A DNA stretch of 64,000 nucleotides from Squalus acanthias (lineage: Eukaryota), in the NCBI GenBank assembly GCA_030390025.1, contig JASTWF010000338.1, positions 186,001 to 250,000 of the forward strand, given 5' to 3'. Under the pieces are notes generated by a model. The model was not told where the DNA came from, made no database searches, and saw only the letters and a program-made list of their open reading frames with translations. Of this stretch, positions 1 through 64,000 are shown one piece after another; position 1 is the first letter of the stretch, and each line of letters opens with the position of its first letter. The position numbers and the translations under genes were made by a program.

Positions 1-2050
1 TGTGTTGATGATCTGGCATGTCTTGCAGAGTTTGCCATGGCAGGGTTGTGTGGTGTCGTGGTCGCTGTTATCCTGAAAGCTGGGTAATTTGCTGCGAACG
101 ATGGTACTTCTGAGGTTAGGCGGCTGTTTGAAGGCAAGTAGTGGAGGCGTGGGGATGGCCTTAGCGAGGTGTTTGTCGTCATCGATGACATGTTGAAGGC
201 TGCGAAGAACATGTCGTAGTTTCTCCGCTCCGGGGAAGTACTGGACGACGTAGGGTACCCTGTTGGTTGTGTCCCGTGTTTGCCTTCTGAGGAGGTCTAT
301 GCGATTTTTCGCTGTGGCCCGTCGGAACTGTCGATCGATGAGTCGAGCGTCATATCCCGTTCTTACGAGGGCGTTTTTCAGCGTCCGTAGGTGTCCATCG
401 CGTTCCTCCTCGTCTGAGCAGATCCTGTGTATTCGCAGGGCTTGTCCATAGGGGATGGCTTCTTTAACATGGTTAGGGTGGAAGCTGGAGAAGTGGAGCA
501 TCGTGAGGTTGTCCGTGGGCTTGCGGTAGAGTGAAGTGCTGAGGTGTCCGTCTTTGATGGAGATTCGTGTGTCCAGGAATGAGACCGATTCTGAGGAGTA
601 GTCCATGGTGAGTTTGATGGTGGGATGGAACTTGTTTATGTTATCGTGTAGTCTTTTCAGTGATCCTTCGCCATGGGTCCAAAGGAAGAAAATGTCGTCG
701 ATGTATCTGGTGTACAGCGTTGGCTGGAGGTCCTGTGCAGCGAAGAAGTCTTGCTCGAACTTGTGCATGAAGATGTTGGCGTATTGGGGTGCGAATTTGG
801 TCCCCATGGCTGTTCCGTGTGTTTGGGTAAAAAAATGGTTGTCGAAGGTGAAGACATTGTGGTCAAGGATGAAGCGGATGAGTTGTAGGATGGCGTCTGG
901 AGATTGGCTGTTGTTGATGTTGAGTACTGAGGCTGTTGCAGCGATGCCGTCATCGTGGGGGATACTGGTGTAGAGTGCCGATACGTCCATCGTGGCAAGG
1001 AGTGTTCCTGGTTCAACTGGTCCGTGGGTGCTGAGTTTCTGTAAGAAGTCTGTAGTGTCGCGACAGAAGCTGGGGGTTCCCTGTACGATGGGTTTCAGAA
1101 TGCCCTCGACGTATCCAGAGAGGTTCTCACACAGGGTTCCATTGCCTGATACGATAGGACGTCCGGGTGTGTTGGCTTTGTGTATCTTTGGGAGGCAGTA
1201 GAAGTCTCCCACGCGGGGAGTACGTGGGATGAGAGCGCGTAGGATGTTTTGAAGGTCTGGATCAAAGGTCTTGATCAGTCTATTGAGTTGGCGGGTGTGT
1301 TCTTTGGTCGGATCTGCGGGTAGCTGTCTGTAGTGTTCCTGGTTGTCCAGTTGTCGGTATGCTTCTTTACAATAGTCCGTTCTGTTCTGTATGACGATGG
1401 CTCCTCCTTTGTCCGCTGGTTTGATGACAATGTTGCGGTTGGTCTTGAGAGCGTGGATGGCGTTGCGTTGTGCTCGGGTGACATTCTGGACTGTCTTGTG
1501 AGTGCGGCTGATGAATCTGGCGTTGATGCATTTCCTGACAGCTTGAGCATACATGTCAAGCTTGGGGCAGCGACCCTCCGGAGGGGTCCAGTTTGACTCT
1601 TTTTTCTTCGGTTGCTGCACTGCGAGTCCCTCTGTCTGCTGTTCTGGATCATTGATTGTCTCATTGGGTTTGTTGCTGACATCTTGGGATTTGTGGAAGT
1701 ATTCCCGGAGCCTCATTCTCCTGATGAATTCCTCCGTGTCTGCCGCGAGACCGATGGGGTCCATTTTGGTGGTTGGGCAGAACTTGAGCCCTAGGGCGAG
1801 AACTTCGATTTCGTCTGGTTGAAGGGTGTGGTCCGACAGGTTGACGATGGACTTCCCTGTGGTTGCAACCATGGTACCGGGGGAGGCTTGGTTGCTGCTG
1901 GTGGTGATGCCGAGTTTCTCAAGCTTCCTGTTCTTGATGCGCATGTAGGCAGCGTAGTTCCGTTGCCTCGTCTGTTTGGTGGTGTCTCGTAACTGGTCTG
2001 CTGTGTCCTGAGCACAGGCTGAGAGCATGGACTCTATCTTGGTTTCGAGG
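1..2050 (-). mobile_element. Penelope-like retroelement (RT running into the Cys-rich linker before GIY-YIG), 5'-truncated, continues off the left edge
   Basis: Manual minus-strand translation gives IVNLSDHTLQPDEIEVLALGLKFCPT, PTLYTRYIDDIFFLWTHG and LAFKQPPNLRSTIVRSKL...PCHGKLCKTC, all typical of PLE ORFs. The frame is probably absent from the ORF track because it has no stop before the window edge. Confidence 0.9.
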
Positions 2051-2639
2051 CAGAGTAAAAAAGAAAGGAAGTTATGTTAAAGTATTTACCAGGGAGACTA
2101 AGGTATTTTGGGGTCAGATTTCATCGATAAATTTGGTGTAATTGTGGATTATGCGAATGATCTGTTGTGTTTGTGAAAGGACACTATCACGGCAGAGTGG
2201 TATCGGACACGCGTGCTGTTTCTGTGATTGAGGATCCCGAGACATACGAGTAGTTACACACAGACCCGGACACACAAGCTCTGTTAACTCAGTATCGGGC
2301 CGCGCTCGCTACTCACAAGCACGATGGCGGGCGCTGATAGAGGAGGAGGTGGTGAACGGGCCGGCCCATGTTAAAGTAAAACAGTTCCCCATTCCAGCTG
2401 AGAGTCCGTTAGCGCTACAAACCACCATAGACACATTGCTGCAGCAGGGCGTTATACGGCCGGACACTTTTACAACTAATTCACCAATTTGGCCAGTTAA
2501 GAAACTAGATGGGAGTTGTTGACTCTCGGTCGATTACCGAACCTTAAGCATGGTAACGCCGGCACGTGTCCTCATAGAGCGAGAGACGCCCACATTACTG
2601 TCCCAAATACCAAGGAAAACCAGGTAGCTCTTCAACCTG

Positions 2640-3085
2640 AAGTCGCACAACACCAGGTTATAGTCCAACAGATGTATTTAATTTTACAAGCTTTCGGAGC
2701 TGTTCGCTCCTTCTTCAGGTAAGGTAGCTGTGAGAGAATCTCCCAGAATTCACAATATAAACACAGAAAAAATCTATTCAAATCTTTCCCTACATCAAAG
2801 ACACACTAAGAGCACAGCCAAGACAATGAGATGTGTCCCAGGGGGTCCAACGTGTCAAAACACCTGCTGGCTGCATATCCTCTCCATTTGTTGTGTTAGT
2901 CTTTTTAAAACAAAACCTGGAAAGACCGGCCATGATGTCAAGTCACGTTCTGTATCGTGACATGAACCCGATATTGCGATTGAGGCCATCCTCATGAGTG
3001 CGGAACTTGGCTATCAGTTTCTGCTCTATGATTTTGCGCTGTCGTGTATCCCGAAGGCCGCCTTGGAGAACGCTTACCCGCAGAT
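2640..3085 (-). mobile_element. Penelope-like 3' fragment (GIY-YIG C-terminus + 3' UTR) with 12-bp TSD
   Basis: Minus strand encodes RKIIEQKLIAKFRTHEDGLN. CTCTTCAACCTG is duplicated at 2628-2639 and 3086-3097. Confidence 0.85.
2681..2725 (-). ncRNA. Minimal hammerhead ribozyme core (Penelope-associated)
   Basis: Minus strand reads CTGAAGA-aGGAGCgaacaGCTCC-GAAA, i.e. CUGANGA box, stem II, GAAA box. Confidence 0.7.
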
Positions 3086-4156
3086 CTCTTCAACCTGGAC
3101 ATTGTAAATGGGATTTGGAGCATTCCCATCTGGCAGAAAGTGCAGAGCACTGATCAGCACAAGGTGGACATTATTCAAAGACTTCCCCTACCAGTTTCAA
3201 AGACAGCCCTGAGGTCACTCCTCGGATTAGTGGGGTACCAGCGATCCTTTATTCCCCACTTCGCAGAGGGAGCAAAACCATTGTAGGAATTTTTGAACTT
3301 ACCGAGTGACGAGATAAAGGCACAGTTTGCTGCCGTGTTTGTGCCAGCTCATTTTACTTTTGTCACGAGGAGACAGAAGGACATTTTGTCAGTGCTTGTT
3401 TGATGATCATGTTTGATTTTGTGTCTTGTGGAAACATTTGAGTTGTGTTTTATTGAAGGTTAAGAAATACCTGCTTTAAGAAATTTTAATAAAATTTACC
3501 TCATGTGCCAAAAAGATCTTTAATCTTACATTCCTGTTGTCCATTAAAAAAGAGGCTTGATACAGTCCCATCATTAAATAATCTTCACAATGATTCCCAT
3601 AATCAGTGATGTGTATCTGGAAATTGAAGTCTTATTGCTTCATACATTGACTTCTCGGGGATTTATGTTCAGTTTACACGGTGTTTTTAAAGTGTCAGTC
3701 AGGGGAAGAGATGTCAGTGCTGGGGGCTGGAATGTTCTCCACATTTCAGATGACCCCCAGTCAGCATCAAGTACTCCTGGACCGAGTGTAGCACAGACAG
3801 CTGCAGAGTAAAGTCCCATATGGAACCTCAGCCCAAAGCTCACAAGAGCAATCACTCCTCCACCAGTTGGACACTTCCATTTCCCACACCACTTGATCTT
3901 TTCCCCACTCGGAGTCAGATTACCAATGAGCGGACAGTTACAGCCATCCTTTGAGATGAAAGGATCATTTCCTGTCCACTTTACCACCCGTCCCACAGCT
4001 GATCTCACTCGTCTCAGGCAAGTCAAAGCTTCAACACTGTTCCCCAGTGGTTGATGCTCAGAAATATTGGGGTGGAAATTATTTATGGCCCGTTTCTGGG
4101 CCATAACCAGCGGTGCACCGACAGCGCATGTCCGAAGCCTGAGGCCGGCCTGAAAT

Positions 4157-4565
4157 TGGATGTGGGCATCACCGGCAAGGCCAGCATTTATTGCCAATCC
4201 CTAATTGTCCTCGAGAAGGTGGTGGTGAGCCGCCTTCTTCAATACAACTGAGTGGCTTGCTCGGCTCTTCAGAGGGCAGTTCAGAGTCAGCCACATTGCT
4301 GTGGGTCTGGAGTCACATCCAGGTAAGGACGGCAGATTTCCTTCCCTAAAGGACATTAGTGAACCAGATGGGTTTTTACAACAATCCGGTCGTTTCATGG
4401 TCACCATTACTGATGCTAGCTTTTTATTCCAGATTTATTTATTTAATTAATTGAATTATAAATTCCACAGTTGCCGCGGTGGGATTATGAACTGATGTTA
4501 CCGGGTGATTAGTCCAGACCTCTGGATTACTAGTCCAGTAACATAACCACGATGCTACCGTACCC
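4157..4565 (-). mobile_element. tRNA-derived SINE-like repeat with LINE-derived tail
   Basis: Minus-strand head GTGGTTATGTTACTGGACTAGTAATCCAGAG...AATCCCACC resembles tRNA A/B boxes. Family not assigned. Confidence 0.5.
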
Positions 4566-4924
4566 CATAAAGTACCAATCATTGCAGGAGCAGTCTCTGT
4601 ACACAATGCAAATCAATGACACATTGGTTTCATTGCCCTACATACAGATACAGTCAGATCTACGAGAACCATCGTCAAGTACACTATTGGACTCTTCAAT
4701 CAATAATCCTGATGTCTCGACAGATCTGTGGGCTTCCTCCAATACGGCCAGGCAGAATGTGACGCATCATCGTGATTTGTTCCAGCTTCACAGTTTTGTG
4801 GCTCAGTTGGTACGGAGTGGAGCTATATTCGGGGGTGATGCACAGCCAAATATAGAGGAAAAACAAGTCAGCCTGGAAGGCAGAGCAAATATGCAACGGC
4901 ACAAGGGAGTATGGCAAGGCTGGA

Positions 4925-7160
4925 TAGCAGTTATTTTAATGCAAGGATTCTTGCGAGTAAGGTAGATGAATTGAAGGTGTTGATGAACACATGGGAGTAT
5001 GATATTGTTGCTATCACAGAGACATGGTTGAGGGAGGGGCAGGACTGGCAGCTCAATATTCCGGGGTATAGAATCTTCAGGTGAGACAGAGGGGGGTGTA
5101 AAAGAGGAGGGGGTGTCGCAATATTAATCAAGGAGTCAATTACTGCTGTAAGGAGGGATGATATCTTAGCAGGTTCCTCTAATGAGGCCATATGGGTAGA
5201 ACTTAAAAACAAAAAGGGGGCAAGCACTTTGCTGGGAGTGTACTATAGGCCCCCAAACAGTCAGGGGGAGATAGAGGAACAGATATGTAGGCAACTCTCA
5301 GAGAAGTGTAGAAATAATAGGGTAATAATAGTAGGGGATTTCAACTTCCCCAATATTAACTGGGATAGTCAGAGTGTGAAAGGCTTAGAGGGCGCAGAAT
5401 TCTTAAAGTGCATCCAGGAGAGCTTTTTGAGCCAGCATGTAGAAAGTTCTACAAGAGAGGGGTTGGTACTGGACCTAATTCTAGGGAATGTAGCCGGGCA
5501 AGTGGTAGAAGTGTCAGTAGGAGAGCATTTTGGTGACAGTGACCATAATTCGGTGAGATTTAAGGTAGTCATGGAAAAGGACAAAGATGGACCGGAAATA
5601 AAGGTTCTAAATTGGGGGAAGGCCGATTTTAATATGATAAGGCAGGATCTGGCCAAAGTGGACTGGGATCAGCTACTTGTAGGAAAATCCACATCAGAGC
5701 AGTGGGAGTCTTTCAGAAAGGAAATAGAGAGAGTACAACGCCAACATGCTCCTGTAAAGGTCAAGGGTGGGACCAACAAGCCCAGGGAACTCTGGATGTC
5801 AAGGGATATACAAGAATGGATTAGGAAAAAAAGGGAGGCTTTTGGCAGATACAAAGGACTAAAAACAGTGGAAGCCCTAGAGGAGTATAGTAAGTGCAGG
5901 GGGGTACTTAAAAACGAAATTAGGAGAGCGAAGAGGGGGCATGAAAAAACACTTGTGGGCAAAATAAAGGAAAATTCCAAGGTGTTTTATAAATATATTA
6001 AGGGCAAGAGGATAACCAGGGAAAGAGTAGGGCCCATTGGGGACCAAAGTGGCAATCTGTGTGTAGAGCCGGAAGATGTAGGTGAGGTTTTAAAATGAAT
6101 ATTTTGCATCTGTGTTCACTATGGAGAAGGACGATGTAGGCATAGAAATCAGGCAGGGGGATTGTGATATACTTGAACAAATTAGTATTGAGAGGGAGGA
6201 GATACTAGCAGTATTAGCGGGCTTAAAAGTGGATAAATCCCCAGGCCCAGACGAGATGTATCCCAGGCTGCTCTGTGAGGCAAGGGAGGAGATTGCAGGG
6301 GCTCTGACACAAATTTTCAGAACCGCTCTGGCCACAGGGGAGGTGCCAGAGGACTGGAGAACAGCTAACGTAGTACCATTATTCAAGAAGGGTAGTAGGG
6401 ATAAACCAGGGAATTACAGGCCAGTGAGCCTAACATCAGTGGTAGGGAAATTCTAGGAAAAAATTCTGAGGGACAGAATTAGCAGGGATTAATCAGGGAT
6501 AGTCAGCATGGCTTTGTCAGGGGGAGGTCATGTCTGACCAATTTGATTGAATTTTTCGAGGGGGTGACTGGATGTGTGGATGAGGGTAGTGCAGTTGATG
6601 TGGTCTACATGGACTTCAGTAAGGCTTTTGACAAATTCTCACATGGGAGACTGGTCAAGAAGGTCAGAGCCCATGGGATCCAGGGCAATTTGGCACATTG
6701 GATCCAAAATTGGCTTAGTGGCAGGAGGCAGAGGGTGATGGTCGAAGGTTGTTTTTGTGACTGGAAGCCTGTGTCCAGTGGTGTACCGCAGGGATCGGTG
6801 CTGGGTCCTTTGCTGTTTGTAGTGTACATTAATGATTTAGATATGAATGTAGGAGGTATGATCAGTAAGTTCGCAGATGACACGAAAATTGGTGGAGTGG
6901 TAAATAGCGAGGAGGGAAGCCTCAGGCTACATGACGATCTCGACGGGATGGTTAGATGGGCAGAACAATGGCAAATGGAATTTAACCCTGAAAAGTGTGA
7001 GGTGATGCATTTTGGGAGGACTAACAAGGCAAGGGAATACACAATGAATGGTAGGACCCTAGGAAGGACAAAGGATCAGAGGGACCTTGGTGTGCATGTA
7101 CATAGATCCCTGAAGGCAGCAGGACAGGAAGATAAGGTGGTTAAGAAGGCGTATGGGATA
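4925..7160 (+). mobile_element. CR1-type LINE ORF2 (APE endonuclease + RT), disrupted by stops, 3'-truncated
   Basis: GVYYRPP, VGDFNFP, SDHN, KSPGPD, NYRPVSLTS, GVPQGSVLGP and FADD across ORFs 5229-6098, 6112-6456 and 6543-7277. Confidence 0.92.
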
Positions 7161-7164
7161 CAAA

Positions 7165-7540
7165 AATCTAGGCTGACACTCCAGTGCAGTGCTGAGGGGG
7201 TGCTGCTTTGTCGGAGGTGCCGTCCTTTGGATGAGACGTTAAACCGAGGCCACGTCTGCCCTCTCAGGGGGACGTAAAAGATCCCATGGCACTATTCGAA
7301 GAGCAGGGGAGTTATCCCCGGGGTCCTAGCCAATATTTATCCCTCATTCAACATCACTAAAACAGATTATCTGGTCATTATCAGATTGCAGTTTGTGGGA
7401 GCTTGCTGTGCGCAATTTGGCTGCCGCATTTCCTACATTACAACAGTGACTACACTTCAAAAAGTATTTCATTGGCTGTAAAGCGCTTTGGGTCATCCGG
7501 TGGTCGTCAAAGGTGCCATAGAAATGCAAGACTTTCTTTT
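7165..7540 (+). mobile_element. Deu-domain SINE (AmnSINE1/SacSINE1-like)
   Basis: GGAGGTGCCGTCCTTTGGATGAGACGTTAAACCGAGG...AAAGATCCCATGGCACT matches my recollection of the DeuSINE core. A second copy lies at 59628-60025. Confidence 0.75.
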
Positions 7541-8648
7541 TACACACAGAATTGTCTATTCTTTACTGCCTTGGTGTCTGCCCCAGTGCCAGTATACTGT
7601 GCTCTGGTGCCTAATCTGGCGCTTCTATAAGGCGCTTCTCCAGTGACTGGGCCATTGGAGCTCAGGTCCTGTCATTAGCCGTGTTAGCTTTGCCTGACTC
7701 TAAAAATGGTCCTACATCGGCCAATCTCCAGTCCTCCGGCTCTCATCCACACTCAGTCGAGCTCTGAAATATATTATCTCGGGCCTGGGCCATTTCCTCC
7801 CTCATCCCACCTCCTTTTACCGTTGACCTCTGGCTCGGCTCACCCATGGAGCTGTCAGATTTTTGTCCCTCCCAGTTCGGTGAGCTACCCGTTAGCGCAC
7901 ATTGAGCACAGGGCAGCTTGCTGACTGTATGTTAATGAGGTCTGAACTCAAAACTGGTTTGGGCCTCCCGCTCAATCTATTGAGGGGACGCACCACCGAC
8001 TTCACTCCCGCTTTGGACAAAAATCACGCCCCTAATTTTATCCCACACTCCTGCTAATCCCGTTCTTACTTTAATATTCCACTTTATTCCAGCAATTAAT
8101 TCTGTTTTAACAGGATTGATGGACTTTGCTTCAACACCGTGTTGTGGCAGAGAATTCCACATCCTAACCACACTCTGTAATGGAGGAGAAATTCAACTCA
8201 CCGCCATCTGGTATGATGGTGAGGGAGGGGGTGGCCGGGAGAGTGGGCCACAATCGGCAGGATGGGGCTGAGCGGGAAGGAGGGGGAAACAATCGGATGG
8301 GAGGGAGGGGGCCGTGCGGGACTGAGGGCGGAAACAATGGTGAGGGAGGGTGGATGTGATCAGAGGGGAGGGAGTGGGCCGAGTGGAGGCCAGCAATGTT
8401 CTTTGGCACTGCAGTGGAGCCGGGAGGGGAGCTCCTGCACCTCGCCGTTCCACATTCAGCCAAGTATTTTTTTAAAATAACTTTTTGGTGACAGCCTCTA
8501 GTGGTCCCTTTAAGGACCACCGGCTAGGCCTCAGGTAGTCCATGTTTTCCTGAATGTAGCGGTGGGGTGAAGGATGTGGGGGATGCACAAGAGGCCAGAG
8601 TTGAATGAACATAGTGTTCTGGTGGGTTGTAGGGCTGGGGCAGGTTAC

Positions 8649-10745
8649 ATAAGAACATAAGAATAGGAGCAGGAGGAGGCCATTTGGCCCCTCGAGCCTG
8701 CTCCGCCATTTAATGAGATCATGGCTGATCTGATCTTGGGCTCAGCTCCATTTCCCTGCCCGCTCCCCATAACCCATCACTCCCTTATTGTTCAAAAATC
8801 TGTCTATCTCCACCTTAAATATATTCAATGACCCAGCCTCCACAGCTCTCTGGGGCAGAGAATTCCACAGATTTACGACCCTCTGAGAGAAGAAATTCCT
8901 CCTCATCTCAGTTTTAAATGGGCAACCCCTTATTCTGAAACTATGCCCCCTAGTTCTAGATTCCCCCATGAGGGGAAACATCTTCTCTGCATCTACCTTG
9001 TCGAGCCCCCTCAGTATCTTATATGTTTCAATAAGATCACATCTCATTCATCTAAACACCAATGAGTATCGGCCCAACCTGCTCAACCTTTCTTCATAAG
9101 TCAACCCCTTCATCTCAGGAATCAACCTCATGAACCTTCTCTGAACTGCCTCCAATGCAAGTATATCCCTCCTTAAATAAGGAGACCAAAACTGTACGCA
9201 GTACTCCAGGTGTGGTCTCACCAATACCCTGTACAGTTGTAGCAGGACTTCCCTGCTTTTATACTCCATCCCCCTTGCAATAAAGGCCAACATTCCATTT
9301 GCCTTTTTGATTACTTGCTGTACCTGCATCCTAACATTTTGTGTTTCATGCACAAGGACCCCCAGGTCCCTCTGTACTGCAGCATTTTGTAATCACTCTC
9401 CATTTAAAAAATAATTTGCTTTTTTATTTTTCTTACCAAAGTGGATAACCTCACACTTTCCCACACTATACTCCATCTGCCAAATGTTTCCCCACTCACT
9501 TAGCCTGTCTCTATCCCTTTGCAGATTCTTCACAACTTGCTTGCCCACCTATCTTTGTATCATTAGCAAATTTGTCTACATTACACTCGGTCCCTTCATC
9601 CAAGTCATTAATATAGATTGTAAATAGTTGAGGCCCCAGCACTGATCCCTGTGGCACCCCACTAGTTACCGTTTCCCAACCGGAAAATGAGCCATTTACC
9701 CCAACTCTCTGTTTTCTGTTAGTTAGCCAATCCTCTATCCATGCTAATATATTACCCCCAACCCCGTGAGCCCTTTTCTTGTGCAGTAACCTTTTATGTG
9801 GCACCTTATCGAATGCCTTCTGGAAATCCAAATACGCCACATCCACTGGTTCCTCTTTATGCACCCTGCGTCTTACATCCTCAAAGAACTCCAGCAAAAT
9901 TGTCAAACATGATTTCCCTTTCATAAAACCATGTTGACTCTGCTTGACTGTATTATGATTTTCTAAATGTCCTGCTATTGTTTCCTTAATAATGGACTCC
10001 AGCATTTTTCCAATGACAGATGTTAGGCTAACTGGTCTATAGTTTCCTGCTTTCTGTCTCCCTCCCTTCTTAAATAGGGGCGTTACACTTGCGGTTTTCC
10101 AATCTGCTGGGACCTTGCCAGAGTCCAGGGAATTTTGGTAGATTGCAACCAATGCATCCACTATCTCTGCAGCCACTTCTAGGATGCAGGCCATCAGGTC
10201 CAGGGGACTTGTCCACCTTTAGTCCCATTATTTTACCGAGTACTTTTTCTTTAGTGATAGTGATTATTTTAAGTTCCCCCCTCCCTATAGCCCCTTGATT
10301 ATGTGTTATTGGGATGGTTTTAGTGTCCTCTACCGTGAAGACTAATACAAAATATTTGTTCAAAGTCTTTGCCATTTCCCTATTCCCCATTATTAATTCC
10401 CCAGTCTCATCCTCTAAGGGACCAACGTTTACTTTAGCTACTCTCTTCCTTTTTATATACCTGTAGAAGCTCTTACTATCTGTTTTCATATTTCTTGCGA
10501 GTTTACTCTCATAATCCATCTTCTCTCTCTTTATTACTTTTTTAGTCATCCATTGCTGGTTTTTAAAAATGTCCCAATCCTCTGGCCTTCCACTAATCTT
10601 TGCAACATTGTATGCCTTTGTCTTCAACTTGATACCATCTTTTCTTACTTAGTTAACCACTGATGGTTCTCCCTTCTCTTAAAGTCTTTCCTTCTCACTG
10701 GAATATATTTTTGTTGAGAGTTATGAAATATCTCCTTAAATGTTA
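8649..10745 (-). mobile_element. CR1 LINE, 5'-truncated, degenerate, with 3' UTR and microsatellite tail
   Basis: RT motifs YLDFQKAFDKVPH, GVPQGSVLGP and RPHLEYCVQFWSP. Tail CATAAGAACATAAGAA on the + strand. Confidence 0.92.
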
Positions 10746-10976
10746 TAGAGATAGAGAGGGGCGAGGACATGCTGGGATTTGAACACGAGGATCAGAATTT
10801 TGAATTTGAGCCGTTGTTGCAAAGTCCTGTGTATAGGCCATACTGTGGGACTTTTTATGCCCTCTAAATTATACAGCCATATATTGAAATCACTTATATA
10901 TAGTTTTACGGTGTGGTTTTACAATCTCCATTCATGCAGTTAAATAATTTTTAAAAGCAGTTTAAACACAAAATGA

Positions 10977-11360
10977 CATAAGAACATAAGAAATAGGAGC
11001 AGGAGTAGGCCATTCGGCCCATCGAGCCTGCTCCGCCATTAAATGAGATCATGGCTGATCTTCTGCCTCAACTCCATTCACCGGCCCTATCGCCATATCC
11101 CTTGATGCCCTTACTAGTCAGAAATCTATCGACTTCTGTTTTGAATATACCCAATGACTGAGCCTCCACAGCCCTCTGGGGTAGAGAATTCCAAAGATTC
11201 ACCACCCTCTGTGTGAAGAAATTTCTTCTCATCTTAGTCCTGAATGACCTACCCTTTATCCTGAGGCTGTGGCCCCTGGTTCTAGACTCCCCAGCTAAGG
11301 GAAACATTCTCCCAACATCCACCCTATCAAGTCCTGTAATCATTTTGTATGCTTCAATTA
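10977..11360 (-). mobile_element. CR1 3' fragment
   Basis: RTRGHSLRI...FFTQRVVNLWNSLP plus the CR1 3' UTR and tail. Confidence 0.88.
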
Positions 11361-11596
11361 TGACAATTGCATCAAGAGGGGAAAGATTTTATGCTGCGTG
11401 TGGAGGGCATGTGTAAACTAGCAGTTTAATCAGCCACTGCAGCCTTTATATTGAGCTCCTCGAGAATGACATCAACACGTCTTTCACATTGTTCATTCTG
11501 TCAAATATAACGAGTCACCGCCCTCTACTGGACTTCAATGGAACTTCCCACTCTGCACATTCACCTGTGGCACTGGCTTCAAACCTTTCTCTTTGG

Positions 11597-12620
11597 GGAC
11601 CCCCTGCAAATATTGACCCACTCCCAGGGACCCCCTGCAAATATTGACCCACTCCCAGGGACCCCCTGCAAATATTGACTCACTCCCAGGGACCCCCTGC
11701 AAATATTGACACTCTCCCAGGGACCCCCTGCAAATATTGACTCACTCCCAGGGACCCCCTGCAAATATTGACTCACTCCCAGGGACCCCCTGCAAATATT
11801 GACCCACTCCCAGGGACCCCCTGCAAATATTGACTCACTCCCAGGGACCCCCTGCAAATATTGACACTCTCCCAGGGACCCCCTGCAAATATTGACACTC
11901 TCCCAGGGACCCCCTGCAAATATTGACACACTCCCAGGGACCCCCTGCAAATATTGACACACTCCCAGGGACCCCCTGCAAATACTGACACTCTCCCAGG
12001 GCCCCCCGGCAAATATTGACACACTCCCAGGGACCCCCTGCAAATATTGACTCACTCCCAGGGACCCCCTGCAAATATTGACACTCTCCCAGGGTCCCCC
12101 CTGCAAATATTGACACTCTCCCAGGGACCCCCTGCAAATATTGACACTCTCCCAGGGACCCCCTGCAAATATTGACTCACTCCCAGGGACCCCCTGCAAA
12201 TATTGACCCACTCCCAGGGACCCCCTGCAAATATTGATTCACTCCCAGGGACCCCCTGCAAATATTGACACTCTCCCAGGGACCCCCTGCAAATATTGAC
12301 TCACTCCCGAGGACCCCCTGCAAATATTGACACACTCCCGGGGACCCCCTGCAAATATTGACACTCTCCCAGGGACCCCCTGCAAATATTGATTCACTCC
12401 CAGGGACCCCCTGCAAATATTGATTCACTCCCAGGGACCCCCCGGCAAATATTGACACACTCCCAGGGACCCCCTGCAAATATTGACAGACTGCCAGGGA
12501 CCCCCTGCAAATATTGACACTCTCCCAGGGACCCCCTGCAAATATTGACACACTCCCAGGGACCCCCTGCAAATATTGATTCACTCCCAGGGACCCCCTG
12601 CAAATATTGACACTCTCCCA
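11597..12620. repeat. Minisatellite, ~33 copies of a 31-bp unit GGGACCCCCTGCAAATATTGAC(N3)CTCCCA
   Basis: Directly visible tandem array; its ORFs repeat every 31 aa in all three minus frames. Confidence 0.95.
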
Positions 12621-12814
12621 GTGTAGGATACAGGATTGTTTTGGGTCATGAACTTTTGACGTTGGCTAATGGAAATCCGAGCTTTAAGTTAACCACAAAC
12701 TACAGACTTCATCTACTGCAAAGGAAAACGACAGAAAACAGACACAGAACAGAAAAGGGTAAAGGCCGCGACTTTGGTTACTACAACAATCACGGGAGGC
12801 AGATAGGGAGATAT

Positions 12815-12990
12815 CAGGGGGAAATCACGGGGGGAGATTGCAGGGGGAAATCACGGGGGGAGATTGCAGGGGGAAATCACGGGGGGAGATTGCAGGGGGG
12901 GAATCACGGGGGGAGATTGCAGGGGGGAAATCACGGGGGGAGATTGCAGGGGGGGAATCACGGGGGGAGATTGCAGGGGGGAAATCGTGG
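12815..12990 (+). repeat. G-rich minisatellite, ~6 x 26-27 bp (GGGGGAAATCACGGGGGGAGATTGCA)
   Basis: Directly visible tandem array with G5-G7 runs. Confidence 0.9.
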
Positions 12991-13057
12991 ATCTGCCTGG
13001 AGATCGGGGGTTCAGCAGATCACAAGGGGGTGGGCGGATCATAGGGGAAGAGGCCGA

Positions 13058-15827
13058 TACATACATAGATACATAGATAGAAGATAGGAGCAGGAGTAGG
13101 CCATCCGGCCCTTCGAGCCTGCTCCGCCATTTAATGAGATCATGGCTGATCCTCCAATTCAGTATCCCGTCCCCGCCTTCTCTCCGTAACCCTTAACCCC
13201 TTTTGCCTGTAGAAATATATCTAATTCCCTCTTAAATATATTTAATGAGCTGGCGTACACTGCCCTCTGTGGCAATGAGTTCCACAGGTTCACCACCCTC
13301 TGAGTGAAGAAATTCCTCCTCATTTCTGTCCTAAATGGTTTAGCCCTTATCCTTAAATTATGTCCTCTAGTTCTGTTCTCACCCGCCAAGGGAAACATTC
13401 CTTCTGCATCTAGTCTGTCTAGACCTGTCAGAATTTTATACACTTCTATGAGGTCCCCTCTCAATCTTCTAAACTCCAGTGTGTACATCCGTAAACTACA
13501 TAGTCTCTCCTCATAGGTCAATCCCGCCATTCCTGGTATCAGCCTGGTGAATCGCCGCTGCACCCCCTCCATGGCAAGAACATCTTTCCTCAGATGAGGC
13601 GACCAAAACTGTACACAGTACTCGAGGTGTGGTCTCACCAGTGCCCTGTACAGCTGCAGCAAGGTATCCCTGTTCCTGTATTCCAACCCTTTTGCTATGA
13701 AGGCCAGCATACCGTTTGCCTTCTTGACCGCCTGTTGCACCTGCATGCTCGCCTTCAGTGACTGGTGTACAAGAACACCCAGGTCTCTCTGTACTTCCCC
13801 CTCTCCCAATTTATTGCCATTTAAATAATAATTTGCCCTCCCGTTCCTGCCCCCAAGGTGGATAACTTCGCACTTGTCCACATTATAGTGCATCTGCCAT
13901 TTATCCGCCCAATCACCCAGTCTGTCCAAATCGCTCTGGAGCTTCCTGGTCTCCTCCTCTGAGCCCACCCCCCCTCCTAGTTTAGTGTCGTCTGCAAATT
14001 TGGAAATGCTGCATCCGACTCCCTGATCCAGGTCATTAATGTAAATTGTGAACAGCTGGGGACCCAGGACAGATCCCTGCGGTACCCCACTTGTTACTGC
14101 CTGCCATTCAGAAAATGAGCCGTTTATTCCAACTCTCTGTTTTCTATCTGACAGCCAGTTCTCTATCCACGTCAATACTTTCCCCTTTATCCCATGAGCT
14201 TCAATTTTCCCTGCTAATCTTTTATGTGGGACCTTATCGAAGGCCTTTTGGAAGTCCAGGTACACCACATCTACTGGCTCTCCCCCATCTATTTTACCAG
14301 TTACTCCCTCAAAAAATTCCAATAGATTAGTCAAGCACGATTTACCCTTTGTAAATCCATGTTAACTCTGTCCTATCCTGTCCCCATTTGCTAAGTGCTC
14401 CGCTATTTCATCCTTAATGATGGACTCCAGCATTTTGCACACAACTGATGTAAGGCTTACAGGTCTGTAATTACCTGCTTTTTCCCTACCCCCCTTTTTG
14501 AATAGTGGGGTAACGTTAGCTACCCTCCAATCCATGGGCACTGTTCCCGAGTCTAATGAATTCTGAAAAATCATACTTAGTGCATCCGCTATCTCTCGGG
14601 CCACCTCCTTCAGCACCCTAGGATGCATGTTATCAGGCCCTGGGGATTTGTCCGCCTTCAATCCCTTTAGCTTCCTTAACACCATATCCTTAGAGATATT
14701 GATTTGCGTCATTTCCTCCTTTGCAAATGTCCCTATTTTTCCCGATATCCCAGGGAGGTTTTTTGTGTCTTCCTTCGTAAAGACTGACCCAAAGTATGCA
14801 TTTAGTTGGTCTGCCATTTCCTTATTTCCCGTTATATATTCCCCCGTATCTGACTGCAATGGGCCAACTTTGGTTTTCACCAGTCTTTTCCTCTTGATAT
14901 ACTTATAAAAGCTTTTGGAGTTAGTTTTTATATTTTCCGCCAGCTTGCTTTCGTAAGCTATTTTGCCCCTCTTGATTAAGCCCTTTGTCCTCCTTTGCTC
15001 TATCTTAAACTGTTCCCAATCTTCCGCTCTGGCGCTTTTTTTGGCTATTTTATACGCCCTATCTTTGGATTTTATGCTGTCTCTAATTTCCCCTGTTATC
15101 CACGGTTGAGTCACCTTTTTAGATTTCCTTTTATGCCAGATTGGTATAAACAATTTTTGCAATGTTGTCATTCTATCTTTAAATGCTTGCCATTGTTTAT
15201 CTACCTCCAGTCCTCCCAGGAACGTTGTCCAATCAGACCTACTCAGTTCCCGTCTAATGGCATCATAATTCCCCTTGTTTAAATTCAGGACCTTAGTATC
15301 TGAGTCAATTTCTTCGCTCTCCATTTCGAGTGAGAAATCGATCATGTTATGATCGCTCTGACCCAAGGGTCCCCGTACAACAAGATTACTAATTAGTCCC
15401 TTCTCATTGCACAGTACCCAGTCCAATATAGCCTGTTCCCGAGTTGGTTCCTCGACATATTGATCCAGATAACCATCCCTTAAACACTCAAGGAATTCCT
15501 CCTCCTCATTATTTTTACTGATTAGGCTATTCCAATCTATATGTAAGTTAAAGTCACCTATGATGACAGCTGTGCTCTTATTGCACGCTTCTCTAATTTC
15601 CCTCGTGATGCCCTCCCCAACCTCTATTTTACTATTTGGAGGCCTATATACCACTCCTATTAATGTTTTTCGCCCCTCGCTATTTCTTAGCTCCACCCAT
15701 ATAGATTCTGTATTAACTGAGTTAATATCCTTCCTTTCAATTGCATTTATCCCTTCTTTTACCAGCAATGCTACCCCTCCTCCCTTTCTTTTTTGTCGAT
15801 CCTTCCTAAATACTGAATACCCCTGTA
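13058..15827 (-). mobile_element. CR1 LINE ORF2, nearly intact (one in-frame TAA at 14362-14364), 5'-truncated inside the APE domain
   Basis: ORFs 15768-14362 and 14334-13159 are in the same frame (IGQS*HGFTKGKSCLTN). APE and RT motifs present; ATACATAG tail at 13058-13087. Confidence 0.93.
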
Positions 15828-16190
15828 GGTAGATGGCAGCAGGTTATCTTGGGCGGCCAGGGCGAAGCACTCCTGCTCCTCCGGGCCCACAAGCAGTGCT
15901 ATAAAAAGCACCAAGTGCTGGATCCGGCTGTTCTCGCCTCCCTTTAGCTGCCGGGTTTCCCGAGCCCTGGGAAACCCGGCCCACAGCCGTTAAATCTAAA
16001 AGGAGGCTAAAATCTGAGGCCCTCAGCCTCATTAACATATTGAAATTACTGAGCTGCCTCTCGAGAGCAGCTACTCGCCCGACCCCAAACCTGCCCCCGT
16101 TAAACCGGAAGTAGACGCGGTCGCGGCGGGTTGGGGTCGGGTTTTAGGTTTTTAACAAGTTAACCTCCCACCCTCTTCCCCGCCTCAGTG

Positions 16191-16420
16191 TCCCATGTTG
16201 AATGTCAGAAAGATACAACAGCTCCAAGAACAGTTGAGAGTTAAGAGAGATATAATTTGTACAATGACTCAAGCGGGTGGCAGTGCAGATGAGGCAGACT
16301 GGGAAGGGTTGGCAGAGGAGGCTATGAACTATCGCTCCCCAGACAACACAGTGACACAAGGAGCTGATAATGAGAATAAAGTACATTGCGAAGGCTTGAA
16401 TGAGGAATGCAAATGGAAGT
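16191..16420 (+). pseudogene. Possible decayed gag fragment of the lokiretrovirus-like group
   Basis: With one frameshift it reads SHVECQK/IQQLQEQLRVKRDIIC, versus DHSACQKEIESLKKAVNNANGMVC in the intact Gag. Confidence 0.45.
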
Positions 16421-16469
16421 CGCAGAGGTCAAAGACGCATTTATGCAAACACAAAGCTTGTTACAACAT

Positions 16470-16694
16470 TAACAACAACAACTTCCATTGATATCGTGTC
16501 TTTAACGTAGTAAAACGTCCCAAGGCGCTTCACAAACAAAATTTGACACCGAGCCACATAAGGAGATATTAGGACAGATGACCAAAGACTTGGTTAAAGA
16601 ACGTTTTAAGGAGCGTGTTAAAGGAGGAGAGCGAGGTAGAGGCGGAGAGGATTAGGGAGGGATTTCCAGAGCTTAGGGCCTAGGCAGCTGAAGG
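16470..16694 (-). mobile_element. L2-like LINE 3' tail fragment
   Basis: CAACAACAAC tail and TTTAACGTAGTAAAACGTCCCAAGG are shared with the 3' end of the L2 element at 23516. Confidence 0.7.
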
Positions 16695-18965
16695 CTCTAA
16701 TGAAAACAAATCCAGCTTCTCCAACCTGTCCTTGTAGCTAAGATCCCCCATCCCCAGAACCATTCTGGTAAATCTCCTCTGCACCCTCTCAAGGGCCTTC
16801 ACATCCTTCCGAAAGTGTGGTGACCAGAACTGGATGCAATACTCCAGTTGTGGCCTAACCAGCGCTTTATAAATGTTCAGCATGACTTCTTTACTTTTGT
16901 AATCAATACCTCTATTTGTGAAGCCCAAGATCCATTATGCTTTGCTTACCACTCTCTCAATATGTCCCGCCACCTATGCACATTAACTCCCAGTCCCTCT
17001 GTCCCTGCACACTCTTTAAAACTGTGCCATTAAGTGTATATTGCCTCTGCTGTTCCTTCTGCCAAAATACATCACCTCACACTTCTCTGTATTAAATTCC
17101 ATCTGCCACATGTCTGCCCATTCTGCTAGCCTTTCTATGTCCTGTTGCAGTCGATTGGTATCATCCTCACTGTTTGCCACACCTCCAAGTGTGGTGTCAT
17201 CGGCAAATTTAGAAATTTTACTCTGTATTCCAATATCCAGGTCATTTATATATATCAGAAAAAGCAGTGGCCCCAGCACTGACCCTTGGGGAACACCACT
17301 GTCTACCATCCTCCAGTCTGAAAAACAGCCATTTACCACAACTCGCTGTTTTCTGTCCTTAAGCCAATTCCTTATCCAAGCTGCCACTGACCCACCTATT
17401 CCATGAGCCTCAATTTTGTTAAACTGCCTTCTATGTGGTACTTTGTCAAACGCCTTCCTAAAATCCATGTAGACAACATCCACTGCATTCCCTTCATCAA
17501 TCCTCCCTGTTACTTCGTCAAAATATTCAATTAGATTAGTCAAACACGATCTGCCTTTTACAAATCCGTGTTGGCTCTCCTTAATTAGCTTAAATCTCTC
17601 CAAGTGCTCGTTAATTTTTTCCTTGATTGTTGTTTCTAAACCTTTAGCCACCACTGATGTTAAACTGACCGGCCTGTACTTACTAGGATTGTTCTTACAC
17701 CCTGTCTTGAACAATGGTGTCACATTTGCCACTTTCCAATCCTCAGGCACCTCCACTGCATCTAGGGAAGATTGGAAAATTATGGCAAGCCCTTCTGCTA
17801 TCTTCTCCCCCAATTCCCTTAGCAACCTGGGATGCAAGCCATCTGGACAAGGTGACTTATCCACTCTAAGTATACCCAGCCTATCTGGTACATCCTGTCT
17901 ATCAATTTTCACGCCTTCCACCTTTTACCTTCTCCACTTCTACCGATATTTTGTCAGCATCCACCTCGTTAGTAAACACCGATACAAAGTACTCATTGAG
18001 TATTCTAGCCTTGCCCTGTGCCTCTAAGCATATATCACCTTCCTTGTCCCTAATAGGCCCCACCCCGCCTATTACTACCCGCTTACTGTTTACATGCCGG
18101 GAGAAGATTTTTGGGTTCGCTTTCATGTTAACCGCCATTCTACTCTCATATTCTCTCTTTGCCAATCTTATTTTCATCTTCATTTCCCCTCTCAACTTAT
18201 GTATTTGGTCTGGTTCTCCCTTGAAGAATTCACCTGACATTCATCATACACCCTCTTTTTTTGTTTCATCATCTTCTCAATCTCCCTCGTCATCCAAGGA
18301 GCCCTTGCTTTGGCTCCCTTACCCTTCCCTCTTGTTGGAATGTACCTAGCCTGTACTTGGAACATCTCCTCCTTAAAGATCTCCCATTGTTCCGTTACAG
18401 ATTTTCCTGTCAGTCTTTGGTTCCATTTTACTCTGGCTAGATCCTTTCACATCCCATTGAAGTTAGCCCGATTCCAGTTTAGAAGTTCCACTCTAGATTG
18501 TTCCTTGCTCCTCTCCATTGCTAATCTAAATCTTATGATACGATGATCACTCGTACCCAAGTGTTCTCCCACAGACACTTGGTTGGCCTGGCCCACCTCA
18601 TTCCCCAGCACCAGATCCAGCAATGCCTCCTTCCTAGTTGGGCCAAGACAATACTGGTCAAGGAAATTCTCCTGAACACATTTCAGAAATTCCTGCCCCT
18701 CCTTTCCCTTTACCCTAGAATTATCCCAATCGATATTTGGGTAATTAAAGTCCCCCAATATCACCACTCTATAGCTCTTGCATATCTCTGCGATTTCCAT
18801 GCAGATTTGCTCCTCTACCTCCCTCTCACTATTTGGAGGCCTGTAGAATACCGCCAATAGCGTGATCATACCCTTTTTGCTCCTCAACTCTAACCAAATG
18901 GATTCTGTCCTTGTCCCCTCAAGAACATCCTCCCTTTCCAACACTACAATGTCTTCCTTAATCAG

Positions 18966-19889
18966 GCCATCCCCACGCCTCCACTACTCGCCTTCAAACA
19001 TCCGCCTAACCTCAAAAGTACCATCGTTCACAGCAAATTACCCAGCTGTCAGGAGAACAGCGACCACGACACCACACAACCCTGCCACGGCAACCTCTGC
19101 AAGACATGCCAGATCATCAACACAGATACCATCATCACACGTGAGGACACTACCCACCAGGTACATGGTACATACTCATGTGACTCGGCCAACGTTGTCT
19201 ACCTCATACGTTGCAGGAAAGGATGCCCCGGAGCATGGTACATCAGCGAGACCATGCAGACACTGAGACAACGTATGAACGGACACCATGCAACAATCGC
19301 CAGGCAGGATTGTTACCTCCCAGTCGGGGAACACTTCAGCAGTCAAGGACATTCAGCCTCGGATCTGCGGGTTAGCGTTCTCCAAGGCGGCCTTCGAGAC
19401 ACACGACAACGCAAAATCATCGAGCAGAAACTGATAGCCAAGTTCCGCACTCATGAGGACGGCCTCAATAGGGATCTCGGGTTCATGTCACGCTACAGAA
19501 CGTGACTCGACATCGAAGTCTGTCTTTCCAGCTTTTAAAAAAAAACACAAAAAAATACCAACCAAAAAAAAACAAAAGAAAAAAGTTAAAAGCTCAACTG
19601 CAGACGGCAGGATTTGACACATTGGACCCCCTGTGACCCACCTCATTGTCTTAGCTGTACTCTGATGTGTCTTTGATGTAATGCCTCCCTAACAGATTGT
19701 ATCTCTGCAGACAAATTGCTCTCTGTGTATATATACTGTGTAATAGATTCCCTCATTGTACCTTTACCTGAAGAAGGAGCAGCAGCTCCGAAAGCTCGTA
19801 ATTTTAAATAAAACTGTTGGACTATAACCTGGTGTTGTGCGACTTCTCATTTTTGTCCACCCCAGTCCAACACCGGCATCTCCGCATCA
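18966..19889 (+). mobile_element. Penelope-like 3' fragment (GIY-YIG endonuclease + 3' UTR) with 12-bp TSD
   Basis: Encodes NVVYLIRC...WYISETMQTLRQRMNGH...EQKLIAKFRTHEDGLNRD. TTCCTTAATCAG is duplicated at 18954-18965 and 19890-19901. Confidence 0.9.
19760..19805 (+). ncRNA. Minimal hammerhead ribozyme core (Penelope-associated)
   Basis: CTGAAGA (19768-19774), stem GGAGC-agca-GCTCC, GAAA (19790-19793). Confidence 0.72.
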
Positions 19890-20090
19890 TTCCTTAATCA
19901 GCACTGCCACCCCACCTCCCTTTTTTCCTTCTCTATCTTTTCTGAACACCTTGTACCCTTGAATATTAAGTGCCCAGTCCCCACCGTTTTTAAGCCATGT
20001 TTCCGTTATTGCCACAACATCATATTGCCACACGGCTAATTGTGCTTGTAGCTCACCAACCTTATTCACCACACTTTGTGCGTTTACGTA

Positions 20091-20496
20091 CAGCAAACTC
20101 TTTATTAACCGGCACCGACGGGACCGGCGTGGTGCCGGTTTATCGAAAGTACCGGATAACGGAGAGTTATATCTACCGAGGCTATTTTTAACAAAGAAAA
20201 ATAAATAAATCAAGAAATGTGCAGTATACTTTTGACAGCGCCAGGAGGCCGTATAGTGGCACTTTTGAAAACTACCCCTACTGACTAAATCGGCGTTCGC
20301 GGACTCGGACTCGGACTCGGGATCGGCAGCATTGCTGGTTATTTGAGAGGAGTTTTCGGAGTTCTCGGCGTTCGCGGAGACTCGACTGCGACTCGGCAAC
20401 ATTGCCGGTTATTTGAGAGGAGTTTTCGGAGGATGATTTTTGCCGGTTAAGCGAGAATTCCGGATATTTGGGTGCCGGATAAACAAAAGTTTCCTG
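20091..20496. mobile_element. Non-autonomous Tc1/mariner (pogo/Tigger-like) MITE
   Basis: Imperfect ~26-bp TIRs (CAGCAAACTCTTTATTAACCGGCACC / GGTGCCGGATAAACAAAAGTTTCCTG) flanked by TA on both sides. The CR1 sequence rejoins across it. Confidence 0.8.
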
Positions 20497-20814
20497 TACA
20501 TGCATTCTAAACCCATTTTTGAATTTTTTGTAGTCTTTCTTAGTCTGCTCCTATCTAATATGGTACTACTTCTGCCTCCAGTACTACTTTCTTCTCTAGT
20601 ACTATCCAACACACTCACTCTTTTATGCACCTTATTCCTCTTTTCTACTCCTATATGCTGGTGCCCATCCCCCGCCAAGCTAGTTTAATCCCTCCCCAAC
20701 AGCACTAGCAAACCTCCCCGCGAGAATATTGGTCCCGGCTCTGTTGAGGTGTAACCCGTCCGGCTTGTACAGGTCCCACCTTCCACAGAAATGATCCCAA
20801 TGCCTCAGGGCATT

Positions 20815-23515
20815 TAAGACAGAAAGGGGGGAGATAAACTAATGAAACTTAGAGAGGATAAATCCCTTAGATTGCAAACACACCTCCAAAAAAAATCAAG
20901 ACAACAGACAGCAGAGGCACTATTATATATTGATAAAAATTCATTAGAAAAGGGAATAGTGCCAGAGGACTGGTGGACAGCTAATGTGATTCCTATATTT
21001 ACAAAGGGCGATAGAACAAGTCCAGGAAACTGTAGACCAGTTAGCTTAACGTCAGTGGTAGGAAAGTTAACGGAAACTTGACTCAAAGATGTAATACAAA
21101 CACATCTAGAAACTGAAAATATAATGAAGAATAATCAGCATGGATTTCAAAAGGGAAGGTCTTGCTTGAAAAGCCTTATTGAAATAATTAAGAAGTAACA
21201 GAAAGTGTAAACAATGATAATGTAGTAGATGTAATATATATGGACTTTCAAAAGGCCTTCGATAAGATTTTGTATAGTCGACTCATTACTAATGTCAGAG
21301 CATGTGGAGTCAGGGGCAAGATTGGATTCCTAGGATGGTAAAATTGTGCATGTCACTCCGCTATTTAAGAATGGTGAGAGAGGGAAACCAGGCAATTATT
21401 GACCAGTTAGTCTAACATTTGTTGTCGGGAAATTACTAGAGTCTATAATTAAGGATAGGGTGACTGAACACCATGAGGATTTTCCGCTGATCAGAGACAG
21501 TGAGCATGGATTTGTAAAGGGCAGGTCATGCTTGACAAACCTGATTGAATTTTTTGAAGAAGTGACTAAAGTAGTTGACAAGGAAATGTCTACGGATGTT
21601 ATTTATATGGACTTACAGAAGGAATTTGATAAAGTCCCTCATAAGAGACTGTTAACTAAAGTTGAAGCCCATGGAACTGAACCAAATTATTGAGCTGGTT
21701 AGGAAATTGGCTGAGTGGCAGGAGACAGAGAGTAGGGATAATGGGCAGGAACACTAATTGGCAGGATGTGACTAGTGGTGTCCCGCAAGGATCTGTGTTG
21801 GGGTCTCAAATATTCACCGTATTTATTAACGACTTAGATGATGGGATAGAAAGCCACCTATCCAAATTTGCCTGTGACACAAAAATAGGCAGCATTGCAA
21901 GCAGTGCAGGTGAAAGCCTAACATTACAAAGAGGTGTTGATAGATTAAGCGAATGGGCAAAAGTGTGGCAAAAGGATTTCAACTTAGGCAAATGTGAGGT
22001 CATCCACTTTGGATCAAAAAAGGATGGAACAGGATACTTTCTAAATGGTGAACAGGAAAAAATGGTGGAGGTCCAAAGAGGCTTGTGGGTCCAAGTACAT
22101 CGATCATTAAAATGTCATCGACAGGTACAGAAAATAATCAAAAAGGCTAATAGAATGCTGGCCTTTATATCTAAAGGACTACAATACAAGGGGGTAGAAG
22201 TCATGCTGCAGCTACACAAAGCTCTGGTTAGACCACACCTGGAGCACTGTGAGCTGTTCTGGGCACCACACCTTAGGAAGGATATATTGGCCTTGGCGGG
22301 AGAGCAGCGTAGGTTTACCAGAATGATACCTGGGCTCCAAGTGTTAAATTACGAGGAGAGATTACACAAACTAGGGTTCCCTGGAATTTAGAAGGTTAAG
22401 GGGTGATTTGATTGAAATTTTCAGGATATTAAGGGGAACCGATAGGGTAAATAGAAACTATTTCCGCTGGTTGATGAATCTAGGACTAGGGGGCATTAGA
22501 GCCAGACCTTTCAGGAGTGAAATTAGAAAACACTTCTCCACACAAAGGTTGGTAGAAGTTTGGAACTCTCTTCCGCAAATGGCAATTGATGCTGGATCAA
22601 TTGTTAATTTTAAATCTGAGATTGATAGATTTTTGTTAACCAAAGGGATTAGGGAAATGGGGCAAAGGCGGGTATGTGGAGTGAGGTCGCAAATCAGCCA
22701 TGATCTCATTGAATGGCGGAACAGGCTGGAGGGGCTAAATGGCCTAATCCTGTTTTTATGTTCCTATGTTCCTAAGTAGCAGATTGGATAACAAGCTGGC
22801 TACAATACAGAAAACAGAAAGTATGGGTTAAGTTAATAACTCAGACTGGCAAATGGTGGGAAGTGGTGTTCCACAAGGATCGGTGCAGGGACCACTGTTA
22901 TTTATCATTTATATAAACAATTTGGACTTGGGAATTGGAAGTACAATTTCAATATTTGCGGGCGACACCAAATTGGGAGATATTGTTAATACTGAGGGGC
23001 CCGTGACAAAATACAAGAAGACATTTAGAAACTTCCAGAATGGGCATGTAATTGGCAAATCAATTTCAATGTAGATAAATGTGAGGTGGTGCATTTTGGT
23101 AAGAAGAATAAGGAGGCCGCATATTCCTTGGAAAATAAGAGTCCAAATGGGGTAAAGGAGCAAAGGGATCTCGGGGCACGGATACACAAATCACTAAAAG
23201 TAGCGACGCAGATTAATAAGGCCATATAGAGAGCAAGCAAAGCACTGGGGTTCATTTTTAGAGGGATAGAATTGAAAAGCAGAGAAGTTATGTTAAACTT
23301 GAAGAGAACCCTGTTTAGACCACTCTTGGAGCACTGATCACAGTCCTGGTATCCACATTATAAAAAGGATATCGAGGCACTGGAGGAGTCATAAAAAAAG
23401 ATTTACAAGGATGATACCAGAACTGAGAGGTTATACCTATCAAGAAAGATTGAACAGGCTGGGGCGCTTTTCTCCAGAAAAGAGAAGGCTAAGGGGTGAC
23501 CTGATAGAGGACTTT
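20815..23515 (+). mobile_element. Cluster of nested, degraded CR1 RT fragments (younger copy about 21325-22775)
   Basis: Repeated RT motifs (RPVSLTS, HGFVKGRSCLTN, GVPQGSV) and a CR1 3' tail near 22760. Confidence 0.85.
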
Positions 23516-25805
23516 ACAACAACAACTTCTATTTATATTTATATAGCATCTTTAACGTAGTAAAACGTCCCAAGGCACTTCACAGGAGCGTTACAAAACA
23601 AAATTTAACACCGAGCCACATAAGGAGATATTAGAGCAGATGACCAAATCCTTGGTCAGAGGTAGGTTATAAGGAGGTCTTAAAGAAGGAAAGAGAGGTT
23701 AGAGAGGCGGAGAGGTTTAGGGAGGGAATTCCAGAACTTAGGGCCTTGGCAGCTGAAGGCACAGACAGGAATGGTGCAGCGATTAAAATCAGGGAGGCTT
23801 AAGATGCCAGAATTAGAGGAGTGCAGATAACCCGGGGTGTTGTGGGGCTGGAGGAGATTACAGAGAGAGGGAGGGGCGAGGCCATGAAGGGATTTGAAAA
23901 CAAGGAACAGAACTTTAAAATTGAGGCATTGCTTAACCGGGAGCCAATGTAGGTCAGCGTGCACAGGGGTGCTGGGTGAACGGGACTTGGTGCAAGTTAG
24001 GACACGGGCAGCAGAGTTTTGGATGACCTCAAGTTTACGGAGGGTAGAACCTGGGAGGCCGGCCAGGAGTGCATTGGAATAGTCAAATCTAGAGGTAGCA
24101 AAGGCATGGATGAGGGTTTCAGCAGCAGATGAGCTGAGGTAAGGGTGGAGTCGGGTGATGTTCCGGAGGTGGAAATAGGCGGTCTTAGTGAAGGCGGGGA
24201 TATGTGGTCAGATGGTCATTTCGGGTCAAATGTGACACCTAGGTTGCGAACAGTCTGGTTCAGCCTCAGACAGTTGCCAGGGAGAGGGATGGAGTCGGTG
24301 ACTATGGAATAGGGTTTGTCGCGGGGACCGAAGACAATGGCTTCGGTCTTCCCAATATTTAGTTGGAGGAAATTTCTTCTCATCCAGTAGTGGATGTCGG
24401 ATAAGCAGCCTGAAAACTTGGCGACATGGAAGGGTCAAGAGAGGTGGTGGTGAGGTAGAGCTGGGTGTCGTTAGCGTATATGTGGAAACTGACATTGTGT
24501 TTTTGGATGATGTCACCGAGGGACAGCATGTAGATGGGAAATAGGAGGAAGCCAAGGATAGATCCTTGGGAGACACCAGAGGTAACGGTGTGGGAGCCGG
24601 AAGAGAAGCCATTGGAGGTGATTCACTGGCTACGATCATGTAGATAAGAATGGAACCAGGCGAGTGCAGTCCCACCAAGCTGGACGCCGGTGGAGGCTTT
24701 GGAGGAGGATGGTGTGGTTAACCGTGTCAAATGCTGCAGACAGGTCGAGAAGGGCGAGGAGGAATCATTTACCTTTGTCACAGTCACATATGATGTCATT
24801 TGTGACTTTGATAAGAGCCGTTTTGGTACTGTGGCAGGGGGGGAAATCTGATTGGAGGGATTCAAACATGGAGTTCCGGGAAAGATGGGTACGGATTTGT
24901 GAGGTGACGATACGTTCAAGGACTTTGGAGAGGAAAGGGAGGTTGGAGATGGGCCGTAGTTTGCAAGGGCAGAGGGGTCAAGGGTTGGTTTTTTGAGGAG
25001 TGGGTAATGAAGGCTGATTTGAAGGAGAGGGGGACAGTACTGAGGAGAGAGAACTGTTTCCCATATCCGTTAACATTGGAGCCAGGAAGGGAAATTGGGT
25101 GGTCAGCAGTTTAGTGGGAATAGGGTTGAGGGAGCAGGAAGTGGGTCTCAGGATGAGCTCAGAGAGGGCGTGAGGAGAGGTCGGAGAGAAACTGAGGTGA
25201 ATTCAGGGCTAGGGCAGAGGGGAACCTTAGAGGAAGTTTGCCACGGTGGGCTAGGGGAAGAGAGGGAAGTGGCAGAGGCAGCTGATTGGATGGTCTCAAT
25301 CTTAATGACAAAGAAGCCAATGAGCTCCTCGCACTTGTTGTTAGAGGTGAGGGTGGAAGAGATAGGGGACAGGGGTTTAGGAAGATGGTTTGCAGTAGAG
25401 AAAAGAAGCCAGGGGTTATCTTTACATTCCAGAATGATCCTGGAATAGTGAGCAATTTTGGCAGACGAGAGCAGGACCTGATAGTACTTTATGTGATCCA
25501 GCCAGATCTGGCGGTGAATGGCTAAACCAGTTGTCTGCCATATCCATTCAAGTCTGCATCCCTTGGACTTAAGGGAGTGGAGATGAGGGCATACCAGGGG
25601 GAATGGCCAGGGTGAGAGAGAGTAATGGTTTTAATGGGGACGAGGGCATGAAAGCTGGAGGTGGGGGTGTGGTTGAGCAGATCAGTAGCTGCAGAAATGC
25701 TGTGGTGAGTGGAGGACTAAAGGCTCGACAGTTGGGAGTTTGAAAGTGCAGTTGTAAGTGAATTGGGAGAGAGTTTTTTCCAGTGGCGGATTCAGAAGGA
25801 AGTAG
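23516..25805 (-). mobile_element. L2-like LINE ORF2 remnant
   Basis: Minus strand gives DLSAAFDTV, QGSILG, YANDTQLY and ADLHWLPV, with a CAA-repeat tail. Confidence 0.85.
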
Positions 25806-25930
25806 GGTTGCAATAAAGGCCAACATTCCATTTGCCTTCCTAATTACTTGTTGTACCTGCATGATAACTTTTTGTGTTTCATGTACGAGGACCCGCAGAT
25901 CCCTCTGTACCTCAGCATTTTGAAGTCTCT
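25806..25930 (-). mobile_element. CR1 fragment, left part of the LINE split by the provirus
   Basis: MQVQQVIRKANGMLAFIA. Removing the provirus and one CTCT restores colinearity with the CR1 copy near 9380. Confidence 0.85.
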
Positions 25931-27594
25931 TGTAGAATTCGCAATTATCACGATTTGATTAATAAGGAGAAAACACAAAGTTTCGTTCAAACAGCTTTTA
26001 TTTCAGCAGAATGCTGTCAGGTTTAAATTGGACACAAGCAGCCTGTAAAATGGCCGCCGCACCGCGTGACAGAACATTCTAGACTTTTTAACAGGCAGAC
26101 AAGATGGCGTTCCAATACACATTTTTGCAAGATCGATAACGATTCAGCACAGTGAAGATAATACCCGAGACATTATGGGTTTGCAGTATAAACATAGATA
26201 CTGAAATCGGTCTCCCAGGTACAAAGGAAAGCCATTGTACCGAGTAATCAAGGGCCCATCCAAAGGACATTAATATGTAAACTCCCAACGGCTCTACGAT
26301 GAGAGAGCCGTTAGCAGGTAGTTATACAGGACACTTGGAAGCCCCAAACCCCTCCAGGGAGAACACCGACCGATTTAGCAATGGGAGAAGTATTAACAGG
26401 TACTCAAACATTCATGAGTAGCCCCGAAACCCATTAAGAACGGAGATCACCCATACAAGACATTTGGGCGCCAAACCCTAAACAAAAGAATGGACATTAT
26501 AGTTGGGCGGGAAACGGAAGATTTTTGCACTATAATTGCAGGCCCCAAACCGTCCATTCGCTCTCTTGACTCTTGTTCTTGATCCTGCATTCGCTCGCTT
26601 GCTCCTGTGTTTTATCCGGTCGATTCGTAACCTCGTGGCTGCTCCTGTGTAAAAGACTGTTGAACTTTCTGATCCGTTCGGATCTACCTCGTGTCGCGTA
26701 ACGAAGACCTATGTTGGTAACTGGCAGCGGAACCAAAGGCCCGAGATGAGATGAGATGAGATGAGATGAGAGGAGAAGAGAAGAAGACCATATCCATCGC
26801 CACGGTCAGTAAATCCCGACCGCGCCTGTAGGTCGATCAGCCAAGTCTTCTCAACAGGAAGTTTTCTTCTTTAAACTTCTAACAAGACATATTGCATCAA
26901 TGATAACTGGACTGTGCAAACACATCGTATCAGTGATATTGACAACGGGGCTCCTCAACTAAACTGTGAAGTCAACCAACAGAGGTCTTCACTACAGCAG
27001 ACGGTCCAGCCTACTAGCCCGAGCAGCAGAAGCCAGTAAACAAGTGGGATCAGGAGATCTCCTGACCGACACGTGGGTGCTGCGGTGAAAAAACATCCGA
27101 TCAGCTATTCGGAATTTCTCCGAGTTATTACGAGTGGTGAGCATGAGTCTCGAGATCCTACGAAGCTAGTTTAGGATAGATATTGATAGGGGAGGGTTTA
27201 AAGATTAAGGATATTTGTAATGTGTGCCCTATTTACGTCGTGCCGTTCGTTCCTCGTTTCCCTAAGAGTGATTATAACCGTTTGTAAGATTGTACTGTCA
27301 TTAATCTGTGCGTATGACATGTATTTCATAATTTTAAGTATCATGCAATAAAGATTTTCCATTTCGTACCGTTCAAACCAAGTCTACATGAGTTTTATCT
27401 CCATTACTGCTCTCGCATCTAAGTCCAGTGTCTAGAACCGTAAGGGAGAGTGATTCGAACCACTCACAGGTGTGTCTAGTGTTCCCAGACTGGCTGGAGA
27501 CCAGGCCTAGACCCGCACTGACATACAGGCTGCACAGAGCCGCGTGAATCTCACAGGCTACGAGACACGCAGGGTCAGGAGAGAATCCCTTACA
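25931..27594 (+). repeat. 5' LTR (1664 bp)
   Basis: Direct repeat of 37026-38689 (offset 11095); no differences seen by eye. Confidence 0.97.
26505..26540 (+). promoter_or_regulatory. Putative LTR core promoter (GC box, ETS-like CGGAAG, TATA-like TATAAT)
   Basis: GGGCGGG 26505-26511, CGGAAG 26515-26520, TATAAT 26531-26536, followed by a pyrimidine-rich stretch. Confidence 0.55.
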
Positions 27595-27598
27595 GAAA

Positions 27599-29410
27599 AT
27601 GGCGACCGCGGCAGGACACTGGCAGCGAGAGGGTAGTGTGTTAGATTTTGGAATGACTGTACGAAATGTTATGCAGGAAAAGATAGCGGATTATGTGTTT
27701 GGAAAGGTTAATCTAACTAAAAAGTGGATAAGCGAATTGTTAGCGGATAAGAGCCCACTAGAGGCAGCTGAAAGGTGGACTGATAGTAAGGAGCATAAAA
27801 AGGCAGTTGAGAAAGCAGTCTGGCTTATGTGCTACAAAAGGCAGGTTCAGATTTCAAACCAGACCAATACAGCGCTAACAGCTCGAATCAAGCATTTAGA
27901 GGAGGAAATGGAGGAGAAGGTTTCTGGAGGGGAGGTGCTCATTAAGAGTTTAAATGAGTTACGCCAGGAAAGCCAGGAAGTCTCCAGTTACCTTAAAACA
28001 AGGGTAGAGTATCTCGAGTGCCAGATCACTGAAGCAAAATTGAACGAGAGTAGGATGAAGGAAAGATGTAACCGCCAAGCTGCCCAGATAAGAACTCAAG
28101 AAGAGAGCTTAATGGGGGTTAGGTCGGCGTATAAGTTGGCCCTTGAGGATAAGTTTCAGGGAGCCGACCATAGCGCCTGCCAAAAAGAGATAGAGAGCCT
28201 CAAAAAGGCCGTGAATAATGCGAACGGCATGGTGTGCCTTATCAATCCGTCGGCGCGCCAGCCGCTAGTAAATGAGAGATTTAGAAATTCCCCACCAAGT
28301 AAAGCAGAAGAAGTAGTAGCCACTGCGCCCTCCGCGCCACCCAGCTATTCAGAAACCTGGGTTAGGGAGGAAGCAACGGAAGAAACAAAAGAGCCCGTTG
28401 AAAAGGAAGTAGAAAAGGGATCGTTGTATCCAGTAACGGGGATTAAAAGGGGCCCAAGCAGAAACGGTGGGGAAGAACCGGGGGATCTCCTCGGACAGCT
28501 GGTGTTGCCTCACAGTTCACATCAGCTGAGAGCCATGATAAACCACGTAAGGAAGCTGACCGAGATAGACGACCCTTCCGTACATTTCAGGGAAGTTGAG
28601 CAAGCCGCAGCCATTAACGGCTGCGATGATGGGGAGACAGCAAAAATGCTGCTGTTCTCATTAGACAGCTCGGTCCTTCAGTGTCTCTCAGGCGAGAGCA
28701 AGAGGGGAAATAAAAGTTATGAGGAATTGAAAAATGAGGTCCTAGAAGTAGTGGGAGCGAACGACGGAGGTCCGTTTGCTAGAGTGGGACAGACAGTGCA
28801 GATGGAGGGAGAACCCCCGAAGGTTTTTGCCGACAGGCTGTGGCCAGTATATGAGCGCAGCTGTCTAGGTGCGCCCGAGCGCGAAGATGTGGAAGGCGCC
28901 GCTTTAATTCATTGGCTTAGGTGCATAATAGCCAACAGTTTACCAGCCGTTAGAGAGCAGGCAAAAGCCTGGTTCGATCCCAATGACCTCAACCTTACGG
29001 AAGAGTCGGTCCTGAATCGACTCACGTTAGGTTACCGTAACATAAGGGGTATGACGACACGTCCCTTTAAGGGAAGAGTACATGAGGTACGACCCGCAGC
29101 CCCAGCTCAGAGAGAGTGGCATCAAGAGGGTAATCGCGCCCCACAGGCAAGTAATGCCTGTTACGGGTGTGGGAAGACAGGGCACTGGCGCAAGCACTGC
29201 AGGAACCCTTGGAAGGATTCCAAGGATAAAAATCCCGCGGTCCGAGCCCAGGCGCCTGTCCCGCCTAAGGAAGCAAAGGCACCCACCTCCCCCGACGACC
29301 TCGAAGCAGTGTTAGGAGTCATGCGCAAGATGGTTTTGAATGCGCGTGGACAGGTGGCGGTCGCAACCGGCCCCGTAGGTGCCGCAGGACCGTCTAATAG
29401 TGCCCCATGA
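27599..29410 (+). CDS. gag: Gag polyprotein (603 aa): N-terminal coiled coil, PSAP/PPSY late domains, capsid-like region, CCHC knuckle
   Basis: Heptad-rich region, TAPSAPPSY, CYGCGKTGHWRKHC; position directly after the LTR. The start codon could be a downstream ATG. Confidence 0.9.
   Translation: MATAAGHWQREGSVLDFGMTVRNVMQEKIADYVFGKVNLTKKWISELLADKSPLEAAERWTDSKEHKKAVEKAVWLMCYKRQVQISNQTNTALTARIKHLEEEMEEKVSGGEVLIKSLNELRQESQEVSSYLKTRVEYLECQITEAKLNESRMKERCNRQAAQIRTQEESLMGVRSAYKLALEDKFQGADHSACQKEIESLKKAVNNANGMVCLINPSARQPLVNERFRNSPPSKAEEVVATAPSAPPSYSETWVREEATEETKEPVEKEVEKGSLYPVTGIKRGPSRNGGEEPGDLLGQLVLPHSSHQLRAMINHVRKLTEIDDPSVHFREVEQAAAINGCDDGETAKMLLFSLDSSVLQCLSGESKRGNKSYEELKNEVLEVVGANDGGPFARVGQTVQMEGEPPKVFADRLWPVYERSCLGAPEREDVEGAALIHWLRCIIANSLPAVREQAKAWFDPNDLNLTEESVLNRLTLGYRNIRGMTTRPFKGRVHEVRPAAPAQREWHQEGNRAPQASNACYGCGKTGHWRKHCRNPWKDSKDKNPAVRAQAPVPPKEAKAPTSPDDLEAVLGVMRKMVLNARGQVAVATGPVGAAGPSNSAP
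27600..27617 (+). promoter_or_regulatory. Putative primer-binding site (tRNA-Ser-like, imperfect)
   Basis: TGGCGACCGCGGCAGGAC, 5 nt after the LTR. Shares TGGCG....CGGCAGGA with the complement of the vertebrate tRNA-Ser 3' end. Confidence 0.6.
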
Positions 29411-32400
29411 CTAGAACCAGCACAGCCCGTCTACCTGTGTCCGCTCAGCTATGATGCGTGGAGGCGACCTGTGGTGGAGATGGAGGTAGAGAAACAGAAG
29501 GGCAGTTATTTGTTGGATACGGGAGCTTCTTGCACCATAATCCATACAGATGACCCTTTTGACTCGCCGCTATCTACCAAGGTCCCATTCACGCTAGCAG
29601 GGTTCACAGGGAAAGAACAGGCTGGCACGTTTTCCCTCCCGCTATCCATTCGTTTAGGAACACTTCGCCTTAAGTGGAAGTGTATACTGATGGCATGGCA
29701 AAAGGGGGGTGGAAGAGGTATTCTCGGGTCCGATCTCCTAGCGGGACACGGGATCCTCGTGGACCTCAGAAATCACTGTCTCTGGGGGGCTAAAGGTGAA
29801 AAAGGCGAGGTAATGGTAATTCAAGGGGAGGAAGAAACAGGGGTCCTGTGTACCGTACAGCCATCCGGAGGCTACGACCTCAGGCTTATGGTCGCAGATG
29901 TCCCAACGGACATGCAAACGTACGTGACAGATAATATGCACGCGTTTGCAACCCACAAGCACGATTGTGGGAGGGTGGTCGGGTTTGAGGTCAGCGTAGA
30001 TGGGGACCCCATGACCCGACCCCAAAAGCAGTATAACTTCCCCAAAGAAGCAGAACCCGATATGGAGGCAGCAATGTCTTCCTTGGTGCAGCAGGGCGTG
30101 TTGAGGCCGATAGCCACACACGTGAACTCCCCATTATGGCCGGTTAGGAAGCCGGATAATTCGTGGAGAGCCACGGTGGACTACAGAGTCCTCAAGAGTA
30201 ACATTCCCGCCTGCGCGCCCACAGTAGCAGCAGTTGCTGACCTAATAGGGAGCATCCCAGCGTCCGCGACCACGTTCACGGTGCTGGATATCTCGAACGG
30301 TTTTTGGTCCATCCCGCTGCGGCGAGAGGACCAGTACAAGTTTGCCTTTACGTTTAAAGGGCAACAGTACACGTGGAACTGTTTGCCACAGGGTTTCCAC
30401 AATAGCCCCAGTATTTTTCACCAGTGTATGGCAGGAAGTTTAAAGGAGTTTAGTCAGCCCAATCAGATAGTACAGTATGTGGATGATTTGCTCCTATTTA
30501 CGGACTCAAGGGAGGAGCACGGACCACTACTGGACGAGTTATTGGAGCTGTTAGCGAGAAAGGGTTTTAAAGTAAACCCAAAGAAAGCACGTATCGGTCA
30601 GCAGGAAGTAAAATTCCTGGGGCTGACCCTACGCGCTGGGGAAAGAGCCATAGACAAAGCAAGGAGGGAGTCGGTGCAAGAATTACCGATTCCCAACAAC
30701 GTAAGGGGTGTGAGGTCCTTCTTGGGACTGACCGGTTACTGCAGGGATTTTATCGAAGATTATGCGGCCACAGCGGCGCCGCTCCTCCGACTCCTCCATA
30801 AGGGGGTGGAGTGGCTTTGGGACGAGGGCTGCCAAGCAGCCTTCGAGAAGTTAAAAAGGGATCTGCAGACCGCGCCAGCCTTAGGGGCCATAGATGGGGG
30901 GAAGGAGTTTTTCCTGGAGGTAGCTGCCAGCGGGGACAGCTTAAGCGCCGTACTGCTCCAAGAGCGTCACGGCAAGCTGAGGCCGGTTGTCTATTCATCC
31001 AGGGTATTAACGGATGTGGAGAGAAGTTTTTCCAATTGCGAAAGGCACCTTTTAGCCACGCATTGGGCTGTGAAAAGATCAGCGATCTTCACAGGGCTCT
31101 CTCCCATCACTCTCCTCACACATCACACACCAACTAAGATGCTTCTGGATGGGAGGATTAAAGACGGGACCGTAAGCAGCGCACGCATTGCGCGTTGGAC
31201 CCTTCTTCTCTCCCAGTTGGACATCAGAGTAAAAGGTCTTTGCGAGCCCAGGCTTGCGGCCAATTTGGTATACCCCGGTACAGCCCACCGGTGTTCGGTG
31301 GAAGGGGTGTGGGACGTCAACATAGGTTTACGGGCCGGGATACATCCCACTGGGCGCGAGATTTATGTTGATGGGTCTAGCACAGTGTCTGCTGGCGAGC
31401 GACTCACAGGGTGTGGAGTTTATGACCCTGCGGCAGACCTTGCCCTGGCGATCAAGCTCCCTAGCACCATGAGCGCGCAGCAGGCTGAGCTGTCTGCCGT
31501 GGTGTACGTGGTGACCCACCCAGACATTTTCCCAACCCCATACACGATTTGCTCGGACAGTATGTTCACCTGCAATTCGTGTACGGAATACCTGGCCATT
31601 TGGTCCCGCCGCGGATACACCTCCGCGGACGGGCGACCTTTAACGGTGAAGCCCTTGCTGGAAAAGATTTTAGCAGCCGCAGTAGGGGAGGAAGGGGAGA
31701 TTTTCATCCATAAGGTGAAAGCTCACTCCTCCACAGAGCCCCGTGGGGAGGGCAACCGGCAGGCGGATGCGCTAGCCAGGGAGGGTGCCCGCGACGGCAC
31801 TTTCTGGAACCCCTATAGGACCGGACCCATAGCAGCGGTCCGAGGCGGGGACGGGAATACCGGGAACACCAGGGTAGCATTGCCCCTAGACCTTAAGACC
31901 GTCCAAGCCCAGGATCCCGCCCTAAAAGCAGTCCTAAAAACGATTGCTGAGGGGAGGCAGGTAGAAGGTCCGTACAGTACGGCAACCCTCTCAGTTAAGG
32001 AAGGCATGCTGTTCCGCGGGGAGCAGTGGGTTGTGCCGCAGCAGCACAGGAGGGAATTCCTCCAGTTGGCTCACGAGGGACCAGGGGCAGGGCACCCCGG
32101 GCCCGAGGTTACCTGGCAACGGGTAGAGCAAGCGGGATGGTGGCCGGGGCTCAGGGAACAAGTCCGCGAGTTCTGTGCAAACTGTCTTGTGTGCGCTGCA
32201 AATAACCCAGACCCCCAGAAAAGGAAGGTGCCCATGGGACACGTAAGAAGGGTAGAGGGACCATGGCAGTCGATACAGATCGACTATATAGGACCCCTGC
32301 CCACCACCCAGGGAGGTTATAAGTACTGCCTCGTCCTGGTGGATGTGTTTTCCAAGTGGGTGGAAGCCTTCCCTTGTCGAACAGCTACGGCACTGGGTAC

Positions 32401-33934
32401 AGCAAAAATCTTGGTCCGGGAAGTGTTCTCGCGGTGGGGACTCCCCCGTTTTGTGGAGTCAGACCAAGGGAGTCATTTCACCGGCCAGGTGATGCAGAAC
32501 ACCCTCATGCTTTTGGGCATTGAAGGGAAGTGGCACGTAGCACACAATCCCCAGTCATCCGGGATTGTCGAACGTATGAACCGGACCCTGAAGGAGAAAT
32601 TGAGGAAAGAGACTAGGAACTCGCCCCAAAAATGGGCGGAAGTTCTGCCTTTAGTCCTCATGGGGGTCCGGGCCAGTCAGTCAAAAAGTACGGGGTACTC
32701 CCCGCACGAGGTAATGACCGGCAGGCTCATGCGAACCCCCACCCATGTGCTAGCCCCGGTGCTCACTGAGGGTCAGCTTCAAGAGATCAGCAGGGACAAG
32801 TTCGCCCAAACTCTCTTGGAGCGCCTGAAGCAAGTTTATGAGCAAGCGGCTGGGAACATGGGAAGGCAGCATCAGGGCAATCGCTTGTTGCTGGAACCCC
32901 GCAAAACGCGGGAATGGGAAGTAGGAGACCAGGTCATGGTCAGAAACTACGCCAGAGTAGGGAGTCTGGAACCACTGTATATGGGACCCTACAACATTGT
33001 AGACAAGGCGAGTCCCATGGTTTACGCCGTAAAAGTACCTCGGCGCACTAAGTGGTTCCACATAAACCAATGTAAACTGTACCAGCCGGGTGCGCAGGGG
33101 AAAACTACAGGGGTAAATCCCGCCAATGGGAAAACACAGCCCCAGGTAGGACCACAAGGCACACAGGCAGGCGTAGCAGCTTGCATCAGGGGAAGGGACA
33201 TCCCGGACGATCATGCAGCGTTTTTCTGGAGTTGGGGGTTAGATGACGAAGAACCCAGGGTACCCTGGTCAGATGAGGATAGTGCAGATGAGCATAGTGA
33301 TGATGACGGGTGGTTCCTGAGGAACGGTCTGGGAGGATTGGGGCCGATAGGTAGAGATCCACACGGGGTGGACACACAAGCTGCAGGTCCCGACAACAGG
33401 AGGGAGGAGCTAGAGGAGGCAGGGCCAGCCGCTATAGGAGCACAGAGAGTACCCATGTGGTTCCCAGAGGTGTGGCCGCCCGCTTTGAACGTCCAGTCCT
33501 CAGGGGAGGCAGAGATCACGAGTGAAGGGCCGCCTGCTGGGCCGAGCAGGGCGGAGCCACGAAATGCCAGCCCCGAGGTTAGGGAGGCGGAGTCAGCGGA
33601 GGCGGAGCCGGCGACTGTGATGAAACCCCAGGTCATCCCGTTGGAGGTCTCGGAACCCGGTCCGTCCGTCACGGAACCCCCGCCCATAGCAACTCCCCGT
33701 AGGTCAAGCAGAGAACCCCAGCCCAGGAGGATGTGGTCATGTCCCCAGACTGCCCCAAGGCGTAAAATTCAGGTTAAGATAACCCGGGTAGAGACAGGCC
33801 ACATCGCAGCAGTAACAGGCTGCGGCAGATCAGAGGAAAGGGTCAGCGCAGCAACAGGCTGCGGCAGATCAGAGGGAAGGGTCAGTGCCCTCCCACCGTC
33901 GGGAAGAGCTCGCAGCAGCCTTCTCAGAATTTAA
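29411..33934 (+). CDS. pol: Pol (protease, RT, tether, RNase H, integrase, C-terminal extension), in frame with gag
   Basis: LLDTGAS, LPQGFHNSP, YVDD, YVDGS..AQQAEL..SDS..GNRQAD, HHCC, QIDY..SDQG..VERMN and GPY. Open from 29411 directly after the gag TGA. Confidence 0.95.
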   Translation, partial: LEPAQPVYLCPLSYDAWRRPVVEMEVEKQKGSYLLDTGASCTIIHTDDPFDSPLSTKVPFTLAGFTGKEQAGTFSLPLSIRLGTLRLKWKCILMAWQKGGGRGILGSDLLAGHGILVDLRNHCLWGAKGEKGEVMVIQGEEETGVLCTVQPSGGYDLRLMVADVPTDMQTYVTDNMHAFATHKHDCGRVVGFEVSVDGDPMTRPQKQYNFPKEAEPDMEAAMSSLVQQGVLRPIATHVNSPLWPVRKPDNSWRATVDYRVLKSNIPACAPTVAAVADLIGSIPASATTFTVLDISNGFWSIPLRREDQYKFAFTFKGQQYTWNCLPQGFHNSPSIFHQCMAGSLKEFSQPNQIVQYVDDLLLFTDSREEHGPLLDELLELLARKGFKVNPKKARIGQQEVKFLGLTLRAGERAIDKARRESVQELPIPNNVRGVRSFLGLTGYCRDFIEDYAATAAPLLRLLHKGVEWLWDEGCQAAFEKLKRDLQTAPALGAIDGGKEFFLEVAASGDSLSAVLLQERHGKLRPVVYSSRVLTDVERSFSNCERHLLATHWAVKRSAIFTGLSPITLLTHHTPTKMLLDGRIKDGTVSSARIARWTLLLSQLDIRVKGLCEPRLAANLVYPGTAHRCSVEGVWDVNIGLRAGIHPTGREIYVDGSSTVSAGERLTGCGVYDPAADLALAIKLPSTMSAQQAELSAVVYVVTHPDIFPTPYTICSDSMFTCNSCTEYLAIWSRRGYTSADGRPLTVKPLLEKILAAAVGEEGEIFIHKVKAHSSTEPRGEGNRQADALAREGARDGTFWNPYRTGPIAAVRGGDGNTGNTRVALPLDLKTVQAQDPALKAVLKTIAEGRQVEGPYSTATLSVKEGMLFRGEQWVVPQQHRREFLQLAHEGPGAGHPGPEVTWQRVEQAGWWPGLREQVREFCANCLVCAANNPDPQKRKVPMGHVRRVEGPWQSIQIDYIGPLPTTQGGYKYCLVLVDVFSKWVEAFPCRTATALGTAKILVREVFSRWGLPRFVESDQGSHFTGQVMQNTLMLLGIEGKWHVAHNPQSSGIVERMNRTLKEKLRKETRNSPQKWAEVLPLVLMGVRASQSKSTGYSPHEVMTGRLMRTPTHVLAPVLTEGQLQEISRDKFAQTLLERLKQVYEQAAGNMGRQHQGNRLLLEPRKTREWEVGDQVMVRNYARVGSLEPLYMGPYNIVDKASPMVYAVKVPRRTKWFHINQCKLYQPGAQGKTTGVNPANGKTQPQVGPQGTQAGVAACIRGRDIPDDHAAFFWSWGLDDEEPRVPWSDEDSADEHSDDDGWFLRNGLGGLGPIGRDPHGVDTQAAGPDNRREELEEAGPAAIGAQRVPMWFPEVWPPALNVQSSGEAEITSEGPPAGPSRAEPRNASPEVREAESAEAEPATVMKPQVIPLEVSEPGPSVTEPPPIATPRRSSREPQPRRMWSCPQTAPRRKIQVKITRVETGHIAAVTGCGRSEERVSAATGCGRSEGRVSALPPSGRARSSLLRI

Positions 33935-33978
33935 AGGGGCCGCCCTGAGAACGGGCGGCACTGTAAAGTTATTAGTTT

Positions 33979-34065
33979 AAGGTTTTAAGTTTATAGTTCA
34001 AGGTTAAGGTTTTAAGTTTATAGTTCAAGGTTAAGTTTTAAGTTTATTAGTTCAAGGTTAAGTTT
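33979..34065 (+). repeat. Three tandem ~27-bp T-rich repeats in the pol-env spacer
   Basis: AAGGTTTTAAGTTTATAGTTCAAGGTT x3. Confidence 0.85.
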
Positions 34066-34252
34066 GTAGTGTTTTAACAGATAACGATAAAATGGTGGGA
34101 GTTTTAAGGCTAGGTTTTAGAGGAAGTCTATTCAGCAAACGTTGAAGTTTACGTGAGGCGAGGTCAGGGGACCCGCTCACCTTTCACAAAAGCCAGAGAC
34201 TTTTTGCGAGGCTGGCTACCTCATTCTATCTGATCACAGGAACCAAGGAAGG

Positions 34253-36604
34253 ATGGAACGACTTATAGTATTGCTCGTGGCAATCGGATGTGGATTGGCC
34301 TATCGAGGCCACACCAAGGATGTCGTGGTGTTTGGATGTTCCGGGGACACGGCCCCCATCGCGGTGGATGGGACCGGAAGACGGAAGGCAGAGGGGACCA
34401 GCACCTATTTCCACAAGGGAAGGTGGCCAGGATGGCTGGGAACGAACTCAACGGAGTATTCCAGCACATCGGGGTTCGCCTACAAAGAGACTTCTTTAAT
34501 GTGCCCCAAAGTACGGATCATCGCACCCAGGATCAGCGTCACCGTCGGCAAACGGATTTGTTTGACCTGTAGTGGGGATGTCCCATTGAGCCGATGGTGG
34601 TGGCTGCGAAAGCTGAGCAAAACTATGAGGAACTCTTCGGTCGAGTGGGAACGACTGGGTAATAATACCCATCGGACAATTACGGGGACAAACGGACAAG
34701 TGAAAGTCTGTTGGGACAAATGGTGGGAACCGGATGAGGGGATTTATGTTTGTATGTGGGGGTCAAAGTACGTTTGCCCCAAAGGCATCTCCATATTTTT
34801 TATTAATCAGTGGCAGGATAACGGACAGGGGATGAGGTGGGATGCGAGCACCAGGGGGTGCGGAGCCCCATTCTCCCCGATCCCAGTAAATGCCACTGAG
34901 CTCATTACGCGCCCACGCAAAGCCCCGCCCACGATTCCGGTGGTTCTAACTGAGGAAGAAGGGTGCCCTAAAACTAGTAAGGGACCCGGGAACGGTTTGG
35001 TACTGGTCCCCACAGACCAGATACTATTTCAGGGGGTACATTACGCGGTGGCCTCGGTGATTTTAAATCTCACTGAGGTACGGTTACCAGAGTGGTGCCC
35101 CAAAAAGACGGAACAGTTGTATCAGGTCCTGTTGACCAAGATGTTCAGACAATTTTACGAGTTTGATTTTGCAGAAATTGATAAGGCAAGTTTGTATACC
35201 GCACCGCAGGAAGTTTTGGATCAAGTAGGGAGGCAAAGAAGGGGTTTGGTGAACGATGCGTTCACTGCTTTTAATACAGGGACATCTGTGGTCAACGCTC
35301 TAGACAGTGTGGAGCTGCAGACCCAGATTAATGGTTTAAAAACACAGTTAAAAGACATTCTAACAGATGAGAATAAAGTGGTAGGGTCAGGTCTGCATGA
35401 GGACCAAGCCATGACTCTCCATTTAAAGGAGATCATAGCAGAGCTGGAGAAACATGCGCGTACGGTAAATGCCCTGATCAGGGAAGATCGGAATGCATCC
35501 GATCAAGCTGCGCAGAACGAGGTGTGCGTGCTTTACGGGGCGTGGTTACTAGGCGAGGGCCGCAGTAATTTGGAGGATTTAAAACAAGGTTTGGTTCCGT
35601 CCTGGATAAGTAACAAACACCTGCGGGCGCTCCACCCTTTTCAGAACGCATTAAGTCCGTGCCAGCTCAGGCTAGCTTCAGAAGCTTACCCAGTCCCCGT
35701 GGACTGCGGACGTTCAAACCATACTATTATGGGAATAGTATTACGCATGCCGGTTTTGGGCAACACAGCAAAGCCCGCCCCGGTATATCGGGTAGAGAAC
35801 ATTGGTGTCATTCAGGGGGGAGCCCACATTCGTTATGCAGCGGTTCCACCTTACGTCATCCGCTGGGAGCAAACGATGACAGGTACAGATCTCTCTGGTT
35901 GTCGTGGCAGGGGAGCACACATAATACTGTGCCCCCAGCACTTGAATGCCTTTTTAACACCACAGTGCGGGTTCAGAACGGCTGGCGCCAAGTCCATGAA
36001 TTGCACCATGGAGGCAATGGCACAAGATCATGTGCCTCCGCAGGTAGCATACATCGGGGGTGGAACATATTGTGTTACCACTGCAGCGCAACACTACCAG
36101 CATGGAAACCGTAGCCGGTGTCCGGTGAGTGACAGCAGTTTCTGTTTTAAACCCAGGGCTGAAGTTCAAGTAGCACAACAGCGAATTATCCCAATCCCTG
36201 AACCATCCACTGTTCATCTCACAGTAAAAGAGAATTTCACCGACTTGCAGCGATTTGTCGCGCATTTTGGATACCTCATTCCCCCTCTCCCTGAGCATTT
36301 AACCAAACTTCTGAAAGCCGTCGCGGTATCACAGAAGCATTTCTATACGTTAGAGCAGAAAACTGTCGAAATTGGAACAGACATTTTGGACATAGTGGTT
36401 CCACCGTGGTGGAATCTGTTCACTAATATTGAAGTGCCCTCATGGGTCAGAATAGCCTCCCACATTTTAGTCGTCTGTCAAGTGTTTATTGTAGTGTACC
36501 TATTGTTCATACATTGTAAAAGAGACAAGCGCCTCACCAAGCATGAGAACACGGGAGAGTGGCGAGAACGTTACGTGCGCGTGCACGATGAGAGCACCGT
36601 GTAA
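34253..36604 (+). CDS. env: Envelope glycoprotein (783 aa): signal peptide, Ig-like domain, furin site, fusion-peptide/heptad region, Cys-rich region, TM
   Basis: MERLIVLLVAIGCGLA; RQRR|GLV at 35231-35242; heptad QINGLKTQLKDIL; TM HILVVCQVFIVVYLLFI; several NxS/T sites. No CKS-17 or CX6CC motif. Confidence 0.9.
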   Translation: MERLIVLLVAIGCGLAYRGHTKDVVVFGCSGDTAPIAVDGTGRRKAEGTSTYFHKGRWPGWLGTNSTEYSSTSGFAYKETSLMCPKVRIIAPRISVTVGKRICLTCSGDVPLSRWWWLRKLSKTMRNSSVEWERLGNNTHRTITGTNGQVKVCWDKWWEPDEGIYVCMWGSKYVCPKGISIFFINQWQDNGQGMRWDASTRGCGAPFSPIPVNATELITRPRKAPPTIPVVLTEEEGCPKTSKGPGNGLVLVPTDQILFQGVHYAVASVILNLTEVRLPEWCPKKTEQLYQVLLTKMFRQFYEFDFAEIDKASLYTAPQEVLDQVGRQRRGLVNDAFTAFNTGTSVVNALDSVELQTQINGLKTQLKDILTDENKVVGSGLHEDQAMTLHLKEIIAELEKHARTVNALIREDRNASDQAAQNEVCVLYGAWLLGEGRSNLEDLKQGLVPSWISNKHLRALHPFQNALSPCQLRLASEAYPVPVDCGRSNHTIMGIVLRMPVLGNTAKPAPVYRVENIGVIQGGAHIRYAAVPPYVIRWEQTMTGTDLSGCRGRGAHIILCPQHLNAFLTPQCGFRTAGAKSMNCTMEAMAQDHVPPQVAYIGGGTYCVTTAAQHYQHGNRSRCPVSDSSFCFKPRAEVQVAQQRIIPIPEPSTVHLTVKENFTDLQRFVAHFGYLIPPLPEHLTKLLKAVAVSQKHFYTLEQKTVEIGTDILDIVVPPWWNLFTNIEVPSWVRIASHILVVCQVFIVVYLLFIHCKRDKRLTKHENTGEWRERYVRVHDESTV

Positions 36605-37013
36605 TAGGAAAATGGCGTCACTCCCGCTCGCCACGTGCGCCGCGGAAGTTTGTACTCATTGTAAATACGTTGGAAACTCGATATGTTTAAGAGTTGGGAT
36701 TTGTTTATTTTGGTGATGGTGTTGATTGTGTGGTTTTGGGTTTTGTTTTTCCTTTCCCTGAATAAAAGACAAATATACAGGTGATGCGTGAGGTATCGGC
36801 CTGGTTACGCCGGGAAGGAAAACAAGTGGTGTAAGTTTAAGGGCAAATGATGCCTACGGTGATATAAAATGTGATTTTCTTGGGAAATAAGGACGACACA
36901 GAGACCCTAGTCAAGTTAAAATTTATGGGATTAATTTACTGGATTCGGAGTGAAATCGAGATAAGATTGCTCACCACTGAGATTTTGATACGATAAGCGG
37001 AGTTATTCGCATC

Positions 37014-37025
37014 AACAGGAGGGAC
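37014..37025 (+). promoter_or_regulatory. Polypurine tract
   Basis: AACAGGAGGGAC immediately before the 3' LTR. Confidence 0.7.
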
Positions 37026-38689
37026 TGTAGAATTCGCAATTATCACGATTTGATTAATAAGGAGAAAACACAAAGTTTCGTTCAAACAGCTTTTATTTCA
37101 GCAGAATGCTGTCAGGTTTAAATTGGACACAAGCAGCCTGTAAAATGGCCGCCGCACCGCGTGACAGAACATTCTAGACTTTTTAACAGGCAGACAAGAT
37201 GGCGTTCCAATACACATTTTTGCAAGATCGATAACGATTCAGCACAGTGAAGATAATACCCGAGACATTATGGGTTTGCAGTATAAACATAGATACTGAA
37301 ATCGGTCTCCCAGGTACAAAGGAAAGCCATTGTACCGAGTAATCAAGGGCCCATCCAAAGGACATTAATATGTAAACTCCCAACGGCTCTACGATGAGAG
37401 AGCCGTTAGCAGGTAGTTATACAGGACACTTGGAAGCCCCAAACCCCTCCAGGGAGAACACCGACCGATTTAGCAATGGGAGAAGTATTAACAGGTACTC
37501 AAACATTCATGAGTAGCCCCGAAACCCATTAAGAACGGAGATCACCCATACAAGACATTTGGGCGCCAAACCCTAAACAAAAGAATGGACATTATAGTTG
37601 GGCGGGAAACGGAAGATTTTTGCACTATAATTGCAGGCCCCAAACCGTCCATTCGCTCTCTTGACTCTTGTTCTTGATCCTGCATTCGCTCGCTTGCTCC
37701 TGTGTTTTATCCGGTCGATTCGTAACCTCGTGGCTGCTCCTGTGTAAAAGACTGTTGAACTTTCTGATCCGTTCGGATCTACCTCGTGTCGCGTAACGAA
37801 GACCTATGTTGGTAACTGGCAGCGGAACCAAAGGCCCGAGATGAGATGAGATGAGATGAGATGAGAGGAGAAGAGAAGAAGACCATATCCATCGCCACGG
37901 TCAGTAAATCCCGACCGCGCCTGTAGGTCGATCAGCCAAGTCTTCTCAACAGGAAGTTTTCTTCTTTAAACTTCTAACAAGACATATTGCATCAATGATA
38001 ACTGGACTGTGCAAACACATCGTATCAGTGATATTGACAACGGGGCTCCTCAACTAAACTGTGAAGTCAACCAACAGAGGTCTTCACTACAGCAGACGGT
38101 CCAGCCTACTAGCCCGAGCAGCAGAAGCCAGTAAACAAGTGGGATCAGGAGATCTCCTGACCGACACGTGGGTGCTGCGGTGAAAAAACATCCGATCAGC
38201 TATTCGGAATTTCTCCGAGTTATTACGAGTGGTGAGCATGAGTCTCGAGATCCTACGAAGCTAGTTTAGGATAGATATTGATAGGGGAGGGTTTAAAGAT
38301 TAAGGATATTTGTAATGTGTGCCCTATTTACGTCGTGCCGTTCGTTCCTCGTTTCCCTAAGAGTGATTATAACCGTTTGTAAGATTGTACTGTCATTAAT
38401 CTGTGCGTATGACATGTATTTCATAATTTTAAGTATCATGCAATAAAGATTTTCCATTTCGTACCGTTCAAACCAAGTCTACATGAGTTTTATCTCCATT
38501 ACTGCTCTCGCATCTAAGTCCAGTGTCTAGAACCGTAAGGGAGAGTGATTCGAACCACTCACAGGTGTGTCTAGTGTTCCCAGACTGGCTGGAGACCAGG
38601 CCTAGACCCGCACTGACATACAGGCTGCACAGAGCCGCGTGAATCTCACAGGCTACGAGACACGCAGGGTCAGGAGAGAATCCCTTACA
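37026..38689 (+). repeat. 3' LTR (1664 bp), AATAAA at 38442-38447
   Basis: Direct repeat of the 5' LTR, ending CCTTACA followed by the TSD. Confidence 0.97.
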
Positions 38690-39478
38690 CTCTCTCCATT
38701 TAAAAAATCATTTGCTTTTTTATTTTTCCCACCAAAGTGGATAACCTCACATTTTCCCACATTATACTCCATCTGCCAATTTTTTCCCCACTCACTTAAC
38801 CTATCTATATCCCATTGCAGACTCTTTGCCTCCTCCTCACAACTTGCTTTCCCACCTATCTTTGTATCATCAGCAAATTTGGCTACAGTACACTCAGTCC
38901 CTTCATCCAAGTCATTAATATAGATTGTAAATAGTTGAGGCCCCAGCACTGATCCCTGTGGCACCCCACTAGTTACAGTTTGCCAACCTGAAATTGACCC
39001 ATTTATCCCGACTCTCTGTTTTCTGTTAGTTAGCCAATCCTCTATCCATGCTAATATATTACCCCCAACCCCGTGAGCTCTTATCTTATGCAGTAACCTT
39101 TTATGTGGCACCTTATCGAATGCCTTCTGGAAATCCAAATACACTATATCTACTGGTTCCCCTTTATCCACCCTGCTCGTTACATCCTCAAAGAACTCTA
39201 GTAAATTTGACAAACACAATTTCCCTTTCATAAAACTATGTTGACTCTACTTGATTGTATTATGAATTTCTAAATGTCCTGCTATTACTTCCTTAATAAT
39301 AGATTCCAGCATTTTCCCAATGACAGATGTTAGGCTAACTGGCCTATAGTTTCCTGTTTTCTGTCTCCCTCCTTTCTTGAATAGAGGCGTTAAATTTGCG
39401 GTTTTTCAATCCGCTGGGACCTCTCCCGAATCCAGAGAATTTTGGTAGATAACAATCAACGCATCCACTATCTCTGCC
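38690..39478 (-). mobile_element. CR1 RT fragment, right part of the LINE split by the provirus
   Basis: ORF 39231-38653 with YLDFQKAFDKVPH, GVPQGSVLGP and FADD. Confidence 0.9.
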
Positions 39479-39557
39479 ATGTAAACCTTTATAAATCACT
39501 GGTTAGGCCTCAACTGGAGTATTGGCTCCAATTCTGGGCACCACACTTTATGAAGAA

Positions 39558-40575
39558 TGTAAGATAATTGGCAAAGGAACCTGTGGTGATATGAGGAGAA
39601 TTTGTTTGACGCTGTAGCAGTCGGCGCAGACTCCATGGATTTTTAGATTATGAACATGTACCCTTATTAAAAACTGGACAGGCTGTTTGTGGGGGGAAGC
39701 TGTGGAAAAACACTCAAGCTGAAGGTGGCTGACGTAACCAGGTTGCATTCGTATGGTAACGGACTGTCCTTGGGAACAATGGCCCGAGAGGCCCACTCCC
39801 AAGTCATGAATAACGAGGCTGGCGACTCATTGTTTCTGAAGAAGATGAGCTCGTTAAGAAAAATCAGCTGGGAGATCGAAACGAGATCTAAACTATCCAA
39901 ACCTGGGAGGAGGCCTGGAAACCATTCCCATGAGGCCATGTGTCCATTAAAACCACAGACAGCGGTCTGTGTATTGGGGGGGGTATATCAGAGAGCCGTT
40001 TTGGATAGCTCTCTCTCTCTCTCCTGCCCTCCCCACAACGGAACGTCAAGAGGAGCTGAGCCTTGCTCTTCCAACCGAGACGGACTTCGACTCAGACTGG
40101 GACTCGCATGCCGCAAGGCCGGTACGGAACCAGGTAGCCGAGACGTACGAAGGAAGCTGCAAGCAAGATCAAAGGCAATCTAGGTGAGCATTGCCAAGTC
40201 TACACACCCACAAGATCACTTAGCTGTGTGAGGGGGTGCCTGTATGTTCCTACCAAACCAGAGGGGGTTTAGCGTTGGAAGGGTCCTGTGATAGTTTAGT
40301 CCATGGGAGGGTGGTTTTTTTAGGCCATGATAAGTCAGCATGGCCGGGGCTTGTTGGACAAGTCAGGGTTGTAATGTTTTAAACTGTACTGTTGTGTTCA
40401 CACCGCTCGTACTGTATGCGAGTGGAGTGGTTTTGTCAACCTTAATAAACACTGTACGGGTGAGCCCGAATTCGCTGTCCGTGTTCCAATCTGTCCTCAG
40501 TAATCCCTATCGTCCAGAACTTGTAGTAAGGGGGTTTGCGTGCACTTACAATAATTGGCGATTGCGGCAGGGCCT
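39558..40575 (+). mobile_element. LTR (~993 bp) plus PBS-like site of a second LTR family, internal region deleted
   Basis: TGTAAG...CTTACA ends (39558-40550); AG|GTGAGCAT donor at 40184; AATAAA 40444-40449; TGGCGATTGCGGCAGG 5 nt after the end. Flanked by CR1 pieces. Confidence 0.65.
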
Positions 40576-40799
40576 GTAGGAAATTGGCCACCGCAGAAAC
40601 CAGTTACAACGCAGCGAATTATGATGTTTTGGAATGCACTACCTGAAAGGATGGTGGAAGCAGATTTAGTCGCAACTTTCAAAAGGGAATTGGATAAATA
40701 CTTGAAGGGCAGAAAATTGCAGTGCTGTGGGGAAAGTGCAGTGGAGTGAGACTAGTTGGCTTTCAGTTAAGCAACGCCTCGATTTTAAAATTTATATTT

Positions 40800-41200
40800 A
40801 AAATTCCCATCCTTGTTTAAAATCCCTCCATGGCTTCGCCGCTCCTTATCTCTGTAATCTCCTCCAGCTCTATAATCCCCCACACCCTCTGCGCTCTGCC
40901 TATTCTGGCCTTTGGAACATCCCCGATTTTAATCGCTCCACCATTGGTGGTCGTGCCATCAGCTGCCTCAGTCCGATGCTCTGGAATTGCCTCCCTAAAT
41001 CTCTCCGCCTCTCCACTTCTCTTTCCTCCTTTAAGATGCTCCTTAAAACCTACCTCTTCGACCAAGCTTTTGGTCATCTGTCCTAACATCTCCTTATATG
41101 GCTCGGTGTGAAACTTCGTTTTTTAAAAACGCTCCTATGAAGCGCCTTGGGATGTTTTAATACATTAACGGTGCTATATAACGATAAGTTGTTGTTGTTG
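40800..41200 (+). mobile_element. L2-like 3' end fragment
   Basis: Reverse complement of the 23516-23950 type sequence; GTTGTTGTTG tail. Confidence 0.75.
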
Positions 41201-41477
41201 TACGATTCAATGCTTCTATACGGGGATTCCTATAATAAGTTCTAATTCTTCAGTCTGGTTTCTCTGCCTTTACACAGCTGGTAGATTACCACAGTTCCCT
41301 TTCGAAGTGTGCTGGATCGCACCCAGTGTTAAACCCTCATTGTAACTATCTATGTCCTCCGGTGTTATTTCTCTGGTCTGGTGACTCTAAAGATCAGACC
41401 TTTGTAATTGAAACAAGTGAAAATCTTGCAATGCTCCAGTCCCACTGTCTCAGCGCCAGCATTGAAAGATCTAGATT

Positions 41478-41950
41478 GATTCCTGTGTGAGAAGGTTGTC
41501 CTCTGAGGAGAGATTGAGTAGATTGGGCCTGGACTCACTGGAGTTTAGAAGAGTTTAGGAGGTGATATTGAAACATATAAGAGTCTGAGGGGGATTGACA
41601 GGGTAGATGCTGAGAGGTTGTTTCCCCTGGCTGGAGAGTCTAGAACTAGGGGGCATAGTCTCAGGATAAGGGGTCGGCCATTTAAGACTGAGATGAGGAG
41701 GAATTTCTTCACCCAGAGGTTTGTGAATCTTTGAAAATCTCTACCCCAGATGGCTGTGGATGGTCAGTCGTTGAAGTATATTCAAGGCTGAGAGAGATAG
41801 ATTTTTGGACTTTAGGTGAATCAAGGGAATGGGATCAGGTGGGAAAGTGGAGTTGAGGTCGCAGATCAGCCATGTTCTTATTGAATGGCGGAGCAGGCTC
41901 GAGGGGCCGTATGGCCTACTCCTGCTCCTAATTCCTATGATCTTATGTTT
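41478..41950 (+). mobile_element. CR1 3' fragment
   Basis: ESRTRGHSLRI...RNFFTQR plus 3' UTR and tail. Confidence 0.8.
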
Positions 41951-42372
41951 CCTCTGATGTGCTCTGGATCTGCGCTAAATGAGACTTTTATATATTTAGA
42001 TACATGAGCCTCGAACTTCCACACCTTGAGATGATAGTCAGAAGGTGGGTGATACCAGAAGTTGAGGCAGAATCAGTTTCCGCTGGGTTTCCACCCCATG
42101 GAAGCTGGAATGGGAAGTTCCAGTGGAGGGGGCTCGGGTGCTTCTTCCACCTTCGCCCCACTCCGCCCATCCTGACGTTAATTTGGGGTGAATCTGGGTG
42201 TTTTCCCAGGCAGCCCCGAAAACCCCGCCAGATAGCTGTATTCACTTCCGCTGCAGAAAGCCGGTTAGGTGCCTTTCTGGGCTTCCTGTGTGGCCCACCA
42301 AAGGAATCATTTGATTCTGGGCCCACCATTGAGGGACCAGCATTCAGAAAGACATTGACAGACCAAGGTCTT

Positions 42373-42612
42373 AGAAACATAGAACATAGAAAAATAGGAG
42401 CAGGAGTAGGCCATCCTGCCCTTCGAGCCTGCTCTGCCATTCAACATGATCATGGCTGATCCTCTATCTCAATACCATATTCCCGCTCTCTCCACATACC
42501 CTTGATGCCTTTTGTGTCTAGAAATCTATCTATCTCCTTCTTAAATATATTCAGTGACTTGGCCTTCACAGCCTTCTGTGGTAGAAAATTCCACAGGTTC
42601 ACCAGCCTCTGT
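42373..42612 (-). mobile_element. Short CR1 3' fragment between 49-bp direct repeats
   Basis: AGAAACATAGAACATAG tail; repeats at 42324-42372 and 42622-42670. Confidence 0.75.
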
Positions 42613-42904
42613 CTTCAGCTACACCATTGAGGGACCAGCATTCAGAAAGACATTGACGTACCAAGGTCTTCAGCCACACCAGTCTGTTACACTCCTCATA
42701 GACCAGCAAGGAGCTGTTCCCATGTTCCACCTGGTCATCAGGGTGGGTGCTCCTGTAACACCACCACTGGAGGTTAGACTACCTGTTGTGCCCCTACTGC
42801 CACCTGGCTGAGATTGGAGAACTCAGCACAGACTGCAGATTACACCAGGGGATGGAAATCCATCTGAGACAACCGTGGATTTTCAGAGACACATTTTTAA
42901 ACGA

Positions 42905-43050
42905 GGGGAGTAATTTTGACTTTGGCGGATAGTATAAAACGGGCGATATCACATCAGCTGCCCGTTATACATCTCTCCTGATTTTCATTTCTATTGGAGA
43001 GATGTATAACGGGCGGCTGATCTGATATCACCCAAAGTCAAAATTACCCC
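42905..43050. mobile_element. Fold-back (hairpin) MITE
   Basis: GTAATTTTGACTTTGG...CCAAAGTCAAAATTAC plus a ~34-bp inner inverted arm around a 17-nt loop. Confidence 0.75.
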
Positions 43051-43619
43051 GAGGTATGGGCCTGCTAATGGAAGCTGCCTTTTACAGTGAGAACAAGGAA
43101 AGAGTTTTGGGAGTGAGGCTGAATTGTAACATACAGAACAAGCCACTCCTGACACATCACCAATGTTATTACTGTATTACTGGGGAATTTATCAGCCTTA
43201 CAGTGTGAGAGCTGGAATCATTTATAAAATGGCTGCCCCGGGTGTTCAGACTTCCCTGGAGCCGACACTCAGAGAGTTAATGATTTCTAAATCCATCATA
43301 ATGTTGGAACAAAGAAACAATTCCAGAATCAATTAGCTGCTTTTTGTCTTCAGCATTTAATATTCCCGCCTAAAGTATTCGAAAATATCTTCAGAAAACA
43401 GTATAAAAAGATCTGAACTCGCTGCTCAAACTGCAGATTTACCTGAAGGTGCTGAGAGTCATTCATTGCGTTTAACAGTGATCAGAGTGGACACCAAGAT
43501 GCTGGGTCTTTGCTTAAATGTGTCTCTCCGACTTGGGCTTCTAAATGGGAACAGGAGCACATCAAGAAATGGCTGATTTCTGCCATGAAGTTTAGAACCT
43601 TGAGCCCTAAGGGACCATT

Positions 43620-45270
43620 TAGAATCATAGAATTATCGAATCATAGAATAGTACAGCAGAGAAGGAGGCCATTCAGCCCATCTAGTTTCCACAGACTATT
43701 TCGAAGAGCAATCCAGTTAGTCCCACTGCTCCGCTCTTTCCCCATATTCCTCCAATTTTCACTCCTTGTTTATCCAATCCCTTTTGAGGGCCACTATTGA
43801 ATCTGTATTCTCCACCCTATCAGGCAGTGTATTCCAAATCATAACCACTCGTTACTTAAAAACGTTTTTCCTCACGTCGCCTCTGGTTCTATCGAAATCC
43901 TTCATAATTTTAAATACCTCTATCAAATTTCCTCTTAGACTTCACTGCTCCAAGGAGAACAACCAGCTTCTCCAGTCTATCCACGTAACTGAATTCCCTC
44001 ATCTCTGGAACCATTCTGGTAAATCTCTTCTGTACCCTCTCCAAAGTCTTCACGTCCTTCCTAAAGTGTGCTGCCCAGAATTGGACACAATACTCCAGCT
44101 GGGGCCGAACTAGTGTGTTATATCGGGTGAGCATAACTTCCTGGCTTTTGTACGCTCTGCCTCTATTTATAAAGACCAGGTTCCCATTTGCTTTATTAAC
44201 TGCTTTGTTAACCTGTCCTGCCACCATCATAGATTTGTGCACAAGCACCCCCAGGTACTCTCTGCTTGCACCCCCTTTAAAATTGCACCATTTAGTGTGT
44301 CTGGTCTCTCCTCATTCTTCCTACCAAAATGTATCACCTCACACTTCTCTGCCTTGAATTTCATCTGCCATGTGTCTGCCCATTCCACCAGCCTGTCTAT
44401 GGGGGCGATTTTGCCAGCCCTGGGGAGGCGGGTATGGAGGCGGAACTGCCGGGAAAATGGCAGAATTTGGGGGCGGGTGCCCAACCAGCCCCCAACCCGC
44501 CTCCATGCCATCTTCCCAGGAGGCGGGTAGCCGTCCCGCACCGGGTCCCATCTCCTTGGAGGCGGGAAGTGATTAAAGCCTATTAACTGCCTGTTAACAT
44601 GTAGTTAACAGGCAGAAAATAGGATGATCTGCTTTTTGCCCTCAGGCTTCAGTTGGTTTGTATGCGGAGACTCTCGGACCTCCGTGTTGCAGATGAGAGA
44701 TGGCTGTTGCATTCACAGATGCAACAACCATCCCATTTCTGTAAAAGAAAGAAGGTTGATGAGGTCTTGTATGCAAGACCTCATCAAACTGCAGAGAATG
44801 TCACTGTTTGACAGCTTCACAGAGCTGTAAAACGATGACCATTCATCTGTCAAAAGTTTTTGAAATATGAAACGTCATAAGTTGACGTGCTCTGTAACCG
44901 GCTTTCCCTTGATTGGCCTGCTAAGCCCGCTGGGCGGACTTAACAAGGTCAATCAGGGGAAAATAGCATGGGTTGACCACAAATCGATGGAGGCGGGACA
45001 TCGACCCGACAAGCAGCAGTCCCGCCTCCAACGCGCCCCCAGTCACAAAATCGCCCCCTATGTCTTCTTGAAGTTTATTGCTATCTTCCTCACTGTTTAC
45101 TATACTTCCTAATTTCGTGTCATCTGCAAACTTCAAAATTGTGCCCTGTACCCCCAAGTCTAATCATTAATATATATCAAAAATAGCAGTGGATCTTGTA
45201 CTGAACCTTGGGGAACGCCACAGTATAACCTCCCTCCAGTCCCAAAAACAACCATTCACCACAACTCTCT
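43620..45270 (-). mobile_element. CR1 LINE 3' part (continues at 55255-55710), interrupted by MITE, Penelope fragment and ERV
   Basis: RPQLEYCVQFWA, KFADDTKLG, AGAATCAT tail. Confidence 0.85.
44401..45058. mobile_element. PIF/Harbinger-like MITE
   Basis: TIR GGGGGCGATTTT / AAAATCGCCCCC; 3-bp TSD TAT (44398-44400, 45059-45061). The CR1 rejoins across it. Confidence 0.8.
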
Positions 45271-45555
45271 TACGATAGCAAAATACTGCGGATGCTGGAA
45301 ATCCAAAATAATGACAGAAAATGCTGGAAAAACTCAGCAGGCCAGGCAGCATCCGTGGAGAGAGAAACAGAGTTAACGTTTCAGGTCGAAGACCTTTCAT
45401 CAGAACTGGAAAAAAGCAGGAAATGAAATAGATTTAAAGCAAAGATAAATTGGGAAAAGGGGGAGGGGATGAAAGAACAAAGGAGAGATTAAGAGACATT
45501 GAGAGACATTAAGAGATAATCAAGGCAAGAGGAGGGGTTAATGTGACAGGTTGAG
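45271..45555 (-). mobile_element. Penelope-like 3' UTR (left part; remainder at 54904-55254)
   Basis: 15-bp TSD TCACCACAACTCTCT at 45256-45270 and 55255-55269; contains a hammerhead core. Confidence 0.75.
45365..45410 (-). ncRNA. Minimal hammerhead ribozyme core (second Penelope family)
   Basis: Minus strand reads CTGATGA-aAGGTCttcGACCT-GAAAC-GTTAA. Confidence 0.75.
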
Positions 45556-45559
45556 GCTG

Positions 45560-46130
45560 TGTCGAAGTTTTACATGCCGAGTAGGACTCTTTTTTTAACA
45601 TAGAATCGTGTCAAAGAAGGCTTTTTAATAAAGTTTACTTGTTACAAGGGAAGGTTCTGACACAGTCAAGTTGCTATGTCAGAATGCTTCGAATCTTACA
45701 AGATTTGAACATACTTTATACAAAAAGAACACAGAACAGGCCATATGACATAGCATTAAACATCCTGATTAATGATGCACAAACTTGTGAGTTATTGCAT
45801 AGGTTTTCGTTATAATAACGAGCAGAAATTCCTTAAAGATCAGATAACCAGACCTTCCTTGTGGGATCCCTTTGTTCAATGTTCATTCTCTAATCTGTGG
45901 GTTGATGGCTTACCTTATCTCATCCTGAGCTGGTTAGAACTAATTGATGCCTTATTTTGCTAAGCTTTTCTTAGATAAGGAATTCTGAGTTGTCCCCATC
46001 CTTGTAGCTAATTAGAATGATTTACTTATTATGGTGACTCCTACTGTCGGCCATTTTGAATTCCTTTTTTAAAATTATTTTCTCAGAAAAGCCATTTTGT
46101 TTGTGTCTAGAAGTAAACTGCACTTCTACA
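45560..46130 (-). repeat. 3' LTR of the class I ERV
   Basis: Matches 54329-54899 with about 6 substitutions by eye. Preceded on the minus strand by PPT AAAAGGGGAAAA (46131-46142). Confidence 0.95.
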
Positions 46131-46485
46131 TTTTCCCCTTTTGTCCTTTCTAGGACAACATAGCTTTCTCCTAACGGTCCTTATACTAACTCAAAATCTA
46201 GTCAAGGATACCGACTTCTTTTCTGTTTGTAACCATCCCCGGGATATACCTGTATTGATGGTTGACCTTATCTAAGATCGTCCTTCTTCTCTGTCTATTC
46301 TCGGTGTTTGGGCGTATGTTCTTGTAGGGCTTTTAGTTGTGTTTTGGTGACTGTGGCGTACTTTTGTGGTTCATTAGTCTGCTGTTCTCTAACTTTTCCT
46401 GCAGCTTATACTAGCCTGCAGTTCGGGTGTTGCTATACACCCTCTAAGGAGATAGGGTACAGCAGTTCATAGAGGAGTTCTAAGT

Positions 46486-46661
46486 CATGGCCCACACAGT
46501 TTATGCCTAACCTGTGGGACTCTCCTAGGGAACTGCAGCTTATAGAGGAGGACTGATTCATGACCCACACAGTTTATACCTAACCTGTGGGGTTCTCCAA
46601 AGGAACTACAGCTGATTCATGACCCATACAGTTTATACCTAACCTGTGGGGTTCTCCAAAG
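46486..46661 (-). repeat. Three ~59-73-bp direct repeats in the ERV 3' UTR
   Basis: CATGACCCACACAGTTTATACCTAACCTGTGGGGTTCTCC at 46486, 46559 and 46618. Confidence 0.85.
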
Positions 46662-46860
46662 CACAAGTGCTTCTACGTGAGCCTCCAGAGTGCGGACCAA
46701 GTGGTATACAAGGTCGACGTCACCGGCAGTTGAAAGGAGTCCTCTCTCTTTCCCTAGCCTGCAGATCCCATTTGGGTGGAAGAATATGTTTACCGAAAGT
46801 GGGGAGCATGCAAAAATGTATATATATATATATGTATATTTTGTCTAGGTTGTCTAATCC

Positions 46861-48327
46861 TTAAAATTGCATTTTATTCAATCGCCTCAGTTCCTCCCCG
46901 AAGGGACCATACTTTTCTTCTTCGTCATTTATTTCTTTCTGTATCATCATACTTACTTCAGGTATGACTACCTTGCCTAACCTATTACAACAACACTTAA
47001 TCATTGTGACAACCAAAATGATACATGCAATCGCGGCTACTACTACTACTAATCCATGCAATAATACTTGTCCCATTGATCCCAACCATCCCCCTAATAT
47101 CCAATCAGCCCAGCCGCCTTTGGTCCTGGATTGATAGAGCAGGGCAACCTGTTTCTGAATATGGTCCGCTAAGTTGGTTATATTTTCAGAGCTATCTGGG
47201 ATATATGTGCAGCATTCTGCTCCGATCATGGCACATGTACCTCCCTGTGCAGCTAGTAGGTAATCTAGTGCCATTCTATTTTGTAGGGCGATGGTTCTCA
47301 GGGCTACCATTTCGGCGCTCACCTCCCTCAGGGATTTAACCGTGTCGTTAGCTACCCCCTCGATTAATGCTGACAGTAACAGTATTTCTTGGGAAGTAAA
47401 CGCTATTCCAGCAGGGGGAAACATAGCTCCAACTAACATCTTCCATGTGGGGAGTTCTCTTTTCTTACAGCTATGCTTATGGTGGTCTTTCAATTCCTTT
47501 ATGTGGTGTATGTATGGTACTACATACCCCAAATAGCATGATCCTGCCCAATTCTCTGGTAGCCAAGGGTATGCTCTGTGACCGCATATGAAGTACGTCC
47601 CGTTATAGGCTGTCACTATCTGTCCCGGTTGATCAGGGTTCACGTTGGTGCGGAAAACAGTAAAACCCATCTGATTGTCAGTATTCAATCATTTAGTCCC
47701 ATTCCATGGTCTGTTATTAGTCAAATTCATCAAACTGGTAGTATTGAACCACCAGCTTTCCATGGAACTTCCTGCCTCGTACGTAATAAACTTTTGTATG
47801 CAACGACTTTTTCCCACATTAACTCTGTTCCCTTTAGTCTGTCCTAGATCGCATTCCCAGCATATATCCCCGATCGGTCAGCCCTTTCCCGATGTATTGG
47901 TAAGGGCTAGAAAAGGAGGTTCTTTCGTATAATCATACGTCGGCTTGTACCATCCCTTAAAATTTTCTAACGAATATCCTCCACCCTTAAACTCGTTTCT
48001 TAGGCTAGACCACTTTTGTTCCCATATTTTTCCGAAGATGGATAGGGTGGTATTTTTCTGTTTCGTATGATTTTTATTAATTATCCATTCTGCCATATCT
48101 GTGAGGTTCAAGGGTATCGGTCGCAGGGGTATTCCTCCTTTCACATGGGTAGGAATATGGCTACATACCCAACAGGCGTTTATCCCACTTTTTTTGGCAT
48201 ACTTATATGACATATACAAAAAGGTGTTCATATGTAATTCTCGTTTCTTTCGGGGTTCTTTTCTTCTCCCTTGGCAGGCTATACATATCAGTCCGATTAG
48301 TAGGTAAAACATAAATAACAGCTTCAT
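46861..48327 (-). pseudogene. env: Gamma-type env with two in-frame TGA stops (47878-47880, 47689-47691)
   Basis: Signal peptide, CWVC (CXXC), ISD LQNRMALDYLLAAQGG, CX6CC and TM. Both ORF pieces are in the same frame. Confidence 0.92.
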
Positions 48328-48352
48328 TATTTAAGTCTTTTCAAATTCAAAT

Positions 48353-51300
48353 TCAACTGTCCTTATCTGATACTTTCTTGCAATGGGATGCGTGGATCCA
48401 GGTAGGTCTTTCCTTGACTTTTACAGCTGTATTTGTTGTCAAGAGTACTTGATATGGCCCTTCAAAGCGTGGCTGCAGACCGTTCTTCCTCTTAAAGACC
48501 TTTATGTAGACGTCATCTCCTGGTTCCAAATTATGGCACTTTCCTTCGGCCGGTTCCGTTTGAGCTTCCTTTACCTGTTGGTGAAAGCTGGAAATACATC
48601 TAGTTAATGCAATGCAATAGTTTAGCATATTTTCATCCATTTTATGAATATCCATTTGTTTAACCGTAAAGGGTGCTGAGAATGGCAGTCTTTGGGGTCT
48701 TCCCATAACAATCTCATGTGGCGACAGTCCAGTTGTCCTGTTAGTTGCTGCTCGCATTACCATCAATGCTAAGGGTAACAGTTCAACCCATTTTAGTCCA
48801 GTTTCATTGCAAAGTTTAGAAAGTTTATTCTTCAGTACTCCGTTATATCTTTCTACCAGCCCTGCAGATTGTGGATGATAACTGCAGTGAAAATGCTGAT
48901 TAATCTGCAAGGCTTTACATAGTTCTTTAACGATCATTCCAGTAAAGTGCGATCCATTGTCGCATGAGAGCTGCATAGGTATTCCAAACCTTGGTATGAT
49001 TTCTTTTAGCAAACACTTCGCAACTGTTACAGCATCATTCTTTTTACATGGAAAAGCTTCCACCCATCTTGAGAATGTGTCTATAATTACCAACACGTAT
49101 TTGAATCCTAAACATACAGGTAATTCAATAAAATCCATTTGCAAATTTACAAAAGGGCCTGATGGATTTGGGTGGGAGGCAGACTGTACTTTCTCTGTCT
49201 TGCCTAGATTCATTTCCTGGCAAGTGGTGCACCTTTCACTAATTTGTTTTGCAATTGCCGAAATACCTGGTGCATACCATGTTTGATTAATATAGTCTGC
49301 CATCCCCCCTTTGCCCGCATGCTTGAAAACATGAACGCAGCGGGCAATCCACGGGAGCAGAGATTTCGGGGCTACCATGTGGCCGTCATGGTGAACCCAT
49401 ATCCCTTCAGGCGTTTTAAAGCACGAATCCCTTGCCCAACTTAACACTTCGTCCGAGTTAGCCTGTGACTGAAAGGTCAAAACATCATTAATAGAAGGTG
49501 GGTCATTTTGTTGATGCAAAACAAATGCTGAGACTTGTGGCCCTGTATCTGACAGAGCGGCTGATTTAGCAGCTTTATCTGATCGATCGTTACCCAGGGA
49601 GATCTGATCCTGACTCCCGGTATGAGCCTGACATTTGATGACTGAAATTTTTGTGGGACACGCTAGGGCTTTTCAAAGGATACTAATTTGTTCAGCATTT
49701 TTAACAGTTGTTCCTGATGAAGTTAGAAACCCCCTTAATTTCCAGATCTGTCCGTAATCATGAGCAACCCCGAAGGCGTATCTGGAGTCGGTATAGATAT
49801 TAACGGTTCGACCAGCAGCTAGTATGCAAGCCCTTGTAAGAGCGAAAAGTTCTGCTTGTTGCGCTGAAAAAGACTGAGGTAATGAGAGAGCTTCCACAAT
49901 TGAATGATCATCTGAAATGGCATATCCAGCCCTAGGTGATCCCCTGTCATCCCTAAGAGCTGACCCGTCCACGTAGTATATTAAGGCACTATTAAAAATA
50001 GGAGTTTCAGATAGATCTGTTCGGGCCTTGGTAGCTAATTGGGTAACCGTCTCACAGCAATGTGGAATTCCGTCTTCTTCTGTTGGCAGCAGCGTGGCTG
50101 GATTCAAAACTGAACACCTTTGAATTAGGAGGTTGGAATTAGATAGCAATGCAACCTCATATTTACTGCTACGGGCTGATGTCAGACGTTGGGTGGCGTA
50201 TTTTGTCAGTAGTACTTCAACTGAATGTGGCACAAATAAAACTGTTCGCTGATTAAGTGTGATGCCTTGAGCCTGTTCCACTGCGTAATAGGCAGCGGCT
50301 AGAATTGGCAAGCACCCAGGCAAACCGCGTGCAACGCGATCTAATTGAGTACTGAAATACGCTAATGGTCTCTGTTTATCCCCATGGATTTGAGTCAGAA
50401 CAGATTGAGCAAAGCCCGCTTTATGATGGACGAAAAGGTTAAACTGCTTCTGATAGTCTGGTAGCCCTAATGCTGGGGCTGATATAAGGGCTTGTTTAAC
50501 ATTTTCAAAGGCATCTTCAGCCTTTTCGTCCCAGGCGAGAGGATCTTCCGCTGTGGGTGCGGAAATATCCAGCAGTGGGCGTACCAGGTCAGAATATCCC
50601 ACTATCCACTGTCCACAGTATCCTGACATGCCGAGAAAATGTTTCAACTGCTGTTTAGTGCTAGGCAAAGGTGCCTCACAAATGGCTTTAACTCTTTCTT
50701 GCATCAAACGGCGGCTATTGCCATGGAGCTCATGTCCCAAATATTGTACTTTCTCTGACACAAACTGCAGCTTAGAACGTGATACTTTATGTCCTTTTGC
50801 CGCTAAGGCACGTAGCATAATGAGCGAGTCGGTCTGGCATGATTGTACATCGGGTGAAGCTATCAGTAAATCATCGACATATTGGATAAGTGTGGATCCT
50901 CCGGTAAAGTGTATGTCTTCTAAATCACGTTTAAGGCTTTGCGAAAAGATTGTGGGGCTTTCTGTGTAACCCTGCGGGAGTCTTGTCCAAGTGAACTGTG
51001 TTCCTTTAAATGTAAAGACGAAGAGGAACTGTGAATTTTGAGGGATAGGGATACTAAAGAAGGCTGAGCATAAGTCAATGACAGTGTAGAATTTCGATCC
51101 AGAGGGAATGCTAGTCAGGATCGTGGCAGGATTTGGCACAACTGGGTAAACGGGTAATACTGATTCGTTCACTGCCCTTAGATCCTGCACAAGTCTCCAC
51201 TTCCCACGCTCTTTCTTCTCGACCGGAAAAATCGGAGTGTTACATTGGCTCTGGGTTGGAACAATTATTCCTTGCTCCAACAAAGAGTTAATGACAGGCT

Positions 51301-51922
51301 GGATTCCTTGTTCGGCTGCTGTTGAGATCGGGTACTGCGGTCTACGGGGCAATCTGACAGATGGTTTTAATGTAACCTTGTATGGCTGAGCAGTTAACAT
51401 TTTTCCAACCTCGTTTGAATGGCTAGACCGTACTTGTGGTGGAATTTGATCGAGTAGTTGCTCTGTTTCCCGTGAGGTGTTGGCAATTGGAGGGGCGCAT
51501 TCCTGCAAAGGATACATAGTGCATCTATCAGTAGGGATGTACACCTGTAGTCCTTTTTCTGAACAAATTATTGTAGCTTGCATTTTGCACAGCAAATCTC
51601 TCCCTAAAAGGTTCATAGGGGCATCGTCTGACAGAAGAAAAGCGTGCTGGCCAGAAAAATTGTCTGCTTGTATTTCTAATGGCTGTGACCACGTCATAGT
51701 CTGCGAGACGCCGGAAAGTCCTACACATGTAGCGCTCTTCTCTGTACACGGAGTTCCCTTAGCGTATTGCTTTGTTAATAGCGAGCTTGTGGCTCCTGTG
51801 TCAACAAGAAAAGGAACTCTCTTGCCCTGCATTTCTATGGATAAATATGGCTCATCTCTAGAATTTACTGATACTGAAGGTAATTGTAAAATGTGGGTAA
51901 CGTTCGGGGCTGTTTCACTGCG
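48353..51922 (-). pseudogene. pol: pol (PR-RT-tether-RNase H-IN) with one in-frame TGA at 49673-49675
   Basis: LVDTGA, LPQG, YVDD, YVDGS, QMDF..DNG..VERYN and GPY. The frame continues through the stop ([21 protein letters not shown]) and is in frame with gag after TGA-CGC. Confidence 0.93.
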
Positions 51923-53587
51923 TCATGCTGAATAATTTTGTCCTGAGGGTCTGAATTGCCCCTCCATATATTGATTTCCCCAAGGGTTCCCTGTTGTAAA
52001 ACCTGCCTGCGGACGAGTGTGAACCTGGGCTTGGGTATTTACATTGTTTTCTGCACCTCCCCAGCTTTGATTTTGCTGGTTGGGGAACGGGCAGTTAGCC
52101 TTCCAGTGTCCAATCTGACCACAATTATAACATGGAGAGTTTGTACCTCCTCCATTCCACTGGCCTCTGCCAGTCCCACCCCTATTTCTTCCTCTAAATC
52201 TCCCTTTGTTATACCCTCTGCCTCGTCCTCTGTAATGACCTTGATAATAAATAGTAGTCTGGTCAGTCGGGGCTGCAGAAGCTGCTTGCTCCATTAAGAG
52301 GGAAACCTTGTTCTTTTGATCTCTATTTCTCTCCTGAATTTCTTTCAACATTTGTGTTAGTTCAGGAGTTGATTTATGCCTCCAATCTAGGCAGACCAAA
52401 GTCAATGGTTCCTTAAGTTCTGTTCTGAGACCATTTACGAGGGCATTGACTAAAGGAACCTGATAATTTTCTTTGGTCATTCCAGAATGTTGTCCCATAA
52501 TTGCTTCTATCCTTTCTATATAATCCTCAACATCTTCGTCCTTTTTCTGAGTTGTCTCAATTATTTTTGTCCAATTAGTTCTATTTGGGAATTTAACATG
52601 CATTACTCGATACAATTCAGTCCAGAATGGTTCGTTTGGTAGTGTTTCTGGATTCCAGTCCTGGTCTGTTCTATGATTTTCAATTAATCTGAATTTATCT
52701 TCGCCTTCTGTTAAAAGGCGGTATTTGGAATCCTTTAACCAAGCTCTGAGTAGCTGGTCAACGTCCACAATAGTGGGCTGGTGGCAAATAATGACGCTTT
52801 TCAGCTCACCAATCGCTTTTTCTAAATCCTCTAAGGGGTCTGGTAGTTCGTGGATTATTGTCCGTAGCTCGGACGCTGTCCATGGGCGATGGACAACAAC
52901 TGGAGCTCTGTTTGGCACGTGGACGTTGGGGAAACGTCTGAGCGGATGGATAGAGACATCTTCTTGGCCCTGTACTTGATCTGGCTGATGTGCATCCTGG
53001 GATCTGGTATGCTGACTGACGTGATCTGGGTTGGGCCCCGGATTTCCATTTTGGGTTTCGGGTACTCCACTAACCGCTGCAACCTGTTGTTGCCCTGCAT
53101 ATGCGGGAGGTGGAGTTGGTCTTCCGTACCATCCCTGATCCTCGTCATCACTTGAGTGAGGCGTGGGTAAAGGAGGGTAAACGGAGGTAGGAGCGGTAGG
53201 CTTCAGGGTTTGTCTTAAAGCCATTTGTCTGACTTCATCTGGTTTAGCCAATTTATTCACTGGGTCTTTTCTCTTATTTTTAATGTCAGATCTACTGGCT
53301 TGTATACTACGGTCCTTATGCCTTTCTGCTTCCTTTTTCCAGTCTGAAAAGGCTGACCAATTTACTGACTTTTTACCTTTTCTTTGTGGGTCTCTATTTG
53401 TGAGACAGTCCTCCAGACATGTAATTCTATCCACGTTAAAGGTTCCGTCAATGGGGAACGGGTGTCTGCCATTCTTGGTCCATTTAGACCAATGAGGCAA
53501 ATCCTTTGTGGACATCCAACCACAGTTCTGGAAGATGTAAGAGGCTGGAGTTCCTTTTTCTGGGATTTTACTTTGTGAAGCTCCCAT
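51923..53587 (-). CDS. gag: Gag (554 aa), intact ORF
   Basis: Myristoylation start MGASQS; PTAP, YPPL and PPAY late domains; MHR-like QKKDEDVEDYIER; CYNCGQIGHWKANC. Confidence 0.93.
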   Translation of the reverse strand: MGASQSKIPEKGTPASYIFQNCGWMSTKDLPHWSKWTKNGRHPFPIDGTFNVDRITCLEDCLTNRDPQRKGKKSVNWSAFSDWKKEAERHKDRSIQASRSDIKNKRKDPVNKLAKPDEVRQMALRQTLKPTAPTSVYPPLPTPHSSDDEDQGWYGRPTPPPAYAGQQQVAAVSGVPETQNGNPGPNPDHVSQHTRSQDAHQPDQVQGQEDVSIHPLRRFPNVHVPNRAPVVVHRPWTASELRTIIHELPDPLEDLEKAIGELKSVIICHQPTIVDVDQLLRAWLKDSKYRLLTEGEDKFRLIENHRTDQDWNPETLPNEPFWTELYRVMHVKFPNRTNWTKIIETTQKKDEDVEDYIERIEAIMGQHSGMTKENYQVPLVNALVNGLRTELKEPLTLVCLDWRHKSTPELTQMLKEIQERNRDQKNKVSLLMEQAASAAPTDQTTIYYQGHYRGRGRGYNKGRFRGRNRGGTGRGQWNGGGTNSPCYNCGQIGHWKANCPFPNQQNQSWGGAENNVNTQAQVHTRPQAGFTTGNPWGNQYMEGQFRPSGQNYSA

Positions 53588-54282
53588 CTTAGTAAAGTTT
53601 AATTATACTAGGCACTCTTCTTCCGGATCGCAAATTTCACCCTTTACCCCTTTACGATTATTATTAACCCTTCGGAGCTCCACAAGTGACAAACAATAAC
53701 AAGAATTAACAACAATAAAGACAATGATAAGTAACGCAAAAGCCCAAACAGGCAAACAAATCAAGTAATCAGACATTAATCTTATACTTTAAACTAAACA
53801 AATAGTCAATTCTCAGCCTGCGTTGAACGCCACTACAAACTGAGTCCTTAACATTTAACTTATGCTTTATACATAACTTATATTCTAAGTGAAGGCTTCT
53901 CTCTAAACCTTTCTGCTGTGAGACTCTTTTCTCCGGCTCAAGGGACCCACCCTTGATACTGCAGTTGTAACCTTTTAGCGCTTTTTCACAACCTGGTACC
54001 TTTATTAGTCTGGGACGCAACCCTGCCAACTCTCTTTCTTGCCTTCTTTGCCCGATAGTTTTGAGACTTGAGCCGTCAGAATTCTTCTCCTTTTAACGTT
54101 AAAATAAAAGAAGCAAAAGTTACAAGATTCAACTCAATTCTAAAACAGGATCGCAGTGCTCCTGTCGGAAGAAACAGACTTACACCAATTCAGTATCAAG
54201 TGAGAAATCCTTTTAGGTGATAAAACATCACTTTGGCCATTTAGGATTTGTCACTAGAAATTCATAGTGTCCTTTGTCCGTT

Positions 54283-54290
54283 ACTTACCG
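54283..54290 (-). promoter_or_regulatory. Putative major splice donor
   Basis: CG|GTAAGT just downstream of the PBS. Confidence 0.6.
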
Positions 54291-54304
54291 AGAGGTAGCA
54301 AGCG

Positions 54305-54322
54305 ATCTCGGTGGAACCTCCA
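54305..54322 (-). promoter_or_regulatory. Primer-binding site, tRNA-Gln
   Basis: TGGAGGTTCCACCGAGAT is the complement of the vertebrate tRNA-Gln 3' end. Confidence 0.9.
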
Positions 54323-54328
54323 AGAAAC

Positions 54329-54899
54329 TGTTGAAGTTTTACATGCCGAGTAGGACTCTTTTTTTAACATAGAATCGTGTCAAAGAAGGCTTTTTAATAA
54401 AGTTTACTTGTTACAAGGGAAGGTTCTGACACAGTCAAGTTGCTATGTCAGAATGCTTCGAATCTTACAAGATTTGAACATACTTTATACAAAAAGAACA
54501 CAGAACAGGCCATATGACATAGCATTAAACATACTGATTAATGATGCACAAACTTGTGAGTTATTGCATAGGTTTTCGTTATAATAACGAGCAGAAATTC
54601 CTTAAAGATCAGATAACCAGACCTTCCTTGTAGGATCCCTTTGTTCAATGTTCATTCTCTAATCTGTGGGTTGATGGCTTACCTTATCTCATCCTGAGCT
54701 GGTGAGAACTAATTGATGCCTTATTTTGCTAAGCTTTTCTTAGATAAGGAATTCTGAGTTGTCCCCATCCTTGTAGCTAATTAGAATGATTTACTTATTA
54801 TGGTGACTCCTACTGTCGGCCATTTTGAATTCCCTTTTTAAAATTCTTTTCTCAGAAAAGCCATTTTGTTTGTGTCTAGAAGTAAACTGCACTTCTACA
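54329..54899 (-). repeat. 5' LTR of the class I ERV (571 bp)
   Basis: Direct repeat of 45560-46130 with TGT...ACA ends. Confidence 0.95.
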
Positions 54900-54903
54900 G
54901 CTG

Positions 54904-55254
54904 AAAGAAGTGTGAAATGCACTGGCAGAATGAAGGACAGCTGCCAGCTTCTGGGAGGGAAATAAAAAGGGGGGGCCAAACAAAAGGGTGGATGAAAAAA
55001 TAAAATATAAATGTGATAGGGGCTGAGGTTATGATCTAAAATTGTTGAACTCGATATTGAGTCCAGAGGGCTGTAGGGTGCCTAAACGAAAGATGAGGTG
55101 CTGTTCCTCGAGCTTACGCTGAGCTTCCGTGGAACAGTGTAATAGGCCGAGGACGGTGAGGTCAGAGTGGGAGTGGAGCGGAGAATTAAAGTGACAGGCC
55201 ACCGGGAGCTCGGGGTCCCCCTTACGGACTGAACGGAGGTGTTCCGCAAAGCGG
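54904..55254 (-). mobile_element. Penelope-like GIY-YIG C-terminal fragment
   Basis: Minus strand encodes EAQRKLEEQHLIFRLGTLQPSGLNIEFNNF. Confidence 0.8.
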
Positions 55255-55712
55255 TCACCACAACTCTCTGTTTACTATCCCTTAGCCAATTTCGTACCCA
55301 TGTTGCTACTGCCCCTTTTATCCCATGGGCTTCAATTTTGCTAACAAGCCTAGTAAGTGATACTTTATCAAATGCCTTTTGAAAGTCCATATACACAACC
55401 TCAACTACACTGCCCTCATCCACCCTCTCTGTTAACTCATCAAAAACTCAAATCAAGTTAGTCAAACATGATTTGCCCTTAACAAATCCGTGCTGGCTCT
55501 CCTTTATTAGTCCATACTTGTCCAAGTGGCTGTTAATTTTCTCCCAGATTATTGATTCTAAAAGCTTCCCCATCACCAACGTTAAACTGGCTGGCCTGTA
55601 ATTTCCAGATTTATCCTTCTCCCCGTTTTTGAACAAGGGTGTAAAATTTGCAATCCTCCAGTCCTTTGGAACCACCCCTGTATCTAAGGAGGATTGGACG
55701 ATTGTGGCCAGC
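55255..55712 (-). mobile_element. CR1 RT fragment (continuation of 43620-45270)
   Basis: NYRPASLT, SQHGFVKGKSCLTN, YMDFQKAFDKV. Confidence 0.85.
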
Positions 55713-56189
55713 ACCTGGGAAGTATATGAATGTGTCATTCAAAGTCAGTATAGTCAGGAGCCCACTGTTTGCTGCCACGTTTGTGCCAGCTCATTTTACT
55801 TTTGTCACTAAGAGACAGAAAGACATTTTGTCAGTGCTTGTTTGATGAACACGTTTGATTTTGTGTCTTGTGGAAATATTTGAGACGTGTTTTACTGAAG
55901 GGGGAAAAAACAGCTTTCAGAAATTATATTAAAATCTACCTCCTGTTCCAAAAAGATCTTTAAACTTCTTGATAAATACATTCCTGTTTGGCTATTAAAG
56001 GAGAGGCTTGATACAGTCCCATCATTAAATTACCTCAGCAATAATACGCAGAATTAGTGATGTGTGTCAGGAAATTGAAGTCCTTTTGCTTCATACGTTG
56101 ACTTCTCAGGAATTTATGTTAAGTTGATTTTTCTTTTTGGCCTGTTATGGGTAAATTAATGTGTCCTATGAAATACAGGAATGTGACCT

Positions 56190-56570
56190 GTGGACATAAC
56201 ATAATTGAAGGCCATGGGATTAAAGGGACAGTGGCAGCATGGAAACTGAAATTGTCTAAGGGACAGAAAGCAGAGAGAAGTGGTGAAGGGTTGTTTTCCA
56301 GTGATGTCCCCCTGGGGTGGGGATTCGGACCACTGCTCTCTTTGATATATTTTTTCACCTGGAATTGGATATACACGGCATGATTTCATATTTTGCATTT
56401 GTCAGGAAACTCAGAAAAGTAGTAAAGAGAGAGGAGGATAGTAGCTGACTTCAGGAGGATTAAGACAGACTGGTGAAATGGGCCGACACACGGAAGATGA
56501 AAATTAACACAGAGAAGTGTGAAGTGATGCATTTTGGAAGGAAGAATGAGGAGAGGCAATATAAACTAAA
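56190..56570 (+). mobile_element. Degraded CR1 RT fragment
   Basis: IEGHGIKGTVAAW and EKCEVMHFGRKN. Confidence 0.7.
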
Positions 56571-57541
56571 GTTTGACAGCTCCATTTTTGTTACATGACT
56601 GAAGAGCACTTTAACAATTTACAACTGTAAAAATCAGCTCCACGTATTGCTCTGAAATGCAGACTCTGTAAATGTCGGGATGGACAATTGGAATTTGGCT
56701 TCAGATCTGCCTTTGGAGGTCGGCTTTACTTCAGTGAACTTTGGGTGGTCCAGATCTTACCGAAATTTACAATGACCCTGTTTTTGAGAGAGGTACCGAG
56801 CTGATTTTACTACTTTGCAATAGGAGACACGCAAGTCACCTCTTAGCCCCTCTTCTCAGTAACACTTACATGGGGCTTTTGCAAGAAATAGCTGTTAGAT
56901 TCAAAGACGGATTTTAATTCTCAGAACAGAGACTGACAACATGCAGCCGGGAACAGATAGCAGAAGTGCCAGCAATGTTGAATATCAAGCATCAAAAGAC
57001 AAATAGAAGTGATAAGGGAATCGTACAATGCAAAACAACACAGGGTGGTGGGATAATAAACAAAAATGGAGCCGAAAAGTCATAAAATGTCCTTAAAGAA
57101 ACATAACAAAACATTCCTCAGAAAGATAAGAGGGAGGCCTTGTCAGTCATGCAGAAAGGGACGGCGAGGGATGCCTTCCCACTTCACAATTGGACAATAG
57201 GATGGGGATCAAATGATTGACACCAGGTGATTACCAGCCCACTGAAATAACTATAAATATAGGCGACCGAGAGAGGAAATCAGGCAGTTAGGGGCGAAGG
57301 CTTCCCCGAGGTGGCGACAGCCTAACACCTCCAACAGCTCGAGGAATGACCCAACGGAAGTGACCGCTGCAGCAGACTGCAGGAATCCACCCAATCCGAG
57401 ACCACCGTACTGCCTCCCCGACCGTCCGATCGTGGCATTCCGCTCCGAGAGTCGTAGATTGCTCTCTACTGTCACGGGTTGTATGTCTATTATACTCGGC
57501 TTAAACCATATGTAATATCTGATTATGCTTTAAAACTGTAG

Positions 57542-58431
57542 GGGGGAAAAATTCAGTTGGTTGCGCCTTCCGTTAGCGCCTTAAGAGGGCACTAATGGGG
57601 CGCAAATCATCTAGCGCCCAGGCGCGGCGATGTTTGCGCCGCTCACGAAATTAACTAGACATTTTGCGGTGGCGCTAAACACTACCACCACGATCTCCTG
57701 CGCCGGCAGATCGTGACGTCAGTCGAGTGCGCAACGCCCCGGTATCGCCCCGGAGCGGATATTGAGTGGCGCCCCCTGCCTTACCGCCTGACGCTAGCAA
57801 CGACAGGTTGAGGGGAGCGTTTTGCAGTCATGAAGGGACTGGGGGAGCGCTATTTAAAGGCGACCGCTTCCTGCCTTTTATTGTTGGTGCCATTTTTGAA
57901 CCACGCATTCTGAGAGAGGGAGAGAGACTTCTGGAGAGATTCAACGCTGTGTGAAGGAGTTTTGGGTACTCAGCAGCACTTTGCAGGTTCATTTTGATTT
58001 TCCATTCCTTGTATCGATTTAGAAGAGACTGTGGGGGCTGCACTCTGAGCTCTTTCCCTGGTACTCTCCATTGTTCTTTCCAGCAGATTTGATGTGCAGG
58101 TCTCTCCAGGCCGAGATTCAAGGCTGCAATGAGCAGGATGTGGATGGAAAGCAAGATCAAACATCCCCTTTAAGAACTGGCCCGTGCCATTGTGTGTGTG
58201 TTCCATTGCTGACTGACATCACATGAGCTTCGCCAGCGCTCTGAGGTAGCTCCTCGCTCCTCGGCATTTGCGCCTTAAGACAGGTGTGAAGCGTCTGATT
58301 TAGCACTCCAATCACTCCAGGGGCGATAAAAGTCAAGTTTGCAGTCGGTGGCGATAATTAGTGACAGGCGCGAATCTTTGCGCCCGGCTGATAATTGCGC
58401 CCCAAATGGGGCGATACTGAATTTCTCCCCC
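57542..58431. mobile_element. PIF/Harbinger-like MITE
   Basis: TIR GGGGGAAAAATTCAGT / ACTGAATTTCTCCCCC, 3-bp TSD TAG, GC-rich subterminal inverted segments. Confidence 0.75.
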
Positions 58432-58899
58432 TAGATCTTTAATAAAAGCCTTAACTCCTAAAACCCTTTGGGTAATCTGTGTGTGCCCTGTGATCCTAAT
58501 CTTACACTTTACAACTTTCTATGTTGAACTAATGAGAGATGAAGAAAAACACTGTTACAATTCGTGAAGTGACCTCATCTGGACCTGTTCCTCTGGATAT
58601 ACCAAATACCTGAATTTTACTAATTGTACATTGTATAACATGAGACACAAAACGTTCCTGCAATTCTCTCTGACTCTTTATTCTTGTCAGTCCTGGAAAT
58701 TTACCAGCCATAAGCACAGACTCGACAACAACAGGGGCCCCACATGAATTAGATTTGGTCACCCTGCAGGATTCATTTGGCCTTCACCGAGGAGTCAAGG
58801 AATGGTCCTCTAACGGGACAGCGTCACCTCCACCCATCGACTGGTTGGAGCAAACAGAGGTGATGGGGACAGAGCAGCCTCTGCTGTCTCACCGAGTAC

Positions 58900-59420
58900 T
58901 GGGGGAGTCTGTACCAATAGTGTGTGTCCCACCACAGCTGGCGGAGGATTTCTTTCACATTCCCATCCGACAGGGGGACACTATTCAGCTGAGGTTACGT
59001 CTCAAAATGTGTGTAAGGTTGTTTGGTGGCCCGGTATAAAAGATGAAATTACGAAATGCTGTCAATGATGTTTAGTTAGTTTACAACAGAACCTTTCCCT
59101 GCTCACTAATTGTGCTTTTCTCTGGTCTGCTCCACCCCCAGAGGGGCCGTGGACACATCTTCAAATCGGTTTTATTGGACCACTGCAAAGGTCCAGCGCA
59201 GGGCATCAATACTGCCTGGTGATTATCAACAAATTCACCAAGTGGATTGAGACCTTCCCTTGTAAAACTAACTCGGCAATTACTGCAGCGCGCTCGCTAC
59301 TGAGTGAGGTGATCAGCAGGTGGGGATTGCCCACACAGGTAGATAGTGACCAAGTTACACACTTCACGGGACAAGATTTCATGGAATTGCAAAAATCGAT
59401 TTCCACCTCAATATTTATGA
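58900..59420 (+). pseudogene. Decayed integrase fragment related to the intact lokiretrovirus-like pol
   Basis: EGPWTHLQIGFIGPL..QYCLVIINKFTKWIETFPCK..EVISRWGLP..DSDQVTHFTGQ versus EGPWQSIQIDYIGPL..KYCLVLVDVFSKWVEAFPCR..EVFSRWGLP..ESDQGSHFTGQ. Confidence 0.8.
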
Positions 59421-59464
59421 GCATCAACCACTTGGGAACATTTATCGAAAACTTTGACTTGCCT

Positions 59465-60310
59465 GAGCACATTCATATATTATAACACATTGGTATGCTT
59501 CCCAGTACATAATCCTAGAATAGATTCATATACATTGCAGAATGCATTCTTATAGTTACCAGAACACTTTCATGTTCTTCCCAGAATGGATTCATACACT
59601 TCGCAGAGTGCATTCCTGTACTAACCAGAGACTTGAGCACAAGAAACTACTAGGCTGACACACCAGTGTAGTACTGAGGGAGTGCTGCACTGTTGGAGGT
59701 GCTGTCTTTTGGGTTAGGCATTAAACCGAGGCCCCATCTGCCCACACAGTTGGATGTGAAAGATCACATGGCACTAATTTGAAGAAGAGCAGGGCAGTTC
59801 TCTCCGGTGTCCTGGCCAATATTTATCCCTCAATCAACATCGCTAAAAACAGAATTATGGTCATTATCACATTGCTGTTTGTGGGAGCTTGCTGTGTGCA
59901 AATTGGCTGCCGCGTTTCCTACATTACAATAGTGATTAATCTTCAAAAGAACTTCATTGGTTGAAAAGCACTTTGGGACGTCCTGAGGTAATTTAAGGCG
60001 CTATATAAATGTCTTACTTTCTTTCTGTCAAAACACATGCATATACTTCCCAGATTGCAGTCAGATACTTCCCAGAACACATTTGCGATCCCATAACACA
60101 TTCATGTATTTCCCAAAACACATTCATACAGAACATCCCAGAAAAAATGATATACTTCCCAGATCACGTTCATGTACTTCACAGACCACATTCCTATACT
60201 TCCCATTTATATACTTCCCAGTATACATTCCTAGAACAGATTCATATACTTCCCTATACACATTAATGTATTTCCCAGAGCACTTTCATGTACCCAGAAC
60301 CCATTCATCA
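59465..60310. repeat. Degenerate ~23-bp minisatellite (CACATTCATATACTTCCCAGAA-like), split by a SINE
   Basis: Recurrent CATTCAT..ACTTCCCAG on both sides of 59628-60025. Confidence 0.7.
59628..60025 (+). mobile_element. Deu-domain SINE copy
   Basis: Colinear with 7165-7540. Confidence 0.75.
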
Positions 60311-60311
60311 T

Positions 60312-61030
60312 ACTTAGAATGTGGAACTCACTAACACAAGGAGCAGTTGTGGAGAATAACATAGATGAATTTCAGGGGATGCGACATAAACACATGAGGG
60401 AGAAAGGAGTAGAAGGTTATGCTGATAGGGTTGGATGAAGAGGGGTGGGAGGAGGCTCGTGTGGAGGATAAACACTGACATAGACCTGTTGGGCCAAATG
60501 GCCTGTTTCTGTGCTGTACATGTTGTGTGATTCTATGTAATGTAATAGAAACCTTTATAAATCACCAGATTCAGCCTCAGCTGCAGTATTGTCTCAAATT
60601 CTGGGCCCCACACTTTAGGAAGGATGTCACAGCCTTGGAAAGGGTGCAGAGGAGATTTACTAGAATGGTACCAGGAATGAGGGACTTCAGTTAGGTGGCG
60701 AGATTAGAGAAGCTGGAGTTGTTCATCTTAGAGCAGAGAAAGCTAAGGGGAGATTTAATGGAGGCCTTCAAAATCATGAAGGGTTTTGATAGAGGAAATC
60801 AGGAGCAACTGTTTCCACTGGCAGAAGGGTCGATAACCAGAGGACACAAACTTAAGGAAATTGGCAAAAGAGTCAGAGGTTAGATGAGGAGAATTTTTTT
60901 TATGCAGCGAGTTATTATGACCTGGAATGCACAGCCTGCAAGGATGGTGGAAGCAGATTCAATTGTAACTTTCAAAAAGAATTGGTTAAATACTTGAAGG
61001 GGAGAAAATTGCAAGGCTATGTGGAAAAGT
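60312..61030 (+). mobile_element. Degraded CR1 3' fragments
   Basis: RLEKLELFILEQRKLRGDL..TRGHKL and CR1 tails. Confidence 0.75.
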
Positions 61031-62009
61031 TCAGAACTCAAATGTCAGAGCATTGGAATCACCATGGAACTCCATGGAACCATTGAGGTTTACAGCACAG
61101 AAGGAAGTCATTTGGACCTTGTGTCTGTGTCAGCTCTGGGCGAGATATGATTGAATCATAGAATCAGAGAAAGATTGGGAGTCCACCAGCAATAGAACAG
61201 AATTGCCCATGGAAAACCAAAAAACTTACTTGAGAGATGGAAGAAAGAAAGAGAGCGACCTCATTTAAAGGCAGCCTCATTTAAGGAGAAGAGTCTGAAC
61301 TGGACGTGGCAGAAACAAGTGAGAGGAAGAGAAGAGCAGCTCATTTCAAGGGTGTCTGACAGGGTGGGTGAAGATGTCGCTGGTAGGGCCGAGGTAGAAG
61401 ACCACTTGTATCTTTCTTAATCCTCCCCATAGCAGCAACTTATTTGGTTTATCTAGAGAAACAGAATATGAAGAGATTGGCCCGTATTTTCCGATCCCTA
61501 CGGGTGTGTACGAGCTGTGTATACACCCGTAGCGACCTCGCAAGTGCCGGTTTCAGGCATGTGAAGTGCATGGACTGAAAACTGGCACTCCCGATCGGTC
61601 AAGAATCCTCTTGACAGATCGCACGCCTGCCCTGGAGAAGGGCCTCTGCGGGTGGAGAGTTCCGCTTTCTGTAGAACCTCCGCCCGCTGAAATCACTTAA
61701 AAAATCTTACACCTGGTAAAAAAAAAATTTCACTCATTTATAATTTTAAAATACTTTTAGAAAAGGTAAGTTTAATTTTAGCCCCGTAAAAAATTGTTTT
61801 TTTGTTTAAAATATTTAATTTAATGTAATTTTAACTAATTTTAAAAATGTGATTTAAAAAAAAATGTATTTAATGTTTCAATGTGTTTTTTGAGTGATCC
61901 CCATTCATACTTTTGACAGGTCTAAGCTGAGAGACCTGTCAAAGTGTGAAGGGGGATTCCCTTCTTTCATTAGTTCCCCATGGCCCACGTGATCCCAGGG
62001 ATGCTGGCG

Positions 62010-62696
62010 AACACCTCTCCACCGTCGTCCAGCTGGGTGGGACTGCACTTGCCTGGTTCCATTCTTATCTATCTAATAATCGTAGCCAGAGAATCACCTG
62101 CAATGGCTTCGCTTCCCACTCCTGCATTGTTACCTCTGGTGTTCCCCAAGGATCTATCCTTGGCCCCCTCCAATATCTCATCTACATGCTGTCCCTCGGT
62201 GACATCATCTGAAATCACAGCGTCAGTTTCCACATGTACGCTGATGACACCCAGCTCTACCTCACCACCACTCCTCTCGACCCCTCCACTGTCTGTAAGT
62301 TGTCAGTCTGCTTGTCCGAAATCCAATACTGGATGAGCAGAAATTTCCTCGAACTAAATATTGGGAAGACCAAAGCCATTGCCTTCGGCCTCCACCACAA
62401 ACTCTGCTCCCTAGCCATCAACTCCATCCAAATCTCTAGCCTCTGTCTAATACTGAACCATACTGTTCGCAACCTTGGTGTCATATTTGACCCTGAAATG
62501 AGCTTCTGACTACATATCCACACCATCACTAAGACCAACTATTTCCACCTCCGTAACATTGCCTGACTCACTCCTGCCTCAGCTCATCTCTGCTGAAACC
62601 CTCATCCATGCTTTTGTTACCTCTAGAGTTGACTATTCCAATGCACTCCTGGCTGGTCTCCCCCGTTCTACCCTACATAAACTGGAGGGCATCCAA
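62010..62696 (+). mobile_element. L2-like RT fragment
   Basis: GVPQGSILGP, YADDTQLY, LNIGKTK, VRNLGVIFD. Confidence 0.85.
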
Positions 62697-63555
62697 AACA
62701 TAAGAACATAAGAAATAGGTGCAGCAGTAGGCCATTTGGCCCTTCGAGCCTGCTCCGCCATTCAATAAGATCATGGCATATCTTCTACCTCATCTTCACT
62801 TTCCTGAACTATCCCCATATCCTTTGATTCCCTTAATATTCAAAAATCTATCGATCTCTGTCTTGAATATACTCAACGACTGAGCCTCTACAGCCCTCTG
62901 GGGTAGAGAATTCCAAAGATTCACCACCCTTTGAGTGAAGAAATTTCTCCTCATCTCAGTCCTAAATGGCCGACCCCTTATTCTGAGACTGTGACCCCTG
63001 GTTTTAGACTCCCCAGCCAGGGGAAACATCCTCCCTGCATCGACCCTGTCAAACCCTGTAAGAATTTTATATGTTTCAATTAGATCACCTCTCATTCTTC
63101 TAAACTCTAGAGAATATAGGCCTAGTCTACTCAATCTCTCCTCAATCCCCCAACCCAGGAACCGGTCTGGTGAACCTTCGTTGCACTCCCTCTGTGACAA
63201 GTATATCCTTCCTTAGGTAAGGAGACCAAAACTGTACACAATACTCCAGGTGTGGTCTCACCAGGGCCCTATATAATTGCAGTAAGATGTCTTTGCTCTT
63301 GTACTCAAATCCTCTTGTAATAAAGGCCAACATACCATTTGCTCTCCTAAATGATTGCTGTACCTGCATGTTAACTTTCAGTGATTCGTGTATAAGGACA
63401 CCCAGGTCCCTCTGAACACCGACATTTCCCAATCACTCACCATTTAAAAAATACTCTGCTTTTCTATTTTTCCTGCCAAAGTGGATAACTTCACATTTCT
63501 CCACATTATATTCCATTTGCCATGTTCTTGCCCACTCACTTATCCTGTCTATACC
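62697..63555 (-). mobile_element. CR1 3' fragment
   Basis: RPHLEYCVQFWSP, FFTQRVVNLWNSLP, AACATAAGAACATAAG tail. Confidence 0.88.
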
Positions 63556-64000
63556 CTCCTTTAAAATGCTCCTCAAAACCGATCTGTTTGACCAAGATTT
63601 GAATCAACTGCCCGAATTTCTCCTTCTGTGGCTCGGCATCAAATGTTGTTTTATAACATCCTGTGAAGCACCTTGGGACGTTTCACTGTGTTAAAGGTGC
63701 TACATCAATACAAGTTGTTGTTGTTGCCCCCTGATTGGCCGCTCACTCAACCTGTCTATACTTTCCCACCTAGCTTTGTATCTTCAGCAAACCTGGATAC
63801 CTTGCACTCCATCCCTTCAATTGTTTCTTATAGTCTTTGTTCTTCTGATATAACATCCCCCATCTGCCTATTTATTCCTTTAAACAGTCCCTTTAATTGC
63901 TTGAACATTGTTTATCATGTTCCCACATTCTCTTTATGTCAATTCACCTGGTTTTCACCCCGAATTGCTCTTAGTAAAATCGTGTACCATTTCTCTTAGC

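Follow-up and report, generated by a model that had tools for sequence, protein, structure and literature searches.

The provirus at positions 25931..38689 of the analysed window, a 64,000-nucleotide stretch of Squalus acanthias DNA, is likely a canonical endogenous retrovirus (ERV) of class III grade which carries a loki-related Env of the paramyxovirus F type and whose massive amplification in a cartilaginous fish is very recent. An earlier note on this DNA had described it as lokiretrovirus-like, and the loki label fails because its reverse transcriptase (RT) falls inside the canonical retroviruses. The likeness to lokiretroviruses is real, and sequence comparison locates it in Env and possibly in the integrase (IN).

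A complete provirus within a CR1-like LINE

All features of the provirus are on the + strand. Its 5′ LTR (25931..27594) and 3′ LTR (37026..38689), each 1,664 bp long with TG...CA ends, are the same sequence, with 0 mismatches in the alignment, as the earlier note had read them. The CTCT target-site duplication which it described is present at both ends (left 25927..25930, right 38690-38693), and 25 of 30 other family copies likewise carry a 4-bp duplication. Both flanks are parts of an interrupted CR1-like LINE fragment (25808..38826, strand not given), and these flanks, 123 and 135 bp long, join end to end on an uninterrupted CR1-like copy at 9275-9530 of the window, which has a single CTCT. 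Thus, the provirus was inserted into a CR1-like LINE. The abundance of CpGs was also confirmed: the observed/expected ratio is 0.67-0.88 for the LTR and for gag, pol and env, compared with 0.45 and 0.49 for the flanks. LTR identity, open frames and CpG content together bear out the view that the provirus is complete and very recent.

The primer binding site (27600..27617), whose 18 nt can pair with the 3′ end of the host tRNA-Arg(TCG) plus CCA, starts 5 nt past the 5′ LTR, overlaps the gag ATG and is invariant in 30/30 copies. The tRNA pattern derived from it has 431 matches in the host genome, and all four loci checked are tRNA-Arg(tcg); a serine primer, suggested by XtERV-S, is ruled out by this match. 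A polypurine tract (37017..37024) lies one base 5′ of the 3′ LTR, and the last 14 nt before this LTR are invariant in all 30 copies. Within the 5′ LTR, an AATAAA at 27347, the putative poly(A) signal, and a candidate splice donor at 27440 both have contexts unchanged in the 30 sampled copies, and a candidate splice acceptor for env ends at 34239.

The three uninterrupted reading frames and the full set of catalytic motifs reported earlier are all there. Gag (27599..29410, 603 aa, stop-free) has a helical/coiled-coil N-terminal region, a PSAP late motif at aa 244 and one CCHC knuckle (aa 521-534), and ends with a TGA in the context TGA-CTAG, a junction found in 30/30 copies. The pol frame (29411..33934, 1,507 codons) continues in the frame of gag after this one TGA, suggesting that Gag-Pol would be produced through TGA readthrough. 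It encodes the protease motif DTGA (29513), RT (30029-30820, YVDD at 30476), a tether matched by Pfam (30881-31225), RNase H with D-E-D-D (31358-31789) and IN with HHCC and D,D,E (32030-33082), followed by a tail of about 280 aa without a Pfam match. The third frame, env (34253..36604), is stop-free over 783 aa. Neither Gag nor Env matched a Pfam family at a useful level, and an Atlas comparison gave one unnamed cluster at 0.84, which is a lead only. The ORF list holds no frame of at least 100 aa in the 421 nt between env and the 3′ LTR, and no fourth long frame in the provirus, hence no smc gene, which is optional in lokiretroviruses.

Phylogenetic position of Pol

In trees of 83, 33 and 24 rows, the RT was placed inside the canonical retroviruses (ortho- and spumaretroviruses) with support of 100/99. 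A grouping of the window with lokiretroviruses was rejected (AU p 0.0035 under LG+G4, 0.021 under a mixture model), with loki represented by 5-6 sequences picked by motif, mostly of one teleost-type subgroup, in trees without Odin elements and ERV-L. The nearest Pols are class III-type sequences of frogs and coelacanth, with 50-54% RT identity, compared with 43% to the snakehead retrovirus (SnRV) and 33-36% to loki and foamy viruses. The affinity to SnRV is loose: one tree unites the RT with SnRV in a group of 25 rows (87/95), which is an open fork in the other two; class III or clade Huo ERVs are the SnRV-like group (PMC6001957; PMC12193657). The element is therefore probably best described from its RT as a canonical-lineage ERV of class III grade, the class III placement itself being weak.

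The loki RT motif (RCPFG...FNIFL) of the published rows compared is absent, and the window RT reads CLPQGFHNSP instead. In the RNase H tree (21 rows, 147 columns) a loki+foamy clade with support of 98/96 excludes the window. With RT and RNase H both outside the loki clade, membership of the lokiretroviruses is ruled out. Foamy membership is likewise ruled out, the RT lying outside the foamy clade (100/100). Placement among ordinary Gypsy elements, which the earlier note had named as fatal to its proposal, was not what the RT showed: Ty3/Gypsy (Metaviridae), including errantiviruses, is ruled out by the RT position and by a tether plus RNase H instead of a single RNase H. The tether plus RNase H emphasized in the note is present, but it is no marker of lokiretroviruses, since it is common to all retroviruses and Odin. 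For IN, a free tree without CGIN1 places the window outside loki at 86/90, yet joint clades with loki are not rejected (AU p 0.068 and 0.29), and IN identity is 34-37% to loki versus 30% to snakehead.

A predicted F-type Env with similarity to lokiretroviral Env

Env starts with a hydrophobic N-terminus, by eye a putative signal peptide, and carries a furin site RQRR (aa 327-330) followed by a fusion peptide, a long helix and an F-type cysteine-rich core; a TM segment lies near aa 734-752 before a short tail, and the CX6CC motif is absent. The structural model of Env has an F-type fold. Its top Foldseek matches are paramyxo- and pneumovirus F proteins (E 1e-11), and VIA-align gave Z 8.3-10.6 to F proteins and 8.6-8.7 to foamy virus Env (8rm0, 8rm1), so that the resemblance to Mononegavirales fusion proteins pointed out earlier is upheld. 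Residues 80-183 possibly form an Ig-like beta-sandwich in the model (Pfam Ig_3, E 0.023; beta-sandwich matches, Z 5.2-6.1); aa 1-235 folded alone reached a pLDDT of 38, too low for use, and the Env N-terminus has no match to that of SnRV Env (probability 0.4).

As a single sequence, the window Env matches both loki Envs (E 6e-6, 13-14.5 bits), a match reached by 0/200 shuffles (maximum 4.1 bits), and gives no match to snakehead or foamy Env, both of which are reached only by the family profile. This profile, built from 39 rows including frog and coelacanth Envs seen apart from their own pol, scores 63-64 bits with loki, 16-22 bits with six foamy records and at most 3 with gamma-type rows, and aligns to snakehead Env with an hhalign probability of 92.8. 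The higher score of loki Env weakens the notion that Env is simply SnRV-like. The closest Env relatives are named from skate and sawshark (62-77% identity), in line with the cartilaginous-fish host suspected in the earlier note. Across hosts, Env relatives occur in at least seven genera of chondrichthyans and also in frogs and coelacanth, which are the host groups of the nearest Pols as well.

The papers that define lokiretroviruses, in their consulted sections, describe loki Env as lacking detectable similarity to canonical Env and discuss independent origins (PMC7947760; PMC9040795). A virus with a canonical RT, in which a plain sequence search is enough to match Env to loki Env, provides a bridge for this question of Env origin, which the family profile extends to snakehead and foamy Env. 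For annotation, an F-like Env by itself is an unsafe marker of a lokiretrovirus.

How a canonical retrovirus came by this Env can also be explained by recombination, in which a class III retrovirus took env, and perhaps IN, from a loki-like donor long ago. We give this slightly less than an even chance. Apart from the history of env it coincides with our preferred explanation, and it would make the Env link uninformative about the ancestral retrovirus. The profile scores, far nearer to loki than to snakehead or foamy while the RT is canonical, speak for such an exchange, and env swaps are described as common among anamniote retroviruses in parts of 10.1101/2021.11.23.469661 and PMC8278194. However, Env relatives and nearest Pols share their host groups, therefore any swap must be ancient, and the snakehead and foamy Envs are also F-type by the comparisons above and PMC11468914, so that shared ancestry with unequal rates fits too.

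Thousands of young copies and a pol-less class

The copy count which the earlier note had called for came out in the thousands, with 3,054 exact matches to 24-mer markers of env and 1,164 to those of pol. In 37 LTR pairs we counted 0-5 substitutions each and 38 in total, and 12 of the pairs are fully identical; this dating omits one pair with 140 differences (probably no true pair, or rearranged) and leaves two of ten pol-marker copies unmeasured. LTRs of the sampled copies are 1,487-1,770 bp long and 85-95% identical to the window LTR, and each copy has a private LTR variant although its two LTRs match each other. All three frames are kept in 10 of 20 sampled full-length copies; the other half carry a stop or frameshift, some of which may be assembly errors.

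Variants common to several copies have dN/dS values of 0.08 (env), 0.06 (pol core) and 0.14 (gag), and gag, pol and env are thus under purifying selection. For env, this selection means that a functional Env was of consequence among the replicating copies; it says nothing about the infectivity of present-day particles. A recurring deletion removes pol, not env, and leaves a short gag+env class. Monophyly of this class is rejected (gag p 0.001, env p 2e-51), its gag and env being interleaved with those of full-length copies, and its shared env variants are 46 silent versus 9 amino-acid changing. In three copies, blastp and blastn detected no derivation of the short-class filler sequence from gag. 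Two contig sets presumed to be RNA, possibly containing DNA, cover 30/30 bins and allow no inference on expression; among the 15 joints listed of 71 in these contigs there is no splice joint.

Copy numbers in the thousands are the usual scale for intracellular amplifiers, and LTRs differ by 5-15% between copies, therefore much of the diversity is older than each insertion. Both points would suit a family that spreads mainly by intracellular retrotransposition and retains env merely through recent descent from an exogenous ancestor. We regard this as unlikely: env markers exceed pol markers, the recurrent deletion takes pol instead of env, and env variants are mostly silent, also in the pol-less class. 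Moreover, no env-deleted class was found, env being covered in 30/30 close copies picked by LTR, pol or env markers, a sampling from which a class lacking env might escape if its LTR were a variant one.

For the canonical ERV with a loki-related Env that we favor, Env would be translated from a spliced mRNA, cut by furin at RQRR and would then fuse membranes as F does. Enveloped particles re-entering germline cells would account for the spread, and pol-less genomes would share particles with helper genomes, the two recombining while they are reverse transcribed. A fuller version of this model, which we put forward tentatively and hold to be less probable than not, is a current germline invasion by reinfection, with thousands of copies and a helper-dependent satellite class, by a deep canonical lineage that retained the F-type Env of loki. 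If true, loki and canonical retroviruses both descend from an ancestor with an F-type fusogen as its Env, which this lineage retains together with snakehead, foamy and perhaps epsilon viruses and which was replaced in gamma/beta types, contradicting the published separate origins of loki and canonical Envs.

Comparison with known retroviruses

SnRV resembles the provirus in its canonical RT, in gag and pol sharing one frame with a single stop between them (TAG in L001, TGA here), in one CCHC knuckle, in an Env homologous at the profile level and in a similar primer site, which we take to be tRNA-Arg. In contrast, the provirus lacks an accessory frame of at least 100 aa, an SnRV trait that is not group-wide, and has a very long LTR, a 783-aa Env with a short tail and an IN only 30% identical; a sister relation of the two is without support. 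The frog class III ERVs XtERV-S and AfbERV-S share class III pol, a gag-pol boundary marked by TGA, LTRs that are identical and a pol-env mismatch, but use tRNA-Ser and a class I (gamma-type) TM, as far as the consulted sections of PMC8278194 describe them, unlike the tRNA-Arg and F-type Env without CX6CC found here. Foamy viruses have a similar F-type Env core (Z 8.6-8.7; structures in sections consulted of PMC11468914). Spumaretrovirinae lack a Cys-His box and express pol apart from gag, whereas the provirus has a Cys-His box in Gag, a pol read through from gag and no accessory genes. Shark foamy-like ERVs (FLERVs) are treated in PMC5512871, as far as consulted.

With lokiretroviruses or lokiorterviruses, as portrayed in parts of PMC7947760 and PMC9040795, the provirus shares LTR-gag-pol-env order, tether plus RNase H and an F-type Env with a basic cleavage site and homology detectable from a single sequence; some loki copies there likewise have identical LTRs. 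It differs in RT and RNase H, which lie outside the loki clade, in the missing loki RT motif and smc, and in about 230 additional N-terminal Env residues. The earlier note did not count sharks among the hosts of the original description, and the table of the founding paper lists no lokiretrovirus in the six chondrichthyan genomes looked up (PMC7947760). An exact pattern for true loki elements, which cannot prove absence, matched the host genome once, without an RT frame. It is very improbable that the provirus is a genuine lokiretrovirus which has diverged and would be the first of its kind in cartilaginous fish, even though loki Env is the reference that its Env matches best, its IN may be compatible with loki and gene order and tether are alike, since its RT lacks the loki motif and is barred from the loki clade under two models, its RNase H lies outside loki+foamy and its nearest Pols are class III-type. 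Least credible of all is an older element whose identical LTRs are an artefact of assembly or gene conversion: the contig that holds the window (C2649) is unplaced, with junctions compared at contig level only, but collapse, which the note had named as a danger, is unlikely because each LTR pair carries its own variant, no pair exceeds five substitutions, and a young age is also consistent with the open frames and the CpG that remains.

We found no description of this family in the literature searched, a scope outside which lay subscription journals, Repbase/Dfam and bioRxiv supplements. Shark ERVs dated so far are old in the consulted parts of PMC4422223 and PMC10699275, including SnRV-like lineage I ERVs of elephant shark dated above 50 Myr (PMC4422223). 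The young family described here contrasts with a survey of currently invading retroviruses (ERVi), whose consulted sections report none in 13 cartilaginous fishes (PMC10435555). [quoted passage not shown] With thousands of near-intact copies, ongoing endogenisation in sharks or skates is therefore directly testable.

An intact and very young provirus

The provirus at 25931–38689 (plus strand) is real, very young and intact. Its LTRs (25931–27594 and 37026–38689, 1,664 bp each, TG...CA ends) show no mismatch, and CTCT lies at both outer borders of the pair, as the earlier note had described. The insertion target was a CR1-like LINE, whose two halves join end to end on an unbroken copy at 9275–9530 in which CTCT is present once. 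All three frames reported as open are so: gag (27599–29410, 603 aa), pol (29411–33934, 1,507 codons, in the same frame as gag) and env (34253–36604, 783 aa). Protease, RT, tether, RNase H and integrase domains were found with their catalytic motifs in place, and the noted CpG richness was borne out by observed/expected values of 0.67–0.88 within LTR and genes compared to 0.45–0.49 outside. A T-rich 14-bp repeat occupies 33960–34068, between pol and env.

The 18-nt primer binding site (27600–27617) consists of TGG and the complement of the 15 nt that end the host's tRNA-Arg(TCG) genes. It begins 5 nt past the LTR end (27595–27617), the usual spacing being 2 nt, and is overlapped by the gag ATG, so that the entire leader lies within R-U5. 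The tRNA pattern derived from this site has 431 matches genome-wide, and all four loci inspected are tRNA-Arg(TCG); the primer tRNA gene is thus highly amplified. Genes for tRNA-Arg(TCG) and tRNA-Ser(GCT) share a 1,623-bp unit in long tandem arrays on one contig of this genome (G000:C26, about 38.99–41.9 Mb; L105–L107). The gag stop is TGA followed by CTAG, an established readthrough context, both here and in all 30 copies sampled. A purine tract lies just upstream of the 3′ LTR. An AATAAA at 27347, a donor-like splice site at 27440 and the env ATG context are invariant in the 30 copies and presumably used as such, the AATAAA for polyadenylation.

RT places the provirus among canonical retroviruses

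Lokiretroviruses, to which the earlier note had likened the provirus, are defined as a clade in RT that is the sister group of all canonical retroviruses, and the RT rows examined in the supplement of that study have RCPFG...FNIFL in common (PMC7947760). At this site the window RT reads CLPQGFHNSP, resembling the rows of snakehead retrovirus (SnRV) and ERV-L. As references we used five sequences with the lokiretrovirus motif (two proteins and three metagenome loci), plus a sixth record grouping with them (P0109); L001, a record with an RT that corresponds to the SnRV row as published; 16 foamy-motif genomes; 23 further retrovirus records with inferred genus labels; and gypsy-like Pols.

In an RT tree of 83 rows, thinned from 134, the window falls within the canonical clade (100/99), opposite the lokiretrovirus clade (100/99). 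A joint grouping of the two was rejected in a 33-row tree (p 0.0035) and in a 24-row tree under a mixture model (p 0.021). RNase H unites lokiretroviruses and foamy viruses (98/96) to the exclusion of the window, in agreement with group I of PMC7947760. The free integrase tree has the window outside lokiretroviruses (86/90), but joint clades are not rejected (p 0.068 and 0.29), and for integrase either placement may hold. Among canonical retroviruses the window forms a long branch; its grouping with SnRV and with elements of frogs, coelacanth and birds reaches only 87/95 in the 83-row tree, and it lies at an open fork in the 33- and 24-row trees. Of the Pols with names, those of frogs and coelacanth come nearest (43–45% over RT–RNase H). 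By this evidence the provirus is a canonical retrovirus, probably of class III grade, and not a lokiretrovirus.

An F-type Env related to that of lokiretroviruses

The lokiretrovirus impression has a real basis in Env, since Env matches those of lokiretroviruses in sequence; it fails for RT and RNase H. As a single query against an 11-record test set, the window Env matched the two lokiretrovirus Envs (14.5 bits, E 6e-6, and 13.1 bits, E 2e-5) and neither SnRV nor foamy Env; 200 block shuffles reached at most 4.1 bits. A 39-row profile of the Env family scored lokiretroviruses at 63–64 bits, six foamy Envs at 16–22, SnRV at 19, the best other retroviral row at 7.7 and gamma-type rows at ≤3. 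Its alignment with SnRV Env spans 339 columns, with a probability of 92.8. Vertical descent of Env from an ancestor in common with lokiretroviruses and an ancient swap-in appear about equally probable.

The structure model of Env (mean pLDDT 62.6; core 245–650 mostly >70) resembles F of paramyxo- and pneumoviruses, with a Foldseek E of 1e-11 and Z up to 10.6 (rmsd 18.6 over 362 residues), and the Env of foamy viruses, with Z 8.6 (rmsd 5.7 over 277 residues). Motif inspection revealed a furin site, RQRR, at 327 and a transmembrane segment near 734, and no CX6CC motif in the window Env. There are faint hints of an Ig-like fold at aa 80–183. BFVD Env models of walleye epidermal hyperplasia virus 1 and walleye dermal sarcoma virus also match the Env model (E 2e-11 and 3e-10), which suggests that the modelled epsilonretrovirus Env is F-type as well.

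Env relatives, for which 19 of 49 matches were looked up, are named from Rhinoraja, Pristiophorus, Mustelus, Chiloscyllium, Heptranchias, Heterodontus and Scyliorhinus, with frogs and coelacanth more distant. The closest of them (62–77%) are from skate and sawshark, and on this basis the host is probably a cartilaginous fish. Four public gene models (P0002, P0003, P0036, P0065) join Env-family pieces to Niban-like, cadherin-like, zinc-finger and F-box proteins, reflecting either annotation artefact or exonisation.

A large family of recent insertions

Exact 24-mers gave 1,164 matches for pol and 3,054 for env, and an LTR 28-mer marking the window's sub-lineage gave 747; these are lower bounds from one assembly, possibly with duplicated haplotypes. 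Sampling by position on the largest two contigs among those with the LTR marker yielded 20 full-length and 10 short copies; a second sample comprised 10 pol-marker copies without the LTR marker and 15 env matches without the pol marker. Seven of these 15 lack pol and eight belong to more diverged pol-bearing subfamilies (84–92%), so that the pol-less class explains the env excess only in part.

Over 37 measurable LTR pairs (one outlier dropped, two unmeasurable) there are 38 substitutions. With the three rates used in PMC7947760, PMC10699275 and PMC4422223, the mean age comes to 0.14, 0.6 or 1.4 Myr. At the same rates, the 95% upper limit for the mismatch-free window copy is 0.4, 1.8 or 4.1 Myr, in line with the very recent insertion proposed earlier. 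Four-bp duplications are exact in 25/30 copies of the first sample and 8/8 of the later one. Of nine single LTR-marker matches (L055–L063), six are solo LTRs flanked by a 4-bp duplication, one belongs to a longer copy as its 3′ LTR, and the remaining two may be solo LTRs or parts of longer copies. Near-identical sequence occurs in sequencing runs from nine studies labelled as five organisms (share of words 0.46–0.76), representing either related hosts or mislabelled samples.

Selection and a pol-less class

All three frames are open in 10 of the 20 full-length copies, and gag and env in 9 of the 10 short ones. Variants common to several copies are mostly silent, with crude dN/dS of 0.14 (gag), 0.06 (pol core) and 0.08 (env) in full-length copies and 0.16 (gag) and 0.06 (env) in short ones. 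Singleton variants are also low (0.08–0.28), indicating that most differences arose during virus replication.

In the short copies (L045–L054), some 334 nt containing an internal repeat stand in place of protease through integrase (window 29443–33118); the left breakpoint is identical in 10/10 and the right in 8/10. The frame past the gag stop stays open for 373–393 codons in 9/10, ending in the Pol C-terminal tail, which may have its own role. Despite this common deletion the short copies form no clade (monophyly rejected for gag, p 0.001, and env, p 2e-51), suggesting that they recombined with helpers repeatedly; such recombination would account for the selected look of their gag and env.

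Building on the observed parts, primer match, selection and mosaicism, we propose that LTR-driven genomic RNA yields Gag and, by TGA readthrough, Gag-Pol, while spliced RNA would yield Env for furin cleavage. Enveloped particles would re-enter germline cells, followed by tRNA-Arg-primed reverse transcription and integration with 4-bp duplications; pol-less genomes would be carried along, recombining with helpers. Spread through Env-dependent entry is probable.

Relation to known elements and other features of the window

SnRV-like ERVs of elephant shark are known but old (PMC4422223), a survey of invading ERVs counts none among 13 cartilaginous fishes, though two of them are starred in its table (PMC10435555), an anamniote Env survey is limited to gamma- and beta-type Env (10.1101/2021.11.23.469661), and F-type Env is published for lokiretroviruses (PMC7947760) and foamy viruses (PMC11468914). 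Our search of the open literature turned up neither this family nor any canonical-RT element carrying a lokiretrovirus-related Env. Overall, the provirus is very probably a class III-grade retrovirus with a lokiretrovirus-related F-type Env in massive recent expansion.

A second, unrelated gamma/epsilon-type provirus lies at 45560–54899 (minus strand), with 571-bp LTRs differing by 6 mismatches. Its gag encodes Gag_p30 and CCHC, pol follows after TGA with one extra in-frame stop near 49673 and an MLV-type integrase tail, and env is a gamma-type remnant (TLV_coat). Tandem arrays of a 31-bp unit (11464–12700), a G-rich 13/27-bp unit (12817–13003) and a degenerate 22-bp unit (59528–60286) are also present in the window.

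Follow-up and report, generated by a model that had tools for sequence, protein, structure and literature searches.

The question raised by this locus is whether the envelope glycoprotein (Env) of an endogenous retrovirus (ERV) carries an immunoglobulin-like (Ig-like) domain in front of its fusion machinery and, if so, what such a domain would be for. The window, that is, the whole stretch of DNA analysed, comprises 64,000 nucleotides of the Squalus acanthias contig JASTWF010000338.1, and an earlier note on its sequence had placed the domain near the N-terminus of Env. In the reading favoured here, which is held with moderate confidence, Env aa 85-185 would be a V/I-set-type sandwich of the immunoglobulin superfamily (IgSF) and the core of an N-terminal module that is mounted on an F-type class I scaffold and serves receptor binding.

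The env frame belongs to a complete provirus (Table 1), whose long terminal repeats (LTRs) have the ends TGTAG...TTACA and which is flanked by the 4-base repeat CTCT. Within gag, a CCHC knuckle gives a weak Pfam match only (E 0.31), and the N-terminal part has a coiled-coil-like stretch with weak coiled-coil Pfam matches; a stretch of this kind is described for the Gag of zebrafish BHIKHARI (bioRxiv 10.1101/2024.03.25.586437). The Pfam families recognised in pol are RVT_1 (7e-35), RT_RNaseH_2 (2e-21, pol 470-558), RNase_H (2e-19, pol 650-793), Integrase_H2C2 (2e-17) and rve (6e-15), and its best PDB relatives are Ty3 (6e-71), a gamma-type RT (3e-69) and the PFV integrase (7e-34), which places it at near-equal distance from Ty3 and gamma-type RT and far from HIV RT (1e-14). 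These similarities appear compatible with a lokiretrovirus placement and are not diagnostic of it. The combination of a dual RNase H with gag, pol and env between LTRs, used as a lokiretrovirus criterion, is present, and is common to canonical retroviruses as well. The element is intact, its LTRs are identical, and 125 or more near-identical copies in the genome retain env as an open frame. The state of its genes and LTRs, together with the very high copy number, points to a very young ERV and to very recent activity of an env-bearing retrovirus in a cartilaginous fish. That env might be a co-opted single-copy host gene was ruled out, since the frame is part of a full provirus with many sister copies. 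In contigs from two runs, whose status as RNA is a guess, word depth was higher over env than over gag-pol, and no splice joint was seen.

Table 1. Features of the provirus and of its Env, with positions in the window.
Feature	Position	Strand	Basis
5' LTR, 1664 bp, TG...CA	25931..27594	+	identical over all 1664 bases to 37026-38689
gag frame, stop to stop, ending TGA	27548..29410	+	open frame; TGA at 29408-29410 shares the pol frame
pol: protease, RT, tether-type RNase H, RNase H, integrase, long C-terminal tail	29411..33934	+	Pfam
env ORF, 783 aa + stop	34253..36604	+	ORF call and translation
putative signal peptide, aa 1-16	34253..34300	+	hydrophobic N-terminus MERLIVLLVAIGCGLA; cleavage point predicted
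pre-Ig segment, aa 17-84	34301..34504	+	GRWPGWLGxNST conserved in alignment A1
Ig-like domain, aa 85-185	34505..34807	+	residues, profile and structure searches; structural matches cover aa 88-183
post-Ig segment, aa 186-220	34808..34912	+	WQDxGxGxxWD, C203, NAT213; conserved in alignments A1 and A2
Pro-rich linker, aa 221-237	34913..34963	+	PRKAPPTIPVV at 221-231
scaffold start common to all relatives, aa 238 to RQRR 327-330	34964..35242	+	CPxxxxGPxxGL
fusion subunit ectodomain	35243..36448	+	putative fusion peptide, long heptad, Cys-rich beta and membrane-proximal heptad regions; sub-boundaries also putative
transmembrane anchor, aa 733-757	36449..36523	+	Kyte-Doolittle windows >1.7 at 730-757
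3' LTR	37026..38689	+	identical to 5' LTR; purine-rich tract directly upstream

A furin-type motif, RQRR (aa 327-330), lies C-terminal to the Ig-like domain, which is part of the surface subunit. Together with its flanks, the domain would make up a ~220-residue N-terminal add-on module (aa 17-237), of which it would be the core. Neither flank found a Pfam counterpart (zero matches at E<=10 for aa 17-84; none for aa 186-220), and aa 17-84 remained below pLDDT 35 in the first AlphaFold2 model (aa 17-260). The Pro-rich linker described earlier after the domain is there, in the form of a short PRKAPPTIPVV stretch.

From the perspective of its residues, the segment carries the full set of Ig signature elements named in the earlier note, namely ISVTVGK (aa 94-100), LTC (aa 104-106, with C106), WWW (aa 115-117) and DEGIYVC (aa 161-167, with C167). 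C106 and C167 are 61 residues apart, within the range of about 55-75 for the B- and F-strand cysteines of the IgSF; the C-strand Trp, expected ~10-15 residues after the first Cys, is provided by W115-117, and the second Cys closes a D-x-G-x-Y-x-C motif. The C-strand Trp and the DxGxYxC tyrosine corner are defining motifs of the IgSF. In the full set of 18 homologous domains, conservation reaches at least 90% at six cysteines and at several tryptophans, and C106 and C167 are either invariant or conserved to that degree. Both cysteines of a further proposed pair, C103/C153, are also there, and C103-C153 and C84-C175 probably form extra disulfides beyond the B-F bridge C106-C167, all of these pairings, the B-F one included, being predicted. 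Two sequons, N127 and N137, fall within the domain.

Profile searches give a consistent picture of low scores. Pfam Ig_3 aligns Env aa 88-167 with profile positions 5-74 of 78, with E = 0.022 for the aa 80-190 piece and 0.57 for the whole Env. The Pfam match proposed as a check on the domain exists and is in register, but at 11.2-15.7 bits it stays below the 30-bit gathering cut-off. The same register is found in 17 of 18 homologous domains at E<=1 (best 2.7e-4), with 11-20 bits and hence below the cut-off throughout the family; these 18 aligned sequences are not independent of each other, because they are 49-71% identical to the copy in the window. Searched against 177,635 PDB sequences, the family profile gives 8 matches at E<=10, the top two being the IgV domain of CRTAM (E 0.0098 and 0.018, over 92 residues), and the whole Env gives 4 phmmer matches only (E 1-3.4), JAM (E 1) and VL among them; all weak sequence matches with a long alignment (JAM, VL and CRTAM) are IgSF domains. 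Comparison by hhalign of the family profile with 16 host Ig_3 exons yields a score of 28.8 (P 6e-5, probability 65%) over 70 columns that extend from strand A as far as the Cys of strand F; the best of 20 column shuffles stays at 19.1 and the reversed alignment at 11.0. Against 26 host antigen-receptor V segments only 17 columns align (probability 1.3%), while the positive control, host V versus host Ig_3, gives 97.4%.

Structural modelling points in the same direction. For aa 75-200, AlphaFold2 gives an all-beta model of 9 strands (pLDDT 55.2, pTM 0.52), and its model of aa 17-260, built from 11 sequences, is unusable (pLDDT 33.1). Among the best 50 PDB entries found with the shorter model by Foldseek (probability 0.77-1.00, E 0.013-0.035), the titles name antibodies, nanobodies, VNARs, T-cell receptors and embigin, with zero matches in the PDB at E<=0.001. 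VIA-align against 48,161 chains ranks TREM-1 first (Z 7.0, 2.9 A, 91 residues), followed by NKp44 (Z 6.7) and TREM2, and 48 of the best 50 entries are of Ig type by title; no chain attains Z >=8, and a Z of 7-8 is typical of models without a clear match. The fold search of viral models in BFVD also gives none at E<=0.001, its top 50 holding no retroviral or paramyxoviral protein, and the best viral neighbours, HCMV UL6 (E 0.022) and a poxvirus CD200-like protein, are weak and intermixed with unrelated phage proteins. Of the structural check proposed earlier, the all-beta model and the V-type Ig neighbours were obtained, but with a pLDDT of 55 and no match at E<=0.001. Several weak lines of evidence agree, each short of its conventional threshold, and we consider it very likely that aa 85-185 has an Ig fold, which is nevertheless probable rather than proven because all sequence scores lie below the curated or usual line of significance.

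The order of parts along Env is that of F-type proteins: a signal peptide, a small N-terminal subunit, a furin site, a fusion peptide, HRA, more than 200 aa of beta-rich sequence, HRB and a transmembrane anchor, the heptad regions having been read by eye. Eleven cysteines lie between aa 425 and 631. Neither PF00523 nor PF12259 matches Env at E<=10, and these and other fusion-protein families give no match at E<=1 in 28 sequences (Env and 27 relatives). A fusion-module profile from 28 sequences finds no F, spike or foamy-virus Env in the PDB, its best match being a HERV-K chain (E 0.055) in the TM-proximal region. Language-model features from the Atlas, which serve as a lead only, give 0.95 for the Gypsy/Baculo_F cluster and 0.93 for the Fusion_gly clusters (197-207 of 256 shared). 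Both the loki and the paramyxovirus-F assignment of Env were assumptions of the earlier note, and the F fold of the scaffold is a prediction. The claim that an Ig domain is no standard part of such proteins was overstated, since an Ig-superfamily fold is already found in domain II of both paramyxovirus F and foamy-virus Env (PMC11468914); the unusual feature is the extra IgSF domain at the N-terminus. The Ig-like region itself could be ruled out as domain II, as it lies upstream of the cleavage site.

One of the closest known systems is described by the class Ib model, in which an F-type scaffold of domains I-III, HRA and HRB accepts receptor-binding modules N-terminally, as in the coronavirus spike, or as an insertion, as in foamy-virus Env (PMC11468914). 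The present Env would resemble both in uniting attachment and fusion in one protein, and resembles the spike in having an N-terminal add-on, here also upstream of the furin site; it differs from both in that the add-on is small (~220 aa) and has an IgSF-type core. For the RBD of foamy-virus Env, a fold not identified before is reported (PMC11468914). Neither phmmer nor the profile search of the PDB linked Env to foamy-virus Env or spike chains. Lokiretrovirus Env has the same kind of layout, with a signal peptide, an RXKR-type cleavage site, a fusion peptide, a coiled coil and a TM anchor, and is likened to the F proteins of Mononegavirales (Wang & Han 2020, PMC7947760). Coelacanth and frogs are given there as hosts, and relatives of this Env also occur in them; Loki-Str Env matches PF00523 (2.2e-7), unlike this Env. 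The main text of that paper contains neither 'immunoglobulin' nor 'Ig-like', and 'shark', 'cartilaginous' and 'Chondrichthyes' are likewise absent from it (PMC7947760).

Cellular V/I-type Ig domains (CRTAM, JAM-A, TREM-1, NKp44) share the B-F disulfide, the C-strand Trp and the tyrosine corner, with only 12-19% identity to the Env domain in structural alignments. What sets the latter apart is an unusual WWW at the C strand, WDKWW in the E strand, as many as two additional predicted disulfides and its place in a viral glycoprotein. Gammaretroviral SU begins with an RBD whose core is a beta-sandwich, and a proline-rich region comes next, so that the order of N-terminal beta-sandwich, Pro-rich linker and rest of SU is the same. 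No gamma-type SU appears among the PDB matches of phmmer or the family profile, and the gamma-type TM is short, whereas in the fusion subunit of this Env the heptad regions are set far apart, as in F-type proteins. Finally, viral membrane proteins with host-like Ig domains are represented in BFVD by HCMV RL11/UL6, poxvirus CD200-like and iridovirus Ig-like proteins (E 0.022-0.15, not significant); unlike Env, these glycoproteins of large DNA viruses are by name not fusion proteins.

The Ig-like domain is common to several ERV lineages of the genome and to skate and sawshark sequences. Whole Env, searched by phmmer against 1.84 billion representatives, gives 49 matches at E<=0.001, with no cellular IgSF protein among them, and those that cover aa 1-230 are all env-type sequences themselves. 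Accordingly, no cellular donor was found for the captured host module proposed earlier, and the likeness of the domain to host Ig exons, as far as profile comparison goes, is remote. All 150 scored matches to the module in the own genome are ERV copies, and an IMG/VR scan with Env found no relative. Distant Envs show no alignment before about aa 221-237. In P0040 and P0048 (Latimeria) the signal peptide is directly followed by the CPxxxxGP motif, and the N-terminus of P0012 (Mustelus) is of another, Cys-rich kind. P0035 shows a Pfam V-set signal (E 0.0019) and weak PDB matches (E 0.15-0.84), 13 in all with 8 of them named as Ig proteins, and P0013 (Chiloscyllium) bears the UniRef name 'Ig-like domain-containing protein'. 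The family Ig HMM, run against 43 other proteins, recovers only same-family fragments, the best other-clade N-terminus being P0019 at E 0.07, and does not tie the family to the N-termini of P0013, P0019, P0035 or P0047; MAFFT produces no credible alignment of these four, and a P0019+P0047 profile gives no Ig match in the PDB. Among related Envs the N-terminal module as a whole is present in some and absent or replaced in others.

In five between-lineage comparisons the Ig region has pN 0.22-0.25 against pS 0.72-0.77, and is under purifying selection between lineages; pN is 0.24-0.36 in the flanking N-terminal segments and 0.09-0.18 in the fusion core. As to its function, a built-in receptor-binding module is most likely the best reading of the Ig-bearing N-terminus, a role that fits its position in the surface subunit, ahead of RQRR330. 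In such a protein, aa 85-185 would fold as a V/I-set-type beta-sandwich with the B-F disulfide C106-C167, the C-strand Trp and the DxGxYxC tyrosine corner, and the add-on module would stand in front of an F-type class I scaffold that leads from the furin site through the fusion peptide, the long heptad, the Cys-rich beta region and the second heptad to the TM anchor. Removal of the signal peptide and furin cleavage would leave the module on the surface subunit, where its binding to a cell-surface receptor would trigger the fusion subunit, so that attachment and fusion would be united in one protein.

The Ig-fold evidence is equally compatible with a genuine Ig-type domain whose main role is another, be it a prefusion cap, a glycan shield, superinfection interference or mimicry of a host adhesion or immune ligand. 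The sequons N127 and N137 inside the domain would suit such roles, as would the lower pN of the Ig region relative to its flanks, given that receptor-contact domains are often the most variable, and the herpesvirus and poxvirus Ig-like membrane proteins (HCMV UL6, CD200-like) among the weak viral neighbours. These neighbours are, however, mixed with unrelated phage proteins, neither phmmer nor hhalign found a decoy-type likeness to a specific host ligand, and a retrovirus has no other attachment protein, which the relatives that lack the module would need as well. A main role other than receptor binding is on balance unlikely.

Slightly less probable still is that the sandwich is merely IgSF-like, an old viral domain that converged on C...W...DxGxYxC and was not captured from a host. 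The lack of cellular IgSF proteins among the 49 phmmer matches would be expected under convergence, as would the sub-threshold profile scores, the lack of relation to host V segments and the failure of the family HMM to match other-clade N-termini in the set of 43; yet the hallmark set is complete, in the correct order and spacing, the alignments to Ig_3 and host Ig_3 exons are full-length and in register, and the long weak matches all lead to the IgSF. It seems very improbable that there is no autonomous domain at all and that the motifs arose by chance in a Trp-rich stretch of the surface subunit with little order: the low confidence of both models (pLDDT 33 and 55) and E-values all between 1e-4 and 1 would allow it, but six cysteines and several tryptophans would hardly be kept at >=90% in 18 sequences, purifying selection is strong, five types of search agree and the hhalign score is not reached by any of the 20 shuffles.

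Taken with the receptor-binding reading, the relatives suggest a wider picture, which is put forward only tentatively. Deep-branching vertebrate retroviruses with an F-type env may carry swappable N-terminal receptor-binding heads on a minimal scaffold, with no head in coelacanth, a Cys-rich non-Ig head in houndshark and an IgSF-type head in sharks, skates and perhaps frogs; the IgSF head would derive anciently from a host adhesion-type Ig gene, and its Ig-headed form would still be spreading by reinfection in this genome, as is suggested by the more than 100 near-identical proviruses that keep env open.

Paramyxoviruses distribute attachment and fusion over two separate proteins. In coronaviruses and foamy viruses a binding module has been added to the same type of scaffold (PMC11468914). 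If true, an F-type retroviral Env with an IgSF add-on would represent a third, very compact solution to combining attachment and fusion, and one of the few class I fusogens with a host-type recognition domain as part of the protein. Cartilaginous-fish hosts go unmentioned in the lokiretrovirus literature searched. The module of ~100-220 aa would offer a concrete starting point from which to identify the receptor of a retroviral lineage about which little is known and, being present, absent or replaced in relatives, would make the family a test bed for the gain and swap of binding heads.

The segment encoded by window positions 34505-34807 corresponds exactly to residues 85-185 of Env, the 783-aa product of a proviral gene, and very probably adopts an immunoglobulin (Ig)-type fold when sequence comparisons and predicted models are combined. 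The Ig domain proposed in an earlier note is favoured by sequence and fold signals that agree with each other, although every single test stays below its conventional threshold. All the residues named there are in place, namely ISVTVGK (94-100), LTC (104-106), WWW (115-117) and DEGIYVC (161-167), as are the 61-residue spacing between C106 and C167, the possible second pair of cysteines (C103 and C153) and the Pro-rich linker (PRKAPPTIPVV, Env 221-231). Since the furin-type motif lies downstream of the Ig-like domain, the latter belongs to the surface-subunit part of the precursor. The segments that precede (window 34301-34504, GRWPGWLGxNSTxYSS) and follow it (34808-34912, WQDxGxGxxWD) are conserved across lineages, and yielded neither a Pfam match nor a confident structure model.

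Features of the provirus and of its Env product (LTRs, gag, pol and env in window coordinates)
Feature	Coordinates	Description
5' LTR	25931-27594	1664 bases
3' LTR	37026-38689	1664 bases
gag frame	27548-29410	terminated by TGA
pol frame	29411-33934	same frame as gag; protease, RT, tether-type RNase H, RNase H, integrase
env ORF	34253-36604	783 aa
Furin-type motif RQRR	Env aa 327-330	
Membrane anchor	Env aa 733-757	

Searches with the single sequence gave signals that are weak and all in the same direction. The Ig profile match anticipated by the earlier note is found in register, with Env aa 88-167 aligned to positions 5-74 of the 78 of Pfam Ig_3, but it falls short of the 30-bit cut-off (11-16 bits; E 0.57 with the whole Env and 0.022 with a domain-sized piece). 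Against the PDB, phmmer ranked junction adhesion molecule first, at E 1, ahead of an antibody VL at E 1.3, and Atlas language-model features, which serve as a lead only, reached 0.78-0.79, with Ig families in 8 of the 10 rows shown. Relatives were gathered to raise search power from a representative set of 1.84 billion proteins, in which 8 of the 49 matches span the N-terminal module (Env aa 17-237), skate and sawshark sequences among them; in older lineages of the same 3.7-Gb genome, this module is 49-61% identical to that of the window. In an alignment of 18 sequences over Env aa 75-200, conservation is complete or reaches at least 90% at C84, C103, C106, C153, C167 and at most of the tryptophans, and 17 of the 18 members match Ig_3 at E<=1 (best 2.7e-4). 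The profile built from this alignment retrieved the IgV domain of CRTAM as its top two PDB matches (E 0.0098 and 0.018, 92 residues), and Ig-superfamily (IgSF) proteins made up 4 of the 8 matches at E<=10. Compared by hhalign with 16 host exons of the Ig_3 type, it aligned from strand A as far as the Cys of strand F (70 columns), with a score of 28.8 (P 6e-5, probability 65%), versus 11.0 for the reversed alignment, 19.1 for the best of 20 column shuffles and 61.7 for the positive control of host V against host Ig_3. Against host antigen-receptor V segments (26 of the 30 retrieved, after removal of three that appeared to be duplicated and one that contained a stop), only 17 columns were aligned, with a probability of 1.3%.

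The structural check suggested by the earlier note produced an all-beta model with Ig-type neighbours, although at low confidence and with no significant match. AlphaFold2 reached a pLDDT of 33.1 for Env aa 17-260 with 11 sequences, and of 55.2 (pTM 0.52) for aa 75-200 with the 18-sequence alignment, the latter model consisting of nine beta strands and no helix. Foldseek searches of this model against the PDB returned nothing at E<=0.001; the best 50 rows (E 0.013-0.035, TM 0.34-0.50) all correspond, judged by entry title, to antibodies, nanobodies, shark VNARs, TCRs or embigin. Among 48,161 representative chains compared by VIA-align, the best was TREM-1 (Z 7.0, with an rmsd of 2.9 A over 91 residues), followed by NKp44 (Z 6.7) and TREM2 (Z 6.5), on a scale where Z 7-8 is common even for models without a clear match and where Z 8 was never reached; these matches cover model residues 14-109, that is, Env 88-183. 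No significant match came from a fold search of BFVD, in which Ig-like membrane proteins of cytomegalovirus shared the best rows with phage proteins.

The N-terminal head varies among Env relatives. The distant full-length relatives, namely P0012 (Mustelus), P0013 (Chiloscyllium), P0019 (Pelodytes), P0047 (Mantella) and P0035, align to Env in phmmer searches of the representative set only from about aa 221-237 on, beginning at a conserved CPxxxxGPxxGL motif. In two relatives, P0040 and P0048 (Latimeria), the signal peptide is directly followed by this motif, which argues that the module is an add-on. The heads of P0012 and P0023 are Cys-rich and lack an Ig signal, that of P0035 matches V-set at E 0.0019, and that of P0013 matches Ig_3 and Ig_2 at E 0.1. 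By eye, the frog proteins P0019 and P0047 display a C...W...C pattern, for which Pfam and PDB searches gave no support, and homology between the heads of other Env clades and that of the window is not detectable. In P0003 and P0004, two sawshark database proteins that bear the names zinc finger ZFP2-like and Niban 1-like, parts derived from env are joined to cellular sequence; both are probably chimeric gene models that span ERV insertions.

An Ig fold is not foreign to this type of protein, since PMC11468914 describes domain II as having an IgSF fold both in F and in foamy-virus Env, so that the earlier view of Ig as non-standard in F proteins went too far. The novelty lies in an additional, N-terminal IgSF domain recognisable by sequence; already known is the automatic UniRef name of P0013, 'Ig-like domain-containing protein', which flags such a domain in one distant shark relative. 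'Immunoglobulin' and 'Ig-like' do not occur in the main text of the lokiretrovirus papers PMC7947760, PMC13709493, bioRxiv 10.1101/2023.10.26.564294 and 10.1101/2024.03.25.586437, nor does 'immunoglobulin' in that of PMC9040795; the main text of PMC7947760 also lacks 'shark', 'cartilaginous' and 'Chondrichthyes', and none of the papers listed in literature searches deals with an Ig domain in an Env of this kind. Capture from the host, as formerly proposed, is unproven because no cellular donor was found in the representative protein search, the host V segments or the host Ig_3-type exons.

Env is most likely a single-chain attachment and fusion protein. Removal of the signal peptide and furin cleavage after RQRR330 would leave a surface subunit (aa 17-330) that bears the Ig-centred module, possibly with extra disulfides (C103-C153, C84-C175), on a short Pro-rich tether, and binding of this module to a cell-surface molecule would release the fusion subunit. 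According to PMC11468914, class Ib fusion proteins consist of a minimal F scaffold to which receptor-binding modules can be added, at the scaffold N-terminus in coronavirus spike, as proposed for Env, or by insertion into the scaffold in foamy-virus Env. The order of parts and the Atlas features (0.95 to a Gypsy/Baculo_F cluster, 0.93 to Fusion_gly clusters) suggest an F fold for the scaffold; PF00523 matched neither Env nor 27 relatives, and F protein is absent from the PDB matches of the scaffold profile.

The env gene with the Ig-like domain belongs to a complete provirus, whose LTRs show zero differences along their full length, start with TG, end with CA and are flanked by the 4-base repeat CTCT. 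Its pol is about equally similar to Ty3 (6e-71) and gamma-type RT (3e-69) and distant from HIV RT (about 1e-14), the integrase being nearest to that of PFV (7e-34). The TGA closing gag (29408-29410) is followed by pol in the same frame, which suggests that Gag-Pol may be made by stop-codon read-through. The first third of Gag (27599-28300) has a coiled-coil appearance, with weak Pfam matches (Rab11-FIP3 E 0.34, Spc29 E 0.52), and resembles in this respect the Gag of zebrafish BHIKHARI, for which an N-terminal coiled coil is described (bioRxiv 10.1101/2024.03.25.586437). After the integrase, the pol tail (33100-33934) is long, acidic, Pro-rich and of low complexity, and contains a near-repeat (TGCGRSEERVSA / TGCGRSEGRVSA). 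LINE-type reverse-transcriptase ORF fragments on either side, at 38653-39231 (-) and 23680-24207 (-), place the provirus in repeat-rich DNA. In 14 public runs (X1-X14, six organism labels), about half of the sampled 31-letter words of env are present, and the env-matching contigs are 95-100% alike.

Five pairwise comparisons of lineages show saturation at synonymous sites (pS 0.72-0.77) and a pN of 0.22-0.25 in the Ig region, 0.24-0.36 in the preceding and following segments and 0.09-0.18 in the fusion core, so that the Ig region is less variable than its N-terminal flanks and more than the fusion core. The low pN against saturated pS indicates, from codon comparisons, that selection retained the module during viral diversification. 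In the same genome, the 150 matches that were scored, out of 6335 candidates, are all 99-100% identical to Env aa 17-260, and in 125 of these 150 the env frame is open over at least 789 codons. So many young copies with an open env would fit spread by reinfection, in line with general ERV biology. The same Env type is also found in many older lineages, partly broken (150 scored out of 5829 candidates), so that the genome bears the traces of repeated waves of viruses of this group. The identical LTRs, the open gag, pol and env and the near-identical copies suggest that this env-bearing ERV multiplied very recently and on a large scale in its cartilaginous-fish host.
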